The notes under the pieces are model-generated. The model was given only the letters and a program-made list of their open reading frames with translations, was not told the origin of the DNA and did not search any database. DNA of 64,000 bases, taken from positions 224 to 64,223 of the forward strand of contig JANRLG010000160.1 of NCBI GenBank assembly GCA_033762835.1. The letters run 5' to 3'. Each line of letters begins with the position of its first letter. Within the stretch, counting starts at the first letter, position 1. The position numbers and the translations under genes are program-made. Shown here one piece after another: positions 1 to 64,000 of this stretch. This DNA is from Thermoanaerobaculia bacterium. Lineage in GTDB: Bacteria; Acidobacteriota; Thermoanaerobaculia; Multivoradales; DATKCC01.

Positions 1-1160
1 GGCCAGCAGTTTCGCGAGACGGTCCATCTTCGGTAGCGCCTCGGGGGCCACCTTGGAAGCGAAACGCCAGACTTTGCCGTCCCCAAAATCCGCCTCGGTG
101 GCGAGCACATGGCGATCGAGTTCGGCGGCGTGGGTGCGGGCGTACTCGCGGCCACCCGAGAGGCCGAACTCTTCGTTGGCGAAGAGCACCACCCGCACGG
201 TTCGCCGCGGGCGTTCCGGCAAGGCGGCGATCCGGCGCGCCGCGGAAATCACGATGGCCACGCCCGCGCCGTCGTCGATGGCGCCCGTGCCGAGATCCCA
301 GGAATCGAGGTGGGCTCCGAGCAGCACGATCTCCTCCGGCCGCTCGCGCCCCCGAATCTCCCCGATGACGTTGGCGGACGTCGCATCGGGCAGCCAGCGG
401 CTCTCGAGGGTCAGGCGCATCGTGACGGGTTGACCAAGGGCGATCTGGCCGGCCAGCAGGTCGGCGTCAGGCACGGCCAAGGCCGCGGCGGGGATCTTGG
501 GGACGCCCTCTTCGTAGCGCATGGCTCCGGTGTGGGGAAACCGGTGGTTGCCGGTGCCCGCGGAACGCATCACGAACCCCACGGCGCCCCGTTTGGCCGC
601 TTCGGAGGCGCCGCGCCCGCGCGCCGCCACCACCGGGCCGTAGCCGGAGCCATCCCGTTTGCGCTCCATCACCCGGTCGACGAACACGATGCGGCCGCGC
701 GCGGCGTCCCCCGGCAGGGCCAGGAGCTCGTCGAGCGAGGCCACTCGCAGCACCTCGGCCACCAGGCCGCCCGGGGGCGTGGCGACGCTGCCGCCCAGGG
801 CGGTCAAGTGCAGCGGTTGCGGGTAAGGCGCCAGGATCTCGCCGGATTCGACCCCGCGTTCCCAGTGCGGCACGGTGACCGGCTCGGAGCGCACGTTCTC
901 GAAGCCCAGCTCGCGCAGTTTGGCTTCGGCCCAGGCGACGGCTCGGGCGTCGCCCGCGGAGCCTGCCAGGCGCGGGCCGGCGACGAGCGACAGCGAGCGC
1001 ACGAGCTCGGCCGCCTCCTGCGCGGCGGCCTCGGTCTGCGCCGCGGCCGCGAGGTGTTGGGCGATCGCGAAGTCCGCGGCCGCTTCCGGGGGAGCCGCCG
1101 AAAGCTTGCAGGCGGCCGCGAGAAGAGTCAGGAGCGAGACGGTGGCGACGGTGGTCTTCA
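1..1160 (-). CDS. M28-family zinc peptidase (aminopeptidase-like), secreted; C-terminus runs off the window start
   Basis: Minus-strand translation from the ATG at 1160..1158 gives MKTTVATVSLLTLLAAACKL, a signal peptide. Downstream is the HLDSWDLGTGAIDDGAGVAIV metal-binding motif typical of M28 peptidases. The frame stays open to position 1. It is not in the ORF track because no stop lies inside the window. Confidence 0.75.
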
Positions 1161-1271
1161 TGGTTCTCCTTCGAATTCGTCGCGATCGAGTCCCGAGCGG
1201 GTTGACCTCGGTTCGCGGGGGCGCTATCCTTCCCGCCTTCCCGCCGGAACCCAGGTTCCGGACCCACCCAT

Positions 1272-1348
<77 letters not shown>

Positions 1349-1354
1349 TCTTCC

Positions 1355-2587
1355 TCAGCGGTGGGTCGCCCACACCAACCCGGACAACACCTTCGGCAAG
1401 AACCGCGTCGACTTCGGCGGCAGTAGATCGCCGTGGGCGATGGCGGCACCAAACTGCGCTGGGTCCATGGGCGGCAACCAAATGCCGACGCCGACCTCAC
1501 CGCGCTCGACCATTCCCCACAGCACTTCCGGGTCCGACCGGTAGATCACCGTGCCGTCCGTGGCGGTCTCCGGGCCGTGGCCCATGGCCGGCAGGAGCAC
1601 GCCGTGAAGGAGCGCCACGGGCAGATCCCGCGCACCTTCGGACAGGTGCGCGTGGGTGGTGGTCGTGGCCGGAGTCAAACGCCAGATCTCCGGCTTGCCA
1701 CCCGCGCGGAACACGCCGATCGCGGGCTGCGGTGCCGCCGCCACGGCGTCGGCGAATGCCCAGCCGGAGTTGGCGGTGGATTCGTAGCGCTCCGCGGCCA
1801 GGGCCGCCGCCTTCTCGAGGTGATCGGCGGAGGTGAGGGCACGGTGGATCGGGTGGATGGCGAGAGCGGGGGAAGACAAGCTGGTGACGACGGCGAGTTT
1901 GGCCGCGGCCGGCACGTCCGTGCCGACGACGCCCAGGGCCTCGGCGTGGCGGAGCCCGACTTTGTAGCGATGATGGCCGTCGGCGATGGCCGCCGGACCG
2001 GCGAGCACCGTCTGGTAGGCCGCGATGCGCGCCGGGTCGGTGACGCGGTAGAGATCGTGGTCGTGGCCGAACTCGTCCCGCGAGGTCACCACGGGCGTGG
2101 CCCCCGCGATGTCCCGCTCGATCTCCCGGTCGAGCGCCCCGCCGTCTTCCGAGAGCAAGAGCGCCGGCTCGAGGTCGACGTCCATGGCTTCGAGCAGCGC
2201 CAGACGGTCCGCCAGGGGCTTCGCCAAGGTCTCTTCATGGGGGCGGATGCCCTTGGTTTCGGGCGGCTCGAGCCCCGCGAGCACCATGACCCCCAACCGC
2301 CGGCCGCCCTCGGCCAGGCGGATCACGTAGGGATAAAGGGCCGGTTCGGCATCCTGAGCGAGTACCCCGGACGCGAGCCAAGCCTGATGCACCCGATCCG
2401 CCTCGGCATAGATCGAGGGGCTCTCCCCCTGGACCGGCTTCGAGAGCCAAGCGAAATGGTGCGGGTCCTGCGCCTGGAGCGTCGCCGCCAAGGCGTCACC
2501 GATCTGGTCGTAAGGCTGAGCCGCCAAAGCTCCCGGGTTCGAAACCGCGGGGCCATAAAGAATGCCGGGGAAAGCGTACACGCGCAT
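1355..2587 (-). CDS. DUF1015 family protein
   Basis: A 410-aa ORF. The N-terminus MRVYAFPGILYGP...AAQPYDQI matches the conserved DUF1015 N-terminal pattern, where Pro-Phe and PYD are conserved. An AAGGAG Shine-Dalgarno motif lies 10 nt upstream of the ATG. Confidence 0.6.
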   Translation of the reverse strand: MRVYAFPGILYGPAVSNPGALAAQPYDQIGDALAATLQAQDPHHFAWLSKPVQGESPSIYAEADRVHQAWLASGVLAQDAEPALYPYVIRLAEGGRRLGVMVLAGLEPPETKGIRPHEETLAKPLADRLALLEAMDVDLEPALLLSEDGGALDREIERDIAGATPVVTSRDEFGHDHDLYRVTDPARIAAYQTVLAGPAAIADGHHRYKVGLRHAEALGVVGTDVPAAAKLAVVTSLSSPALAIHPIHRALTSADHLEKAAALAAERYESTANSGWAFADAVAAAPQPAIGVFRAGGKPEIWRLTPATTTTHAHLSEGARDLPVALLHGVLLPAMGHGPETATDGTVIYRSDPEVLWGMVERGEVGVGIWLPPMDPAQFGAAIAHGDLLPPKSTRFLPKVLSGLVWATHR

Positions 2588-2815
2588 GGGCGGAGGTCTC
2601 CTTGGGTGGTGAGGGCAGGGAGTTTAGCGGAATGGGGACCGCATGTTAGCCTTCGGCCCATGCGAGTCATCGAAGCCCACCTGCACCCTCGTCCGGACCC
2701 GAAGCGTTGGGACCTGGCTCGGCTGGCGCAGTCGGGGAAGACAGAGGATCTCGATCTGGCACGCCGAGGATTGGGGGACTGGGCGGAGGCGCTCGACCGA
2801 ATGCCGGTCACACCA

Positions 2816-3004
2816 CTAAAGGACTAGAACTTCCTCGGGAGCCCGAACGAGGCGGTCCGAATGCTTCTTTTGCTCGTCCATCAGGTGAGCTACCAGCCGG
2901 TAAGGATCATGGTCGAATCGCTCGGAGATCTGGTGCCGAGCCTCTCGGATCGCGGCGATTTCGTCGTCGATTTGGGAAAGCCGAGTGTCAAGGGGCTGGT
3001 TCAT
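2816..3004 (-). CDS. small hypothetical protein (62 aa), possible partner of the upstream PIN-like protein
   Basis: An ORF overlapping the 3' end of the 166-aa PIN-like gene by 17 nt. It is helical and charged. No family was recognised. Confidence 0.35.
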   Translation of the reverse strand: MNQPLDTRLSQIDDEIAAIREARHQISERFDHDPYRLVAHLMDEQKKHSDRLVRAPEEVLVL

Positions 3005-3488
3005 CGTTGCCTCCGAGGAGCTCCAGGGGAGTTGTCAAGACGGGGACTGTCAAACCCAGGACTCCGTTCACTCTCCGAATATGCCCGAACTTGTTGGCAT
3101 TGGCTAGGTGGAGGCAGTTCCAGGTCGCCAAGAAATCGCACCGATGGAACGAGGCCAGGGCGAGGTGCAGTGCATCACCAGCCGGGTCGGAAGGCATCAG
3201 CCGGTGACGGACGTAGGCATCGACGATTTCGGCGATAGAGGGTGTGATTTCGACCAACGGAAGGCCGTCGAGAAGTCCGAGCGCCTCTTCTCGGCTTGGG
3301 TAGGAGCCAGCGCGGAGTTCCGCCAAAACCGCCTCACTGGTCACCAATTCGTACCTGCCCTGAGCCTCCGCCCACCAGTGGCGCGTCCAAGCGCGTCGAG
3401 CCTGCGAGGCCGCACCTTCGCGGGTCGTGAAGTAGAAGCTTGGGATCGAGGTTTCGACATAGACCCTTGCCTTGAACATCTTGAACAT
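2988..3488 (-). CDS. PIN-like domain protein
   Basis: A 166-aa ORF. It has an acidic-residue pattern consistent with the PIN fold: VYVETS near the N-terminus, EAVLAEL, GDALHLALA and RCDFLATWN. The exact family is unknown. Confidence 0.45.
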   Translation of the reverse strand: MFKMFKARVYVETSIPSFYFTTREGAASQARRAWTRHWWAEAQGRYELVTSEAVLAELRAGSYPSREEALGLLDGLPLVEITPSIAEIVDAYVRHRLMPSDPAGDALHLALASFHRCDFLATWNCLHLANANKFGHIRRVNGVLGLTVPVLTTPLELLGGNDEPAP

Positions 3489-3512
3489 CGCCGGAGGATA
3501 ACAAACCCCCCG

Positions 3513-4214
3513 TCACACCTCCCGCCCCACCCATCCCGCCTTCGCCATCCGGCCCACGAGCATCCGCACTCGCCGCTGATAACCCTTGCGCGTCGAGCCG
3601 GGGTGCCAGTCGTCGGGGTTGGGGAGGCTGGCGGCGAGTTGGGCGGCTTCGAGCTCGGTCAGGTTGGCGGCGGGTTTGCCGAAGTACTTGCGGCTGGCGG
3701 CCTCGGCGCCGTAGAGGCCGGTGCCGAACTCGGCGACGTTCAGGTAGATCTCGAGGATGCGGCGCTTTTCGAGGTGTTTTTCGAGTTGGCGGGTCAGCAT
3801 CGCCTCCTTGACCTTGCGCCACGGGTTGCGCGAGGGCGACAACCACAGGTTCTTGGCGAGCTGCTGGGTGATCGTCGAGGCACCGCGCGGCGCGCGGCCT
3901 TCTTCCTTGGCCTCGGCCCAGGCCTTTTTCATCTCCGCGACGTCGAAACCCTGGTGGGAGAAGAAGTTGATGTCTTCCCCCACGACCACCGCCCGTTTCA
4001 AGTTCGACGAGATGCGCGCGTAGGGCACCCACGTCCTCACCGCCTTCTTGCCCGACTGCCGCTCGAACCGCGCGATGAACGCCGAGGACTTTGGGTTTTC
4101 CGTCGCGAGCGCCGCGACGTCCGGCCAAGTGAGCCATTGATACAGGGCGACGAGCGCGAGCAGGGCGAGGCCGCCGAGGGCGAGGCGCAGGGACCAGCGG
4201 AGGAAGGAGCGCAC
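3513..4214 (-). CDS. mtgA: monofunctional biosynthetic peptidoglycan transglycosylase
   Basis: A 233-aa protein with an N-terminal membrane anchor. It carries the GT51 motifs EDINFFSHQGFD, RGASTITQQLAKNL and RRILEIYLNVAEFG. Confidence 0.9.
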   Translation of the reverse strand: MRSFLRWSLRLALGGLALLALVALYQWLTWPDVAALATENPKSSAFIARFERQSGKKAVRTWVPYARISSNLKRAVVVGEDINFFSHQGFDVAEMKKAWAEAKEEGRAPRGASTITQQLAKNLWLSPSRNPWRKVKEAMLTRQLEKHLEKRRILEIYLNVAEFGTGLYGAEAASRKYFGKPAANLTELEAAQLAASLPNPDDWHPGSTRKGYQRRVRMLVGRMAKAGWVGREV

Positions 4215-4287
4215 GGGAGAACTTTACTCGGGGCCCGGCCGTCTCGGGTGGGTGGTGTCTACCACGCGCTGCTAGACTGCCCTCGCC

Positions 4288-5565
4288 ATGGCCACCCCAC
4301 CCCGCGCCCGCATCCTCGTTCTGGGCGGCGGTTTCGGGGGGTTGTTCTTCGTCAAGGCGCTCCGGGCGAAACACAACGACATCGTGCTGGTCGACCGCCA
4401 GAACCACCACCTGTTCCAGCCACTTCTTTACCAAGTCGCCACCGCCGGCCTCGCGGCGCCGCAGATCGCCCAGCCGATCCGCCAGATCCTCTCCGGTCGC
4501 AAGAACCTCCGCGTGCTGCTCGGGGAGGTCGAAGCGGTCGACTTGAAATCGCGGACGGTCCGGCTCGCCGGGCGGTCCGAGCCACTGACCTACGACTACC
4601 TGGTCTACGGTCTCGGGGTCGTCAACGACTACTTTGGGCACTCGGAATGGGCGCGCCACGCTCGGGGCATGAAGTCCCTCGAGGACGCCGCGGTGATTCG
4701 ACGGGACCTGCTGCTGGCGCTCGAAGCCGCGGAATCGAGTGAAGACCCGGACCAGGTCCGGCGCCTGCTGACCGTGGTGGTGATCGGCGGCGGCCCCACG
4801 GGCGTCGAGCTCGCCGGGGCCATCGCGGACCTCGTTCGCCACGCCCGGCGGGACTTCACGCGCGTCGAGCTCGGGGTGACTCGGGTCGTGCTGGTGGAGA
4901 AGGGGCCGCGGCTGCTCGCTCACCTTCCGGAAGACTTGTCGGCCTCCGCGGAGCGCCAGCTCGCGAGCCTGGGCGTCGAGGTACGCACGAACGTCGGCGT
5001 TGCCGACATCACGGCCGGGCGCGTCCAGCTCGATGACGGCACCGAGCTGCTCGCTGAAACCATCCTGTGGGCCGCGGGGGTGCGTGCGGCGCCGTCCACG
5101 GTGGGGCTCGGCGTGCCGCTGGACCGCGCGGGGCGGCTCGAAGTCCTGCCGGACCTGAGCTTGCCCGGCCATCCCGAGGCCTTCGCCGTTGGCGACGCGG
5201 TGAGCCTGGTGGACCCGCGGGGCGTGCGCGTGCCGGGCGTGTCCCCGGCCGCCATGCAGATGGGCGCCTTCGTGGCGCGGGAGATCAGCGCCCGGGTGGC
5301 CGGCGCGGCGCCGTCGGGCCGGGCCTTCGTCTATCGCGACAAAGGCTCCATGGCGACCATCGGCAGGAAGTCCGCCGTGGCCCACCTGGCAGGAATGAAG
5401 CTCTCCGGCTTCCCGGCGTGGATCACCTGGCTGGTCGTCCACCTGCTCTTCCTCATCGGCTTCCGCAACAAGCTGCAAGTGGTGGTCAACTGGATCTCCT
5501 CCTACCTGTTCTACCGCCCCGGGGCGCGCGTGGTCAGCACGCCCGAGCCGCCCCCGCTTTCCTGA
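4288..5565 (+). CDS. ndh: type II NADH:quinone oxidoreductase (NDH-2), FAD-dependent
   Basis: It has an N-terminal GGGFGG dinucleotide-binding motif and a second VVIGGGPTGVELAG Rossmann motif. Its length of 425 aa and the C-terminal membrane-associated helix are typical of NDH-2. Confidence 0.85.
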   Translation: MATPPRARILVLGGGFGGLFFVKALRAKHNDIVLVDRQNHHLFQPLLYQVATAGLAAPQIAQPIRQILSGRKNLRVLLGEVEAVDLKSRTVRLAGRSEPLTYDYLVYGLGVVNDYFGHSEWARHARGMKSLEDAAVIRRDLLLALEAAESSEDPDQVRRLLTVVVIGGGPTGVELAGAIADLVRHARRDFTRVELGVTRVVLVEKGPRLLAHLPEDLSASAERQLASLGVEVRTNVGVADITAGRVQLDDGTELLAETILWAAGVRAAPSTVGLGVPLDRAGRLEVLPDLSLPGHPEAFAVGDAVSLVDPRGVRVPGVSPAAMQMGAFVAREISARVAGAAPSGRAFVYRDKGSMATIGRKSAVAHLAGMKLSGFPAWITWLVVHLLFLIGFRNKLQVVVNWISSYLFYRPGARVVSTPEPPPLS

Positions 5566-5646
5566 TCCCTCCTGATCCCATCTGGGCCGACTTTCCGCGT
5601 TGTGGCCGGGCATCACACGGATGCCCGACGATAGGAGGAAGTCGAC

Positions 5647-7641
5647 ATGCGAACTCGCGGATTCTTGGGACTTTGGGCCGTCGGCCTATTGCTTGGCGGC
5701 GCGCCCGCGTGGGCCGGCTCGTCGGTGGACGAGGGCACGGTGGTGCTCGAACAAGGGGAAGGCTGGAGCCTGGTCCAGACCAGCGGCTACGCCGAGGACG
5801 ACGGCGGCCAGTACTTCAACCAGAGGCTCTACCTGGCCCAGGGCCAAGCCGGAGCCAGCGGCCTGCCGCTCACGGGCGGGCTCTACGAGAACGTCATCGG
5901 GGACGCCAAGGGCGAAGCCACCACCTTCATTCTCGACCAGACGATCGTCCAGGAGTTGGCCCAGGCCGAGAGCCAGGGTTACTTGACGCCGTATCTGTTG
6001 TCGATCGCCGAACCCGAGGACCCGGAGGAAGGCGGCTGGGAGCCGTCTCTCGAGGCCGCCGACCCCCAGGGTCGCCTGTTCGGGCGCTGCAAGAACAAAG
6101 AGGTCCGCAAGAGCAAGACGATCAATCTCGCTCAGCCGCTCAACCTGTGGAGTCAGGACTTCGGCGGCGGCTTTTCGGGCAGTCTCGACTTGACCGGCAA
6201 CGCCACCGGTTCGGCTACCGGCGAGATCGTGGTGGAGTTGAAGCGCTACGCCGTCTTCGGCGTGTGCATTCCCTACGGCGTCAAGTTCAATCACGTGCGC
6301 GCCTACGGCCAGCTTTCGGCCTTGGCGGGCGCGACGTTGACCGGCACCGTGGCCTACTCCAAGAGCTGGGAGTGGCCGATCGCCAAGCCGCACCTGTTCT
6401 CGTTCACCTTTTTGATCGGCCCCGTGCCGGTGCACATCGGCGTCAACCTGCCGATCACCGCCGGGCTCGATCTCAACGCCAGCATCAGCGGCCAAATCGG
6501 TTACGGCAGCAACTACTCGGCGCAAGGCAGCTTCGACTACACCTGTACGTTCGACGGCTGCTCGGGCGGCAACACGTTCATTCAGAACGGCGGCAACGGC
6601 TCGCCGCAGTGGACCGCCGCGATCACCGGGCGCATTCAGCCCACGGTCTGGGCGCAGGTCGCGTTGCGCGCTTATCTCTACGGTGAGTGGCTGGCCTACG
6701 CCCAGGTCGGCGTCCGCCCGCGGCTCCACGGCGACCTGTGGGGCTACTACGGCAACAACTGCGGCGACGCCGACGGCGACGGCCGTTTCGAAACGGTCGA
6801 CGCGCTGACCTTCGATCTCGATTGGGACTTGCGGATCACCGCCCAGGCCAAGGCGTTGTGGTGGGACCCGCGCAACTGGGATCTCGGCGGCATCGAACGC
6901 CGTCACATCGGCTTCTGGGATCTGCTCGAGCATTCGACCGCCCTCGATCCGATGCTCGCCGGCAACACCCCGGTCCCGGCCGGCACGTCCCAGCGCTACG
7001 ACGCCCGGATGCGGCCCTGCTGGCCCTACGGCGAGGACGTTACCTACGACCTCAACTACGGCGACGGCTCGAACGTCGGCCTCGCCGGCAACCCCCGGTT
7101 CTGGGTCTCCGCCAACAAGACTTGGCCGGCCCCGGGCTCGCAGAATCTCGTCCTGACGGCCCTACGCGACGCCCACGGCCGCATCCTGAACTCGCAGACC
7201 GGCCGCACGATCGAGGTCACCTCGGCGTCCCGCCGGGGAATGACCTGGGCGAAGGTCGGGCACGACTTCGCGACCGGCACGGACAAGTTCAATTGCGCCA
7301 ACTGCAACCCCTACACGGGCGACGCCCTGTGCACCGAAATTCGGCCGATCCTCTGCCTGCGCCCCGACGGCTCCCCCAATCCGGGCCTGCCGGTGAACTT
7401 CTATGACGGCTGGATCGGCGGCAACGTCGGCCTGTCGACCCCGGTGCGCGGCAACCAACTGCTCTCCGCCGCCAACGCCGACGCCCTGTGCGCCGCGGAC
7501 TTCGGTCCGGGTTGGGTGATGGCGCCGTTCCACCATGCGACCGGCGGCTGGGGCTGGTCGTCCCGCGGCAACGTCACCGCCCTGCAAAGCGACCGCTTCT
7601 GGGTGCGCATCGACAACCAACCGGCCAACTGCTGGAACTGA
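5647..7641 (+). CDS. secreted hypothetical protein with a C-terminal Cys-rich ~150-aa domain
   Basis: A signal peptide, MRTRGFLGLWAVGLLLGGAPAWA, and an AGGAGG RBS. The C-terminal ~150 aa (WAKVGHD...CANCNPYTGDALC...ANCWN) are paralogous to the whole of the next gene. Confidence 0.7.
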   Translation: MRTRGFLGLWAVGLLLGGAPAWAGSSVDEGTVVLEQGEGWSLVQTSGYAEDDGGQYFNQRLYLAQGQAGASGLPLTGGLYENVIGDAKGEATTFILDQTIVQELAQAESQGYLTPYLLSIAEPEDPEEGGWEPSLEAADPQGRLFGRCKNKEVRKSKTINLAQPLNLWSQDFGGGFSGSLDLTGNATGSATGEIVVELKRYAVFGVCIPYGVKFNHVRAYGQLSALAGATLTGTVAYSKSWEWPIAKPHLFSFTFLIGPVPVHIGVNLPITAGLDLNASISGQIGYGSNYSAQGSFDYTCTFDGCSGGNTFIQNGGNGSPQWTAAITGRIQPTVWAQVALRAYLYGEWLAYAQVGVRPRLHGDLWGYYGNNCGDADGDGRFETVDALTFDLDWDLRITAQAKALWWDPRNWDLGGIERRHIGFWDLLEHSTALDPMLAGNTPVPAGTSQRYDARMRPCWPYGEDVTYDLNYGDGSNVGLAGNPRFWVSANKTWPAPGSQNLVLTALRDAHGRILNSQTGRTIEVTSASRRGMTWAKVGHDFATGTDKFNCANCNPYTGDALCTEIRPILCLRPDGSPNPGLPVNFYDGWIGGNVGLSTPVRGNQLLSAANADALCAADFGPGWVMAPFHHATGGWGWSSRGNVTALQSDRFWVRIDNQPANCWN

Positions 7642-7656
7642 CGAGGAAAGATCACC

Positions 7657-8133
7657 ATGAACATCAAGAGTCTCAGTCTTCTGCTCGTCACCCTCGGCCT
7701 CGTGGCCGGCGCCGCCGAGGCGCAGGTCCGTAGTGGCCTCACTTGGGGCAAGGTCGGGCACGACGCGACGTTTTCGACCGACACGGTGGCGTGCAACGGC
7801 TGCAACGCCTACCAAGGGGACACGAGCTGCGCCGTGGCCCTGCCCATCCTCTGCCTCTACGCCGACGGCGCCCCCAACCCGGGCGTCACCACCAACTTCT
7901 CGAACGGCTGGGCCCGCGGCTTCGTCCACCTGACCGCCCCAATCCCCGGCGTCGCCCTCGGCAGCCTCGCCAACGCCAACGCGATCTGCGCCGCCCGCTT
8001 CGGCCCCAACTACCGCATGGCCGAATTCCACGACGGCGCCGGCGGCTGGGGCTGGCAGGCCTACGGCAACATCGACCCCGCGACGCGCTTCTGGGTCCAC
8101 ATCAACGACCAGAGCGCGAACTGCTGGAACTAA
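7657..8133 (+). CDS. small secreted Cys-rich protein, a stand-alone copy of the upstream C-terminal domain
   Basis: A signal peptide, MNIKSLSLLLVTLGLVAGAAEA. The sequence WGKVGHD..CNGCNAYQGDTSC..LPILCL..NPG..GGWGW..FWV.IN.Q.ANCWN aligns position by position with residues ~520-664 of the 5647..7641 protein. Confidence 0.7.
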   Translation: MNIKSLSLLLVTLGLVAGAAEAQVRSGLTWGKVGHDATFSTDTVACNGCNAYQGDTSCAVALPILCLYADGAPNPGVTTNFSNGWARGFVHLTAPIPGVALGSLANANAICAARFGPNYRMAEFHDGAGGWGWQAYGNIDPATRFWVHINDQSANCWN

Positions 8134-8139
8134 GGGGAA

Positions 8140-8560
8140 GGGGACAACGAATACCCGCAAGGGATTGGGCCGCGAGGGATTCAACCGCGAGCGAATGAAT
8201 TCGCTCGCTACATTCAAACGTCCCTGACGGGACGAAAAAACGCCGATTTATCGGCGGTTAACGTCAACGATCCGTAGGGGCGGCCCCCCGTGGCCGCCCT
8301 CCCGGGTTCGATCGCAACGCCCCAGCGCGTGCCCCGCGCGCCCCGCGAGGGATTCCCCGCCCGTGCGCACGACGGTCCCCGCCGAGGGATTCCGCTGCGA
8401 GGGATCGCCCGTGCGCCCACCCCTCCGCGAGGGATTAAAATCCCTCGCTACGTCAAAACGTCCCTGACGGGACGAAAGAAACATCAATTTCTCGGCGATG
8501 ATCACCAACATTCCGTAGGGGCGCTGCTTGCTGCGCCCCTCCTCCCGTCCCGGCCTCCCT
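8140..8560. repeat. hairpin-rich intergenic element with two ~80-bp direct repeat units and repeated GAGGGATT motifs
   Basis: The unit at ~8210-8290, tcgctacattcaaacgtccctgacgggacgaaaaaacgccgatttatcggcg...ccgtaggggcggcc, recurs at ~8440-8520 as tcgctacgtcaaaacgtccctgacgggacgaaagaaacatcaatttctcggcg...ccgtaggggcgctgc. Each unit carries the hairpins CGTCCC-tgac-GGGACG and a GGGGCG...CGCCCC stem. The palindromes GCGAGCGAATgaATTCGCTCGC and GCGAGGGATTaaAATCCCTCGC are present. GC content is locally low. Confidence 0.5.
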
Positions 8561-8566
8561 CCCGAC

Positions 8567-11155
8567 CTACGCCCCCGTCCCCAACACCCCCGCCAACCAA
8601 ACCACCTCCCGCTCCCGCCGCCGGTACCCCGTCTCGTCCACCAACTCCCGCGCCCGCGTCAGGTGCCGCCGCGCGGCAGCGAGATCCCCCTGGTCCCGCC
8701 GCAACCGCGCCCACTCGAGGTGCGCGTCGCACTCGTGCAACCGCATCCCGCCCCGCTCCGCGATCTCCAAAGCCTCCGCCAAGTCCGCCTCGGCACCGGG
8801 GTGGTCCGGCAAGAAGCGCCGCAGGGCGGAGCGGGCCAGGAGGCCGCGGGGAAGGTGGTGCTCGGTGGCGGCCCGCCGCAGGCCGTCCACGGCTTGGTTC
8901 AGGTGAGTGGCGGCCTGGGCGAGGTCGGCGGCGCGGTCGTTGGGAAAGGCAAGAAGAGCTGGGTAGAGAGAAGAACGGCCGAGGGTGAGGTGGTCGAGGG
9001 CTCCGGAGAGAAGGTCTTGGTTCCAGTCTTCGACCCACTTCAGCGTTTGGCTCGCCCTCTCCAGCACCTCGCCGCAAGCCTGCCGAACCTTCTCCGCCTC
9101 CTCTGTCCGGGAGCCCAACTCGGCGAGGCCATCCAGCCCGGCCCCGGTCCCCGGCTCCGCCTGGCTCAGCAGCAGGTCGCAGTACCGAAAGCCCTGGAGC
9201 GAGTAGAGCCGGGGGTACTCCGGCTGATCCTCCGCCTGCAGAGCCTCGGCCTCGCGGAAGGCCGCCGCGCTTTCCTTCCAGCGGCCCGCCTGGTGTTGGG
9301 CGTCGGCCCAGGTCGTTCGGAATGCCATTTGAAAAAAGTCCTCGCCGCTGCGGTCGGCTAGCTCGACGCTCTGCTCGCCGAAGGCCACGGCACGCGGCAC
9401 GTGCCCCAGGGTCAGGGTCAGCCCGTTGAGGTTGCTGGCGACTGCCGCGGCAAAGCCCCAAGACTCCTGAACGATGTAGGCCTCCAGCCCCGCCTGCATC
9501 GGCTCGACCGCCTCCGCCAGGCGGCCGAGAGCGCGCAGGACGAAGGCGGCTTCGTTCAGCACGAACGCCTGCGCCGCCGCGGTGAGCTGAACGGAGGGCT
9601 GGGACCAGGAGCGCTCGAAGAAGCCCGCGAGCGCCGTCAGCTCCGAGCCGAAGGCCCCGAGCTTCCTCCAGCTGAAAGCCTCCTCCCCACGCCGAATCCG
9701 CCGCCAAAAGACCTCGTCCATCACCTCCTGCTGCCGCCCCGCCCTGCAGCCGTGGAGCATGGCGGAGTAGAGGGGCTGCAGCTCCTCCAGCGTCTCCGGC
9801 AAGTCCGGTGCCGCTTGGCACAGGTGCTGATACAGCCGCAGATTCCCTTCTACCCAGCTCTTTTTCTTTCTCTTCTCCAGCTCCGCGGCAAAAAACACCC
9901 GGACCAGAGGATGCGCGTCCAACGTCTCCGGCTCCCTTGGATCGGCTTCTGCCAGCAGGCCGTGCTCGCGTAACGTCGCGACGGCGCTCCGCCAGTCGTC
10001 TTCCGCCAGGCCCACCAGCTTCCCGGTCAAGCCCGGAATCACCGGCTTCGCCCGCAACACCTTCAGCGAGGCCGCACTGGCCGGGCGGTCGAAGAAGCCC
10101 AGCAGCCGGAGAATCGCCACTTCCGGGCCATCGCCCAGCCAACGGCAATAGGCCGCGATCACCCGGCCCGCATGGCCGCCGGCCTTTTCGTCGACCTCCG
10201 CCAGGTCGATCTCTTTCCGCTTCCGCACGTTCCCGCCATGCGCCCGCCGCAGGAAGTTCCCGAGCAGCGTCAGCGTGAGGGCATGGCGCTGGAACTCCTC
10301 GGCCGCCTTGCCCAGCTCATTCTTCGAGCCCTTCACCCCCAGCACCCCCAGCAGCTCCACCGCCGCTTCCAGCTCCAGCGTCTCCAGGTCCACCTGCGGC
10401 GCCGTCACCTTCCAATTCGCCAAGTCCGCCACGCGCTCCCGCGTCGTCACCACACACAATCCCGGATTTCCCGCCGCCAGGCCCTTCAGCAACGCGGCCA
10501 CGCCCGGATCCTTCAGCCGCCCCGCCACTTCCGGCCGGCCCGGGCCGTGCTGGAGCGGCTCGAGGCCGTCGAGAATCAACAACGTCCGTTCCTGCCGGAC
10601 GAGCCCCGCCAGCCTCGCCCCGCGGTCGTGCGGCGAGCCGGCGGTCGGGTCCGGGTCGCCGAAAAACCGCAGACCGTGGGCGATGAACGTATCCGCCGAG
10701 CCGTTCCGGCTCTCCGTCCCCTGGCTGTAGAACGACCAATCCAGCACCCGCCGCGCCCCCCGCCAGCCGTCCGCCGCCATCCCATCCAACCACCGCGCCA
10801 CCAGCGCGCTCTTGCCCACGCCGCCGAACGCCACCAGCGTGAAGACATGCTCCGCCGGGTCCGCCCACGCGGCATCCAGCTGGGCCAGCTCCGCCTGCCG
10901 GCCCACGAAATGAGGGCCGGGGATGGGCAGGCGGCCGAGGTCGATGCGTGGCTCCGATCCGTTCTGCGCCGGCTTGGCCCCCGAGAGCGCAGCGATCTTG
11001 CGCTCCGCTTCTGCGATCTGCACGCGCAGGCTGAAGAGCTGGCCAGAGTCGGAAACGACCGCCTCCTGCTCCTGCAAGAACGCCAAGCGCTGTTGCCAAA
11101 CGGCCAGCGGATTCGGATCCGGTTCGGTGCTCACCGTCTCATCCTCCGTACTCAC
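8567..11155 (-). CDS. STAND NTPase (NACHT/NB-ARC-like P-loop) with C-terminal TPR-like repeats and an N-terminal ~45-aa helical EAD-like motif
   Basis: An 862-aa protein. It has a Walker A motif, LVAFGGVGKSALVARWL; a Walker-B-like LLILDG; CVVTTRE; and a long helical-repeat C-terminus. The N-terminal PNPLAVWQQRLAFLQEQEA...IAEAERKIAALSG motif matches the C-terminal tail of the upstream gene. About 60-70% amino-acid identity to the 11139..14189 gene, estimated by eye. Confidence 0.85.
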   Translation of the reverse strand: MSTEDETVSTEPDPNPLAVWQQRLAFLQEQEAVVSDSGQLFSLRVQIAEAERKIAALSGAKPAQNGSEPRIDLGRLPIPGPHFVGRQAELAQLDAAWADPAEHVFTLVAFGGVGKSALVARWLDGMAADGWRGARRVLDWSFYSQGTESRNGSADTFIAHGLRFFGDPDPTAGSPHDRGARLAGLVRQERTLLILDGLEPLQHGPGRPEVAGRLKDPGVAALLKGLAAGNPGLCVVTTRERVADLANWKVTAPQVDLETLELEAAVELLGVLGVKGSKNELGKAAEEFQRHALTLTLLGNFLRRAHGGNVRKRKEIDLAEVDEKAGGHAGRVIAAYCRWLGDGPEVAILRLLGFFDRPASAASLKVLRAKPVIPGLTGKLVGLAEDDWRSAVATLREHGLLAEADPREPETLDAHPLVRVFFAAELEKRKKKSWVEGNLRLYQHLCQAAPDLPETLEELQPLYSAMLHGCRAGRQQEVMDEVFWRRIRRGEEAFSWRKLGAFGSELTALAGFFERSWSQPSVQLTAAAQAFVLNEAAFVLRALGRLAEAVEPMQAGLEAYIVQESWGFAAAVASNLNGLTLTLGHVPRAVAFGEQSVELADRSGEDFFQMAFRTTWADAQHQAGRWKESAAAFREAEALQAEDQPEYPRLYSLQGFRYCDLLLSQAEPGTGAGLDGLAELGSRTEEAEKVRQACGEVLERASQTLKWVEDWNQDLLSGALDHLTLGRSSLYPALLAFPNDRAADLAQAATHLNQAVDGLRRAATEHHLPRGLLARSALRRFLPDHPGAEADLAEALEIAERGGMRLHECDAHLEWARLRRDQGDLAAARRHLTRARELVDETGYRRREREVVWLAGVLGTGA

Positions 11156-14100
11156 GGACCTTCCGCCGGGCTTCCTCGATTTGTTTCAGCAGGGCGAATT
11201 TCTGGTTGGCTTCGACCGCGAGGGCTTCCTGCTGTTCGAGGAAGGCTAGCTTTTCACTCCAGAGGGCGAGGGCTTTCGGGTTGCCGACCGGCAACGGAGC
11301 CACCGGATAGGGCGGCCCCGGCCTCGACCTGCGCCCTGCGATTCCTGCGACTCCGGGAAACATCGGCGGCCCGGGAGGCTTTGCCCGCCCGGCGCGTACC
11401 GCTGCCAACACCGCCTCCTTGGCCGCGTCCGGCGTCAAACCCACCAAATCCTCCCAAATCAACGTCTTCAGCATCCCCGTCGGCGAGCACGGCGCCACTC
11501 GCAGGGGGATCAGCTTGCGCTTCTCGCCCCGCGGGTCGTCCACGAACGCGGCGGCCCACTCGGGCTGCGTGTAGTCCGCGCGCAGGTAGTTGTCACTTAG
11601 CACCATCACCGTCTTCCGCGCCTCGCTCGCCGCCTTCTGCATCTCGAGCACGAAGTTCGCCCCGGGCCGGAAGTCCCAGGGCTGATAGACCACCGAAAAC
11701 CCCGCCTCCTCGAGCGTCCACGCGATCCAGTCCGCCCAAGCCCGATCCTTGCTGTTGAAACTGACGAAAAAGTCCTTCACGCGAGCCTCCTTCTGCAATT
11801 CCTTCTCGAGCCAAACCACCTCCCGCTCCCGCCGCCCATAACCCGTCGCCGTCACCAACTCCCGAGCCCGAGCCCAATGCCGCCGCGCCTCCCCGATCAA
11901 CCCCTGGTCCCGCCGCAACCGCGCCAGCTCCAAATGGGCGTCGCATTCAAAAAGCCGCATCCCGCCCCGTTCGGCGATCTCCAAAGCTTCCGCCAAGTCC
12001 GCCTCGGCGCCGGGGTGGTCGGGCAGGAAGCGCCGCAGGGCGGCGCGGGCCAGGAGGCCGCGGGGGAGGTGGTCCTCCTGGGCGGCCCGCCGCAAGCCTT
12101 CCACGGCCAGGCTCAGGTGATCAGCCGCTTGAGCCAGCCCGGCGGCGCGGTCGTTGTGACAGGCAAGAAGAGCTGGGTAGAGGGCAGAACGGCCCAGGGT
12201 GAGGTGGCTCAAAGCGATGTCGAGAAGTGGGTACTGGTCCTCGAACCAGTCCAGCGTTTGCCTCGCCCGCTCCAGCATCTCCCTGCACACCTGCCGGAGG
12301 CTCTCTGCCTGCTCCGGGCGGGAGCAAATCTCGGCGAGCCCATCCAGCCCGGCCCCGGTCTCCGGCTCCGAAAGGCCCAGCAGCAGGTCGCAATACCGAA
12401 AGCCCCGGACTGAGTAGAGCCGGGGGTACTCCGGTTGCCACTCCGCCTGTATCGCCTCGGCCCCGTGGAAAGCTGCCGCGCTTTCCTGCCACTGGCCCGC
12501 CTGGTGTCGGGCGTCAGCCCAGGTGGTCCAGGTGACTATTCGTCGAAAGGCATCGCCACTCCGATCGGCGAGCTCGACGCCCTTCTCGCCGAAGGCCACG
12601 GCGCGCGGCACGTCCCCCAGGGCCAGGGTTAGCTCGGTAAGGTTGTTGGCGACTGCCGCCCCTTCTTGCCAAATCTTCTGGCCGAGCCTTGCCTGCAAGC
12701 TCGCCTGCGTTGGCTCGATCGCCTCCGCCAGGCGGCCCAGAGCGCGGAGGTTGGCGGCGACTTGGTTCAGGACGAACGCCTGCCAGTTCGCGGTGAGCTG
12801 GGTGGAGGGCTGGGACCAGGGGTGATCGAAGAAGCCCGCGAGCGCCGTCAGATCCGAGCCGAAGGTCCCTAGGTTGCGCAAACTGAAGTGCTCACTCCCC
12901 CGCAGTATCCGCCGCCAGTACACGCCAATCATCAGCTCTTGCTGCCGCCCCGCCCGGCAGCCGTGGAGGATGGCAGCGTAGAGCGGCTGCATTTCTTCCA
13001 GCGTCTCGGGTAAGTCCGGTGCCGCTTGGCACAGGTGCTGGTAAAGCCGCAGGTTTCCTTCTACCCAGATCTGCTCCTTTCTCTCCAGCACCTCCGCGAA
13101 GTACGAGCGGACGAGCGGGTGGCAGTCCAGGGTGTCCGGCACACTCGGGTCCGCTTCCGCCACCAACCCGTGGTCTCGCAACGTGGTGACTGCGCTCCGC
13201 CAGTCTTCCTTCGACAAGCCGACCAGATCCTCGGTAAGGCCTTTGATCACCGGCGTCGCCCGCAGGGCCTGGATCGAGGCCGCATCCGCAGGTCGGTCGA
13301 AGAAACCCAGCAGCCGGAGAATCGCCACCTCCGGGCCATCGCCGAGCCATCGGCAGTAGGCTGCTACCACTCGGCCGGCATGGCCGCCGGCCTTGACGGC
13401 CACCTCTCTTAGACTGATCTCCTTCCGTTTTCGAACATCCCCGTTGTGCGCCCGCCGCAGGTAGCTTCCGAGAAGCGTCAGCGTAAGGGCATGTCGCTGG
13501 AACTCGTCAACCGCCTGCCCCAGCTCTTTTTCCGAACCGTCCACCCCCAAAGCCTTCAGCAGCTCCACCGCCGCTTCCGGCTCCAGCTTTTCCAGGTCAA
13601 CCTGCGGCGCCGTCTGCTCCCAGCCGGCCAAATCCGCCACCCGCTCCCGCGTTGTCACTACACACAACCCCGGATTCCCGGCCGCCAACCCCTTGAGCAA
13701 CGCCGCCAGCCCCGGGTCCTTCAACCGCCCCGCCACTTCCGGCCGGCCAGGTGGGTACTGCAGCGGCTCGACACCGTCCAACACCAACAGCGTCTTCTCT
13801 TTCCGCACCAGCTCGGCCAGCCGCCGGCCTCTGTCGTGGGGGGAACCCTTCGTCGGGTCTTCATCTCCGAAGAACCGCAGCGCGTAGTCGATGAACCCAT
13901 CCGCTGAGGCCACGCGCTCTTCCGAGCCCTGGCTGTAGAAACTCCAGTCCAGCACCCGCCTCGCCCCGCGCCAGCCGTCCGCGGCCATTTGCCCCAGCCA
14001 GCGGGCCACCAGCGCGCTTTTCCCCACGCCGCCGAAGGCGACCAGCGTCACCACGTGCGTGCTGGCGTCCGCCCAGGCGTCATCCAGCCGCTTCAGCTCC

Positions 14101-14189
14101 TTCTGCCGGCCCACGAACACCTTGCCGGGGATCGGCAGGCGGCCGATGTCGAGTCGTGGGCTGACTTTCTCCGTCATCACTTGCCTCAT
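11139..14189 (-). CDS. STAND NTPase-TPR protein with a C-terminal TIR domain and a terminal EAD-like helical motif
   Basis: This is the real part of the 1451-aa ORF. The ORF upstream of 14189 is antisense to lysA and gives junk residues. The start is at ATG 14189 (MRQVMTEK) or 14177, which has a GAGG Shine-Dalgarno motif. It has a P-loop, LVAFGGVGKSALVARWL. The C-terminal ~210 aa begin KDFFVSFNSKDRAWADWIAWTLEEAGFSVV...MVLSDNYLRADYTQPEW, which is TIR-like. The protein ends NPKALALWSEKLAFLEQQEALAVEANQKFALLKQIEEARRK. A perfect AAGGAGG followed by GTG at 11780 sits in frame just before the TIR. Confidence 0.8.
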   Translation of the reverse strand: MRQVMTEKVSPRLDIGRLPIPGKVFVGRQKELKRLDDAWADASTHVVTLVAFGGVGKSALVARWLGQMAADGWRGARRVLDWSFYSQGSEERVASADGFIDYALRFFGDEDPTKGSPHDRGRRLAELVRKEKTLLVLDGVEPLQYPPGRPEVAGRLKDPGLAALLKGLAAGNPGLCVVTTRERVADLAGWEQTAPQVDLEKLEPEAAVELLKALGVDGSEKELGQAVDEFQRHALTLTLLGSYLRRAHNGDVRKRKEISLREVAVKAGGHAGRVVAAYCRWLGDGPEVAILRLLGFFDRPADAASIQALRATPVIKGLTEDLVGLSKEDWRSAVTTLRDHGLVAEADPSVPDTLDCHPLVRSYFAEVLERKEQIWVEGNLRLYQHLCQAAPDLPETLEEMQPLYAAILHGCRAGRQQELMIGVYWRRILRGSEHFSLRNLGTFGSDLTALAGFFDHPWSQPSTQLTANWQAFVLNQVAANLRALGRLAEAIEPTQASLQARLGQKIWQEGAAVANNLTELTLALGDVPRAVAFGEKGVELADRSGDAFRRIVTWTTWADARHQAGQWQESAAAFHGAEAIQAEWQPEYPRLYSVRGFRYCDLLLGLSEPETGAGLDGLAEICSRPEQAESLRQVCREMLERARQTLDWFEDQYPLLDIALSHLTLGRSALYPALLACHNDRAAGLAQAADHLSLAVEGLRRAAQEDHLPRGLLARAALRRFLPDHPGAEADLAEALEIAERGGMRLFECDAHLELARLRRDQGLIGEARRHWARARELVTATGYGRREREVVWLEKELQKEARVKDFFVSFNSKDRAWADWIAWTLEEAGFSVVYQPWDFRPGANFVLEMQKAASEARKTVMVLSDNYLRADYTQPEWAAAFVDDPRGEKRKLIPLRVAPCSPTGMLKTLIWEDLVGLTPDAAKEAVLAAVRAGRAKPPGPPMFPGVAGIAGRRSRPGPPYPVAPLPVGNPKALALWSEKLAFLEQQEALAVEANQKFALLKQIEEARRKVREYGG

Positions 14190-14243
14190 GGGTTTCGAGA
14201 AACGCGCAGATCTTACGATTTCCCCCTCGTCTATACTCCCGCG

Positions 14244-15623
14244 ATGCACCCATTCGACTGGCGCGGCGGCGTTCTGCATGCCGACGAGGTTCCCGTTCCC
14301 GAGATCGCCGCGGCGGTCGGCACTCCTACCTACGTTTATTCGGCCACGGCCATTCGGGCGGCTTACCGGCGGCTCGAGGCGGCGTTTTCGCCGCTCCGGG
14401 CGCGGCTGCGCTACGCCGTCAAGGCGAGCCCCAATTTGCACCTTTGCCGCCTGCTGCGCTCCTTGGGCGCGGGCATGGACGTGGTTTCGGGCGGGGAGCT
14501 CGAACGCGCTTGGTTGGCCGGGGCGCCGATGGCGGACATGGTGTTCGCGGGGGTGGGGAAGAGCGACGCCGAAATCCGTGCGGCGCTCGATGGCCGATTC
14601 AGCCCGATGCGCGAGGCCGCCGAACGCTTCGGGATGGCGGACCCGGCCGGCCGCGGACCCGTGGGCCTTTTGAACGTGGAAAGTGAGAGCGAGCTGCGCT
14701 CGATCGCGCGGATTGGCGCCGAGCTCGGTGTGCGCGCGCGGGCGGCCGTGCGGGTCAACCCGAACGTCGACCCCCACACCCACGAGTACACCACCACCGG
14801 CAAGGAAGAAAACAAATTCGGCATCGACGCCGACCGCATCGTCGAGCTCTTCGAGCGTTACGCGGGCTCCCCGGGCGTCGAGCTCGTGGGCCTCCACGTG
14901 CACATCGGCTCCCCGGTCCCGCTCGTCGAGCCCTATGCCGAGGCCATCGCGGTCGTCTCGACCTTGATCGACGAGTTGGCCGCCCGTGGCCACCACGTCT
15001 CGGTGCTCGATCTCGGCGGTGGCTGGCCGGTCGATTACCGCGACGGCGAAGTACCGCCTCTCGAGGCCTATGCCGAGCGCATCGTGCCGCTTCTGGCCGC
15101 GCGCGTGGCCGCGGGCCTCGAGGTGTGCCTCGAGCCGGGCCGCTCCATCCTCGCCAACTCGGGGGTGTTGCTCTCGCGCGTCCAGCACGTCAAACACGGC
15201 CGCGCCAAGACCTTCGTCATCGGCGACGCGGGCATGCACACCCTGCTGCGCCCGGCGCTCTACCGGGCCTTCCACTTCGCCTGGCCGGTGGCCTGGGACG
15301 GCCCGCGGCCGACGTTTGCCGAGGACCCGGGGTTGCCGAACCTGACCCCCTGCGATCTCGTGGGGCCGATTTGTGAGACCGGGGACTTCCTGGCGCGCTC
15401 CCGGCCCCTGCCGCCCATCGAACAGGGCGAGCTCGTGGCGGTGTTCTCCGCCGGGGCTTACGGCATGTCCATGTGCTCGAACTACAACGACCACGGCCGG
15501 CCCGCCGAGGTGCTGGTGGACGGCGACACGGTGACCGTCATCAACGAACGCCAGTCGCTCGCGGCGCTCCTCGAAACCGAGCGCTTGCCGCGGACGCTGC
15601 CGCGGCTGGGAGTCACCGCGTGA
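14244..15623 (+). CDS. lysA: diaminopimelate decarboxylase
   Basis: The N-terminal region MHPFDW...AAVGTPTYVYSATAIRAAYRRLEAAF and YAVKASPN carry the PLP-binding Lys. Length and motifs are typical of LysA. It is divergent from the STAND gene across a ~55-bp intergenic region. Confidence 0.9.
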   Translation: MHPFDWRGGVLHADEVPVPEIAAAVGTPTYVYSATAIRAAYRRLEAAFSPLRARLRYAVKASPNLHLCRLLRSLGAGMDVVSGGELERAWLAGAPMADMVFAGVGKSDAEIRAALDGRFSPMREAAERFGMADPAGRGPVGLLNVESESELRSIARIGAELGVRARAAVRVNPNVDPHTHEYTTTGKEENKFGIDADRIVELFERYAGSPGVELVGLHVHIGSPVPLVEPYAEAIAVVSTLIDELAARGHHVSVLDLGGGWPVDYRDGEVPPLEAYAERIVPLLAARVAAGLEVCLEPGRSILANSGVLLSRVQHVKHGRAKTFVIGDAGMHTLLRPALYRAFHFAWPVAWDGPRPTFAEDPGLPNLTPCDLVGPICETGDFLARSRPLPPIEQGELVAVFSAGAYGMSMCSNYNDHGRPAEVLVDGDTVTVINERQSLAALLETERLPRTLPRLGVTA

Positions 15624-16816
15624 AAAAAAGCGCCGGCGCCGGCCTGCTGCTCCTGGGGCTCGTTTCCTGTCGCGCCGACAGGAATCCGCTGGACGCGATC
15701 TTCGACCGGACGCCCATGTTGCGGATCATGGCGGACCATGCGCCGGTCTTCCGGCTCCAGGTCGTGGTCGGCACCGTGGCCGAGCGGGACGGCCGCAAGG
15801 TGCTCGTGCAGGAGGGTTTCCGCCTCGGCGAGGAGTACTTCTACCCGGCCAGCTCGATCAAGATGTTCGCCGCCGTGGCCGCCCTCGAACGTTTGGCGGA
15901 GTTACGTGCCGAGACCGGCCGGCCGATCGACCTCGACACGCCGCTGATCTACCACCCGCTGTTTCCGGGCGAGACGGTGGAGGAGACGGACCCGAGCCAC
16001 CTCGACGGCGGCACCATCACCGTGCGCCACGAGCTGCGCAAGCTGTTCCTGGTGTCGGACAACGAGGCGTTCAACAAGCTGTACGAACTGGTGGGGCAGG
16101 ACCGGCTGGCGGCGTCATTGGCCCGGGTGGGGTTGGGAGACGCGCACATCGTCCACCGCCTCGCCGAGCCGCGCTCGGCGGAGGAGAACCGGCGCTTTCC
16201 GCGCATCGACTTCCGGATCGCGGACGGTGTCTTCACACTGCCCGAGCGGACCTCCGAGCCCCTTCCGGCCATTCCCACGCTTCCCGGGTTGCTCGTCGGC
16301 ACAGCGCAGATGACCGACGCCGGGCGCCTCGACGAACCCCTCGACATGACCGGCAAGAACCGAATCTCCCTGGCCGACCTCCAGCGCGGCCTCTGTAAGG
16401 TAGTGGCGCCCGAGGTCGATTGCGGCGGTGGCCCGGCCTTCGACCTCTCGCCCGCGGATCGCGCGGTGGTGCTCGAGGCCATGAGTCAACTGCCGCGGGA
16501 GTCGAAAGATCCGGTGTACGACCCGGCGGACCACCCGGACGACTTCGTCAAGTTCTTCCTGCCCGGCGTGGCCCGGGTGGTGCCGGCGGAGCGCCTGCGG
16601 ATCTACAACAAGATCGGCCAGGCGTACGGGTTCACCACGGAGAACTCCTGGATCGTAGACGAGGGCACCGGGCGGTCGTTTTTCCTCGCGGCCACGCTCT
16701 ACACCAATGCCGACGGGGTTTTGAACGACGACGTTTACGAGTACGCCGACCAAGCGGCACCGTTTTTGGCCGATCTTGGGGAGGCCGTGGCCCGCGATTT
16801 GTGGGGCTCGCCGTGA
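15620..16816 (+). CDS. lipoprotein serine hydrolase, class A beta-lactamase-like fold
   Basis: A GTG start overlaps the lysA stop as GTGA. It has a lipobox, LLLLGLVSC. There are SSIK (SxxK), SDN and KIGQ (KTG-like) motifs. Confidence 0.7.
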   Translation: MKKSAGAGLLLLGLVSCRADRNPLDAIFDRTPMLRIMADHAPVFRLQVVVGTVAERDGRKVLVQEGFRLGEEYFYPASSIKMFAAVAALERLAELRAETGRPIDLDTPLIYHPLFPGETVEETDPSHLDGGTITVRHELRKLFLVSDNEAFNKLYELVGQDRLAASLARVGLGDAHIVHRLAEPRSAEENRRFPRIDFRIADGVFTLPERTSEPLPAIPTLPGLLVGTAQMTDAGRLDEPLDMTGKNRISLADLQRGLCKVVAPEVDCGGGPAFDLSPADRAVVLEAMSQLPRESKDPVYDPADHPDDFVKFFLPGVARVVPAERLRIYNKIGQAYGFTTENSWIVDEGTGRSFFLAATLYTNADGVLNDDVYEYADQAAPFLADLGEAVARDLWGSP

Positions 16817-17937
16817 CGGCCGAGCGTCTGCGGTCGCTGGACGTCTTCCGCGGCGCCACCATCGCGGGCATGATCTTGGTCAACAACGCCGGCAACGAAG
16901 CGCAGACCTGGTGGCCGCTGCTCCATGCCGAGTGGCACGGCTGGACGCCGACAGACTGGATCTTCCCGTTTTTCCTCTTCATCGTCGGAGTGGCCATCGC
17001 CGTGGCCCTGGGCGAACGGCCGGGTGATCCCCAGAGCGATCCAGCTGCGCGGCGGGCTCTGCACGGCAAGATCTTCCGGCGCGCGGGGTTGATCTTTCTG
17101 GTCGGCCTGCTGCTGACTTGGTACCCGTTTTACACCGTCGACTGGTCCCGGGCGCGGATTCCCGGGGTGCTCCAGCGCATCGCCGTGGTCTACCTGCTGG
17201 CGGCGTTGGCGTATCTGCACCTGCGCCCGCGCGGGCGGCTGGTGCTCGGCGCTGGCTTGCTGCTCGGCTACTGGGCGGCCCTGGCCCTGGTGCCAGTGCC
17301 CGGTTTCGGCGCTGGGGACTTGGGCGTCCAGGGCAACCTCGCCGCGTGGCTCGACCACCAGGTGCTCGGAAGCCACATCTGGCGCTACGCCCCGGGGCCG
17401 GGAGATCCCGAGGGCCTGCTCTCGACCTTGCCGGCGCTGGTCACGGCGCTCCTCGGGATCGCCGCGTGCGAAGCCCTGCGAATCCGTCCGGTGCGGCTCG
17501 GCCGGCTCGGTGTTGCCGGAGCCGTGTTGCTCGCGGCGGGCATCGCCTGGGGTACGGTGTTCCCGATCAACAAGAACCTCTGGACTTCGAGTTACGTGCT
17601 CGCCACCGGCGGCCTCGCCCTGCTTTTCCTGGCCGGCACCGTCTGGCTGGTCGATCAGAAGGGCTGGACGACCTGGGCCCGGCCCTTCGAGACCTTCGGC
17701 AAGAACTCGCTGGTGACGTTCGTCGGCTCGAGTCTCATGGCCAAGACGTTCTTCGCCATCAAGTGGCCCGGCCCCGACGGCGCGCCGCTGTCGCTCAAAG
17801 GCCATCTGTACCCGGCGCTCTTCGGCGAGACCCTGCCGGCGCCGTTCGCTTCGCTGGCCTGGGCGCTTTGCTACGTCCTGATCTGGTGGGTGATCGCCGC
17901 GTGGCTGGAACGGCGGCGGGTGTTCGTGCGGTTGTGA
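16813..17937 (+). CDS. membrane acyltransferase-family protein (HGSNAT/DUF1624-like)
   Basis: A GTG start overlaps the upstream stop as GTGA. The N-terminus RLRSLDVFRGATIAGMILVNNAG is typical of DUF1624/heparan-alpha-glucosaminide N-acetyltransferase-like proteins. It is multi-pass hydrophobic. Confidence 0.65.
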   Translation: MTAERLRSLDVFRGATIAGMILVNNAGNEAQTWWPLLHAEWHGWTPTDWIFPFFLFIVGVAIAVALGERPGDPQSDPAARRALHGKIFRRAGLIFLVGLLLTWYPFYTVDWSRARIPGVLQRIAVVYLLAALAYLHLRPRGRLVLGAGLLLGYWAALALVPVPGFGAGDLGVQGNLAAWLDHQVLGSHIWRYAPGPGDPEGLLSTLPALVTALLGIAACEALRIRPVRLGRLGVAGAVLLAAGIAWGTVFPINKNLWTSSYVLATGGLALLFLAGTVWLVDQKGWTTWARPFETFGKNSLVTFVGSSLMAKTFFAIKWPGPDGAPLSLKGHLYPALFGETLPAPFASLAWALCYVLIWWVIAAWLERRRVFVRL

Positions 17938-17944
17938 GGTAGCG

Positions 17945-18712
17945 ATGTCCAGAGTCGCGCTCGGCCTTGCCGGCACCGTCCTCACTCTCTACGGCCTCGC
18001 CTGCGGTCTGCTCTTCGTCTTCCAGCGCTCGCTGATCTACCTGCCGCCGCAGGGGGCGCCCGCGGTGGGGGAAGGGCTCACTCGCCTCGGAACGCCCGCC
18101 GGGGACGAGTTGCAGGTGACGGTCCGGCGGGTGCCGGGGCCGAAGGCGTTGCTCTACTTCGGCGGCAACGGCGAGGACGTGTCGTGGAACCTGCCGGAGC
18201 TGACCCGAGCGTTTCCCGATCACGCGCTGTTTCTCCTGCATTACCGGGGTTACAACGGTACGCCGGGTTCACCCTCGGAAGCGGCGCTTCACGCCGACGC
18301 CGCGGCATTGTTCGACCTCGTGCGGGCAGACCACCCGGAGATCGCGGTGATCGGCCGCAGCCTCGGCAGCGGGGTCGCCGTGCGGCTCGCGGTCGAGCGC
18401 CCCGTGACACGCCTGGTGCTGGTGACTCCCTATGACAGCTTGGTCAAGCTCGGCGCCGAGCAGTTCCCGTTCTTCCCGGTGTCCTGGCTGATGCGCGACC
18501 GGTTCGAGTCCGACCGTTACGCGCCGCGGGTGACCGCGCCGACGCTGCTGATCGTGGCCGAGCGCGACGAGGTGATCCCTCGCGCCAGCTCCGACCGGCT
18601 CTTCGCGCGCTTCGCCCCCGGCGTTGCGCGGCGGGTCGTTCTGCCCGGCGTGGGGCACAACTCGATTTCGGCGCGTGGCGAGTACTGGGAGGCGCTGCGG
18701 GGGGGCGTGTGA
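17945..18712 (+). CDS. alpha/beta hydrolase
   Basis: A GRSLG nucleophile elbow and a C-terminal PGVGHN motif. 255 aa. Confidence 0.75.
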   Translation: MSRVALGLAGTVLTLYGLACGLLFVFQRSLIYLPPQGAPAVGEGLTRLGTPAGDELQVTVRRVPGPKALLYFGGNGEDVSWNLPELTRAFPDHALFLLHYRGYNGTPGSPSEAALHADAAALFDLVRADHPEIAVIGRSLGSGVAVRLAVERPVTRLVLVTPYDSLVKLGAEQFPFFPVSWLMRDRFESDRYAPRVTAPTLLIVAERDEVIPRASSDRLFARFAPGVARRVVLPGVGHNSISARGEYWEALRGGV

Positions 18713-18717
18713 GGTTG

Positions 18718-19140
18718 TCAGAGGCCGCGAAACGGGTTCTCGATCTCGAGGCTGCCGATCTTCTGGCCGTCTTGGAGATCCTCGGTGAGCAGCCGAGGGC
18801 AGCCCGCGGTAAGCGCGGCTTGGACGACGAGGGCGTCCCACAGCGAAAGCTGCGTCTTTTGGGCGAGTTGGATGCTCTCGAGAATGAAGGGGCCATCGAT
18901 CGGTACGATCTGCATCGCCATCAGGTCGCGAACGGTGTCGAACGCGACACTGGGCGCCAAGGGCTGCGCCAGTTTGCGGGTGACACTGACATAGAACTCC
19001 TGGAGCACCTGGGTGCTGAGGACGAAACGCGCGCGGGTCCGCGAGTCGAGCAGCGTCCGAGCGCGGGCCTGTTTGGCCGGCTCGTCGCTATCGAAGTAGT
19101 AGACCAGGACGTTGGTGTCGATGAAGAGCTTATCGTTCAT
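18718..19140 (-). CDS. vapC: type II toxin VapC (PIN domain)
   Basis: The N-terminus is MNDKLFIDTNVLVYY. There are PIN acidic residues and an 11-nt overlap with the upstream small antitoxin gene. Confidence 0.85.
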   Translation of the reverse strand: MNDKLFIDTNVLVYYFDSDEPAKQARARTLLDSRTRARFVLSTQVLQEFYVSVTRKLAQPLAPSVAFDTVRDLMAMQIVPIDGPFILESIQLAQKTQLSLWDALVVQAALTAGCPRLLTEDLQDGQKIGSLEIENPFRGL

Positions 19141-19360
19141 GAAGTTCGTCTCGAGTCCAGCGGCGCCCTCCGCTGCCAGCGCGGATTTGTTCGGCCCGAC
19201 TGCGGATTCGGTCCAGCGCCTCTTCCTGAGCCGACTGTGTGTGGGCGAAGATCTCCAGGTGCTTTCTCAGCAGGGCATTTACCGAGGTCCCTTGCTCCAG
19301 TGCCTTCAACCGCGCCCGGCGCAGGGTCTCATCGGGGATCGCTAGAGTGAGGTTGGCCAT
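19130..19360 (-). CDS. vapB: VapB-family antitoxin
   Basis: A 76-aa protein, MANLTLAIPDETLRRARLKALEQGTSVNALL, which is ribbon-helix-helix-like. It overlaps the vapC start. Confidence 0.7.
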   Translation of the reverse strand: MANLTLAIPDETLRRARLKALEQGTSVNALLRKHLEIFAHTQSAQEEALDRIRSRAEQIRAGSGGRRWTRDELHER

Positions 19361-19377
19361 CGCTTCGTCTCCGAGAG

Positions 19378-19410
19378 TCCGTGTAACACGGGGTCAGTGT
19401 AACACGGGGA
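19378..19410. promoter_or_regulatory. tandem inverted-repeat operator candidate (CGTGTaACACG x2) upstream of vapB
   Basis: The sequence is ccGTGTAACACGGGGtcaGTGTAACACGGGG. There are two copies 16 nt apart, each with 5-bp arms, lying 18-50 nt upstream of the vapB start codon. Confidence 0.4.
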
Positions 19411-19479
19411 TGTAAGGACCAGCCTCCCGCTCGTGACGATCCGCACAAGCTGGTAAGATGCCCGGCGCGGAGGAATCCA

Positions 19480-20019
19480 ATGGCCTTGAATGTACTGCCC
19501 GCGGAAGAGACGAGCCGCAAGGCCGAGTCGGTGGCGACCGGTGAAAGCTGGCTCACGACAACGTTCGACAAACTCGAAGATTGGGCGCAACGCCATTCTT
19601 TTTGGCCGTTTCCGTTCGGCACCGCGTGCTGCGCGATCGAGTTCATGGCGACGGTATCGTCCCATTACGACATGGCCCGCTTCGGCTCCGAGGTGGTGCG
19701 CTTCTCGCCCCGCCAGAGTGACGTCCTGATCGTCGCCGGCACGGTGAACGACAAGATGGGCCCCGTCCTCAAAAAAATTTACGACCAGATGGCCGACCCC
19801 AAGTGGGTCATCTCCATGGGCGCCTGTGCCTGCTCCGGCGGCTTCTACCGGGCGTACCACGTCATGCAGGGCATCGACGAGATCATCCCGGTGGACGTCT
19901 ACGTCCCCGGTTGCCCGCCGAACCCGGAGGGCCTGATCTACGGCATCCTCCAGCTCAAGGAAAAAGTCGTGCGGGACCGTGCGCGCCTGGCGAAAGCCAA
20001 GAAGGCGGGTGGCGCGTGA
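19480..20019 (+). CDS. nuoB: NADH-quinone oxidoreductase subunit B
   Basis: The FeS-ligand motifs [11 protein letters not shown] and GACACSGG, and CPP at the C-terminus. Confidence 0.95.
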
Positions 20020-21707
20020 GCACCACCGTAACCGAGCGCTCGCCGCTCCTCGACAAGTACCCGGCGGGCAGCATCCTCGTCCAGGAAGGGGCCGACCAGG
20101 AGACCTGGGTGGTTTCCCGGGACGTGCTCGCGGACCTCGCCCGCGACCTGCGTAACCACAAGGACACCCAGTTCGACTTGATGCTCGACCTCTGCGGGGT
20201 CGACTTTCCGGACCGGGAAGAGCGCTTCGAGGCCGTCTACCACCTCTATTCGATTCCGCGGAACGCCCGGCTGCGCCTCAAGGTGCCGCTGCCCGAGGCC
20301 GATCCGACGCTGCCGTCGTTGATCCCTGTTTGGCGCGGTGTCGACTGGTTCGAGCGCGAGGCCTACGATATGTTCGGCTTCCGCTTCGACGGTCACCCGA
20401 ACCTGCGGCGCATCCTGTGCCACGAGGCCTTTCAGGGCCACCCGCTGCGCAAGGACTACGACGCGACGAAGCGCTGGATCCTGACCGAGAAGGACATCTA
20501 CAAGCCGAAGCTCGAAGTGCCGAACTCCGTGGACGAGATGTTCGAGCGCATGACGATCAACATCGGCCCGTCCCACCCCGCAATGCACGGAACTTTCCGG
20601 CTGATCGCGGAGCTCGACGGCGAGACGATCGTGGCCTCGGACATCGAGATCGGGTACCTCCACCGCTGCTTCGAGAAGATGTGCGAGACGCACAACTGGC
20701 AGCAGGTGATCCCGTACACCGACCGGCTCAACTACTGCTCTTCGTTCATCAACAACGTCGCCTACTGCCGCACCGTCGAGAAGATGCTCGGCATCGAGGC
20801 GCCGCCGCGGGCGGTGTGGATTCGCACCATCCTGTCCGAGTTCTCCCGCATCATGGACCACTGCGTGTGCAACGGCACCACGCTGGTCGATGCCGGTGCG
20901 CTGACCAACTTCTGGTACTTCTTCCAGGTCCGCGAAGAGGTCTACGGCCTCATCGAGTCCTGCGCCGGGGCGCGGCTGACGGTGTCCTACGGTCGCATCG
21001 GCGGTCTCGCCGCGGACGTGCCGCCGGACTTCGAGGCGCGCTGCAGGAAGTTGCTCGAGATGATTCCGCGCACCCTGGCGGACGTCCAGAAGCTGATCGA
21101 CAAGAACACCATCTGGCACAAGCGCGCCATCGGCGTCGCCACCATCAGCGGGGAAGAGGCGGTCAACTGGGGCTGGAGCGGTCCGTGCCTGCGCGCCTCG
21201 GGCGTCGGCCTCGACGTCCGCAAGACCAATCCCTACGACCTCTACGACACGGTCGACTGGGAAGTCCCGGTGCTCCACGGCGGCGACATCTACGACCGCT
21301 TCCGCATCCGCATGATGGAGATCGACCAGTCCCTGGCGATCATCCGCCAGCTGCTCGACCGCGGCATCCCGGAAGGCCCGTTCATCGTCAACGATCCTCA
21401 CGTGGCCCTGCCGCCGAAGGACCAGTGCTACAACCAGATGGAGTCCATGATCTACCACTTCAAGCTGATCATGGACGGCATCCAGGTGCCGGCCGGTGAG
21501 CGCTACGACATGGTCGAAGGCGCCAACGGCGAGGTCGGTTTCTACATTCTCTCGGACGGCTCGGCGAAGCCCTACCGCATCAAGGTGCGGCCGCCGTGTT
21601 TCCCGCTCATGTCCACCTTCCCTCGGCTGATCCAAGGCGGCAGCATGTCCGACTCGATCATCACGCTCGGGGGCTTGAACGTCATCGCCGGAGAGCTCGA
21701 ACGATGA
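20016..21707 (+). CDS. nuoCD: NADH-quinone oxidoreductase fused subunit C/D
   Basis: A GTG start overlaps the nuoB stop as GTGA. The N-terminal half resembles NuoC. The C-terminal half has the NuoD/49-kDa motifs [15 protein letters not shown] and [15 protein letters not shown]. 563 aa. Confidence 0.9.
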
Positions 21708-22372
21708 GCGTCGAATACAACCCGGCCCCGGTCGTCGGGCTCGAATACACCTCGCCGCACCCGAAGACGGTGGAGCCGTACCGGCCGACCCTCGGGGAGC
21801 GGATGTACCTGCCACTGATCTCGGGCCTGTTCGTCACCATCCGGCACTTCTTCAAGAACCTGGTGGGCCGCGGGCCGAATCTGACGATCAGCTACCCGGA
21901 AGAGCGGCGGGCCTACTCCCACCGCTACCGCGGCCACCACATCCTGACCACCCGGCCGGACGGCTCGGTGCGCTGCGTGGCCTGCTTCCTGTGCGCCACG
22001 AACTGCCCGGCCGAGTGCATCCACATCGAAGCCGGCGAGCACCCGGACGAGAACATCGAGAAGTACCCCCTGGTCTACGAGATCGACATGCTGCGCTGCG
22101 TCTTCTGCGGCTACTGCGTCGACGCCTGCCCGGAAGAAGCCATCATCATGTCGAACAACTCCGACATGGCCTACTTCGACCGCAACCAGACGATCGTGGG
22201 CAAGGAAGACCTCATGCGCCCCTTCACCGTCGACGAGAACCGCCTCGGTTACCGCCCGAGCTACCCCGAAGAAGACGCCCAACGCGCCAAACAGCGCCGG
22301 GAAGCCTTCAACCTCGTGGATGCCGCGAGAATCGCCCGCGGCGAAGCCCCCGTGGGCAGCTCGACGCACTGA
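21704..22372 (+). CDS. nuoI: NADH-quinone oxidoreductase subunit I (2x[4Fe-4S])
   Basis: An ATG overlaps the nuoCD stop as ATGA. The ferredoxin motifs CVACFLCATNCP and CVFCGYCVDACP are present. Confidence 0.9.
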   Translation: MSVEYNPAPVVGLEYTSPHPKTVEPYRPTLGERMYLPLISGLFVTIRHFFKNLVGRGPNLTISYPEERRAYSHRYRGHHILTTRPDGSVRCVACFLCATNCPAECIHIEAGEHPDENIEKYPLVYEIDMLRCVFCGYCVDACPEEAIIMSNNSDMAYFDRNQTIVGKEDLMRPFTVDENRLGYRPSYPEEDAQRAKQRREAFNLVDAARIARGEAPVGSSTH

Positions 22373-22404
22373 TTGACCTCGCCCGGCGTGAAGCCGGACG
22401 TTGA

Positions 22405-22452
22405 GACTCCGGTTCTTACCGGAGGGAAGGCCCCGGGGCGACCTGGGGCCTT
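22405..22452 (+). terminator. putative terminator hairpins downstream of nuoI
   Basis: CTCCGG-ttctta-CCGGAG and AAGGCCCC-(10 nt)-GGGGCCTT stems start 33 nt after the nuoI stop. The T-tract is weak, which is common in high-GC genomes. Confidence 0.35.
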
Positions 22453-22512
22453 CGTGTTGAGGGCGGGGCGTATAATGGCCGTTGCCCAAGCGGCGAAGGA
22501 GGTCGAGCGAGC

Positions 22513-22743
22513 ATGTTGATGGCGGCCGTCAAAGCACAGATTTTGAACGACTTGGACCAGCTCTCTCCGACCCTGCAAACGAGAGCCGCCGAGTTGGTCC
22601 GCTCGCTCGTTCCGTCTCTTCCGAAGGGCGCGTCGATCGAGGATCTCGATCAGGTTGCAGGCATCTTGGACGACGAAGCTGCGCGCGAGATGATGGCGGC
22701 GATCGAGGAGGGTTGCGAGCGGGTGGACCGCTATGAATGGTAG
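22513..22743 (+). CDS. antitoxin (VapB/Phd-like) of the second PIN pair
   Basis: A 76-aa acidic helical protein that overlaps the downstream PIN gene by 11 nt. A TATAAT -10 box lies at ~22466. Confidence 0.55.
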   Translation: MLMAAVKAQILNDLDQLSPTLQTRAAELVRSLVPSLPKGASIEDLDQVAGILDDEAAREMMAAIEEGCERVDRYEW

Positions 22744-23122
22744 GTACCTACTCGACAACAACATCGCCATTCGAGTGCTCAACCAGCAAGTCGATCTCCG
22801 CAGCCGCCGGACGGCTGACCTCGAAGTCTTCCTCTCCGTGACGGTTGTCGGAGAACTGCTCTTCGGAGCCGAGAAGTCTCAAAATTCGGAAGCCAATCGA
22901 AGCCGGGTCCATCGCTTGGTGGAAGTCTGCCCCGTGGTGCCTCTGGATCTGGAAACCGCGGCCCGATACGGTCTGGTCAAAGCCCTGCTGCGAAGCAAGG
23001 GCCGGCCGATTCCCGAGAACGACATCTGGATCGCCGCCTGCGCCCTTCGGCACGGCTTGATCCTCGCAACTGGTGACCGCCATTTCGAGCACGTGGACGG
23101 CCTGCGGCTCGACTCCTGGTAA
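22733..23122 (+). CDS. vapC: type II toxin VapC (PIN domain)
   Basis: The N-terminus is MNGRYLLDNNIAIRVL. There are the conserved PIN Asp/Glu residues and a C-terminal GDRHF. Confidence 0.85.
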   Translation: MNGRYLLDNNIAIRVLNQQVDLRSRRTADLEVFLSVTVVGELLFGAEKSQNSEANRSRVHRLVEVCPVVPLDLETAARYGLVKALLRSKGRPIPENDIWIAACALRHGLILATGDRHFEHVDGLRLDSW

Positions 23123-23156
23123 GAACACCAGCGCCGCCCCGCGGAGTGTGAACGCG

Positions 23157-23756
23157 TCAGCCGGCAGGCTGCGCGTAGACGATCTTGCCTTCCGCGATGG
23201 AAAGGTAGCCGGTCGCGACGATCGCCTTCAAGATCTGTGCGGCCTCCGCTTCGTCGCTTCCTAGTTGCAGGTGCATCTTGATCGCGTTGCTCAGGGCCTT
23301 CTCCGTCTTGGGCCTTGGAGTCTTGGGCAGTTTGAGCTTTGCGAGAAAGGCCTCCGCTCGCTCCCCGGGGTGCTTCAGGGAACTGGTCTTGAGGATCGGA
23401 ATCTCTTGGATGGACGGCCAGCGCCCGGCTAGCACCTTCTGACTCTTCAAGTGCTGGATCAGGGGATCGAACCCCTTGTCGCAGGACACGATGTGGAAGA
23501 ACGCACTTGGGTCTTCTGCTGCCACCCGGCCGATGTAGTAGGCGATGTGAAAGTCCAGGGCGTTGGGGCCGACACCTGCGATCTTGATGTACTGCGCTCT
23601 TGCACCGAGCTTCTGCAAGGAGGCAGCGATGTCGAACGGGATCTTGGTTTGGCTGGCGCCGCAGAAGAGAAAGACTTCAAAGTGGTCGGGATGGAGGGCT
23701 TCCAAGGTGTCCGGCTGGACACTCTCGAAGTCGATGAGAACGACGTTCCTGCGCAT
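23157..23756 (-). CDS. PIN/NYN-like domain protein
   Basis: The N-terminus MRRNVVLIDFESVQP and the internal FHIVSCDKGFD resemble NYN/PIN-like nuclease folds. The small ORF upstream suggests a pair. Confidence 0.45.
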   Translation of the reverse strand: MRRNVVLIDFESVQPDTLEALHPDHFEVFLFCGASQTKIPFDIAASLQKLGARAQYIKIAGVGPNALDFHIAYYIGRVAAEDPSAFFHIVSCDKGFDPLIQHLKSQKVLAGRWPSIQEIPILKTSSLKHPGERAEAFLAKLKLPKTPRPKTEKALSNAIKMHLQLGSDEAEAAQILKAIVATGYLSIAEGKIVYAQPAG

Positions 23757-23802
23757 GCTCTCGCGATTCCTGCTTCGGGTAACCGAGGATTGAAGGGCGA
23801 GA

Positions 23803-24037
23803 ATGGTAGCAGGCGTGCAAGGAAAGTGCGCGCTGAGATGGTGGATTTCCGCGTCACCGCTGCTTCGCCGGTTCCGGCGCCGCCGCCATCGGCTTCAAGA
23901 GCGCCGCGAAGCGGTTGATCTCCTGAATCCAGAGCAGCTTCTCCTCGAGCGACAACCTCGCGCCCTCGGCAAGCATGGCTTCTTCCGCGGCCTCGAAGGT
24001 CGCTTGGGTCCAGGGGTCGACGGGGGCCGGTTTCACG
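23803..24037. repeat. ~235-bp direct repeat, copy 1 (contains the small ORF 23854..24036)
   Basis: Near-identical to 26165..26398. The copies begin ATGGTAGCAGG(C/T)G(T/C)GCAA and end ...GGTTTCACG. Confidence 0.7.
23854..24036 (-). CDS. small hypothetical protein (60 aa), antitoxin-like
   Basis: The sequence is MKPAPVDPWTQATFEAAEEAMLAEGARLSLEEKLLWIQEINRF. It is a paralog of 26393..26590. It lies inside repeat copy 1, immediately upstream of the NYN/PIN-like gene. Confidence 0.4.
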   Translation of the reverse strand: MKPAPVDPWTQATFEAAEEAMLAEGARLSLEEKLLWIQEINRFAALLKPMAAAPEPAKQR

Positions 24038-24059
24038 AGGGTTATCGTAACATCCGGTT

Positions 24060-24575
24060 GTGGAGATCGAGAGCATCAAGGCCATCGCCCGCGAGCTTCA
24101 TGAAGCTGGGGTGCGGTTCCTGGTCGTGGGCGGGCTCGCGGTCGTGGCTCACGGCTACGTGCGCGGCACCAAGGACCTGGATTTGGTCTTCGATCTCGCA
24201 CCAGAGAACCTCGAACGGGCTGTTGCCGCCCTGGCGCGGCTCGGTTTCCAGCCCCTGGTGCCGGTTCCGTTTGCCGACTATGCGAAGGCCGAGGAGCGGC
24301 GGCGTTGGGTGGAAGAGAAGGGTGCAGTGGTCTTTCAGGTCTTCAGTGACCGTCACCCGAGCGTGCGGATCGACCTGTTCTTGAGCGAGCCGTTCGCCTT
24401 CACCGAGGTGTACGGTCGGGCCGTTTGGCAGGCGGTCGCCGAGATTCCGGTTCCCTTCGTTCCGCTCGACGAGTTGCTTGCGATGAAGGAGAAGGCCGGT
24501 CGGCCTCAGGACTTAGCCGACATTCATCGCCTCGGCATCGAAGCGGCTCGCCGTGCGCGGGACGCCGAGGGCTGA
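24060..24575 (+). CDS. nucleotidyltransferase-fold protein (minimal NTase-like)
   Basis: The sequence VRFLVVGGLAVVAHGYVRGTKDLDLVFD resembles the GG...(R/K)xTxDhD motif of minimal nucleotidyltransferases. Confidence 0.45.
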   Translation: MEIESIKAIARELHEAGVRFLVVGGLAVVAHGYVRGTKDLDLVFDLAPENLERAVAALARLGFQPLVPVPFADYAKAEERRRWVEEKGAVVFQVFSDRHPSVRIDLFLSEPFAFTEVYGRAVWQAVAEIPVPFVPLDELLAMKEKAGRPQDLADIHRLGIEAARRARDAEG

Positions 24576-24632
24576 AGGCTTCGAGGCGACCTGAGCACCT
24601 GGACTGCCTGCGGCTCGAATCGGTGAATAGGG

Positions 24633-25448
24633 TTAGCCAGCTATTCTCCCCTTCACCCACAAGACCTTGTCGTTGCTTCCAGGGGCGAGCCGTTCGTCTG
24701 TAACGAACAGCTCCGGATGGGCGCGCACCAAGTCGGAGAGCTTTTTGTAGCCGTGAATGCGAGAGTCGAAATCGGGTTGAATCTTCTGCAGGTAGCTGCC
24801 AAAGGTGCCAAGGTGCGACCAGCCCGATTCATTGGCTGACTTCTCGAGCGCTTCGACCAGGAACTCGCGCGGGAACGGTGGCTTGATCATCGCAGGAGTG
24901 GGCTCTGGGTCGCGCTGCCCGGTTTGGTCGCTGGACCGAGCAGCTTCCTGTGTCGTGGCGCCAACTGTCGGTGCCTGGGCACGCAGAACCTCGGTGAAAA
25001 CGAACCGGTGACAGGCGTTACGGAAGGCTTCCGGTGTCTTCTGCTCGCCAAAGCCGAAGACCAGTAGTCCCTCTTCACGGAGGCGCACGGCAAGGCCAGT
25101 GAAGTCGCTGTCACTGGTGACCAGGCAATATCCGTCGAATCGACGCGTGTGAAGGAGGTCCATCGCGTCGATGATCATTGCGCTGTCGGTGGCATTTTTC
25201 CCCGTGGTGTAAGCAAACTGCTGAACCGGCTTGATCGAGTGACGGTTGAGAAATTTCTTCCAGCTCGAGTTCGAGGGCGAAGTGAAGTCGCCGTAAACTC
25301 TGCGCACAGTGGCTTCACCGAACCGGGCAACTTCCGCCAGCAGAGCCTCCAGGACAGCCGGTTGTGCGTTGTCGGCGTCGATGAGAAGGGCCAGTCGCTT
25401 CGTGGGTTCGTCGGTTGCAGATGGGGAAGAAGATGCCGGGTGGTTCAT
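24633..25448 (-). CDS. NYN domain protein with C-terminal OST-HTH/LOTUS-like domain
   Basis: It has LALLIDADNAQPAVLEAL..VRRVYGDF...DSAMIIDAMDL...YCLVTSDSDF, the NYN/LabA-like motifs. The C-terminus FPREFLVEALEKSANESGWSHLGTFGSYLQK is OST-HTH-like. Confidence 0.7.
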   Translation of the reverse strand: MNHPASSSPSATDEPTKRLALLIDADNAQPAVLEALLAEVARFGEATVRRVYGDFTSPSNSSWKKFLNRHSIKPVQQFAYTTGKNATDSAMIIDAMDLLHTRRFDGYCLVTSDSDFTGLAVRLREEGLLVFGFGEQKTPEAFRNACHRFVFTEVLRAQAPTVGATTQEAARSSDQTGQRDPEPTPAMIKPPFPREFLVEALEKSANESGWSHLGTFGSYLQKIQPDFDSRIHGYKKLSDLVRAHPELFVTDERLAPGSNDKVLWVKGRIAG

Positions 25449-26047
25449 AGGATTTCTCGAAGCTTCTGAGAGGTAATAGTGAGCGAGACATCGAGGCCGA
25501 GTACCTCGCCGTCCTCTCGCGAGACAGTGAGAATCTGGAAGCCGACCTTCTTCACCAAAGGAGCTTCTCGCCAGCGCTTCGCGAGTGCGGCGAACTTTGG
25601 AGAGTACGGCACCGCCACCGCGAGAAGATCCTGACTGTGGATGTTCTCCGTTGTGAGCAACTGGCCGAGTGCCTCGCGCAGCAGCGGATACTCCGGCGAG
25701 CTTTTGCTGGCCTGTAGTGGTCCCTTCTTCACTTCGACGCGGAGAGTCCGGCCGTTCGTAAGCGTTGCGACGACATCGCCTCGGCCGTGCGCCGAGTTAA
25801 TCTCCAGAAGGCCTCCATTTAGTGAGTGCTTGTAGGTGCCGCGCCAATCGATAGCTTGCTGGATGAGTTCGAAATTTACTGCTGAGAGAAAGGTCCTGAT
25901 GTCGAAGTGCACTTCGTTCAGCGTCTTGACCTGCGCGCCGTCGATCGCGACCTGGACCCTGTCCGTGTGCCTGTTTTCAAGGAGATAGAGGGCAAGTCGA
26001 AGGCTCGTCTCAGCCTCGGGCATTCTTTCTGGTTTGGAGGAACGCAT
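25445..26047 (-). CDS. hypothetical protein (200 aa)
   Basis: The most likely start is ATG 26047, with a GGGAGA Shine-Dalgarno motif. It lies downstream of the small-ORF paralog and repeat copy 2. No family was recognised. Confidence 0.45.
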   Translation of the reverse strand: MRSSKPERMPEAETSLRLALYLLENRHTDRVQVAIDGAQVKTLNEVHFDIRTFLSAVNFELIQQAIDWRGTYKHSLNGGLLEINSAHGRGDVVATLTNGRTLRVEVKKGPLQASKSSPEYPLLREALGQLLTTENIHSQDLLAVAVPYSPKFAALAKRWREAPLVKKVGFQILTVSREDGEVLGLDVSLTITSQKLREIL

Positions 26048-26164
26048 CGTTCTCCCTCTCTCCGATAGCAGGTCTTGCACCGAAGGTAGAGGAAAGCGCG
26101 GCGCTGAGCACCGAGCCTCGGCTGGTTTGGGCTGCCCGTCACAACCTCTCTCAAGGTCAGAGAG

Positions 26165-26398
26165 ATGGTAGCAGGTGCGCAAAGGAAGTGCGCGCTGAGA
26201 TGGTGGATTTCCGCGTCAGCGCTGCTTCGCCGGTTCCGGCCGCCGCCATCGGCTTCAAGAGCGCCGCGAAGCGGTTGATCTCCTGAATCCAGAGCAGATT
26301 CTCCTCGAGCGACAACCTCGCGCCCTCGGCAAGCATGGCTTCTTCCGCGGCCTCGAAGGTCGCTTGGGTCTAGGGGGCGGCGGCGTACGGTTTCACGG
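26165..26398. repeat. ~235-bp direct repeat, copy 2 (carries a pseudogenised copy of the small ORF)
   Basis: About 95% identical to 23803..24037. Where copy 1 has CAG, copy 2 has an in-frame TAG, and the start region has diverged. Confidence 0.7.
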
Positions 26399-26590
26399 TT
26401 TGGGAGGGACTGGGCTACAGCTGGGCTCTCGGTGATCCCTGTCACCCTGGAGGCTCCGGGCAATCCGCCCCAGTTCCTCGAGCCAGTCGAGCTTCTGACT
26501 CAGAGTCAGCCGGGCTCCCGCGAGCAGCGTGGCATCGGTAGCACCCTGCCAGGTGGCCCAGTACCAGGGGTCGGTGACGTCCGTCGGCAT
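26393..26590 (-). CDS. small hypothetical protein (65 aa), paralog of 23854..24036
   Basis: The sequence is MPTDVTDPWYWATWQGATDATLLAGARLTLSQKLDWLEELGRIARSLQ. Its 3' end abuts or overlaps repeat copy 2. Confidence 0.4.
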   Translation of the reverse strand: MPTDVTDPWYWATWQGATDATLLAGARLTLSQKLDWLEELGRIARSLQGDRDHREPSCSPVPPKP

Positions 26591-26767
26591 GGTGGCTACT
26601 GTAGCAGCGCCGCTGTGGTTCGCGGGAAGATCGCGGCTCCGCGGCGCTTCTAAGCACCCGGCAGGGAGAACTGAAAAGGCCCCGGGGCAGCCCGGGGCCT
26701 TAGTTCGTCCAGGCGGACACGTTGGTCCGCGTCTACGGCAGCGTTGGTGGGTCGAGCCCCTCTCCGG

Positions 26768-36302: not shown

Positions 36303-37388
36303 TCAGGCGCTGTCCCGGCTCCACAGCCGGAAGCTGCGGGCACCGAGGGCGAGGCAGGCGACGAACCAGGCCAAGAGCGCCAGGATCTCCGTGCCGTGGT
36401 CGGTGAGAGGGGCGCCGTAGCGCACGGTGCCGCGAAAGGCGTCGACCAGATAGGTCAACGGCAGGGCGCGCGACAGCCACTCGAGCGGCGCCGGCATGCT
36501 GTCGACCTTGAAGAAGACGCCGCACAAAAACGACATCGGCAGGCTGAACATCTGCAGGAACAGGCTCGCCGATTCGAGCGTGGGGGCGACCATGGCGACC
36601 GCGATGCCGAGGGCCATGAAGGCCAGCGTGCCGAGCAACACGAGCAGGGTGAGGTCGAGCCAGGAGCCGAGGATCTGGGCGCCGAAGCCGAACACGGCCA
36701 CCGCCACCAGTACCAGCAGGTGCAGCACCACGATCAGGAAGCGGCCGGTCAAAACGCTCGAGAAGATCGTCAGCCCGGACACCGGGGTCAGTCGCAACCG
36801 GCGCAACACGCCGATTTCCCGTGCTTCGAGCAGCACGACCCCGCTCGCCAGGCAGACCTGCATGATCGCCATCGCCAGGATGCCCGGGAAGATGAAGTCG
36901 ATGTAGCGGTTCTTGACCACCGAGAGCTGGGCCACAGACTCCGTCCAGGGCGGCGTGCGCGCGCCCCCGGTGGCGACCACCAGGGCGCTCAGGCGCTCGA
37001 ATCCGAGATCGAGCCACTTGTTGGCATCGTCGTCACGCACCAGGCGCAGCTGATCCGGTGTCGCCGCGGGCGTCCAGCCGGGGGCCAGCACGAGGCCGCC
37101 GATGACCTTGGCCTCGCGGATGCGGGTGAGGATCTCTTCCTCACTGCCGACGGACTCGACGACCAGGAACTCGTCGCCGTCGAGCCGGGCGAGCAGCGCC
37201 GCCGAGTCCGGCGTCTGGGCACGGTCCCACACCGCCACCGGCAGCTCGACCTTGAATTGCTCTTCGCCCATGACGAGGCCGAAGAGCACCATCATGAAGA
37301 CGATCAGGAACAGCGACAGGGCCACGGTCAGCGGGTCCCGCAGGTACATCTTGAGGACCGCCAGGGACAACTTCCAAAACGCTTTCAC
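36303..37388 (-). CDS. ABC-2 type transporter permease
   Basis: Six transmembrane helices and a periplasmic loop. A GTG start overlaps the upstream ATPase stop as GTGA. Confidence 0.8.
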   Translation of the reverse strand: MKAFWKLSLAVLKMYLRDPLTVALSLFLIVFMMVLFGLVMGEEQFKVELPVAVWDRAQTPDSAALLARLDGDEFLVVESVGSEEEILTRIREAKVIGGLVLAPGWTPAATPDQLRLVRDDDANKWLDLGFERLSALVVATGGARTPPWTESVAQLSVVKNRYIDFIFPGILAMAIMQVCLASGVVLLEAREIGVLRRLRLTPVSGLTIFSSVLTGRFLIVVLHLLVLVAVAVFGFGAQILGSWLDLTLLVLLGTLAFMALGIAVAMVAPTLESASLFLQMFSLPMSFLCGVFFKVDSMPAPLEWLSRALPLTYLVDAFRGTVRYGAPLTDHGTEILALLAWFVACLALGARSFRLWSRDSA

Positions 37389-38368
37389 GACGCACTCCCG
37401 GCCGGTTCGGCGATGGTGACGGGCGCCCGCTCGGAGGCCCCCGCGTAGGTCAGGAAGACGTCCTCGAGGGTGGCCGCGCGGGTCTCCAGTTCGTCGAGGC
37501 CGATGCCCTGGCGCTCGGCCCAGCCGATCAGGGCGCCGAGGCCCTCGCGCAGGCTGGGCACGATCACCTGGAAGCCGCCCTCGTCCGCGGCGCGGGCGTC
37601 CAGGCACCAGGGTTCGGCGGCGAGGCCGGCGAGCTCGAAGGGCTGGAGGGTGGTGAAACGCACCGAAACGTGAGGGTTCTTGGCCCGGATCAGTTCGTTG
37701 GGCGAGCCCAACTCGACCACCCGTCCGCGGTGCAGGATCGCCACGCGGTCCGACAGAGCATGGGCTTCGTCCATGTAGTGGGTGGTCAGGATCACCGTCT
37801 TGCCGCGGGCGCGCAGCCGGCGAATGACGTCCCACAGCCGGCGGCGGGCCTGGGGATCGAGCCCGATGGTGGGCTCGTCGAGCAGGACCAGATCGGGATC
37901 GTTGACCAGGGCCAGCGCCAACACGACGCGTTGGTACTGCCCGCCGGAGAGGCTCTTCATGGGCGCCCGGAGCTTCTCGTGGAGGTCGAAGAGTTCGACC
38001 AACTCGGCTACCGGCAAGGTCTTCGGGTAAAAGCTGCGGAACAGGTCGAGAGTTTCCTCGACCGTCAGCTGGCCCCAGTAACGGGACTTCTGGAGCGACA
38101 CGCCGAGCCGGGCGCGGATGGCGTCGAGGTGCTGGGCCGGGTCGAGGCCGAAGACCCGGACGCTGCCCGAGTCGGCTTGGCGCAGGCCCTCGACGATCTC
38201 GAGAGTGGTCGTCTTGCCGGCGCCGTTCGGTCCCAGCAGGCCGAAGATCTCTCCGGCCTGGACGGTCAGGCTGACGTCGTCGACTGCGCGGTGGCTACCG
38301 TAGGTCTTGACCAGATGGCGGATCTCGAGCACGGTCTCGCCGCGCGGAGAGGCAGGGGCGTTGATCAT
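37385..38368 (-). CDS. ABC transporter ATP-binding protein
   Basis: It has Walker A GPNGAGKTT, the signature LSGGQ, and Walker B LLDEPT. ATG 38368 has ATGA overlap with the upstream stop. Confidence 0.9.
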   Translation of the reverse strand: MINAPASPRGETVLEIRHLVKTYGSHRAVDDVSLTVQAGEIFGLLGPNGAGKTTTLEIVEGLRQADSGSVRVFGLDPAQHLDAIRARLGVSLQKSRYWGQLTVEETLDLFRSFYPKTLPVAELVELFDLHEKLRAPMKSLSGGQYQRVVLALALVNDPDLVLLDEPTIGLDPQARRRLWDVIRRLRARGKTVILTTHYMDEAHALSDRVAILHRGRVVELGSPNELIRAKNPHVSVRFTTLQPFELAGLAAEPWCLDARAADEGGFQVIVPSLREGLGALIGWAERQGIGLDELETRAATLEDVFLTYAGASERAPVTIAEPAGSAS

Positions 38369-40437
38369 TCTCGATCCTCGGTCGGGGGCCGGCCGTGGCC
38401 GTGGGCGCGCAGGATGGCGTCGATCTCGGCGACGCCCTGGGTTTCGTGAACGGCGATTTCGTCGAGCAGACGCTGGGGTCCGGGGTCTGGGGCGTAGAGG
38501 CCCGCGGTCGGGTCGAGCACGGCGGCGTCGAGTAACTCCGCCACCTCGCGCCAAGCCTCGGCCAGGCGGCGGTAGCGGTCGGCCACCGGCAGCAGCTCGG
38601 GCCAGTCGAGCTCGCGGGCGGCTTCGCGCAGGAAGCGCTGGTACAGGTTGCGGAAGTTGCCGCCGCCGGTGCCCGCCTTCTCGAACATGAAGGCCGTCAG
38701 CTCGGTGTTGAGCCGCAGTTCTTCCCCCTTCAAGATGCGCCCCCAGCGCGCCGCCTGGCGGCAGAAGCGCTCGATCGCGGGCAGCCCGTTCAGATTCAGG
38801 AACGGGTGGCGCATTTGGGAGACGAAGGTACGCAGCGCCAGCGGCAGTGCCTCCGTGAGCGGCACCAGCTGGTCCGGGAACCCGAAGGTGAAGCAGGCGT
38901 TGCGCGGCGGCTCGGGGCACTCGCGGCTGTCGCGGGCGCGCGCCAACACCGCCGCCGGCAGCACCTGGGCCTCGGCCCAGGCGTAGTCCCACACGGTGTA
39001 GCTGGCGCTCGCGGCGTCCCAGCCCGTTACCAGGAGCTTGTGGCCCCCGAAGTGGACGCCGTCCATCAGCCGCAGGGCCTGGACCATGTAGGGCAGGTAG
39101 AACATGTCGGTGTCCACCACCGCCAGCCGGCCGGCGCCGACGACACTCGCGAGATGCGCCTCGGCGGCCCGCGGGTCGTCCGAGTGGAAGATCTCGAGAC
39201 GAATGCCGAGCGTGTCGCAAAACGTCTCTTCCATGTAGGAGCCGCGCCCCATGGTCAGGAAGAACGGCGAACCCGGCGGCCGCAGGTAGGTGAAGTTGAG
39301 CCCCGCGGCGAGGCCGAAACACAGGCTTTCGGTCCACTTGCCGCCGGTCGCGTGGGTGGCGACGTTGCGCAGGGCCATGGTGCCGCAGTGCACGCCGCGG
39401 ACGTGGCGATAGTCCGCGAGCCGCGGCTCGGGTCTGGGCACCGAGACCTGGGCCGGGGCGCGCCCGAGAAACTCGCGGGTGCGGGCCAGGCTGGCACGCT
39501 CCAGCCGCTCGAGGGTGGCCAAGCGTTCCACCGCGGCGCCGGCGTCGAGGCGACCCGCCGCGGCGTCGGCGCTCAGCTTGCGCCACAACTCGGCCGCCGT
39601 CGCCAGGGCCGAGGCGGCTTCTTCGAGCCGGCCGCTCGGCCACTCTTCGGCCGCGAGGCGCAGGAACTCGGCCTGGGTGTCGCGGTAGAACGCCGCGCCG
39701 CCGTCCAACGCCGCGCGCCCGAGCCCGCGCACCAGGCCGGCGAGCTCGCCGCGCTCGCACGCCGCGCGCACGGCCCCGAAGGCCGCGAGGCCGGTCACCC
39801 CCCAGGCGGGCACCGAACCCGCCATCGCCTGCACCCAGCGCTCGAGCCCCAGGCGGAGGGCCAGGGACGGCTCGTAGCGCAGCCGCGCGACCGGGTGCTC
39901 GAACAGATGGGCGGCGCGGGGGAATCCGCCCACCGGCCGGTACAGGGCCGCCACGAGCCGCTCGGGGGCGACCCGCAGGGGCGCCGGTTCGCGCGGGTCA
40001 CGCACCTCCCACCAGGCCCCCGCGGGGTCCCGGCCGACGACGAGCGCCGCCGTGTCCGCGGGGTCGTCGGGCTGCTCGGGCGATCGGCCGGCCAGCACCT
40101 CGCGATCGAGTTCGACCAGAGTCCACTCGTCGCGCGCGGCCCGTTCGGCCAGCAGGTCGAGAGCGTTGTCCGACACCAGGCGCGACCGGAAGCCCCAGAC
40201 GTCGACGCCGAACAGCAGGCGCAGCAGGCGATTCGGATGGAGCCCGCGCAGGATCGGCGTCGCCCCGGTGGTGTCCCATTGCAGGAAGAGCGCGGCACCG
40301 GCCCCGAACAGAAACGTCTCGGAGGGCACCGGCAAACCCGGCAGCGCCAGGCGCTCCAGGGCCAGGCGCACGGCGGCACTGGTCGACAAGGAGCCCCCGA
40401 CCGGCGTCGTGGGCGTGGGCGCGACCGCCGCGGTCAC
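38365..40437 (-). CDS. two-domain protein whose C-terminal half is BtrH_N/DUF4872-like (ACP-dependent acyltransferase-like)
   Basis: The C-terminal half has YRHVRGVHCGTMALRNV...ESLCFGLAAGLNFTY. This is the BtrH N-terminal domain signature, a Cys-containing, peptidase-C39-like fold. A GTG start at 40437 overlaps the thioesterase stop. Confidence 0.55.
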   Translation of the reverse strand: MTAAVAPTPTTPVGGSLSTSAAVRLALERLALPGLPVPSETFLFGAGAALFLQWDTTGATPILRGLHPNRLLRLLFGVDVWGFRSRLVSDNALDLLAERAARDEWTLVELDREVLAGRSPEQPDDPADTAALVVGRDPAGAWWEVRDPREPAPLRVAPERLVAALYRPVGGFPRAAHLFEHPVARLRYEPSLALRLGLERWVQAMAGSVPAWGVTGLAAFGAVRAACERGELAGLVRGLGRAALDGGAAFYRDTQAEFLRLAAEEWPSGRLEEAASALATAAELWRKLSADAAAGRLDAGAAVERLATLERLERASLARTREFLGRAPAQVSVPRPEPRLADYRHVRGVHCGTMALRNVATHATGGKWTESLCFGLAAGLNFTYLRPPGSPFFLTMGRGSYMEETFCDTLGIRLEIFHSDDPRAAEAHLASVVGAGRLAVVDTDMFYLPYMVQALRLMDGVHFGGHKLLVTGWDAASASYTVWDYAWAEAQVLPAAVLARARDSRECPEPPRNACFTFGFPDQLVPLTEALPLALRTFVSQMRHPFLNLNGLPAIERFCRQAARWGRILKGEELRLNTELTAFMFEKAGTGGGNFRNLYQRFLREAARELDWPELLPVADRYRRLAEAWREVAELLDAAVLDPTAGLYAPDPGPQRLLDEIAVHETQGVAEIDAILRAHGHGRPPTEDRE

Positions 40438-40946
40438 GTCGTCACCTCCACGGGCTCCAGTTTGCCGGCCGGCAGACGCACCCAACCCGGCCAACGGCGC
40501 ACGGCTTGTTCAAAGGCGTCGCGCACCAAGGGCGGCGTCCACAGCAGCAAGCGGTTGTCGCGATCGAGGAAGCAGTGGGTGGTCGAGCCGCTGACGCACA
40601 GCTCGCCCGGGGCGTCGGGGTCTTCGGGGCGCTCGCGGTAGAGGCCGTAGTGAACGGTGAAGGCCGCCTTCTTGTGCAGTTCGAGCTGGGCGTAGCCGGT
40701 GACCTTGTCGTCGAAGCGCACTCCGCGCCGGAACTCCATGGCGCAGGCCGTCAAGGGCAGGGCCAGCCCGGCCGCCTTCAAGTCACCGAAGGTCAGCCCG
40801 AAAATCACCTCGAGGGCGTGGAATCGCACCAGCTCGAACCAGTGCAGATAGGCCGCGTGGTGGACGACCTGCATCATGTCGACATCGGCGAAGCGGACGG
40901 TGATCGGCGTCGCCGAGAGCGGGAAGCAGCCCGCGGGAGTCTTCAC
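40434..40946 (-). CDS. hotdog-fold acyl-CoA/ACP thioesterase (4HBT/YbgC-like)
   Basis: It has ITVRFADVDMMQVVHHAAYLHWFE (4HBT motif). A GTG start at 40946 has a GGGAGGG Shine-Dalgarno motif. 170 aa. Confidence 0.75.
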   Translation of the reverse strand: MKTPAGCFPLSATPITVRFADVDMMQVVHHAAYLHWFELVRFHALEVIFGLTFGDLKAAGLALPLTACAMEFRRGVRFDDKVTGYAQLELHKKAAFTVHYGLYRERPEDPDAPGELCVSGSTTHCFLDRDNRLLLWTPPLVRDAFEQAVRRWPGWVRLPAGKLEPVEVTT

Positions 40947-42088
40947 GGCAGCCCTCCCACGGTCACCAGCGGCTCCGTGGCCGGCGCCGCGAGGAACGCC
41001 TCGAGGGTCGCGAGCCCTTCGTGCTCGAGCCGCCGGAGCTTCGCCAGCAGCTCGGCGATCCGCTCGGCGCGGAAGCTCCAGGGCGCCGGAGTGCTCGCGA
41101 CTTGCCCGTGCAGGAGGGCCACCAGCTCGGACCACGCCTCGGCGGCATCGGCATAGATTTCCGCCGCCGCGAGTAGGCTCGGGGCGCCGATTTCGCGGCC
41201 GGCGTGGCGCAGGAACATGCCGAAGCTGCGCCGGCCGAGGGCGCCGCCGACCATGAACTCGGAGTTGAGCCACATCATCGAAACGGTGGCGAAGAGCTTC
41301 TCGGGCGGCAGATCGGGCCGCTCCCCCCAGCCGGGCAGCTCGGCGCAGAAGCGATCGAGCGCGGCGATGCCCCCTTCGCCGTGGTCGAGGGCCGGGCAGC
41401 GTTGGTTCCACACCACCTTGGTCAGAGCCGTGCGCACCAGGCTCGCGAAGGGCGGCACCTGGCGCGGCGGATGAAACACCGCCCAGCGGTTGAGCGACTT
41501 CATGGCGTAGCCGGCTTGGTCGTCGCCCAGGGTCCGCAGCTCGTAGAACACCTCGAAGGGCAGCTCGATCGGCTCGTAGCGGTCGGTTTCGAAAAGCGTC
41601 ACCACGCGCCGGCGACGGTCGACATCCACGACGATCACCCAATGGCCGCCGAAACCCACCCCGGCGGGGAACCAGTCGCCCCAGGCTGGCCCCCCGAGGT
41701 ACTCCGCCAACGCCTTGCGCGACAGTGCACAGAGCACCGGCAGGCCGGCCGCGAGGTAGGGCTCGAGACTGGCGAGAGCCTCTTCGGGACCCTGTTTTTG
41801 GTCCTGCACGAGCACGGCGTTGAACAGGTAGGCCAGGTTCTCGAGCACCTCGAGGCGCTGGCCCGAAACCGGCCAGAACAGGTGGGCGAAGTCTCCTTCC
41901 GGAAAGAGCAGACGGGCGCGCTCGGAGTCCTCGGTGCGGTAGACGAAGAAGAAGCTCGAGGCGAGGCCCTGGACGACGGCGTAGCTGTGGCGGTGGCCGT
42001 AGAACTCGAGCAGGTTGCGAGCGCAGGTCACGCGGCAGTCGTGGCCCTTGCGGTGGTGGCGGCCGTACCGTTCGACGAGGTTCGTCAC
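40943..42088 (-). CDS. BtrH_N/DUF4872-like protein (ACP:acceptor acyltransferase-like)
   Basis: The sequence YGRHHRKGHDCRVTCARNLLEFYGHRHSYAVVQGLASSFFFVY is a BtrH_N signature. A GTG start at 42088 overlaps the upstream stop as GTGA. Confidence 0.6.
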   Translation of the reverse strand: MTNLVERYGRHHRKGHDCRVTCARNLLEFYGHRHSYAVVQGLASSFFFVYRTEDSERARLLFPEGDFAHLFWPVSGQRLEVLENLAYLFNAVLVQDQKQGPEEALASLEPYLAAGLPVLCALSRKALAEYLGGPAWGDWFPAGVGFGGHWVIVVDVDRRRRVVTLFETDRYEPIELPFEVFYELRTLGDDQAGYAMKSLNRWAVFHPPRQVPPFASLVRTALTKVVWNQRCPALDHGEGGIAALDRFCAELPGWGERPDLPPEKLFATVSMMWLNSEFMVGGALGRRSFGMFLRHAGREIGAPSLLAAAEIYADAAEAWSELVALLHGQVASTPAPWSFRAERIAELLAKLRRLEHEGLATLEAFLAAPATEPLVTVGGLP

Positions 42089-43824
42089 GGCGTCACCTCG
42101 CGCGGCGGCAGCAGGTGGAAACACTCGGCGAAGCCGCTTTCCGCTCCCAACGCCCGGCCGCGTGACTCGGCCAGGAAGGTCATGATGCGGGCGTAATCCA
42201 TGAGCCGCGTCTGGGTGCGGTAGACCTTGATCGCGGCCAGCTTCTTCTGCCAGAAGGCGGCGGAGGTGGCGAGTCCGTGGGTGGGTTGGCAGTTGCCCCA
42301 AATTTCCCAGCCCAGCAACCGCGCCGTCGAGCCACTGGCGGCGTGGGCCGCGAGCACCCAGTCGTGGGCGGAACGATGGTCGGGGTGGAACTCGCCCGCC
42401 GCCGGGTAGGTGATCACGTCCGGCCGCTCCTCGCGAATCACCCGTGCGAGGGCGCCGGGGGAGGCGATCGCCTCCTCGAGTTTGCGCTCGGGGAAGTTCA
42501 GGTAGGTGCGCTCCTGAATGCCCAGAATGCGCGCCGCCGAGGCGCTTTCCTCGCGCCGCTCGAGACAGGTCATGCCGAGCTCCTCGCGGCTGTGTTTGCC
42601 CGAGGCGCCGTCGGTCAGGAACACCACCGAGACGTGGCCACCGCCCGCCCGGCAATGTTGAATGAGCCCGCCGCAGCCGATCACCTCGTCATCCATGTGC
42701 GGGGCCACGACCAAGAGGCGCAGACCGGCGAGGCTCGGTCGGCCGAGCTCGGCAGCGAGGTCCAACGGTGGCAGGCGGGACAGATCACTGCCGTCGTCGA
42801 GGGCGCGGGCGAGCTTCTTCAGCACGAATTCGACGCGGAACTTCTGGGCCGGGTCGTAGGCCGGCTCGGGCGGCGCCGTGACCTCGTGACCGAGTTGCTT
42901 GTCGCGATAGCTGACCATGCCGAAGGGCGAGAAGACGAGGTCGAGATCCTCGATCCCGGGCATACCGCGCCGTTCCGCCACGCGGTTGTTGAACTCGCGG
43001 AACGGCAGGGCGCCGCAGAGGAACTTGACGAACAACATCAGCTCCTCCTCGCGGCCGTATTTCTCGTAGAAGTACCGCAGCGAGCGGGTGCTCTCGCGGA
43101 ACAACGTGCCGCGGGCGTGGCCGTGGTCGAGATGGAAGTACCGCGCGCCCGGTGCCCGGGCGAAGCCGACGCCGGCCCGGGTTAGACGCAGGCCGAACTC
43201 GAAATCCTCCATACCGTAGGAGCGGATCTCGCCGTCGTAGCCGCCGACCTTCTCCCACAACGCCTTCGGAAACGTCACGCTGCACCCCTGGGCGGCCACC
43301 CAGGGCACGGCGAAGCGGTCGATGCCCGAACCCAGCATGCGCCGGATCAGCTCCTCGAGGGCGTACTCGCGGTCGTCCGGCGCGAAGTCCGGCAGCCGCT
43401 CGAAAACGTCGCGCTCGCCCCGCTCGACCGCCTGGAGCACGTCCGGCACCGCCGCCACCACGACGTGGGGGATGGCCGACAGCAGCAGCCGGTCGGGCAG
43501 CAGCGTGTGGGCATCCCACAGCCGCGACACCGTTTCGGGGTGCATCAAGCAGTCGTCGTCGAGCATGACCAGGAGTTCCCCGTGTGCCGCCTCGCAACCG
43601 GAGTTGCGCGCCGCGGCGACGCCCCCCTGGGGCCGGTGGACGGCCCGGAAGGTGTAGGGCGGCGCGAACTGGTCGAGAAACTCGGCGGTCTCGCGGGTCG
43701 AGCCGTCGTTGACCACCACCACCTCGAAGCGGTCGCGGGGAAAATCCAGCCACTCGAGCCCGCGGAGCACGGCCCGCAGGTGCGACAACTTGTCGTGGGT
43801 GATGACGACGATCGAGACGTCCAT
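42085..43824 (-). CDS. bifunctional glycosyltransferase family 2 / PIG-L (LmbE-like) N-deacetylase
   Basis: The N-terminus has VSIVVITHDK...VVVVNDGS...LDDDC, the GT2 motifs. The C-terminus has LLVVAPHMDDEVIGCGG...HPDHR, the PIG-L deacetylase motifs. Confidence 0.8.
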   Translation of the reverse strand: MDVSIVVITHDKLSHLRAVLRGLEWLDFPRDRFEVVVVNDGSTRETAEFLDQFAPPYTFRAVHRPQGGVAAARNSGCEAAHGELLVMLDDDCLMHPETVSRLWDAHTLLPDRLLLSAIPHVVVAAVPDVLQAVERGERDVFERLPDFAPDDREYALEELIRRMLGSGIDRFAVPWVAAQGCSVTFPKALWEKVGGYDGEIRSYGMEDFEFGLRLTRAGVGFARAPGARYFHLDHGHARGTLFRESTRSLRYFYEKYGREEELMLFVKFLCGALPFREFNNRVAERRGMPGIEDLDLVFSPFGMVSYRDKQLGHEVTAPPEPAYDPAQKFRVEFVLKKLARALDDGSDLSRLPPLDLAAELGRPSLAGLRLLVVAPHMDDEVIGCGGLIQHCRAGGGHVSVVFLTDGASGKHSREELGMTCLERREESASAARILGIQERTYLNFPERKLEEAIASPGALARVIREERPDVITYPAAGEFHPDHRSAHDWVLAAHAASGSTARLLGWEIWGNCQPTHGLATSAAFWQKKLAAIKVYRTQTRLMDYARIMTFLAESRGRALGAESGFAECFHLLPPREVTP

Positions 43825-43840
43825 GGTGTCCCGCCCGCCC

Positions 43841-45088
43841 TCAGGCGGTCGCCTCCCGCGCTTCGTCCGGCTGGCGGAAGATCAGGCAGGCCGAATTGCC
43901 GCCGAAGCCGAAGGAATGGGACGACGCCACCTCGAGCTCCGGGGCGGGCCGGCCGGTGGGCACGAAGTCGTACTCGTAACCGACCTCGGGCGTCGTCCAG
44001 TTGGGCGTCGGCGGCAAGAAGCGGTGATGGAGGGCGAGCACGGTGGCGATCGCTTCGATCGTGCCGGCCGCCCCCAGGGTGTGGCCGATGGCCGACTTGA
44101 TCGACGACACCGGGACCCGCCGGGCAAGCTCGCCGTAGACCCGCGAGATCGCTTTCAACTCCATGGCGTCGTTGTGCCGGGTGGCGGTGCCGTGGGCGTT
44201 GACGTAGTCCATGTCCTCGGCCGCCACCCCGGCGTCGACGAAGGCGCGCTGGACCGCGCGGTAGGCGCCGCCGGCCTGGGGGTCCGGCTGGGTCGGGTGG
44301 AAAGCGTCGTTGGACAAGCCGTACCCCGCCAGCTCGGCGTAGATTCGCGCCCCGCGGGCCTCGGCGTGCTCCCAACGCTCGAGGATCAAGGTGCCGGCGC
44401 CTTCGCCGATGATCAGCCCGTCGCGGTTCTTGTCGAACGGCCGGCTGGTGTCGCGGGTCAGCGCCATCAGGATGTTGAAGCCGGCGAAGGCGAGCATGCT
44501 GAAGGGCTCGGTGCCGTTCGTGATCACCACCTCGGCGCGCCCGTTGCGCAGCAGATCGGCCGCGATGGCCAGCGCGTTCGAACCCGCCGAACACGCCGTG
44601 ACCACGGTGAAGTGGCCGCCGCGGACGTCACAGGCGCGCGCCAGGTAGGCTCCCAGCTGGCAGGGCGGAATCTGCAGCACATGGTCGTAGAGCGCGTCCG
44701 GGCCGTCGCCGTTGGCACAGCCCGGGTGCCGCCGCATGTTGTTCTCGTGCTCGAGCATGCCGCCGAGCGACGAGGCCACCGACACCGCGGTGCGATACCG
44801 CAGCTCCGGCGTGATCTCGAGTTTGGCGTCGGCCAGGGCCTCGCGGGTGGCGGCGAGCGCGATCCGGCTGGCGCGGTCGAAGGCGTCGGCCGCGTCCAGC
44901 CCCTCGTAGGCCGCCTCGTCGATCAGGCAGGCGCGGTCGGTCCGGTAGTCACTGGGATCGAAGGTCTCGATCGGCTTCAAGCCCGAGGCCCCGGCGAACA
45001 AATGGCGCCGGAACTCCTCGACGTTCTTGCCGATCGAGGTGCAGATCCCGAGACCGGTGACCGCGATGCGGGGGCGCGGCGCGGCCAT
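43841..45088 (-). CDS. fabF: beta-ketoacyl-ACP synthase (KAS I/II-like)
   Basis: The active-site Cys is in VVTACSAGSNA. Both His residues are present, in NAHGTATRHND and SIKSAIGHTLGAAG. 415 aa. Confidence 0.9.
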   Translation of the reverse strand: MAAPRPRIAVTGLGICTSIGKNVEEFRRHLFAGASGLKPIETFDPSDYRTDRACLIDEAAYEGLDAADAFDRASRIALAATREALADAKLEITPELRYRTAVSVASSLGGMLEHENNMRRHPGCANGDGPDALYDHVLQIPPCQLGAYLARACDVRGGHFTVVTACSAGSNALAIAADLLRNGRAEVVITNGTEPFSMLAFAGFNILMALTRDTSRPFDKNRDGLIIGEGAGTLILERWEHAEARGARIYAELAGYGLSNDAFHPTQPDPQAGGAYRAVQRAFVDAGVAAEDMDYVNAHGTATRHNDAMELKAISRVYGELARRVPVSSIKSAIGHTLGAAGTIEAIATVLALHHRFLPPTPNWTTPEVGYEYDFVPTGRPAPELEVASSHSFGFGGNSACLIFRQPDEAREATA

Positions 45089-45090
45089 GA

Positions 45091-45357
45091 TCAGGCCACC
45101 CGCTGGGCGAGCCAGGACTCGATGAAGCCGTCCAAGGTGTTGACGTTGTGGAACACCGACATGTCCGACTCTTGGATCTCGACGTCGAACTCCTCGTAGA
45201 TGCCGACCACGAGGTCCAGGGCATCGATGGAGTCGAGGCCGAGGCTGCCTTCGCCGTCGCCGAACAACGCTTGTTCGTCGCCGATCTCGCTCGCGGCGAT
45301 CTTCAGGTTCATGCGGTCGACGACGATTTCCTTCAAACGGGCCTTGCGCTCAGACAT
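45091..45357 (-). CDS. acpP: acyl carrier protein
   Basis: An 88-aa protein with a GLDSIDALDL phosphopantetheine-attachment motif. The start ATG 45357 was verified. Confidence 0.85.
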   Translation of the reverse strand: MSERKARLKEIVVDRMNLKIAASEIGDEQALFGDGEGSLGLDSIDALDLVVGIYEEFDVEIQESDMSVFHNVNTLDGFIESWLAQRVA

Positions 45358-46078
45358 GGACGATCTCCTCTTGGGGTACGGAGTGGGGTGGGGTTTCCCG
45401 GGTCGAGTCGCCGACGATCCGGCCATCCTTCAGGCGGACGGTGCGGTGGGCGAGGGCGACCATCTCCGGGTCGTGACTCGAATAGACGAAGGTGATGCGG
45501 CGCTCGCTGTGGAGCCGGCGGGCGAGCTCGAGTACCAGCCGCCCGCTTTCGGAATCGAGGTTGGCCGTGGGCTCGTCGGCGATCACCACCCGCGGCTCGG
45601 TGACGAGCGCGCGGGCGATCGCCACCCGCTGCTTCTGACCGCCCGACATCTGATTCGGGCGGTGGTCGGCGAGCTCGGCGATGTCCAGGGCGGCGAGTTG
45701 GTCGAGCACGCGACGGCGGCGCTCGGCGGCACCCTGGCGGGTGAGCAGCAGCGGCAGCTCGACGTTCTCGAAGGCCGAAAGCACCGGCAGCAGGTTGAAG
45801 CCCTGGAAGACGAAGCCGAAGTGCTCGTGACGCAGCCGCGCGGCGGCGGTGGGATCGAGGCGGGAGACGTCCCGGCCGGCGAAGGACACGCTGCCCTCCG
45901 AGGGCGGCAGCAGGCAGGCCATGAGGTTGAACAGCGTCGTCTTGCCCGAGCCGGAAGGGCCGGAGAAGGCGACGAAGTCCCCCTCGGCAATCGCCAGCGA
46001 GACGTCGCGCACCGCCCACACGGGCCCAGCGCCCAAATCGAAACGGCGCGACACACCTTGGAGCTCGATCAGGGCCAT
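45350..46078 (-). CDS. ABC transporter ATP-binding protein (LolD/MacB-type)
   Basis: It has Walker A GPSGSGKTTL, the signature MSGGQKQR, and Walker B IADEPT. A perfect AGGAGG lies 4 nt upstream of the ATG. The start coordinate is set by frame. Confidence 0.9.
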   Translation of the reverse strand: MALIELQGVSRRFDLGAGPVWAVRDVSLAIAEGDFVAFSGPSGSGKTTLFNLMACLLPPSEGSVSFAGRDVSRLDPTAAARLRHEHFGFVFQGFNLLPVLSAFENVELPLLLTRQGAAERRRRVLDQLAALDIAELADHRPNQMSGGQKQRVAIARALVTEPRVVIADEPTANLDSESGRLVLELARRLHSERRITFVYSSHDPEMVALAHRTVRLKDGRIVGDSTRETPPHSVPQEEIVHV

Positions 46079-46086
46079 CGTTCCTC

Positions 46087-47229
46087 CTAGAAGCTCCAGC
46101 GCAGGCGCAGTTGGTAGATCCGCCGGTCCAGGCGTCCCGGGCCGTCGAAAGCGAGCACCACCGCCGTCCACTGGAAGTCGGGCAGCGGGTGGGCTTCGAG
46201 CCGCAGCTGGAGGGTGCGGGTGTCCGACGCGGCGTCGTAGAACAGGTTCGCCGCGAGCGTGCCGTCGAGTTCGAAGAGCCGCTTCGAAACCCCGAGGAAG
46301 GTGCGGTCTCGGCCGCGGCCCAACGGGTCGAACAGGTCGGCGTTTTCGGCCAGGTTCGCCCGCAAGCGGCGGCTGTCGGCGGCCGAGTCGCCCTCGGCGT
46401 CGTGGTAGTGCTCGAGGACCACGAGCACGTCCGCGGGCAAAGTGACGTTGCCGCCCAGCACCCAGCTCAGGTAGGAGCCGGCGCCGCGCTCCCGGCGCCC
46501 GCCGTCCATCGCGACGAATTCCCGCGGACTGCGCCGCCGGTAGAGCGCCTCGCCGACCCAGGCGACCGGGCCGAGCACTCCGGTGGCTTCGAGGCCGAAA
46601 CGGTGGTCGGCGCCTTCGCCGAGCACCGTCGACAGGGCGAGGCCGACGTCTCCTGCCGACGAGGCCCCGCGCAGCGCCCACAGGGCCGCGCGCTCGCCGG
46701 TTCGTTCCGGCAGGTGGATCGCCGCCAGGTTCCCGCGGTCGCCGTAGAGGCGAACCTCGGCGAGCTCTTCCCCTTCGAGCGCGGTGTCCGAGAACAGCAG
46801 GTCCTTCTGCTGTTCGATCGTGCGCACCGGGTTCCACACCGTGGCCGCGCCCCAGCCGATGCCGGCCTTGCCGGCGCGCAGGAAGAGCTTGCGGTCGGCC
46901 CGGGTCCAGCCGGCCCAACCTTGGTACACCCGGCCGCTGCTGCCGCCTTCCTCGAAGGCCGCGGAACCGAACAACTCGGCGAAGAGCCGCCAGCCGCCGT
47001 TCTGGTAGTCGAGGGCGAGGTCCGCCCGGGCCAGGGCGCGGTGGGCATCCACCCCGGGGCCGAGCCTCTCGGCGACCGGCGAGTCGGCCAAATCCCGACC
47101 CTCGGCGAAGAGCTCGACATAGCCGCGCGTCGAGAGCTCCGCGGGAGCGCGCTCGATTCCACCCGCCGGGGCGGCCGGGGCCATCGCGGCACTCCAATGC
47201 AGCAGGCTGGTGACCAGGAGCAGCATCAT
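46087..47229 (-). CDS. hypothetical secreted/outer-membrane protein (possible beta-barrel, C-terminal Phe)
   Basis: The start MMLLLVTSLLHWSAAMA is a signal peptide. Its ATG overlaps the upstream stop as ATGA. The protein ends ...YQLRLRWSF, an aromatic C-terminus typical of outer-membrane barrels. Confidence 0.5.
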   Translation of the reverse strand: MMLLLVTSLLHWSAAMAPAAPAGGIERAPAELSTRGYVELFAEGRDLADSPVAERLGPGVDAHRALARADLALDYQNGGWRLFAELFGSAAFEEGGSSGRVYQGWAGWTRADRKLFLRAGKAGIGWGAATVWNPVRTIEQQKDLLFSDTALEGEELAEVRLYGDRGNLAAIHLPERTGERAALWALRGASSAGDVGLALSTVLGEGADHRFGLEATGVLGPVAWVGEALYRRRSPREFVAMDGGRRERGAGSYLSWVLGGNVTLPADVLVVLEHYHDAEGDSAADSRRLRANLAENADLFDPLGRGRDRTFLGVSKRLFELDGTLAANLFYDAASDTRTLQLRLEAHPLPDFQWTAVVLAFDGPGRLDRRIYQLRLRWSF

Positions 47230-48035
47230 CGTTGATCCAGGCTGTCGCCCTGGAACAGCGACAGGGGCAAGTTGCGACCGGTCAGCAGCTCGGAGACCAA
47301 GAGCACCGTGCGCTCCTTGCGACCGACGTCCGGGGTCACGGTGACGCGGGCGAGGTAGCGAACGCCGGTCGCCGTGCTCTTGGGCTCGGCGTACTCGAGG
47401 GTCTTGATGCGTTTGCCCGAGCGGGTGAAGAACTCTTGGCGCAGGGGCGCGGCATCGTCCTCGGCGAGCCACAGGAGCACCCGCGGGTAGGCCGCCTGGG
47501 AGCCCTTGCCGGTCAACTCGAGGCGAAGAGCGGCGCGGCCGGCCAAGGTTTCGCGGCCGAGCACGACGGCCGTGTAGTCCTCGGTCAAGTCGGTGCGCAG
47601 TAGGTCGGCGTTCGAAAAACCCGAGCCCAGGAAGCTCTGGCGCGCCGACAACACGATCGGGCGGCCGAGATCCGGCAGATACATCCACATCTTGTCGCCG
47701 ACGCGCAGGATCTTGCGGTCACGCTCCCGGGCGGGCTCCAGGAACTCGATGCGCAGGCGCGAGCTGTCCTTCTTGAGCAGCCGCATGCCGTACCGTCGGG
47801 CCGGCGTGGTCCCGGTCTCGACGTCCATGGTCATGCGGGTTTCCGAGTCGGGAAAATTCAGCCAGGCGGTGGCGCGGGCGAGCAGCGCCGCGGCGTCCGG
47901 CGTGACCACCGGCGCGGCACCGTCGCTCGCCCCGGCCTGGGTAGCGGCCGGCCCTGTGCCGGCCGTGGCCGGAGGAGTGCCCAGGCTGCCGACCACGACG
48001 AGCAGGGCGACGAAGAGGCGACGGTCGATCACCAT
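47226..48035 (-). CDS. LolA-like outer-membrane lipoprotein-sorting/carrier protein
   Basis: A signal peptide, MVIDRRLFVALLVVVGSLG. It is ~270 aa. It sits between the FtsX permeases and the outer-membrane-barrel-like gene, as in LolA-like genes of polyene/lipid export clusters. The GGGAGG Shine-Dalgarno motif was verified. Confidence 0.5.
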   Translation of the reverse strand: MVIDRRLFVALLVVVGSLGTPPATAGTGPAATQAGASDGAAPVVTPDAAALLARATAWLNFPDSETRMTMDVETGTTPARRYGMRLLKKDSSRLRIEFLEPARERDRKILRVGDKMWMYLPDLGRPIVLSARQSFLGSGFSNADLLRTDLTEDYTAVVLGRETLAGRAALRLELTGKGSQAAYPRVLLWLAEDDAAPLRQEFFTRSGKRIKTLEYAEPKSTATGVRYLARVTVTPDVGRKERTVLLVSELLTGRNLPLSLFQGDSLDQR

Positions 48036-49246
48036 GGCGTTCCTCCCGGATCCTGGGCTTTGGCGCGCACGGCGTTCCAAGCCGGGCCGAGGGCCCCGGC
48101 GAGACTCGTGCCGATGCCCGCCGCGGCGATCGCGGCCACTTGGTAGGGCGCCAGCGCGGTGCTCAGCCGGCCGGTGCCGAAGGCGTTCTTGGCCAAGCCC
48201 TCGAGGGCGATGCCGGTGCTGCCGAAGCTCACGTGCACGGCGAGGGTGGCTAGGAGCGCCGCCGCCGTGGCCACGACGGCCACCAGCCCCGCCTCGGCGA
48301 GCACCAGGAGCACGATGCGCCGGGGCGGAAACCCGAGGGCGAGCAGCGTCGACAACTCGCGCCGGCGCTCGCGCACGGACAACGCCAGGAGCAAGGCCAG
48401 GCCGAGGCCGGCCACGGCGTAGAGCAAGACGGCGAAGCTCGCGAAGGTCCAGCGCAGCGCGGTCACGATGCCGAGCAGGAAACCGGCACCGGCCTGAAAG
48501 TCCGTCACCGTCACCGGCAGCCCGGCGAGGCGCCGGTTCACCTCCGCGGCGAGAGCCGGCGCCGCCGCGAGGTCGGCGACGTCGAGCAAGGTGCGGTTGG
48601 CGAACTCCGCCCCGAACAGCTCCGTGGCCGGAGCGCGAGTCAAGTAAGCGTTGTAGTCGATCCACGGCGCGACGTCTTCGAAGATCCCCACGAGCTCGAG
48701 GTCGAGGGCGTTGATCTCGGCGCCCCAGGTGGTCGCGAGCACGGTCACGGTGTCGCCGACCTCGAGCTGGAGCCGCCCCGCGACGGCCTGGGAGAGCACC
48801 AACCCGGCCGCGTCCGTGGTCACCAGGAAGCGCCCCGCGCGCGGCCGCAAGGTCGCCGCGAGGGCCGGCTCCGTGTCCGGCTCGAGGGCGACGAAACGCA
48901 GCTGTTGGGAGATGCCGCCGAGGCTCATGGCCACGGCGTCGAACTCCAGGCGCCGGCGCACGCCGTCGCTCGCCAGACCCTCCAGGCGCGCCCGCACCGT
49001 CTGGTCGAGGGCCGCCGCGGCCGCCGGGTCGGACGGTGCCGGCCCCGCCGGACCGCCGGGGCTCACGGCCACGGCACCGGTCTCGAGGGTCACGAGATCG
49101 CGGGTGATCGAACGGGTCAGGCCGTCGGCCACGGCCAAGGCGAGGTGCAGGCACAACCCGGCCAGGAACAGCGTCGTGCCGAGCAGCGCCGTGCGCCGCC
49201 GGTTGCGGCCGAGGTTGCGCGCCGCCAGGCGCAGCAAGCCGTTCAT
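48029..49246 (-). CDS. FtsX-family ABC permease (LolC/E/MacB-like)
   Basis: The start MNGLLRLAARNLGRNRRRTALLGTT has a GGGAGG Shine-Dalgarno motif. It has a large periplasmic domain and C-terminal transmembrane helices with the FtsX pattern. Confidence 0.8.
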   Translation of the reverse strand: MNGLLRLAARNLGRNRRRTALLGTTLFLAGLCLHLALAVADGLTRSITRDLVTLETGAVAVSPGGPAGPAPSDPAAAAALDQTVRARLEGLASDGVRRRLEFDAVAMSLGGISQQLRFVALEPDTEPALAATLRPRAGRFLVTTDAAGLVLSQAVAGRLQLEVGDTVTVLATTWGAEINALDLELVGIFEDVAPWIDYNAYLTRAPATELFGAEFANRTLLDVADLAAAPALAAEVNRRLAGLPVTVTDFQAGAGFLLGIVTALRWTFASFAVLLYAVAGLGLALLLALSVRERRRELSTLLALGFPPRRIVLLVLAEAGLVAVVATAAALLATLAVHVSFGSTGIALEGLAKNAFGTGRLSTALAPYQVAAIAAAGIGTSLAGALGPAWNAVRAKAQDPGGTPW

Positions 49247-50493
49247 GGACTTTGCCTCCCGAGCACTTCCGGGGCGTCCAGATGGGCCGCGCGCCACGCC
49301 GGACCGGCGGCCGCGAGCACCCCGAGAACGACGGAGGCGGCGAGCAGCAGGCCGACGGTTTGCAGCTCGAGCCGCGGGTAGAGCCGCGGACCGGCGAAGA
49401 CGTACAGCAGCGCCTCGGTGAAGGCGGGAATGCCGACTTTGCCGAGCCACAGGGACACGCCGCCGCCGACCAGAAGACCGGCGAGGCTCGACAGTCCGGC
49501 GAGCAGGACTCCCTCGCCCACGATCGTGCCGAGCACGTCCCGGGTGCCGAAACCCAGGGCGCGCATGACCGCGATCTCGCCCTCGCGCTCGAGCACGTAG
49601 AGGCCGAGGGTGCTCGCCACGAGTACCACGGCGAGCAGCGCCAGGATCAAGCCCATGACCAGGCGGAACAGATCGCCGATGCGCAGGATGTTCTGGAACA
49701 GCCGGCCGCTGTCGCGCCAGGTGGTCAGGCGCATTCCGGTGCCGAGCTGCGGCCCGAGGGCGGCGGTGACGGTGTCGAGCTGGTCTGGTGTCTCGAGGGT
49801 GGCGACGATCTCGTGGACGGCGTCAGGCTCGAGGCCGAGCAGGTGCCGGACCTTCTCGATCGGCACGTAGGCCAGCGAGGAGTAGAAGCGGCCGATGCCG
49901 CGGTCGTCCGTGAGGCCGACGATCTCGAGCTCCACGGCGCCGAAGGAGCCGTCCACGGTCGAGGCCAAAAAGGCGATGTCGTCGCCGAGAGCGAGCTTCT
50001 TGTCGCGCGCCAGGCTCTCGCCGATCACCACCTCGGCGGCGCCGGGAGCGACGAACCGGCCACTGGCCAGGTGCAGCCCGGTGGCCACGGTGAGCTCGCG
50101 CTCGGCCGCGACGCCGAGCAGGAAGGCGCCCCAGGTTTCGTCGCGAACCGAGCCCAGGGCTCCGGCGCGGACCCGCGGGGTCACGGCGGCGATCCCGGGT
50201 TGGGCGGCCAGCAACTCGAGGAGCCGTGCGGGCTCGGGCAGGGGCGCGAAGCCGTCGGCATCGGCCGCGGCGACGTCGCGCCCGGCGTCGCTGGCGGTGA
50301 GCTGGACGTGACCGGTGACCGTCCGGACCATAGCGTCTTCGAACGCCCGGCGTTGCCCGGCCCCTTGGGCCAGCTGAAACACCAGCGCGGCGTTGGCGAG
50401 CGCTACGATGCTCCCGACGAGCAAGGTCCGCGACCGGAACCGCCAGGCATTACGCAGGGCCAGCACGCCCAGGCGGGCCACGGTCAGAGCCAC
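49243..50493 (-). CDS. FtsX-family ABC permease (second copy)
   Basis: A GTG start, MALTVARLGVLALRNAWRFRSRTLL. It has the same topology as the downstream paralog. It is the first gene of the operon. Confidence 0.8.
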   Translation of the reverse strand: MALTVARLGVLALRNAWRFRSRTLLVGSIVALANAALVFQLAQGAGQRRAFEDAMVRTVTGHVQLTASDAGRDVAAADADGFAPLPEPARLLELLAAQPGIAAVTPRVRAGALGSVRDETWGAFLLGVAAERELTVATGLHLASGRFVAPGAAEVVIGESLARDKKLALGDDIAFLASTVDGSFGAVELEIVGLTDDRGIGRFYSSLAYVPIEKVRHLLGLEPDAVHEIVATLETPDQLDTVTAALGPQLGTGMRLTTWRDSGRLFQNILRIGDLFRLVMGLILALLAVVLVASTLGLYVLEREGEIAVMRALGFGTRDVLGTIVGEGVLLAGLSSLAGLLVGGGVSLWLGKVGIPAFTEALLYVFAGPRLYPRLELQTVGLLLAASVVLGVLAAAGPAWRAAHLDAPEVLGRQSP

Positions 50494-50886
50494 CGCTCAC
50501 CTCGCGATCCACCGGCCACGCTCCAAGTCCCGAAGGTTGAAGACACACGTCCCCCAGAGAAGAGCTCTCCGCTCTCCAAAAAACACCACCGGTAAGGTTT
50601 GGATGACGACAGAAGCCGAGCGGGCCGGCTCGGCCTGGAGGCACTACTGTACGACTCCTAGCTCCACGACCCGAGTGGCTCGGGAGCGAACTGCACGGTC
50701 ACCGACGACTTCGCAATGTAGGGTGCCTTCGGCCCAAGAAATTGGGACAACAAAGTCGTTACGACGACGTGAAGCCCCAGAAAACAAGTCGTGCTCTAGA
50801 TTTCTGCGTTGATCAATTTCGTTGAGACTTGTGATTTCCTGGCCATGGTCCAGCGCCTGCCGCCAGGGTCCTGCCGGTGCCTCCGG
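50494..50886. promoter_or_regulatory. ~390-bp lower-GC leader/promoter region of the 21-kb minus-strand cluster
   Basis: A non-coding gap upstream of the first cluster gene. It contains the 15-mer AGAAATTGGGACAAC at 50737..50751, which recurs at 54958..54972 as AGAAGTTGGGACAAC. Confidence 0.3.
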
Positions 50887-51858
50887 TCAGCGAGCGCTCG
50901 CCGCGATCAGCTCCACGAGATCCCGATTGGGTGCCGACTCTCCGGTGGCGAAAGCCGGTTCGAGCTTGAGGAGCAACTGCCGTCCCGCGGCGCGAAGCTC
51001 GGGGCTTTGACCGTAGAGCATCGCGGCCGCGGCACCGATGGCCCAGGCGCGTGGCTCGAGAGCCGAGGCCTCGGGAACCTGAGGGAGCCGGTCGTCGAGC
51101 GCGAGGCCGTTCGCGAGGGCCACGACGACCAACGCCGACTGTTCGACTCCGTGGGCGGCAGTTAGCCGTTCGCGTAGCACCGCAGCGCGCTCCGGCGAGC
51201 GGACGCTCGCGAGTGCACGAAAGGCGGCGAGGGTGACGAACGGGTTCGGTGACGTGAGCAGGCGTTCGAGGCGCGCCGCGTTCTGGGGCTCGGCCGGCTG
51301 CGCGAACACCACGGCATCCTTGAGCAGGGCGGCGCGCGCACCCGCGAGGTCTCCTTGCCACGGTTTCGGGATCAGGAAGAGCGAGGCCAACTGGTCCGCC
51401 GATTCGAGCCTTCCCGTTTCGGCTCCGGGCTTGGTCTTGACGCGGGCGACGACCGACCCGCCACCCCGAAGCGGGGAGAACGCGGCCGCGTCTTCCCCGC
51501 GCGGATAGAGATGCTCGAACGGCCAACGGTAGGTCAGGGACCGCAACGCGGTGCGTCCCGAGAGGACTTGGAGCACCTCGGCACGACCTTCGACCGTCGC
51601 TTCGGCGCCCACCTCGCCCGTCGTCGTCACCGTTCCGCTGCCGACCACGACGCCGACCAGCCGCACCCGCCCGCTCGCGGGAGCGGGCTCGATGGCGAGG
51701 ACCACCCAGGCCTCCTCGTCGCTCGTGGCGTCGAGACCCAGGAGATTCAGCGTGGCCAAGTCGTGCCCCAGCCGCGCCTCCGCAAACAAGTCGGACTCGA
51801 CGGCCGCCGAAGGCAGCGACAGCAGCGACCAGGCGAGGACGGCGGCGAGGTGGCGCAT
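50887..51858 (-). CDS. secreted hypothetical protein, helical-repeat (HEAT-like) C-terminus
   Basis: A signal peptide, MRHLAAVLAWSLLSLPSAAV. It has a TGATG overlap with the upstream gene. Confidence 0.5.
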   Translation of the reverse strand: MRHLAAVLAWSLLSLPSAAVESDLFAEARLGHDLATLNLLGLDATSDEEAWVVLAIEPAPASGRVRLVGVVVGSGTVTTTGEVGAEATVEGRAEVLQVLSGRTALRSLTYRWPFEHLYPRGEDAAAFSPLRGGGSVVARVKTKPGAETGRLESADQLASLFLIPKPWQGDLAGARAALLKDAVVFAQPAEPQNAARLERLLTSPNPFVTLAAFRALASVRSPERAAVLRERLTAAHGVEQSALVVVALANGLALDDRLPQVPEASALEPRAWAIGAAAAMLYGQSPELRAAGRQLLLKLEPAFATGESAPNRDLVELIAASAR

Positions 51859-54800
51859 CACGGTTTGGTGAACAGGACGGTGATGTTCGAGGGAAACAGT
51901 TGGTAGTTGTTCCCCGCGGCCAGTTGGTTCGCGTAGGGAGGATTGATCACGGGCGAGGTCGCGGGGGCGACTTCCGTCCCTGAGGGAACCGCCTTCTGCG
52001 GGGTCGTCCGCTGGCTGTCGACATCGAGATCCCAGGTCGTTTCCCGAAGCATGGTGACGCCCGTCGGGGTCATGTCCCACAGCGCGGCCCAGGTGCGGAA
52101 CTTGTCTTGGAAGACCACCCGGTCGACTTTCCGATAGATGAGCATCCCCGCTCGCTGGGCCGTGCCGTCGATGACGGCTTGGAACTCGAACATGTTGGTG
52201 AAGCTCGGGCTGTCCGAGGTCGTGGCCACGGGAACGGTGGGTTGGCCACACCCCCCCGGAACGACCTGCGAATTGGGATCGATCTGATCGTTCGAGCCTG
52301 GGCGGTCGAACAGCGGCGCGCTGTCTGGCACAGTGTCGTTGAACTTCCCCGGGACGGCGAGCGTGAGCATCATCCTCGTGGGGATGGTCGAACGGGTGCC
52401 CGAAGGGACCCCCGGATCGAAGACCACGGCGGGATCACTCAGGATGTAGGTCCGCGAGACTTGCTCGACGTTCTGCATCACCCCGACCCGCAGGTCTTTG
52501 ATCGGAGCCACGCTGCAATCGAGACCCGCGGGCTTGAGCGTCGCCTGCGACTCGTAGCGCACGCCGGGTGACGGGATGGGCCCAAAGGCGCCGTTCCCCT
52601 GGTTCACGATCTGAAACGACCCTACCGCCGTCACCTTGATGCTCGCGGCGTCGAATGTGAAGACCGTCGCCTGCTCGCTCCCGCACAGCGGGCCCGCCGC
52701 CGAGTTGCAGTGGGCTTCGATGACCGCGTCGTCTTTGGCCGAACTCGCACTCTCGCCCGAGAGCTCGAAGTCGACCCAGGCGCCCGACCGGGGCAACGTC
52801 AGGGTCTTCGTGGTGTTCGCCGCGTCGGGGAAACGGAGTCGCCCATCGGGGTTGGTGAGCACCGCGGTGACGTCCGCGGGCGGTCCACCGACGGCCCGGG
52901 CGCGCGCCAGGATCTTGGGTCGCCGCGCGGGGGTCGTGCTCTTCACTTGGACGACATCGTCGTTTTGCGCCGGCGTCTTCGCGACCTCGATCTCGATCCG
53001 CGGCAGCACCTGGCAGGTCGCCTCACACGGCACCGCCACCGGCTCTTCGTTGCAGCAGTACTCGTCGTTGGCGGCTTCGGCAGCGCAGTTCGAATAGACG
53101 GTTCCATAGACCGTCGACGAGAACAACGTCGAGCCCGGTCCATTGGCGCGCGCGAGCCCCGTGCTGTCGATCGTTGCGACCGAGGGCACGGTCGAGCTGA
53201 AGGAGGAGAAGGGTAACGTGTACCAGGGACGGACACTGCCGTAGCAGTCTTCCTCCGCGATGTAGATCAAGAAGCGGGTGGTGTCGCCGGGATACCCCGC
53301 TGCGAAGCTCGGGGTCATGAACGCCTCGGTCATGCTGTTCGGGCAGCAGGCGCCGCAGGCCGCGGTCATGCTCATTCCCCGCGTCGGGTCGCTTTGTTCG
53401 ATGCGCCCGATCAGAGCGTGCTGCTCCTCCCCGCGCATCGACCAGAGCGCCTTGCCCGCGGCGAGCCGGCGCGGCAAGACTCGGCCGTAGAGGTCGGGAA
53501 TCTGGCGGTCACGGAGCTCGGTCAGGTCGATCGTGCGGCTCTCGTGCGGGTCGAGGGTCGCGAGACCCAGGACGTAGGTTCCTTCCGGGTAGGTGAGCGA
53601 AAGCGTGTAGTCCCGGGGCTCAGCGGTCACGTTCTTCAGATAGATCCGCGCGTTCTGGCCCTGATCGAGGCGGAAGGGGTAGATGCCGGTGGCGTTCGCC
53701 CGTTGGGCATCGACGAGCGGAACGCGGTAGACCTGAGTGCCGTCGCCGCTCCGAGACAACGCCTTGGCGACGAGGCTACCCGGCGCGCCGTCGTGTTCGA
53801 GCTCGATTCCGGCCGTCACGAAACGGCGTTGCCCCACCGGCCGGAGCAGGGCGACGAGATCGATCTCGCGGATCTCCCGAGCGGCCAGGCGAAGGCGCGG
53901 CAACGAAATCGACCTGACGTCACCGTTCGAAGTGATCACCGGGATGCGCCCCGAAACCACCAGCGGGCGGTCGCTCAAGTTGCGAACCGCCAGCGCGGGC
54001 CAAAGGCTCGCTCCGCCGCGGCGCGCGAAACGGCCGAGGCGAAGCCCCGCGCCATGGAGTGTCGAGGACAGTGCCCGCTCGGCATCGACGAATTCCGCCG
54101 CATCCGAATACCCGAGCGTCGGTTCGGCGATCAAGGCGCGGACGAGCAGTGCGCCGGGTGCGCCCGAATGCTCCAGCGAGAGGCCACCGACCCGTGGCAG
54201 TGTCGCTTCGGGCCGCGCGAGGAAGTCCGCGTACCCCAAGACCCGCGAGGCGCGGGGCGCCAGTTCGACCTGCAGCGGCTCGGCCGAGGGGGCAATGCCG
54301 ACGAGCCGAGCGGTGACCGCGAGCGGCAGATCGCTCGTATTGGCGAGCGCCACCGACAGCTGCGCGGTCGGCGCGGGTGCCCACCAGACCCCTTCGAGTC
54401 GCGACGAAGAAAAATGGGTGGCGGTTTCGGTGAGTTCTTCGTCGAAAATGAGGCTCCGCGCCTCGTCCATGAGCGACAACACACCGCCGAGCTCCAGGTT
54501 CTTGCCCTGGAACTGCACGTCGAGGCTGCCTTCCGCCCACTCCGAGTCGGCGCTCACGACGTCGTGCAGCGCGATTTCTCGGACCTCGTGAGCCGCCAGC
54601 GGGGGCAGATCGAGGTCGAGCGCCTCACCCGCAAGGTTGAACAGCCGCGCGTGAATCGCCATCTCGTGCGGACCCTGGTTGCTGAGCATCAGCGTCGCGC
54701 GCAAGCCGCGTTTGACGCTGTAGTGGGCCGCGGACAAACTGCGGAAGATGTCGCTGTGCGGCGGTGCGGCGGTTCGCGACTTCGCGACCCGGTCGGGATA

Positions 54801-54905
54801 GAGGGGATAACGAGGATTCGCAGGCGATTCACGCTGCGCGATCGCGGGCGTGGCAGAGAGGAGAAGGCAGAGCAGTCCGCTCCCGAGCCGAATCCGGTCG
54901 ATCAT
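51858..54905 (-). CDS. large secreted hypothetical protein (1015 aa) with a Cys-rich central segment
   Basis: A signal peptide, MIDRIRLGSGLLCLLLSATPAIA. The Cys cluster is TAACGACCPNS...NCAAEAANDEYCCNEEPVAVPCEATC. Confidence 0.65.
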   Translation of the reverse strand: MIDRIRLGSGLLCLLLSATPAIAQRESPANPRYPLYPDRVAKSRTAAPPHSDIFRSLSAAHYSVKRGLRATLMLSNQGPHEMAIHARLFNLAGEALDLDLPPLAAHEVREIALHDVVSADSEWAEGSLDVQFQGKNLELGGVLSLMDEARSLIFDEELTETATHFSSSRLEGVWWAPAPTAQLSVALANTSDLPLAVTARLVGIAPSAEPLQVELAPRASRVLGYADFLARPEATLPRVGGLSLEHSGAPGALLVRALIAEPTLGYSDAAEFVDAERALSSTLHGAGLRLGRFARRGGASLWPALAVRNLSDRPLVVSGRIPVITSNGDVRSISLPRLRLAAREIREIDLVALLRPVGQRRFVTAGIELEHDGAPGSLVAKALSRSGDGTQVYRVPLVDAQRANATGIYPFRLDQGQNARIYLKNVTAEPRDYTLSLTYPEGTYVLGLATLDPHESRTIDLTELRDRQIPDLYGRVLPRRLAAGKALWSMRGEEQHALIGRIEQSDPTRGMSMTAACGACCPNSMTEAFMTPSFAAGYPGDTTRFLIYIAEEDCYGSVRPWYTLPFSSFSSTVPSVATIDSTGLARANGPGSTLFSSTVYGTVYSNCAAEAANDEYCCNEEPVAVPCEATCQVLPRIEIEVAKTPAQNDDVVQVKSTTPARRPKILARARAVGGPPADVTAVLTNPDGRLRFPDAANTTKTLTLPRSGAWVDFELSGESASSAKDDAVIEAHCNSAAGPLCGSEQATVFTFDAASIKVTAVGSFQIVNQGNGAFGPIPSPGVRYESQATLKPAGLDCSVAPIKDLRVGVMQNVEQVSRTYILSDPAVVFDPGVPSGTRSTIPTRMMLTLAVPGKFNDTVPDSAPLFDRPGSNDQIDPNSQVVPGGCGQPTVPVATTSDSPSFTNMFEFQAVIDGTAQRAGMLIYRKVDRVVFQDKFRTWAALWDMTPTGVTMLRETTWDLDVDSQRTTPQKAVPSGTEVAPATSPVINPPYANQLAAGNNYQLFPSNITVLFTKP

Positions 54906-55015
54906 GATCAGGTCCTCCCGAACGGGTCAGTGCTGACAATAGAGGTGCAAGGCCTTTAGAAGTTGGGACAACTTTGGCTCGAGGGCTCGAATACGAGCTC
55001 GTCTTCAGATTCCTC

Positions 55016-58000
55016 TCACGGCAAAAAACCCTCGCGATCGAACAGCCCCGTCAGATCGTCCCGTCCGGGCGCGGCCCCTTCGAGCGGGTAGTGACGGCGG
55101 GCGCGGGTGCGGGTTTGTTCGATCCAGACATCGACCGCGGAAGTGGTGAAGCGGGCGAGGGTGGGCCAGAGGAAGCCGTTGGGGCGTGGGCCGACGACAC
55201 GGACGAGGACCTCGGGTCGGCCGACGAGGGCGCCCCCGACGCAGAGGGTCTCTTCGAGGCAGCGGCTTTCGGCCCGGCCGCCGATCGAGCCGCCGGGGAC
55301 GGCGAGTTGGACCGCGACGCGGAAGCCGGGCAGCTCGGGGGAGGTGAGCCACCGGGCGTTTGGCGGCGGTGGGAGGTCGTCGCCGACGGAAGCGGCAGTG
55401 CCTTCGAAGCCGAGGCGGCTCGGGCGGAAGCCGGTGCGGTCGAAGAGCGCGGGGAGTTCATCCCGATTCGTCCGGGCACCCGCCAGGTCGTAGTGGCGGA
55501 CCTCGCCCGTGGCCTCCTGCTCGACCCAGATGGCTACCTGGGCGGTCGTCAGTTTGATCAGCGTCGGCCAGAGAAAGCCGTTCGGCTTGGGGCCGACGAC
55601 ACGCAGCAGGACTTCCACGCGCCCGGCGACGGCGCCCGACACGCACAAGGTCTCTGCGAGACACAGCGGCTCCGCCTGGCCTGGGAAACCCGCATCGTGG
55701 GCGCCCAGGTGGACCTTGAATCGGAAGCCGGGGACCTCGGCCGTGGTCAACCAGTCGCCCGGGGGCACGGGCTCGGGGCCAGGTTCGAAGGGCTCGCCCA
55801 TCACGCCGGCCGGCAGCGCCCAGAGCTCTTCGCCGATCACGCCGTCGTCGGCCACGAAGCCGATTTCGTTTCCGAAGCGGGTGAACTGGTGCGGGTGGGA
55901 CGAAACGACGCCCGGGGCCAAGTCCGTCAGCCGGGAAGTTCCGGCGGCCGTGCCGTCCGTCACCCACGCCTCCCAGCCGTGCCGCCCGTCGTTGGCGCGG
56001 AAGTAGAGGCGATCCCCGATCACGGCGAAGTGATCAGGCTGCGAGCCCGCCACTCCGGGCCACAGATCGGCCACTCGGCGCGTGTTCTGGGGCTCGCCGT
56101 CGGTGACCCAGAGCTCTTGCCCCGCCGCCGCGTCTTGGGCCGAAAACACGAGCCGGTCACCGAGGGCCACCAGGGGCCCGAAGCCGACGCCGACGAAACC
56201 CGCCACCTGCCACGTACCCTCGGTTGTACCGTCGGTGCGCCAGAGTTGGCCCTCGCTGGTCAGGAAGATCGGTCCGGAAGTGGTGGGGACCACGTGGTGG
56301 ATGTCATAGGGCCAGGGTCCCCGGAAGTAGTAAGAGCCGCCGGGAAAGCCGTTCGAGAAGAAGAGCTCTCGGCGCCCGCGGCGCGCCACCAGACCACCGC
56401 TCCAGCGCTGCAACGAGCTGAAGCTCCCGCGATCCACCACGACGGTGCCGGGGGCGGTGGCATCGGTTCGCCAGAGAAACGTCTCGAAGTCGTCTCCGAA
56501 CCCGCCGAAGTGGAGAAAGTAGGTGGCGCCGTTCCAGGAGACCCAGCCCGGAGCTTCGAAAGAGCTCTGCTCGTCGGCCAACACCGCGAGCGGCTCGAGG
56601 TTGAACCCGGCCTGCAGCCGACTGCGGTACAGCGTATGACGTTGCACGACCAAGAAGTCCGGGCCGAGCGCCCAAGGCTGGTACCCGAAGCTGCTCCGCG
56701 GCACGGGCCCCAACCCCGTCACGGGGACGGTGCCCGCGGCTGTGCCATCGGTCACGAAGAGGTCGTCGATGCCATCGTAATCGTCCGGCTGAAGGACCGC
56801 CCGGCCTTCTGCAAGGGCGGTGAGGGGCCGCTCGACGTGGGAGGGCTGGACTTTCGCTTCCGACAGCCGGACCGACCCCGAGGCGCTGCCGAGGCTCGTG
56901 TAGGCGTAGAAATCGGCCTCGGGCCGGGCAATGAAAGCGAGGCGGTCGCCGAGAGGAGTCAAATTCGAAAGGTGCGAGCTGCCGAGGGCGTCGATCGAGG
57001 AAAAATCGAAGACGACACGAGTGCCGGCCGCCGTACCATCCGTTTGGTACCACAGGTATCGAAACCGCGGCTCCTGGCGAGAGACGACCACCAGTTGCGA
57101 GTCGCTCGGCGAGTCGGCGAGCAGGCCGGGTTCGGGCAATGTAACGAACGGTCGGGTCCCAGGCGCCGTCCCGTCGCTGCTCCAGAGTTGGATCTCCCCC
57201 TCGGCGCTCAATGGCGTCTCGAAAAAGACATAACTCCCGGTGCGGCCGGTGCTGCGGGGCAGGAAGAACCCCGCCTCGCACGGCGAGGTGCGGCAGGCCG
57301 AGGCGAGCTTCTTGGGCTCGGGCACGCCGTCGAGCAGCCAGACCCCCGGCTCCTCCCGGGTCTGCGAGGCGAGCGTCAAGATGCCGAACGGTGTTTGGCG
57401 GAAGATGTCGCCCTGGCGGTGGCCAAGTCGCAGGTTGATCCGGAGCGTGCCCTGGGGGGTGCCGTCACTCGTGAACAGCTGGCGGCTGTTGAAGCTGTCG
57501 GTCCAGTAGAGACGGCCGCGGAAGGCCGCGGCGAGGCTCCGGCCATTCGAATACTCGAACCCGCCCACCGGGAGCGAGGTCGTGCCGCGCACCGTGCCGT
57601 CCGTCGTGATCAACTCGTGCCCGGCGGATCGGCTGCCGAAGAAGAAGGCCCGGCTCCCGGCCGCGAAGAGATTCGAATGGAGCACGAGATCGCCGGTCGA
57701 CAGGGCGAACGTGCCGCCCGGGGTGCCGTCCGTGCGCCACAATGCCCGGCCCGCAGGTGTCCGGGCGAAGAACAAGACGGTACGGTCGTCCAGGGCGACG
57801 AAGCCGGCCGGGGTCGAGCCGTCGGTACCGGGCTGGAGGTCACCGAGCGACCGGGTGCCGGCGGCGGTGCCGTCGGAGATCCAAGGCTCATTGCCGCGCG
57901 ACCGGTCGGACGCGGCGAACACCACCCGCGAACCGAGCGCCCCGAAAAGCTCCAGATCTTCGCGAGGGAATTCGGGCAGCAGGTTGGCCACCGGTTCGGT

Positions 58001-58492
58001 TCCGGCGCGGTTACCGTCGGTCCGCCAGAGCTTGCCCTCGCTCAGAAGCAGCGCGGAGCCATCGCCGAGGTTGCCCCGGAAGGCGAAGTCGGAGCCTTGC
58101 AGCAAGGCCGTGGTGCCCTCGGGGGTGCCGTCGGTGGACCACAGCGTTGTCCGGCCGCAGTTCGCAAGCAGTAGGGCACCCGAACCAACACGCCCAACGA
58201 AGCCGATTTGACCGTCAAAGGAGGGCTGGCCCAAGGCAACGCAGGGCGCGAAGACCCGCGCGGTGAGACCGGTCGAGCGCTCGAGAAACCAGATCTCCGC
58301 CCCGTCACGGTGCGAGGAGACCACGAGCAGTGCGCCCCGCTCGAGCTCGAAGACCTCTTCCGGTTCGGCACCACGAAACAAGGACAGATCAGGCTCCGTT
58401 CGGAGGTCGGCGACCTGCCGGACGGGAGGAAGTTCGGCCGCCAGCGGAGGGGTGACGGCGAGCAGTACGAAAAGAGCCAGACGAAATTGCAT
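55016..58492 (-). CDS. giant secreted ELWxxDGT-repeat protein with two tandem C-terminal Cys-containing domains
   Basis: The start is MQFRLALFVLLAVTPPLAA. There are more than 15 repeats of the (E/Q)LWxTDGTxxGT type. It ends with two copies of ...PGFR(F/V)..CLxETLCVxGAxxGRxEVLxRVVGPxPNGFLWPTL...GLFDRxGF(R/L)P. Confidence 0.75.
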   Translation of the reverse strand: MQFRLALFVLLAVTPPLAAELPPVRQVADLRTEPDLSLFRGAEPEEVFELERGALLVVSSHRDGAEIWFLERSTGLTARVFAPCVALGQPSFDGQIGFVGRVGSGALLLANCGRTTLWSTDGTPEGTTALLQGSDFAFRGNLGDGSALLLSEGKLWRTDGNRAGTEPVANLLPEFPREDLELFGALGSRVVFAASDRSRGNEPWISDGTAAGTRSLGDLQPGTDGSTPAGFVALDDRTVLFFARTPAGRALWRTDGTPGGTFALSTGDLVLHSNLFAAGSRAFFFGSRSAGHELITTDGTVRGTTSLPVGGFEYSNGRSLAAAFRGRLYWTDSFNSRQLFTSDGTPQGTLRINLRLGHRQGDIFRQTPFGILTLASQTREEPGVWLLDGVPEPKKLASACRTSPCEAGFFLPRSTGRTGSYVFFETPLSAEGEIQLWSSDGTAPGTRPFVTLPEPGLLADSPSDSQLVVVSRQEPRFRYLWYQTDGTAAGTRVVFDFSSIDALGSSHLSNLTPLGDRLAFIARPEADFYAYTSLGSASGSVRLSEAKVQPSHVERPLTALAEGRAVLQPDDYDGIDDLFVTDGTAAGTVPVTGLGPVPRSSFGYQPWALGPDFLVVQRHTLYRSRLQAGFNLEPLAVLADEQSSFEAPGWVSWNGATYFLHFGGFGDDFETFLWRTDATAPGTVVVDRGSFSSLQRWSGGLVARRGRRELFFSNGFPGGSYYFRGPWPYDIHHVVPTTSGPIFLTSEGQLWRTDGTTEGTWQVAGFVGVGFGPLVALGDRLVFSAQDAAAGQELWVTDGEPQNTRRVADLWPGVAGSQPDHFAVIGDRLYFRANDGRHGWEAWVTDGTAAGTSRLTDLAPGVVSSHPHQFTRFGNEIGFVADDGVIGEELWALPAGVMGEPFEPGPEPVPPGDWLTTAEVPGFRFKVHLGAHDAGFPGQAEPLCLAETLCVSGAVAGRVEVLLRVVGPKPNGFLWPTLIKLTTAQVAIWVEQEATGEVRHYDLAGARTNRDELPALFDRTGFRPSRLGFEGTAASVGDDLPPPPNARWLTSPELPGFRVAVQLAVPGGSIGGRAESRCLEETLCVGGALVGRPEVLVRVVGPRPNGFLWPTLARFTTSAVDVWIEQTRTRARRHYPLEGAAPGRDDLTGLFDREGFLP

Positions 58493-58595
58493 TCCGTGAT
58501 CTCCAGGAGCCCGAGGCGACGCCTTCACCAGGAGGACCACCCGTGGCGTCATTTTACGGGTTAGATTGCGTTCGCACGCGTGAAGGAGCTGGCCG

Positions 58596-61500
58596 ATGGG
58601 CGCTTGGAAGTCGATCACTGTCGGAGTTTTCGTCGTGGGTACACTCGGGCTGCCCCTCGCGACACCGGCCCTCGAGCCCGAACAGATCGTGAACCTCGCT
58701 ACGGCGAACGGCTCACCGTACCGGCTCGCACGGGTGCGCGATGCGGTCCCCTTCGGAGACCACCTGCTCTTTTTCGGCCGCGACGACGAACACGGTGAGG
58801 AGATCTGGCGCACCGACGGTACGGCGGCGGGGACGGAGCTCGTGCTCGACTCCTGCCCGGGTCCGGTGAGTTCCTTCGACGACTCCTCCCGACTGGAGGG
58901 GCCGGCGAGCTCGCCGGTGCGTTTCTTCCAGGTGCGGCGCTGTGGCGCCCCGGGGTTGTTTCTTTGGGCGACGGACGGCACCGCGGAAGGCACCCGTCCG
59001 CTGCTCGAAACCGAGCGCCGGGCGCCGGACTCGCCCTATTCGATCGTGGGCGACATCGGCGACACCGGGCGTCTCCTGATCGCCAAGGGACCGAGTGCCG
59101 GGTTCAACGTCTTCGACGAGATCTACTTTTTGGATGGCGTGACGGGGGCCTTCACCCGTTGGCTCGCGGCTCCGCCGACGATCCGGGTCGCGCGGTCCGC
59201 GGACGGTGTGGGGACGCCGTGGCGGGATCGGGTCTTCTTTCTCGCCAGCGAGGCAAGCAGCGGCTTCGAGCTCTGGGTGAGTGACGGCACGGGTGCCGGG
59301 ACGTTCCCGCTCGACGTCACCCCGGGGGCGGCGGGAACCGACTTTCGTGGCCCGTGGGTGTCGGACGCCGCCGCGTGGTTCCTGGTGCTCGCTCCCGAGG
59401 CGCAACGCGGCCTGTGGATCACCGACGGCACCGTCGCCGGCACACGCCGCGTCGCGGAGTTGGAAGTCACTGCGACCAAGCCGAAAGTCGTCGTGGGTCC
59501 TGGCCGGATCTACTTCGAACCCAAGCCGCGGGAGCTGTGGACGAGCGACGGCACCGCCGCGGGGACTCGTTTGCTCTCGCGCTTCGACCCGAACGGCTTC
59601 GAGCTCGCTGCCGAGCTAGTGGGGGACGACCGTTTGTTGTTCTCCGAGTTCAATGAAGAGGAGGGCGGTGTGTTGTGGTCGAGTGACGGCACCCCGACCG
59701 GCACCACCCGCTTGCTCGATCCGTGCCCCGGCCCAAGCGATTGCTTCGGCTACCTCTCGACTTTCGTCTTCGGGGATGCGGTCGCCTACTTTCTGGCCCG
59801 TGACGACGCGCACGGCGCGGAGCTTTGGCGAAGCGACGGCACGCCGGGCGGAACCCGGGCGATCGACCTCTGCTCCGGCCCGTGCAACTCGGACGTCTTC
59901 CCCTTGGCCGCGAGCGGTGACCGCCTCTGGTTCTTCCGGCGCGACGCGGCGAACCGCGCGGGCTTGTGGCGGACGGATGGCACCCTCGAGACGACCGTCG
60001 CCGTGGTCGGGCTACCGACGGAGCGCGGTTTCGAGCTGGCGGGCTTCCTGTCGAATCGTGTCGTGGTCTTCGCCGCGGACGAATTCGACCGTGAAGAGGC
60101 TTGGGTCGTTCCCATCGAGGGGACACCAATCGCGACCCGGTTGCGCGACTTCGATCCCCAGGATCGCGAATCGGGCTCGGACCCGCGGGACTTCTGGCGC
60201 CAAGACGGCCGTCTGCTCTTCCTGGGCCACGACGACGTCGGAGACCAGATCTGGTCGACGCGAGGCACCTCGCCATCGACCTTCTCCTTGTGGTCCCTGC
60301 CGGGCGCCGGGCCGTTGCCGTCGGCTCTCGGGCGCCTCGCCGTCATCGGGCCCTGGGCGCTCGCGACCCAGACCTCGGGTGAGGATCGGCTCGGACGTCA
60401 GATCTTGCGGGTTTCGACCGTCGACGGCAGCTCGGTGTCCCTGCCGGGAGTCGTGTTCCCGGACGAAGTGCTCGAAGCCCAGGGGTTCACGGTGGTGGGC
60501 GGGCGAGCCGTCTACTTCCAGCGTTCCTCGGGCCTCGCGGCGGCGGACCCGGTGTTGGGCCGGGCGGTCGAGCTGAATCCGCTGCCCACGCCTCCCGACG
60601 GCAGACGCCCAGTGATTCACCGCGGTGCGGAGTTCTTTGCGAGCTCCGGTGCGCTCTGGGTGTCCGACGGCACGGCCCAGGGCACGACGCGGCCCTTTGG
60701 GAACGACTTCATCTCCCTGGTCACGGCCACCCGAGACAAACTCTTTCTCGTCGGTGGACCGAACGATCACCTCTTCGTCACCGAACGGCTGCCCAGCGGT
60801 TCCTTGGCTCCCCGAGTCGACCTCGGTCCGTTGGGCTTCGGTCAGCTGGCGACGACCGATCGTCGGCTCTTCGCCTTCCCGCAGACTCCCCTGTCTTCCC
60901 GCCAGCGCAGCCTCGTCGTCAGTGACGGTACTCCGGCCGGGACGCGGCGCCTGATCAACGCGCTGTGGCCCGAGGTGGGGGAGGCCGTGGGCCTCGGCGA
61001 AGTGCTCTATTTCGCGGCCGAAGAACCGCAGGCGGGCATGGAGCTGTGGCGCTCGGACGGCACCGTGGAAGGAACCACCCGCGTGGCCGATCTCTACCCC
61101 GGCCCCGCGGGCTCCCATCCGGCGAATCTGCGGGTGCTCGATGGCCGGCTGTTCTTCACCGCGTCCGACGGCCGCCACGGCAACGAGCTCTGGACCTCGG
61201 ACGGCAGTGCCGAGGGCACGGTGCGCCTGAGCGACATCGCCCCGGGAACCTTGTCGTCGAACCCCCGCAACTTGGCGCTGGTCGAGGGGGACTTGGTGTT
61301 TTCGGCCCACGACGGCACGACCGGGCGCGAGCCCTGGCGCTTTCCCCTGAACGAGCTCGCCGGCCGGCCGCCGGTGCCGCCGGATTTGCCTTGGCTGCGG
61401 TCCTCGGCGCTGGCGGGTTTCCAATTCAAGGTGCGCTTCGGAGGGGAGGGTGGTCTCGGCGGCGCCGTCGAAACCGCGTGCATCGCCGAAACCGTCTGTA

Positions 61501-62120
61501 TTTCCGGTGCCTTGCCCGGTCGCCCCGAGGTGTTCCTCCGGATCGTGGGTCCGCGCGCCAACGGTTACCTGTGGCCGACGGTGGTCAAGTTCTCGACCGC
61601 CGAGGTGGAAGTGTGGCTCGAGGACGAGGCCAGCGGGGCCTTGCAGTTCTACCGGCTGGTCGGAGCGCGCCCCGGGTTCGACGGTTTGCCCGGTCTGTTC
61701 GACCGGCGCGGTTTCCTGCCGCGCCCAGGCATCGAGTCCGCCGTCGCCGCTTTCACCGCCGGGGACGAAGAACCGCCCCCGCCCGGTACCTGGTTCACCT
61801 CGCCGGCGCTGCCGGGCTTCCGCGTCGCCGTGACCATCGCGGGAGGCTCGGCGCCGGTCCGCGCGGAACGGGAGTGCATCGCGGAGACCCTCTGCGTCTC
61901 CGGCGCCGTCCCCGGCCGCGCCGAGGTCTTCGTGCGCATCGTCGGCCCCAAGCCCAACGGCTTCCTGTGGCCGACGCTGGTCAAATTCACCACTTCCGAA
62001 CTCGAAGTGTGGATCGAACAGCTCGCGACCGGGCAGCGGCAGTACTACCACCTACCCGGGGCCTCGCCCGACAGCGACGATCTGACAGGTGTCTTCGATC
62101 GGACGGGATTCCGGCCGTGA
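58596..62120 (+). CDS. giant secreted ELWxxDGT-repeat protein (divergent paralog) with the same tandem C-terminal domains
   Basis: A signal peptide, MGAWKSITVGVFVVGTLGLPLATPA. It has the same repeat type, ELWRSDGT and ELWTSDGT. Its C-terminal duplicated domain is homologous to that of the minus-strand paralog. Confidence 0.75.
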   Translation: MGAWKSITVGVFVVGTLGLPLATPALEPEQIVNLATANGSPYRLARVRDAVPFGDHLLFFGRDDEHGEEIWRTDGTAAGTELVLDSCPGPVSSFDDSSRLEGPASSPVRFFQVRRCGAPGLFLWATDGTAEGTRPLLETERRAPDSPYSIVGDIGDTGRLLIAKGPSAGFNVFDEIYFLDGVTGAFTRWLAAPPTIRVARSADGVGTPWRDRVFFLASEASSGFELWVSDGTGAGTFPLDVTPGAAGTDFRGPWVSDAAAWFLVLAPEAQRGLWITDGTVAGTRRVAELEVTATKPKVVVGPGRIYFEPKPRELWTSDGTAAGTRLLSRFDPNGFELAAELVGDDRLLFSEFNEEEGGVLWSSDGTPTGTTRLLDPCPGPSDCFGYLSTFVFGDAVAYFLARDDAHGAELWRSDGTPGGTRAIDLCSGPCNSDVFPLAASGDRLWFFRRDAANRAGLWRTDGTLETTVAVVGLPTERGFELAGFLSNRVVVFAADEFDREEAWVVPIEGTPIATRLRDFDPQDRESGSDPRDFWRQDGRLLFLGHDDVGDQIWSTRGTSPSTFSLWSLPGAGPLPSALGRLAVIGPWALATQTSGEDRLGRQILRVSTVDGSSVSLPGVVFPDEVLEAQGFTVVGGRAVYFQRSSGLAAADPVLGRAVELNPLPTPPDGRRPVIHRGAEFFASSGALWVSDGTAQGTTRPFGNDFISLVTATRDKLFLVGGPNDHLFVTERLPSGSLAPRVDLGPLGFGQLATTDRRLFAFPQTPLSSRQRSLVVSDGTPAGTRRLINALWPEVGEAVGLGEVLYFAAEEPQAGMELWRSDGTVEGTTRVADLYPGPAGSHPANLRVLDGRLFFTASDGRHGNELWTSDGSAEGTVRLSDIAPGTLSSNPRNLALVEGDLVFSAHDGTTGREPWRFPLNELAGRPPVPPDLPWLRSSALAGFQFKVRFGGEGGLGGAVETACIAETVCISGALPGRPEVFLRIVGPRANGYLWPTVVKFSTAEVEVWLEDEASGALQFYRLVGARPGFDGLPGLFDRRGFLPRPGIESAVAAFTAGDEEPPPPGTWFTSPALPGFRVAVTIAGGSAPVRAERECIAETLCVSGAVPGRAEVFVRIVGPKPNGFLWPTLVKFTTSELEVWIEQLATGQRQYYHLPGASPDSDDLTGVFDRTGFRP

Positions 62121-62367
62121 GTCGGGGTGCCCGCCGTTCCATCGGGTCGGAGCCGAGCGGCCGCCGATAACCGTTTGGTAGCAGGAGCGCCTTCTCTGAC
62201 GACTCCTCGAGTCGCTTGTCGGGCCTGTAGTTACACGCGATCCGGCCAGCGCGAGCGAGACCCACCCCGTGCACTTCTCCTTTAGTTTTGATGACTAGCG
62301 CTGACGTCTAGATCGTATATTCTATATCTCTGTGAATTTTTCGTAGCCACTGACCAAGGAGATGGAA

Positions 62368-63093
62368 ATGTTCGTGAGATCGATCCTCTTGACGCTGAGC
62401 CTTTCTACGCTCCCGTTGACAGCCCAAACACCCGACCCGGTCAGCAGCACGGGTTTCGAGACGTTGCCGGTGAATTTCTCCCTGGTCGCGAGTGGCATCA
62501 CTCTCGACGGGCCAACCACCGTCACAGATTCACTCGTTACCGAGGGCACCGTCGCGACCCTGGGAGCGGGGTATGTCTTTGCTGACGGCAGTCTCCAACG
62601 GTCGGCGAACAACAATACCGGCGCGTCGGCGAACGCCGGGCTCTACGAAAACCGCATCGTCTCGATGACTCCCGCCATGCCATTTACGGAAGTCTGCTTC
62701 AAGGCTGGGGCAGTCCAGAGTGACGTTCACTCCATTTCCGAGAGCACCCAGGGCGGAGCCTGTGTTCCCGGAGACCTCGGCTGGATCATCGAGCGCGACC
62801 AACGAGAGGCCGAGACGTGGGCGAATGCACGGGTTGCGTGCCTGCTCGTCGGCATGCGCCTACCGGAGCCGTTCGAGTGGCTCTACTCCTGTACCAATGG
62901 CCCCTCGTTCGGCATGATCGACATGACCAACGATTGGGAGTGGGGTTCGAATACGACGACTCCGGGGCGACCTGGAACCAATGCCGGCGCCATGGTGACC
63001 ATTCTGGGCCAAGGCGGCTGCGGGCAGGCCGATTTCAACTGGGCCGCTGGCACGGTCGGAAGCGCGCTGTTTACCTACCGCTGCGTGCGCTAA
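62368..63093 (+). CDS. secreted DUF1566-like (Lcl C-terminal domain-like) protein
   Basis: An AAGGAG motif lies 6 nt upstream of the ATG at 62368. An alternative start is at 62362. There is a signal peptide. The C-terminus GMRLPEPFEWLYSC matches the RLPT-type motif of DUF1566. It lies in a lower-GC segment after an AT-rich leader. Confidence 0.55.
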   Translation: MFVRSILLTLSLSTLPLTAQTPDPVSSTGFETLPVNFSLVASGITLDGPTTVTDSLVTEGTVATLGAGYVFADGSLQRSANNNTGASANAGLYENRIVSMTPAMPFTEVCFKAGAVQSDVHSISESTQGGACVPGDLGWIIERDQREAETWANARVACLLVGMRLPEPFEWLYSCTNGPSFGMIDMTNDWEWGSNTTTPGRPGTNAGAMVTILGQGGCGQADFNWAAGTVGSALFTYRCVR

Positions 63094-63200
63094 GCCGGAA
63101 CACGCGGGCTCGCCCCGGGCTCTCGCACCTTGCCTTTCCCTCCGCCAGCCGCCAGAATCGCCGCGATTTCCCGATCGAACGAAGGCGAGGGGTAGCCGGT

Positions 63201-64000
63201 TTGGCGAGTCCGGATCTCGAGAACGTGGACAGCGAGGCCCACCGCCGGCCGATCGATCCGGCGCATTCGGCCGGCTTATTCGTGGGCGTGTCGGAGTTCG
63301 AGGACTCGCGGATTCGCGAGGTGCCCTACGCCGTTGACGATGCCGTGGATCTGGCTCACCTGTTCGTGCTCGAGCTCGGGCTGATTACGCCGGAGTCTTC
63401 CGTGCTGGCGCTTTCGGGCGAGCCGAAGAAGCCAGAGACAGCGGGGCGCTTGGCAGCGCTCCTCGCGCGCGGGGTCAAGCGCAGCAAGGCGCGCCAGAGT
63501 GATGTCTACCGCTATCTCGGCGAGCTCGGCCGGTCCACCGGGGAGCGCGGCCTGTTCGTCGTGACCGTGGCCAGCCACGGATTCACGGATCAGGGGGGCG
63601 ACTTCATCGTGGCGTCCGAGTCCGTCGCGGAGCACCGGCTGCGCTCGGGGGTCTCGGTGGACGAGGTGTTCGACGACGTGGCGAAGGCGCAGGCTCCGCG
63701 CCGCCTCGTGCTTCTCGATACCTGCCGCGATCGGTTCAGCCAGGCCACCCGCGGCGCGGGCGACGGGCCGATGTCCGCCAGCTTCGCCGCCGCCATCGCC
63801 CGGGCCACGGGCCAGGTCGTGTTATCCGGCGCGACCCACGGCAGCTACTCCTACGACGATCTCGAGCGCGGCAACGGCGTCTTCTCGGGCGCCGTCATCG
63901 ACGGCTTGCGCGGCGAAGCCGCGGCCGGGCCGGACGGGTGGATCACCGTGCACACGCTCGCGGTCTTCCTTCAGGAGCGCGTGAGTGCGTGGGTGAAGCA
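63201..64000 (+). CDS. caspase-like peptidase (C14 family) domain protein, 3' end outside the window
   Basis: An open frame contains VVTVASHGF and LVLLDTCRD, the His/Cys catalytic dyad motifs of caspase-fold peptidases. The start is uncertain. The candidate is TTG 63201, which has GAGGGG upstream. Confidence 0.55.
   Translation, partial: MASPDLENVDSEAHRRPIDPAHSAGLFVGVSEFEDSRIREVPYAVDDAVDLAHLFVLELGLITPESSVLALSGEPKKPETAGRLAALLARGVKRSKARQSDVYRYLGELGRSTGERGLFVVTVASHGFTDQGGDFIVASESVAEHRLRSGVSVDEVFDDVAKAQAPRRLVLLDTCRDRFSQATRGAGDGPMSASFAAAIARATGQVVLSGATHGSYSYDDLERGNGVFSGAVIDGLRGEAAAGPDGWITVHTLAVFLQERVSAWVK

Follow-up and report, generated by a model that had tools for sequence, protein, structure and literature searches.

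Two adjacent minus-strand genes in the 64,000-nucleotide stretch of Thermoanaerobaculia DNA analyzed here (hereafter the window) probably constitute one NLR-like module, in which two sensors share a single TIR domain through matching helical hairpins. Gene A (11139..14189) encodes an NTPase-TPR core followed by a C-terminal TIR domain, a Pro-rich linker and a helical-hairpin adaptor, while gene B (8567..11134 or 11155) encodes an N-terminal hairpin and then an NTPase-TPR core, without an effector domain. In the mechanism that we propose, each protein would be a STAND-type P-loop NTPase with a TPR sensor, and only A would carry an effector. The hairpins of A and B would pair, probably forming a four-helix bundle, and bring the TIR domain of A to the N-terminus of B, a position occupied in single-gene relatives by the same TIR domain and linker, covalently attached. 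Upon ligand recognition B, and probably A too, would oligomerize and the TIR domains would cluster. This would switch on NAD+ cleavage or the production of a signal, and the infected cell would stop growing or die. The effector-adaptor principle of bacterial immune-type systems is already known, and the A-B wiring is a variant of it. What is new is the hairpin adaptor family, which has no match in Pfam, and the chaining, i.e. an effector-adaptor placed on the C-terminus of a complete STAND sensor and paired with an effector-less paralogue.

Domain content of the two genes and their junction

All features described below lie on the minus strand, and both open reading frames are present as originally described. 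Gene A encodes 1016 residues from ATG 14189, or 1012 from ATG 14177, and the latter, used in the deposited protein (P0001), may be the actual start. Its full-length homologues share the architecture at 54-78% identity. The nucleotide-binding oligomerization (NOD) module (12870..14159; residues ~11-440) starts at an LDIGRLPIPG boundary that is common to the whole family, and by eye contains a Walker A motif (GGVGKS, 14016-14033), a Walker B motif (LLVLDG), a TTR motif and an MHD-like HPL motif. In Pfam the NTPase of gene A gives sub-threshold matches to AAA_16 (1.7e-4) and NB-ARC (5.5e-3), and across ten family members the NOD matches AAA_16 in 10, NACHT in 9 and NB-ARC in 7, all below the gathering score. 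A search of the PDB returned no sequence relative, and the AF2 model of the NOD is poor. Together, the sub-threshold matches and the motifs point only weakly to a STAND-type NTPase. The region that follows (11808..12869; residues ~441-794) has weak Pfam matches to TPR_12 and TPR_2 and is modeled by AF2 as an all-helical repeat (pLDDT 80-94), as would be expected of a TPR-like sensor. Of the NACHT/NB-ARC-like assignment in the original prediction, NACHT in particular is not established.

The TIR domain of gene A (11436..11771; residues 807-918) is much clearer, matching PF13676 (TIR_2) above the gathering score with E=6.8e-31. The glutamate of its YTQPEW motif, Glu877 (codon 11559-11561), had been proposed as catalytic; it is invariant across 15 homologues and aligns with the conserved glutamate of solved TIR domains, such as that of WPQKE in the Paracoccus structure 3h16, and it remains the candidate. 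Between the TIR domain and the C-terminal 46-residue hairpin PKALALWSEKLAFLEQQEALAVEANQKFALLKQIEEARRKVREYGG (11142..11279; profile E ~1e-24) lies a flexible Pro-rich linker, KPxxPxFPG...PxPxYPG (11283..11435).

In gene B the corresponding 46-residue hairpin PNPLAVWQQRLAFLQEQEAVVSDSGQLFSLRVQIAEAERKIAALSG (10979..11116; profile E ~1e-21) comes first and is followed by the core (8594..10951), for which the Pfam matches are again sub-threshold (AAA_16, NACHT and TPR_12). The Walker A and Walker B motifs are intact and the TPR sensor is full. The cores of A and B are 76% identical across 786 residues and fall into sister clades in a neighbor-joining tree. Between them dN/dS is 0.73 in sensor residues 441-680 versus 0.23 in the NOD, where the low value indicates purifying selection; the divergence of the sensor regions is compatible with different specificities.

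The frames of A and B differ, and a stop upstream of 11185 closes that of B. Gene A ends at TGA 11141-11139, and a GGAGGA Shine-Dalgarno-like sequence (11142..11147) is embedded in its last two glycine codons, 7 nt upstream of GTG 11134. Because of this spacing and of the deposited annotation (P0024, 855 residues), GTG 11134 is probably the start of gene B, rather than the originally assumed GTG 11155 of the maximal 862-residue reading frame. A ribosome-binding site within the last codons of A also suggests that translation of the two genes is coupled. About 310 nt downstream of the gene B stop, a terminator-like hairpin CGCCGATAAATCGGCG followed by TTTTTT (8241..8256), recognized by its consensus only, could possibly mark the end of the A-B transcript. 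The neighboring genes in the window encode lysA, NDH-2, a transglycosylase and hydrolases, and no defence-island context was found there.

Two different frames that meet or overlap where A ends, on a metagenome-assembled contig, could also come from one frameshifted giant gene, or from a gene fission on its way to pseudogenization. We regard such an artefact or decay as extremely improbable, given that in independent loci from other samples (L083, L084, L093, L094, L096, L099, L100, L103 and others) the stop is likewise followed by a short spacer, a start and a second hairpin, an arrangement that speaks against a frameshift, as originally proposed. In addition, the reading frames are intact across 2.6 and 3.0 kb, the NOD is under purifying selection, and a strong Shine-Dalgarno sequence precedes the start of B.

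The helical hairpin as a module

That the end of A and the start of B carry the same motif in different frames was confirmed: residues 970-1016 of A and 13-59 of B are 45% identical over 47 residues (E=8e-9). The two 46-residue hairpins share 46% of their amino acids, and at the DNA level they are 56% identical, compared with 29 +/- 4% for codon shuffles, indicating old homologous copies and not a recent duplication. When all six frames of the window were searched with the hairpin profile, these two sites alone were found, the next best having E=2.6. Beyond the window, the A2 hairpin profile recovers 791 protein clusters at E<=1e-3 and 339 at E<=1e-10. Among the best 149 clusters the hairpin lies at the extreme C-terminus in 113, at the extreme N-terminus in 22, internally in 8 and in multiple copies in 6. 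Copies at the C-terminus are preceded by effector domains (TIR_2 in 35 of 71, and also TIR, SEFIR, CHAT, PNP_UDP_1, Metallophos and EAD1/EAD7), whereas copies at the N-terminus are followed by AAA_16, NACHT, AAA_35 or NPHP3_N NTPases and also stand upstream of nSTAND1-WD40 and iHD-CE cores. Even with the threshold relaxed to E<=10, the hairpin has no counterpart among the Pfam models, including those for EAD1 and EAD7 in the library, so that it appears to be a separate sequence family. Judging from this distribution, the hairpin is a specific and widespread module rather than a generic coiled coil.

With an MSA, AF2 predicts two helices in the A hairpin (967-986 and 990-1009 in P0001 numbering; pLDDT 82-90). 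When both hairpins were joined into a single chain via their natural tails, the helices remained confident, although a pTM of 0.32 means that their packing is not reliable.

In the BASS gene pairs, too, a short shared motif closes the effector protein and opens the neighboring NLR-like protein. Their effectors include TIR2, CHAT and alpha/beta-hydrolase, and their motifs show an excess of Q, N, G, V and I and a deficit of K, P and L (Dyrka et al. 2020, preprint, doi 10.1101/2020.01.06.895854). With BASS and HET-S/NWD2 the A-B pair shares an identical genomic syntax and the existence of fused "all-in-one" relatives. This resemblance raises the question of whether the hairpin is itself a prion-like amyloid signaling motif of BASS or HET-s/NWD2 type, which would transmit activation from NLR to effector by templated cross-beta folding. 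In composition, however, the hairpin is rich in A, E, L, Q, K and R and poor in N (0.7%), G (4.2%) and V (3.5%), unlike BASS motifs; the AF2 helices are amphipathic, and the alignment, by eye, has heptad-like a/d spacing and an S/D-P helix N-cap. The hairpin is helical and charged, not amyloid-prone, and an amyloid mechanism is very unlikely here. The A-B pair also differs in that its effector-bearing partner is itself NLR-like.

Adjacent pairs, solitary genes and fused relatives

A gene with a C-terminal hairpin is directly followed by one with an N-terminal hairpin in 18 unique loci, with a gap of 15-39 nt in 16 of them. Cognate hairpins are 55% identical versus 49% for non-cognate ones, a value reached in 0 of 10,000 permutations, but one confounded by shared lineage. 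Other effectors, and a second adaptor, also occur in such chains: besides an A-type gene followed by a B-type gene (L093), the loci include TIR2-core-SEFIR-hairpin followed by hairpin-core (L083), SEFIR-core-X-hairpin followed by hairpin-core (L100), and SEFIR-core-TIR-adaptor2 followed by adaptor2-core (L085). In the pairs L012, L084, L103 and L110 a stand-alone effector-hairpin protein accompanies a hairpin-STAND protein.

The tandem A-B pair is, however, one configuration and not an obligate operon. No B-type gene was found within several kb of ~10 A-type genes examined, which are surrounded by housekeeping genes, and one MAG carries an A-type gene in L002 and a B-type gene elsewhere, in L082. 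Since most A-type genes are solitary, adjacency is optional, and a solitary A would need a partner elsewhere in the genome, unless its hairpin has another role.

Such a role might be self-association. The hairpin would then be a coiled-coil element aiding oligomerization of the TIR domain or of B, with A and B acting as independent tandem paralogues. This would fit the solitary A-type genes, the closer similarity of C-terminal hairpin copies to one another (59%) than to N-terminal copies, the proteins with two to three tandem copies (P0121 and P0122), and the A-type relatives that have a C-terminal effector but no adaptor (P0058 and P0070). It would, however, turn B-type proteins into output-less sensors, and independent action does not explain why a gene with an N-terminal copy should lie 15-39 nt away in 16 loci. 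The hairpin moreover connects proteins carrying a TIR domain with cores of unrelated type (nSTAND1-WD40, iHD-CE and an NB-ARC-like NTPase), and fused relatives indicate that TIR and core belong together. We therefore consider self-association unlikely, though it remains the most plausible of the alternatives.

The fused relatives are N-terminal-TIR proteins (P0012, P0013, P0015, P0019-22 and P0025) in which the same TIR domain and the same Pro-rich linker as in gene A are joined straight to the LDIGRLPIPG boundary; at this position the B-type proteins among the top 120 homologues (6/6) have the hairpin alone. Terminal bias of the hairpin, its effector and STAND partners, recurrent adjacency and the fused TIR-linker-core arrangement all support the effector-adaptor pairing logic put forward in the original prediction. 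None of the situations named there as counting against it (no TIR or STAND matches, a generic coiled coil, or homologous loci always encoding a single unfused gene) was encountered. A C-terminal TIR domain had been called unusual, which holds for NLRs in general but not within this Thermoanaerobaculia family, where such proteins form a common and conserved class: an effector plus helix is present at the C-terminus of 24 of the 120 top homologues. A C-terminal extension follows every core that lacks an N-terminal module (28/28) and is a recognizable effector in 25, versus 1/90 for cores with an N-terminal module. These counts suggest that the TIR domain of gene A also serves core A. Whether it is activated by A's own assembly is uncertain, because STAND oligomerization is not known to cluster C-terminal domains.

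Alternatively, B could be a regulator of A and act like an antitoxin or a guard: its hairpin would sequester the TIR-hairpin in an inactive state, and triggering or degradation of B would set it free. The order of the genes and the ribosome-binding site embedded in A, which suggest stoichiometric co-expression, would suit such a role, as would the complete lack of an effector in B and the diverged sensor regions. Solitary A-type genes, however, are common and, if functional, would escape regulation. In B the Walker motifs are intact and the TPR sensor is complete, as in bona fide sensors, and the stand-alone pairs fit recruitment more simply than inhibition. A regulatory B thus seems quite improbable, and we favor the sharing of one TIR domain by two sensors.

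Relation to known immune systems

Paired hairpins of this kind resemble the effector-associated domains EAD1-12 and bDLD of NTP-dependent conflict systems (Kaur et al. 2020, PMC7159879; Kaur et al. 2021, PMC8195603). Like the hairpin, EADs are small, non-enzymatic, all-alpha modules that occur once on the terminus of a core STAND protein and once on an effector. The partner copy is often encoded by the neighboring gene and sometimes at another genomic site, neighboring copies resemble each other more closely, and other members fuse the same effector straight to the core. In every architectural respect set out by Kaur et al. (2020), the hairpin would qualify as an effector-associated domain, and EAD1 or EAD7 co-occurs with it in some proteins. 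The Death-like EADs are much larger than this two-helix module of 46 residues. In contrast to EAD systems, the effector-adaptor of A sits on a complete STAND-TPR sensor instead of standing alone, creating a STAND-to-STAND chain.

Single-chain TIR-STAND-TPR proteins of the same family (for example P0012, P0019 and P0025) and cyanobacterial TIR-NB-ARC proteins (L017, L023 and L027) have the TIR subtype, linker and core of the A-B pair, and would be the covalent equivalent of the proposed complex between the TIR domain of A and B. They differ in having no hairpin, an N-terminal effector in cis and one sensor per effector.

Gao et al. reportedly described the Avs antiviral STAND NTPases in 2022. 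Avs and bNACHT proteins (Kibby et al. 2022, preprint; 2026 Nature survey, PMC13581612) share with the A-B pair the tripartite logic of effector, NTPase and repeat sensor, and TIR is among their known effector types; their oligomerization-driven effector activation and abortive infection is the mode expected for A-B. The suggested membership in this group found no support in PADLOC, however, where the only match is the TIR domain and no model, Avs or bNACHT, covers the NTPase-TPR core. The A-B pair also differs in its C-terminal effector, in having two sensors per effector and in lacking a defence-island context. Anti-phage defence and NADase activity are put forward here as presumptive.

Dependence of an NLR without an executioner on a paralogue that has one is familiar from plant RRS1/RPS4 and NRC networks and from animal NAIP/NLRC4. 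The coupling element of A-B is not homologous to theirs, A and B are arranged head-to-tail and not head-to-head, and hetero-oligomerization would be expected rather than observed. By analogy only, A and B resemble these pairs in being linked paralogues whose sensor regions have diverged.

Paralogous receptor genes and the hairpin at their junction

The original prediction described two tandem STAND-TPR paralogues, one with a C-terminal TIR domain, and a helical motif repeated at their junction, and this architecture is confirmed. The window (GC content about 68%) is a deposited Thermoanaerobaculia (Acidobacteriota) MAG contig, and the products of both genes, P0001 for gene A and P0024 for gene B, are found there at 100% identity. 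Gene A (11139..14189, minus strand) is translated without interruption. Its P-loop NTPase starts directly after the family-wide LDIGRLPIPG boundary, contains a Walker A motif (GGVGKS) and a Walker B motif (LLVLDG), and is followed by a helical/TPR region, a TIR_2 domain at residues 807-918 (PF13676, E=6.8e-31, 107.7 bits versus a cut-off of 28), a proline-rich linker and a terminal helical segment of 46 residues, referred to here as the hairpin. In gene B (8567..11155, minus strand) the homologous helical segment comes first and the core follows. The two cores are 76% identical over 786 residues and the two hairpins 45% identical (E=8e-9), with 56% identity between the hairpin-coding DNA segments versus 29 +/- 4% in codon shuffles.

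The stop codon of A is the TGA at 11141-11139, and B is read in another frame. The best start of B is the GTG at 11134, in agreement with the deposited annotation. Translational coupling of A and B is probable, because this start sits 7 nt past a GGAGGA provided by the last two glycine codons of A. A terminator-like element follows B (8256-8241, minus strand; a hairpin by consensus match only), and a sigma-70 promoter scan of 8100-14500 gave no sites, a result that is uninformative for this phylum.

Judged from its sequence signatures, the NTPase of the two cores appears STAND-like. In Pfam, A gives sub-threshold matches to AAA_16 (1.7e-4) and NB-ARC (5.5e-3), and among 10 family members AAA_16 was matched in all 10, NACHT in nine and NB-ARC in seven, all below gathering scores. 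Of the profiles named for checking in the original prediction, TIR PF13676 is matched significantly and the NTPase families below threshold. TTR, GxP-like and HPL (MHD-like) motifs can be identified in the core by eye only. A profile of the nucleotide-binding oligomerisation module (NOD) alone found no relative among PDB sequences even at E<=10, the TIR being the only part of the proteins that such searches recognised. An AF2 model of full-length A, built from a 17-sequence alignment, has a TPR-like solenoid at pLDDT 80-94 and a helical region at residues 200-385 (pLDDT 64-87), with the NBD/NOD below pLDDT 50. Between A and B, dN/dS is 0.73 in the sensor halves versus 0.23 in the NOD in a single pairwise comparison, and dS is 0.69 in the NTPase half and 0.30-0.42 in the TPR half (cores 8594-10951 versus 11808-14159). 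This uneven divergence is compatible with diversifying sensors, perhaps combined with gene conversion.

The TIR of A matches TIR domains in the PDB. The glutamate proposed as catalytic (Glu877, within YTQPEW) is present in all 15 of the 15 sequences compared and aligns with the glutamate of WPQKE in 3h16 and that of the equivalent TLR2 motif, so that A's TIR has both the fold match and the conserved glutamate expected of a catalytic TIR. The linker behind it (11283-11435), of the form K-P-x3-P-x-F-P-G ... P-x-P-x-Y-P-G, is kept in both fused and split arrangements and is conserved across phyla, cyanobacterial TIR-NB-ARC proteins included. On these alignments, its conservation appears unusually high for a mere spacer.

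A constant core with exchangeable effectors

Gene A's product has 2887 homologues in the search, almost exclusively from metagenomes of Thermoanaerobaculia/Acidobacteriota, and they were aligned on the Walker A motif; classes were assigned for the best 120 of the 2887. Across these 120 the core is constant from LDLGRLPIPG through the end of the TPR region, and the effector module varies. An N-terminal TIR of a second subtype is present in 48 and an N-terminal restriction-endonuclease-like module in 15, while 10 carry an N-terminal TIR of A's exact subtype, joined to the core by the same proline-rich linker (N-TIR1-core proteins). HTH, SEFIR, kinase and other modules occur as single cases. Six proteins are B-type, with the helical segment as the sole N-terminal module, and 28 are A-type, with a C-terminal extension and no N-terminal module; 24 of the latter end in an effector plus the helical segment. 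All 28 cores without an N-terminal module thus carry a C-terminal extension (with a recognisable effector in 25), as against only one of the 90 cores that have an N-terminal module. The complementary positions of N- and C-terminal modules argue that the C-terminal TIR is the effector of core A itself, and on this pattern it would serve core A whatever other role it has.

A-type proteins from other samples show 54-78% full-length identity. Many keep a methionine at the TPR/TIR boundary (...ELAKEST-MKDFFVSF...), as if a TIR gene lying downstream had long ago been fused in frame. A few A-type relatives (P0058, P0070) have a C-terminal effector and no adaptor. In L122, which lies on the same contig as L090, a 379-aa TIR_2 protein (8130-9269) is encoded 58 nt downstream of the A-type P0009, and the hairpin profile found no hairpin in it. 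In L083 (4205-7993) the source gene calls give only a 233-aa SEFIR protein (7295-7996), and six-frame analysis shows the frame open from 4205, encoding a single continuous TIR-core-SEFIR-hairpin protein. In genes of this type, annotation may often split off the C-terminal effector-adaptor module as a small gene of its own, or make the opposite error.

The hairpin as a portable module and its recurrence in adjacent genes

A 46-column hairpin profile (A2) was searched against 1.84 billion representative proteins and matched 791 clusters with a threshold of E<=1e-3, of which 339 also pass E<=1e-10. Among the 149 best clusters, 113 have the match no more than 12 residues from the C-terminus and 22 have it no more than 30 residues from the N-terminus; eight matches are internal and six clusters hold multiple copies. 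Proteins with a C-terminal copy carry TIR_2 in 35 of 71 cases, and also TIR, SEFIR, CHAT, PNP_UDP_1, calcineurin-like phosphoesterase and alpha/beta-hydrolase domains, with EAD1 or EAD7 as separate domains in a few of them. Proteins with an N-terminal copy carry AAA_16, NACHT, AAA_35 or NPHP3_N NTPases, and in individual loci the core behind the hairpin is of the nSTAND1-WD40, iHD-CE/wHTH-Hsp90-associated or NB-ARC-like kind.

Six residue types (A, E, L, Q, K and R) account for 68% of the hairpin, and N for 0.7%. AF2, again with a 17-sequence alignment, predicts two helices split at a conserved (S/A)-D-P-x-Q motif (pLDDT 82-90), and when the hairpin sequences alone were compared with Pfam-A by hmmscan (E<=10), no family, catalytic or other, was matched. 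The reading as a generic coiled coil is rejected because the profile matches the window at the two hairpin sites only and its matches elsewhere are position-specific.

In 18 unique loci, from genomes and metagenomes, a gene that ends in the hairpin is followed by one that begins with it, and in 16 of these pairs the hairpin-coding segments are 15-39 nt apart. In an unbiased metagenome sample, roughly half of the genes with a C-terminal hairpin are so paired. The partners vary widely: a stand-alone SEFIR- or TIR-hairpin protein precedes hairpin-core (L084, L103, L110), TIR-hairpin precedes hairpin-NB-ARC-like (L012) or hairpin-nSTAND1-WD40 (L114), and TIR/SEFIR-hairpin precedes hairpin-iHD-CE (L112). 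The layout of the window, a complete STAND protein with effector and hairpin followed by a hairpin-STAND protein, recurs as A-type then B-type (L093), as TIR2-core-SEFIR-hairpin then hairpin-core (L083, where the upstream ORF is continuous in six-frame analysis) and as SEFIR-core-X-hairpin then hairpin-core (L100). It recurs through a second adaptor of about 70 aa, adaptor2, in L085 (SEFIR-core-TIR-adaptor2, then adaptor2-core). A frameshift, which the original prediction had already discounted, or a fusion artefact is ruled out because the arrangement recurs in independent loci.

Cognate hairpins are 55% identical versus 49% for non-cognate ones, a value that none of 10,000 permutations reached, and this similarity signal is modest and confounded by shared lineage. 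When the A-hairpin and the B-hairpin, joined by their natural tails, were modelled in AF2 as one chain without an MSA, the helices were confident, and with a pTM of 0.32 their packing is unreliable. The strongest argument for joint action of a TIR-hairpin and a hairpin-core protein comes from the N-TIR1-core relatives, which would act as 'Rosetta stone' sequences.

About ten A-type genes have no B-type within several kb and are surrounded by housekeeping genes (L002, L003, L006, L007/L105, L081/L092, L090/L122, L098, L106, L121 and L123). An invariable B-type neighbour behind each A-type is therefore ruled out, most A-types being solitary. P0031 is a solitary B-type from the same MAG (GCA_036264355.1) as the A-type of L002. 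The two genes lie on separate contigs (L082 for the B-type), an arrangement consistent with pairing in trans. Given the solitary A-types, the solitary B-type and the A-type relatives that lack the adaptor, A-types are probably autonomous sensor-effectors for which the hairpin offers optional connectivity.

Several further arrangements were noticed. L009 (6905-10862), binned as Candidatus Paceibacterota, encodes a large STAND-like protein ending in TIR-hairpin and then a 93-aa ORF with the hairpin at its start. Such a locus makes the taxonomic assignment of the contig look doubtful, and the 93-aa ORF may be what is left of a truncated partner. P0121 (1205 aa, NACHT-LRR) has three tandem hairpins near its C-terminus (residues 955-1107) and P0122 has two, placed before TIR_2-AAA_35; such repeats within a single polypeptide may point to intramolecular pairing or multivalent docking. 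Adaptor2, with a consensus of roughly ...ML.RL..LPAA.FE..VF........PGK......RAIEL..., is found in L085 (5285-9004 and 9001-11643), at the C-terminus of P0017 and at the N-terminus of P0088. Its usage parallels that of the hairpin, at the C-terminus of core-TIR and then at the N-terminus of the next core, and at E<=10 its sole Pfam match is a weak one to CATRA-C (E=0.076). In cyanobacteria, stand-alone proteins that share this TIR subtype and the linker (L036 9995-10705, L044 2-712, L067 9953-10702) end in a different helical tail of about 55 aa (...IK.RNLE......EEEYNA.FEQ.......R..LERQIQ.IE..L..IAEQLD.L), which may be another adaptor family. Another such cyanobacterial protein, in L043, has a tail that is EAD-like by eye.

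Relation to known systems, proposed mechanism and neighbourhood

The effector-associated domain (EAD) principle was set out by Kaur et al. 2020 (PMC7159879), and the EAD logic put forward for this locus is upheld at the level of architecture. An EAD has a copy on the terminus of a core, STAND or similar, and others on the termini of effector or signalling proteins, as does the hairpin with its 113 C-terminal and 22 N-terminal placements among 149. The partner copy of an EAD frequently sits in a neighbouring gene, as in the 18 adjacent hairpin pairs, and other copies are found elsewhere in the same genome, as in GCA_036264355.1 (L002 and L082). Neighbouring EAD copies resemble each other more closely, and cognate hairpins do so too (55% versus 49%), with the modest and lineage-confounded signal described above. 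EADs are small, non-enzymatic and mostly alpha-helical, and the 46-aa hairpin is predicted by AF2 to be of this kind. EAD systems also include members in which effector and core are directly fused, and the N-TIR1-core proteins with their identical linker are the counterpart here. In contrast, hmmscan at E<=10 assigned the hairpin to none of the Pfam families EAD1-EAD11. We have therefore filed it as EAD-like; it probably works like an EAD and represents a new EAD-type family, set apart from the named ones by the Pfam models.

The gene-pair syntax is also that of bacterial amyloid signalling sequences (BASS), where a motif is found at the C-terminus of an effector and at the N-terminus of the adjacent NLR. 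However, BASS motifs are rich in Q/N/G/V/I, poor in K/P/L and have beta propensity (Dyrka et al. 2020 preprint, doi 10.1101/2020.01.06.895854), and the amyloid reading is ruled out because of the composition of the hairpin and its predicted helical structure. The suggested likeness to Avs/bNACHT was not borne out in PADLOC, whose curated defence STAND models match neither core. With PADLOC-DB 2.0, A gave TIR-level matches only (PDC-S66, Aga TIR, bSEFIR) and B gave no match, and an NCBIfam scan of both likewise produced TIR-level matches for A only and none for either core; therefore, no named defence system can be assigned. The earlier observation is confirmed and its interpretation was largely right.

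The mechanism we favour, with moderate confidence, is that A is a self-contained STAND-TPR-TIR protein and that B borrows A's TIR through the hairpins, oligomerisation clustering and activating the TIRs. B would be an effector-less paralogous sensor that reaches the TIR of A by hairpin-hairpin binding, which would rebuild the TIR-linker-core arrangement non-covalently. Ligand binding would then lead to oligomerisation, TIR clustering and NAD+ cleavage or signal production. The locus has its own control, because relatives carry the same TIR and core covalently fused. If the hairpins pair, this would be a compact natural case in which a 46-residue tag lets two NLR-like receptors share one TIR, and bacteria would have their own version of the sensor/helper and paired-NLR schemes known from plants and animals. 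Otherwise the locus amounts to no more than two TIR-STAND paralogues side by side.

More tentatively, B-types might plug through the hairpin into the C-terminal TIR of paralogous A-types to form sensor/helper-type NLR networks in bacteria. Several sensors that differ in specificity, whether encoded side by side or at distant sites in the genome, would feed one executioner, and hetero-oligomeric resistosome-like assemblies would be possible. If so, the hairpin would be a new portable and genetically encodable coupling tag used by at least four unrelated families of core NTPases. With the hairpin included in domain libraries, cognate sensors could be assigned to many orphan proteins of the TIR, SEFIR, CHAT and PNP kinds, and conflict systems would be better annotated in phyla such as Acidobacteriota and Cyanobacteria; the hairpin may also serve as an engineering handle. 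What is new here is the unmodelled helical-hairpin adaptor and the recurrent STAND-to-STAND chaining architecture. The searchable literature describes the general EAD and BASS principles only, and not the helical tag or the chain of STAND-effector-adaptor and adaptor-STAND, which is not proof of novelty.

The neighbours of A and B in the window are housekeeping genes (lysA, NDH-2, a transglycosylase, a beta-lactamase-like protein and a hydrolase), and homologous loci likewise lie among housekeeping genes; inspection of the window neighbours revealed no defence island. The only other conflict-type gene seen near the locus encodes a VapC-type PIN toxin (18718-19140, minus strand; PF01850, E=1.8e-14) and lies at a distance of 4.5 kb from gene A. 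On the other side, immediately beyond the end of gene B, are two adjacent ORFs on the plus strand, 5647-7641 and 7657-8133, of 664 and 158 aa, neither with a Pfam match. Both have signal-peptide-like N-termini, and a Cys-rich domain of about 130 aa is common to their C-terminal ends (G.TW.KVGHD...C.NCN.Y.GD..C....PILCL...GGWGW...FWV.I.-Q.ANCWN).

Follow-up and report, generated by a model that had tools for sequence, protein, structure and literature searches.

A triad-less BtrH-fold module fused to an active-type one in a putative glycolipid operon of Thermoanaerobaculia

Introduction

BtrH, which acts in butirosin biosynthesis, is the founder of the Pfam family BtrH_N; to our knowledge it is a single protein of ~300 aa with no dead partner. 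What, then, is the role of a BtrH-type protein of 690 aa, encoded beside a thioesterase and a second BtrH-type protein? The question is raised by the window, a stretch of 64,000 nucleotides from a Thermoanaerobaculia bacterium. BtrH itself is an acyl carrier protein (ACP):aminoglycoside acyltransferase (PMC10318531). A first-pass annotation of the window regarded enzymes of the BtrH kind as seldom found beyond the aminoglycoside pathways, a view contradicted by the described relatives, which include CtaG (closthioamide), CcbD/LmbD (lincosamides), AsbE, MllDE and a BtrH-like gene of dialkylresorcinol clusters (PMC7183216, PMC12865890, PMC12945683, PMC3949708), and by the existence of an NCBIfam model, DarH.

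Results

Three BtrH-fold modules surround a thioesterase gene

All features described here lie on the minus strand. The core comprises gene A (40943-42088; 381 aa; GTG start at 42088), a hotdog thioesterase gene of the YbgC/FadM-like type (TE; 40434-40946; 170 aa) and gene B (38365-40437; 690 aa; GTG start at 40437), which ORF reading shows to be linked through GTGA start/stop overlaps; the coordinates and gene content proposed earlier agree with this reading and with Pfam. B is 100% identical to a 690-aa NCBI protein (P0001) from a Thermoanaerobaculia metagenome-assembled genome (MAG). TE matches 4HBT_2 (1.5e-14) and 4HBT (1.9e-8) in Pfam and, below its cut-off, TIGR00051 in NCBIfam (6e-12).

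The assignment of A and B to the BtrH_N/DUF4872 proteins was borne out, since both Pfam domains are found in each. In A, BtrH_N scores 2.1e-8 (34.9 bits; cut-off 29.7) and DUF4872 2.8e-11; the matches in B are strong and lie in its C-terminal half, with BtrH_N (8.9e-29) at residues 350-484 (38986-39390) and DUF4872 (5.4e-36) at residues 498-644 (38506-38946). The signature motif attributed to both proteins is literal in B (HCGT at 350-353, FGLAAGLNFTY at 374-384), but only approximate in A (H-D-C-R-V-T at 16-21, QGLASSFFFVY at 40-50). The count of two BtrH-type copies has to be raised: on sequence evidence, there are three paralogues in the operon, each of the transacylase type with a papain-fold BtrH_N and a helical DUF4872 domain, i.e. 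A, the B N-half (residues 1-337; 39427-40437) and the B C-half (residues 346-690; 38368-39402).

A and the B C-half are active-type modules that, in alignments, retain a Cys-His-Asp/Glu triad. In B this consists of Cys351 (39385-39387), His466 (39040-39042) and Asp484 (38986-38988), and in A of Cys18 (42035-42037), His149 (41642-41644) and Glu167 (41588-41590), A having Glu at the Asp column. Among 39 sequences neither His466 nor Asp484 varies, and conservation of Cys351 is at least 90%; the C/H/D triad is present in 10/10 active rows of the column table. Nine A-type and B-type orthologues all have the Cys and the GGH His, with Asp or Glu at the third position.

The N-half of B is a homologue that has lost the triad

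The proposal that B carries an extra ~340-aa N-terminal half related to its C-half is upheld, at a level far above chance, by profile comparison. With four homologues hhalign gave a probability of 95.5%; with 20 against five sequences it gave 99.8% (E 1.7e-28, 319 columns), whereas 20 column shuffles and one reversal gave E 0.011 or worse. The homology spans the whole length of the N-half, an HMM of the pseudo family to which it belongs matches active proteins full-length at ~70 bits, and MAFFT aligned stand-alone pseudo proteins onto the C-half of B. Given the N-half alone, Pfam finds no more than a DUF4872 match below threshold (E 0.0078).

The Cys/His pair, which the first-pass annotation proposed to look for in both halves, is confined to A and the B C-half. 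Alignment to the active family places Ser18 (40384-40386) opposite Cys351 and Thr129 (40051-40053) opposite His466, and Asp484 has no acidic counterpart. Across 25 pseudo-family sequences, the nucleophile column is Ser in 21 and Cys in none, and the His column is mostly Tyr/Phe and never His. The family, at 20-35% identity, nevertheless has invariant columns (F44, G45, M205, G216, R252, F258, W285 and E313), shares the helical-domain R, F, W and E with the active family and has its own near-invariant His67-Pro-x-Arg motif. The N-half keeps the BtrH fold and several helical-domain motifs, with the triad lost.

In the AlphaFold model of B (pLDDT 85), helices and strands follow one another in identical order in the two halves; Ser18, like Cys351, stands where the first helix of its half begins, and Thr129 lies in the strand equivalent to that of His466. 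This fold similarity, together with the hhalign result and the lost triad, substantiates the view of the N-half as a degenerate copy of the two-domain unit of the C-half. With a pTM of only 0.56, the model does not fix how the two halves are placed relative to each other. Between them lies a linker (about residues 329-345; 39403-39453), located at the stop/start junction of relatives in which the halves are split; its pLDDT is < 50 at residues 329-341 and 343-345, and it is variable and gapped among fused homologues.

Structural relatives and the chemistry of the modules

The closest solved structures to B are the AziU2/AziU3 heterodimer of azinomycin biosynthesis (PDB 8GS1, 7WUW; Foldseek E 3e-9, TM 0.64 on target), CtaG (E 1e-7, TM 0.69 on target) and CcbD (E 4e-5), the matches being reported for B without assignment to either half. 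The first of these bears on an alternative in which the N-half is re-tooled rather than dead, catalysing its own reaction via Ser18, His67 and Arg70, such that B would be bifunctional. AziU2 and AziU3 are two proteins of BtrH-like fold, crystallised as a complex; they are described as aziridine-forming and, whilst structurally like CtaG, as functionally unrelated to acyl transfer (PMC12865890). Besides being the top structural match, they are the sole solved relative also matched, weakly, by the pseudo-family sequence profile (AziU3/Azi29, E 5e-4). The well-conserved Ser and the near-invariant His67-Pro-x-Arg also mean that the dead module may have another kind of activity. However, three out of six fused forms have Glu, Gly or Thr instead of Ser18, the triad positions lack a His or acidic residue, and neither an amino-group carrier protein nor a sulfotransferase was found by Pfam/NCBIfam in the scanned gene context. 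Unlike the case with AziU2/AziU3, the partner module in B keeps a full Cys-His-Asp triad and the context is one of ACP, ketosynthase (KS) and glycosyltransferase. A separate reaction of the N-half is therefore considered unlikely, and a non-catalytic role is preferred.

It is also rather improbable, and slightly more so, that A and/or the B C-half are hydrolases, cleaving acyl-ACPs or amides in the manner of C39/papain-like enzymes and releasing or trimming a product together with TE. C39 peptidases and phytochelatin synthase have the papain-clan fold and Cys-His-Asp/Glu triad as well (Foldseek; PMC10318531), and the A-type gene of one related locus (L009) is annotated Peptidase_C39_2. The closest full-length relatives in structure and sequence, with the extra helical domain (CtaG, CcbD and BtrH-type proteins), are, by contrast, transacylases (PMC12865890, PMC12945683), the operon already has a dedicated thioesterase, encoded between A and B, and no leader-peptide or bacteriocin context was seen around them. 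Transacylation by A and the B C-half is accordingly the favoured reading.

Origin of the fused gene

A search of representative sequences detected a stand-alone pseudo family. In 8/8 related loci with downstream sequence, a gene of its own (~310-350 aa) encodes the N-half equivalent and immediately precedes the active gene; in these split relatives the two are translationally coupled, neighbouring genes overlapping by a few bases. Fused forms of 682-694 aa make up six separate clusters at 90% identity, and their samples and sources differ. All six constitute one clade, so that fusion was a single, lineage-specific event in one Thermoanaerobaculia clade. Of the earlier idea of a pseudo-dimer formed by internal duplication, the pseudo-dimer is a reasonable reading; duplication inside the B gene is rejected, because the N-half family is old and is a separate gene beside the active gene in most relatives.

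That the N-half is a decaying, functionless remnant carried by chance is very unlikely. The triad is missing and the rate of evolution exceeds that of the C-half (identity of relatives to the window protein 71, 34 and 35% for the N-half; 81 and 63%, and similar values, for the C-half), but the pseudo gene or module is intact and translationally coupled in at least 13 loci at 20-35% identity, with invariant columns and a confidently predicted fold. An assembly or sequencing artefact merging two genes, conceivable for a MAG contig when neighbouring genes in relatives overlap, is hardly credible given the recurrence of the fused form across those six clusters of varied provenance within one clade, once on a 5.9-Mb contig.

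Operon context

The order ACP-KS-GT2-PIG-L-A-TE-pseudo-active-ABC exporter, with FabZ and a KS-like gene next, is conserved in nine loci, and TE lies between A and the pseudo module in all related loci. The association with GT2/PIG-L genes suggested earlier is confirmed, the pair being directly upstream in 9/9 loci long enough to show it. In the window they form a 579-aa fusion (42085-43824) of Glycos_transf_2 (5.8e-21, residues 4-107) with a PIG-L de-N-acetylase of the LmbE/MshB/BshB type (8.4e-27, residues 371-493; BshB1 2.5e-22, below cut-off); in locus L002 the two domains are separate genes. L009 and L010 also have ATP-grasp genes, a CtaG-like trait.

NCBIfam matches of the context genes are all below curated cut-offs. 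Upstream are a FabF-like KS (43841-45088; 415 aa; Pfam ketoacyl-synt N and C domains; fabF 3.6e-112), a dedicated ACP of ~88 aa (45091-45357; LGLDSID motif; PP-binding 7.5e-6; NCBIfam ACP models ~1e-9, below cut-offs) and export genes (approximately 45350-50493) for an ABC ATPase (ABC_tran 2.5e-33), a protein with no family match, a LolA-like protein (LolA_like 1e-36) and two MacB/FtsX-type permeases (MacB_PCD, FtsX). Downstream is an ABC-2 exporter (36303-38368; ABC_tran, ABC2_membrane), the ATPase gene of which (37385-38368) has an ATGA overlap with B and is followed by the permease gene (36303 to about 37415); the matches are to DrrA (1.1e-70), NodI (1.2e-59, from the ATPase) and DrrB (4.5e-21), all below cut-offs.

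A block for chain building follows (33184-36287; Pfam/NCBIfam), encoding FabZ (35859-36287), a KS-like protein (34789 to about 35870) without the Cys-His-His residues when aligned with the KS, a protein without family match (33927 to about 34775) and a FabG-like reductase (33184-33930) resembling FlxB of flexirubin-type clusters (2.7e-61). Two CrtI-family FAD desaturase-like genes (31741-33180; 29394 to about 30848; Pfam Amino_oxidase/NAD_binding_8; crtI_fam 1.2e-27 and 2.8e-18, below cut-off) flank a gene without family match (30845 to about 31750).

Discussion

CcbD/LmbD (PDB 7YN1, 7YN2, 9DKR, 9DKS) are the condensation enzymes of lincosamide synthetase. Like B they have a papain-like N-terminal and a helical C-terminal domain, and like A and B a Cys-His-acid triad, although no sequence similarity to them was detected with a five-sequence profile of the active family (A5). 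CcbD catalyses carrier-protein-dependent N-acylation of an amino sugar by a Cys-His-Glu ping-pong mechanism, and works as a dimer in which the sugar pocket borrows residues from the adjacent protomer (PMC12945683). lmbD adjoins lmbE, the product of which is an Mca/MshB homologue of the PIG-L family (PMC4351081), as is the operon's own deacetylase domain. CcbD, however, is a homodimer with both protomers active, whereas in the B lineage one protomer-equivalent is dead and covalently fused; the CcbD donor is prolyl-PCP, that of the operon probably a fatty or polyene acyl-ACP from its type II system.

CtaG (PDB 9QUZ and others) shares with B the bipartite papain-like and helical architecture and the Cys-His-Asp triad, and forms an acyl-Cys intermediate (PMC7183216, PMC12865890). 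It is a monomer (PMC12865890), so dimerisation is not universal for the BtrH/CtaG-type fold, and it joins two carrier-protein-bound substrates, whereas only one ACP gene is seen in the operon. DarH is the best NCBIfam match of B (1e-33), with a score of 116.9, far under the cut-off of 300. Like the operon, dialkylresorcinol-flexirubin/arcuflavin clusters contain KS, ACP, ABC-2 exporter and BtrH-like genes (PMC3949708). The GT2/PIG-L genes and the dead paralogue of the operon are, by contrast, not described there, and no Pfam or NCBIfam match to the resorcinol enzymes DarA/DarB was found among the ORFs scanned from 29394 to 54905. BtrH shares BtrH_N and DUF4872, above threshold in A and B, and the ACP dependence proposed for them; unlike the butirosin pathway, the operon has no aminocyclitol genes and a fatty-acid/polyketide-like setting.

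Overall, we consider it probable, if by no means assured, that this region forms the acyl-transfer core of an uncharacterised glycolipid operon conserved in Acidobacteriota and of type II fatty-acid/polyketide-like character, in which A and the B C-half acylate and the dead module acts as a partner. The KS, KS-like protein, FabZ and FabG would build the chains, into which the two CrtI-like enzymes might introduce double bonds. A and the B C-half would load acyl chains from the operon ACP onto their own Cys and pass them to a nucleophile, most likely one on a deacetylated glucosamine unit made by the GT2/PIG-L fusion (its free amine or a hydroxyl); we infer acceptor and acyl chain, and how A and B divide the work, solely from gene context. 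TE may edit or release acyl-ACP, and the idea that two BtrH copies around it serve successive acyl transfers or proofreading is plausible. The ABC-2 and MacB/LolA-like systems would export the lipid.

By analogy, the logic of the operon parallels that of BtrM/BtrD/BtrH in butirosin synthesis, which uses the GlcNAc transferase BtrM and the PIG-L-type deacetylase BtrD, that of LmbD with LmbE for the lincosamides and that of NodC/NodB/NodA/NodFE/NodIJ. In Nod-factor synthesis a GT2 enzyme transfers sugar, the product is de-N-acetylated and is N-acylated by way of a dedicated ACP/KS pair, and an ABC-2 system exports it; the deacetylase of that pathway is NodB-type rather than PIG-L and its acyltransferase is NodA rather than a papain fold, so that the pathway is an analogy for the operon and not a sign of membership. 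The dead module would be an obligate non-catalytic partner of the active one, as a heterodimer in split relatives and a covalent pseudo-dimer in B, and may, like the second CcbD protomer, complete the surface for acceptor or carrier-protein binding.

Results

The window has a G+C content of ~69%, and from 29.4 to 50.5 kb it is occupied by a long run of minus-strand genes, many neighbours being joined by 4-base start/stop overlaps. Gene A (40943-42088, minus strand; 381 residues) has a GTG start at 42088 that overlaps the stop of the upstream gene; it is followed by a thioesterase gene, TE (40434-40946, minus strand; 170 residues), then by gene B (38365-40437, minus strand; 690 residues), the GTG start of which, at 40437, overlaps the TE stop and the stop of which overlaps the ATG of an ABC ATPase gene. 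A 690-residue 'DUF4872 domain-containing protein' of a Thermoanaerobaculia MAG is identical to B. The first-pass annotation described two BtrH_N-type proteins flanking a hotdog thioesterase, and the Pfam matches agree: A has BtrH_N (PF14399; 2.1e-8, 34.9 bits) and DUF4872 (PF16169; 2.8e-11, 43.9 bits), B has the same domains at residues 350-484 (8.9e-29, 100.8 bits) and 498-644 (5.4e-36, 124.4 bits), the gathering scores being 29.7 and 28, respectively, and TE matches 4HBT_2 (1.5e-14). The BtrH_N motif ascribed to both proteins is exact in B and only approximate in A.

The N-terminal half of B alone gives no BtrH_N match in Pfam and only a sub-threshold DUF4872 match (E 0.0078, 16.4 bits), and BLASTP of one half against the other returns one weak segment, at the same relative position in both. 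Profile comparison of the two halves by hhalign, using four full-length homologues, aligns the entire length with a probability of 95.5%; with a 20-sequence family of N-half relatives (the pseudo family) set against the active family, i.e. the relatives of the C-terminal half, the probability is 99.8% (E 1.7e-28, 319 aligned columns). Composition bias as the source of this likeness is ruled out, since 21 controls, in which the columns of the active-family alignment were reversed or shuffled, gave E values of 0.011 or worse. An HMM of the pseudo family matches active proteins end to end (~70 bits), and the N-half profile, run against 1.84 billion representative proteins, matched only 25, most of them stand-alone proteins of 310-366 residues spanning the whole N-half. 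A word-indexed protein search with candidate lists limited to 8000 gave at least one protein for the pseudo-family alignment and at least four for B alone. It follows from the profile, HMM and representative-protein results that the N-half is a diverged copy of the entire BtrH_N+DUF4872 unit; the degenerate relationship first proposed for the two halves has, to this extent, been borne out.

Without exception, A-type and B-type orthologues keep the catalytic Cys and the His of a GGH motif, and ~18 residues after this His there is an Asp in B-type and a Glu in A-type orthologues, giving triads of Cys18/His149/Glu167 in A and Cys351/His466/Asp484 in the C-half of B. By sequence, triad and fold, A and the B C-half are of the BtrH/CcbD/CtaG kind. 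The question had been raised of whether the Cys/His dyad is kept in both halves of B; it is present in the C-half (Cys351/His466) and lost from the N-half (Ser18/Thr129). Across the family of the N-half the nucleophile column, occupied by Ser18 in the window, holds Ser in 21/25 sequences and Cys in 0/25, the His column (n=25) is mostly Tyr or Phe, with Thr129 in the window, and is never His, and, in profile-profile alignment, the active-family Asp column aligns to a mostly-Pro column. A near-invariant His-Pro-x-Arg motif (His67) is the N-half family's own, and helical-domain Arg, Phe, Trp and Glu residues (R596, F602, W629 and E665 in B) are common to the N-half and active families. With respect to Cys-His chemistry the N-half is a pseudoenzyme, homologous to the BtrH/CcbD/CtaG transacylases but not an enzyme of that type.

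The active family has an invariant Arg-rich segment, RFCRQxxRW (window 38695-38775; B residues 555-581), with R212, F213, R215, Q216, R219 and W220 as its invariant columns in the five-sequence active-family alignment, and the N-half module lacks it. It could be a carrier-protein docking surface, any equivalence with the Arg312/316/324 helix of CcbD being tentative.

AlphaFold gave a poor model of B from a four-sequence alignment (pLDDT 58) and a model of pLDDT 85 from a 29-sequence in-register alignment. When many active-only rows were included, MAFFT aligned stand-alone pseudo proteins to the C-half or spread them over both halves; the in-register set used for structure prediction was chosen in trial alignments. 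In both halves the helices and strands come in matching order and lead into six long helices, with Ser18 and Cys351 each at the start of the first helix of its own half and Thr129 and His466 each in the equivalent strand, and the linker (residues 329-345) is disordered. With a pTM of only 0.56, the mutual placement of the two halves in the model is tentative. Both halves are thus predicted to be bipartite, with a papain-like α/β domain and a helical bundle; the Cys/His dyad, for which the first-pass annotation had proposed structure prediction, is absent from the N-half.

With whole B as the query, the hits not being assigned to either half, Foldseek against the PDB gave the AziU2-U3 complex as the top match (E 3e-9), then CtaG (E 1e-7) and CcbD (E 4e-5), all with probability 1.00, followed by phytochelatin synthase and, weakly, C39-like domains (E 0.34). 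PDB sequence searches with B and with the active-family profile matched no solved structure. The pseudo-family profile weakly matched AziU3/Azi29 (8gs1_B, 7wuw_C; E ~5e-4, ~230 residues); it may be that the Cys-less branch is closer to the AziU proteins, given that only its profile detects them.

On contigs that carry stand-alone N-half relatives the gene order is constant: A-type gene, thioesterase, pseudo gene (the N-half counterpart), active gene (the C-half counterpart) and ABC ATPase, with the pseudo and active genes overlapping by a few bases. The active gene directly follows the pseudo gene in 8/8 such split loci with downstream sequence, and the A-type gene and TE lie upstream in 9/9 with upstream sequence. 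Fused forms (682-694 residues) make up six 90%-identity clusters, as against ~27 split orthologues, and a neighbour-joining tree built on the active module groups them in a single clade inside the split forms; the two fused forms with a taxon label are from Thermoanaerobaculia and Thermoanaerobaculaceae. The internal duplication initially suggested for the 690-residue protein is not how B arose: the N-half is a separate adjacent gene in split loci, and the fused forms are one clade. B arose by a single fusion of adjacent genes.

In a uniform scan, the order ACP, KS, GT2, PIG-L, A, TE, pseudo, active, ABC ATPase, ABC-2 permease was found in the window and in eight relatives (L002, L003, L005, L006, L007, L009, L010 and L011), six of which have FabZ and a KS-like gene after the permease, and four also an SDR; the L002 and L005 sequences break off inside the permease gene. 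GT2 (glycosyltransferase) and PIG-L (de-N-acetylase) are two genes in L002 (3510-5350) and one 579-residue protein in the window (42085-43824, minus strand), being fused also in L003, L005, L009 and L010; this is a second gene fusion in the operon family. The family is rare: a locus scan of 185,579 species genomes returned 3 loci, including one from Thermodesulfobacteriota (L008) that was set aside because, apart from a distant BtrH-like gene, it shares nothing with the operon, and a metagenome scan with a narrower pseudo-family alignment also returned 3.

Between one and four ATP-grasp genes are present in some relatives, either separating the ABC-2 permease from FabZ or lying further downstream (L009, 13083-14321; L010, 13063-14286, 16780-18054 and 19582-21041; L011, in a gap at ~10040-11300), recalling BtrJ and CtaD, which act on carrier-protein-bound substrates; the window's operon has no ATP-grasp gene. 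In L005 the ACP gene is immediately preceded by a NusG-family gene and an additional GT2 gene (these two at 3456-4887), and the former may be a dedicated operon antitermination factor.

The operon encodes a dedicated ACP, found at 9 loci, a FabF-like KS (43841-45088, minus strand), a KS-like protein (34789-35901, minus strand), FabZ, a FabG-like reductase, two CrtI-family desaturase-like proteins, the GT2/PIG-L fusion (its deacetylase part nearest to BshB1, Mca and MshB, all below cut-offs; Mca and MshB are PIG-L family members) and two exporters, one ABC-2 and DrrA/NodI-like, the other a MacB/FtsX system with a LolA-like protein. Compared with the KS, the KS-like protein has TV--SG in place of TACSAG, so that the catalytic Cys is gone, and TAANG and GETLG in place of HGTAT and GHTLG, so that both His are gone; it is an inactive, chain-length-factor-like partner. 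Together with the N-half of B, this gives the operon two pairs of an enzyme and its dead paralogue.

Two genes inside the operon (33927-34775 and 30845-31750, both minus strand) match no Pfam or NCBIfam family; for the second, L006 has a homologue in the equivalent position (16909-17784). Another family-less gene (46087 to ~47250, minus strand) lies between the ABC ATPase and LolA-like genes, and further upstream is a 1015-residue protein without a Pfam match (51858-54905, minus strand). An 836-residue protein (26768-29278, minus strand) ends in ~330 residues of nearly unbroken low-complexity sequence rich in Asp and Glu; long Ser- and Arg-rich ORFs run on the opposite strand, and the AT skew is -0.39 at 26-28 kb.

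Discussion

The precedents for the active module are carrier-protein-dependent. BtrH transfers acyl groups from ACP to aminoglycosides (PMC10318531), CtaG takes up the acyl group of a PCP-bound donor as an acyl-Cys intermediate (PMC7183216, PMC12865890), and CcbD/LmbD N-acylate an amino sugar with a carrier-protein-bound donor by Cys-His-Glu ping-pong catalysis, Arg263' and Asp264' of the adjacent protomer completing the sugar pocket (PMC12945683). Next to lmbD lies lmbE, whose product is homologous to the mycothiol amidases Mca and MshB (PMC4351081). The adjacency of pseudo and active genes in 8/8 split loci, with stop/start overlap, and their fusion in one clade argue for a putative pseudo-active complex. 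A literature search turned up no publication that deals with the operon, with DUF4872 or with a dead partner for transacylases of this papain-like fold.

The component types of the aryl-polyene/flexirubin-type type II PKS clusters are all in the operon (KS plus inactive KS, ApeI/ApeP-like dehydratase, FabG-like reductase, thioesterase and LolA-like export), and ApeI/ApeP-like marks are seen in its relatives; Pfam/NCBIfam scans of the operon found no aryl-starter enzymes, and the match to FlxB scores 207 against a cut-off of 340. The closest structure, AziU2/U3, offers a precedent for two paralogues in complex; its chemistry, however, differs from acyl transfer (PMC12865890), an aziridine-forming context (amino-group carrier protein, sulfation) is absent from the operon genes scanned and, unlike in AziU2/U3, one partner in the operon keeps the acyl-transfer triad. 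Membership of DarH is ruled out by score and context, B and A giving 116.9 and 26 bits in NCBIfam against an equivalog cut-off of 300, with no DarA/DarB resorcinol-forming genes among the ORFs scanned (29394-54905). A C39 bacteriocin-processing role is rejected, because neither A nor B has a Peptidase_C39 match in Pfam, even with E values of up to 1 admitted, and the operon's ABC systems are of the ABC-2 and MacB types, whereas C39 systems are paired with a leader-processing ABC exporter.

Returning to carrier-protein-dependent acyl transfer, we infer a pathway in which the GT2/PIG-L protein would make an acceptor with a free glucosamine amine, A and the B C-half would each carry out one acyl transfer with the operon ACP as donor, the thioesterase would edit or release acyl-ACP, and the exporters would carry the lipid outward. 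The dead module may take the place of a second 'protomer' in a dimer that has only one active site. With the Nod-factor pathway there is no more than an analogy. As a whole, it is a tentative and rather doubtful proposition that the operon family makes exported N-acyl-glucosamine, possibly polyunsaturated, glycolipids, a class undescribed to date, in Acidobacteriota, by a Nod-factor-like logic using unrelated enzymes, with the key step catalyzed by papain-fold transacylases acting as an obligate enzyme/pseudoenzyme pair, the first such pair in the fold still doing acyl transfer.

If true, this would be an enzyme/pseudoenzyme pair seen both as separate genes and as a fusion. Carrier-protein-dependent transacylases of the papain fold (BtrH, CcbD, CtaG), of which only a handful are characterized, offer an emerging alternative to the condensation domains of NRPSs, and the fold has also given rise to a conserved, apparently non-catalytic paralogue that travels with the active one. 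The fusion in one lineage predicts that the dead and active modules work as a pair; the pairing model is testable, as to which protomer binds ACP and which binds the acceptor, and fused B is a ready single-chain construct for structural work. The locus marks out a conserved, rare 13-gene lipid operon of uncultured Acidobacteriota, and its combination of sugar transfer, de-N-acetylation, ACP-dependent acylation and export suggests that the product is a surface glycolipid.
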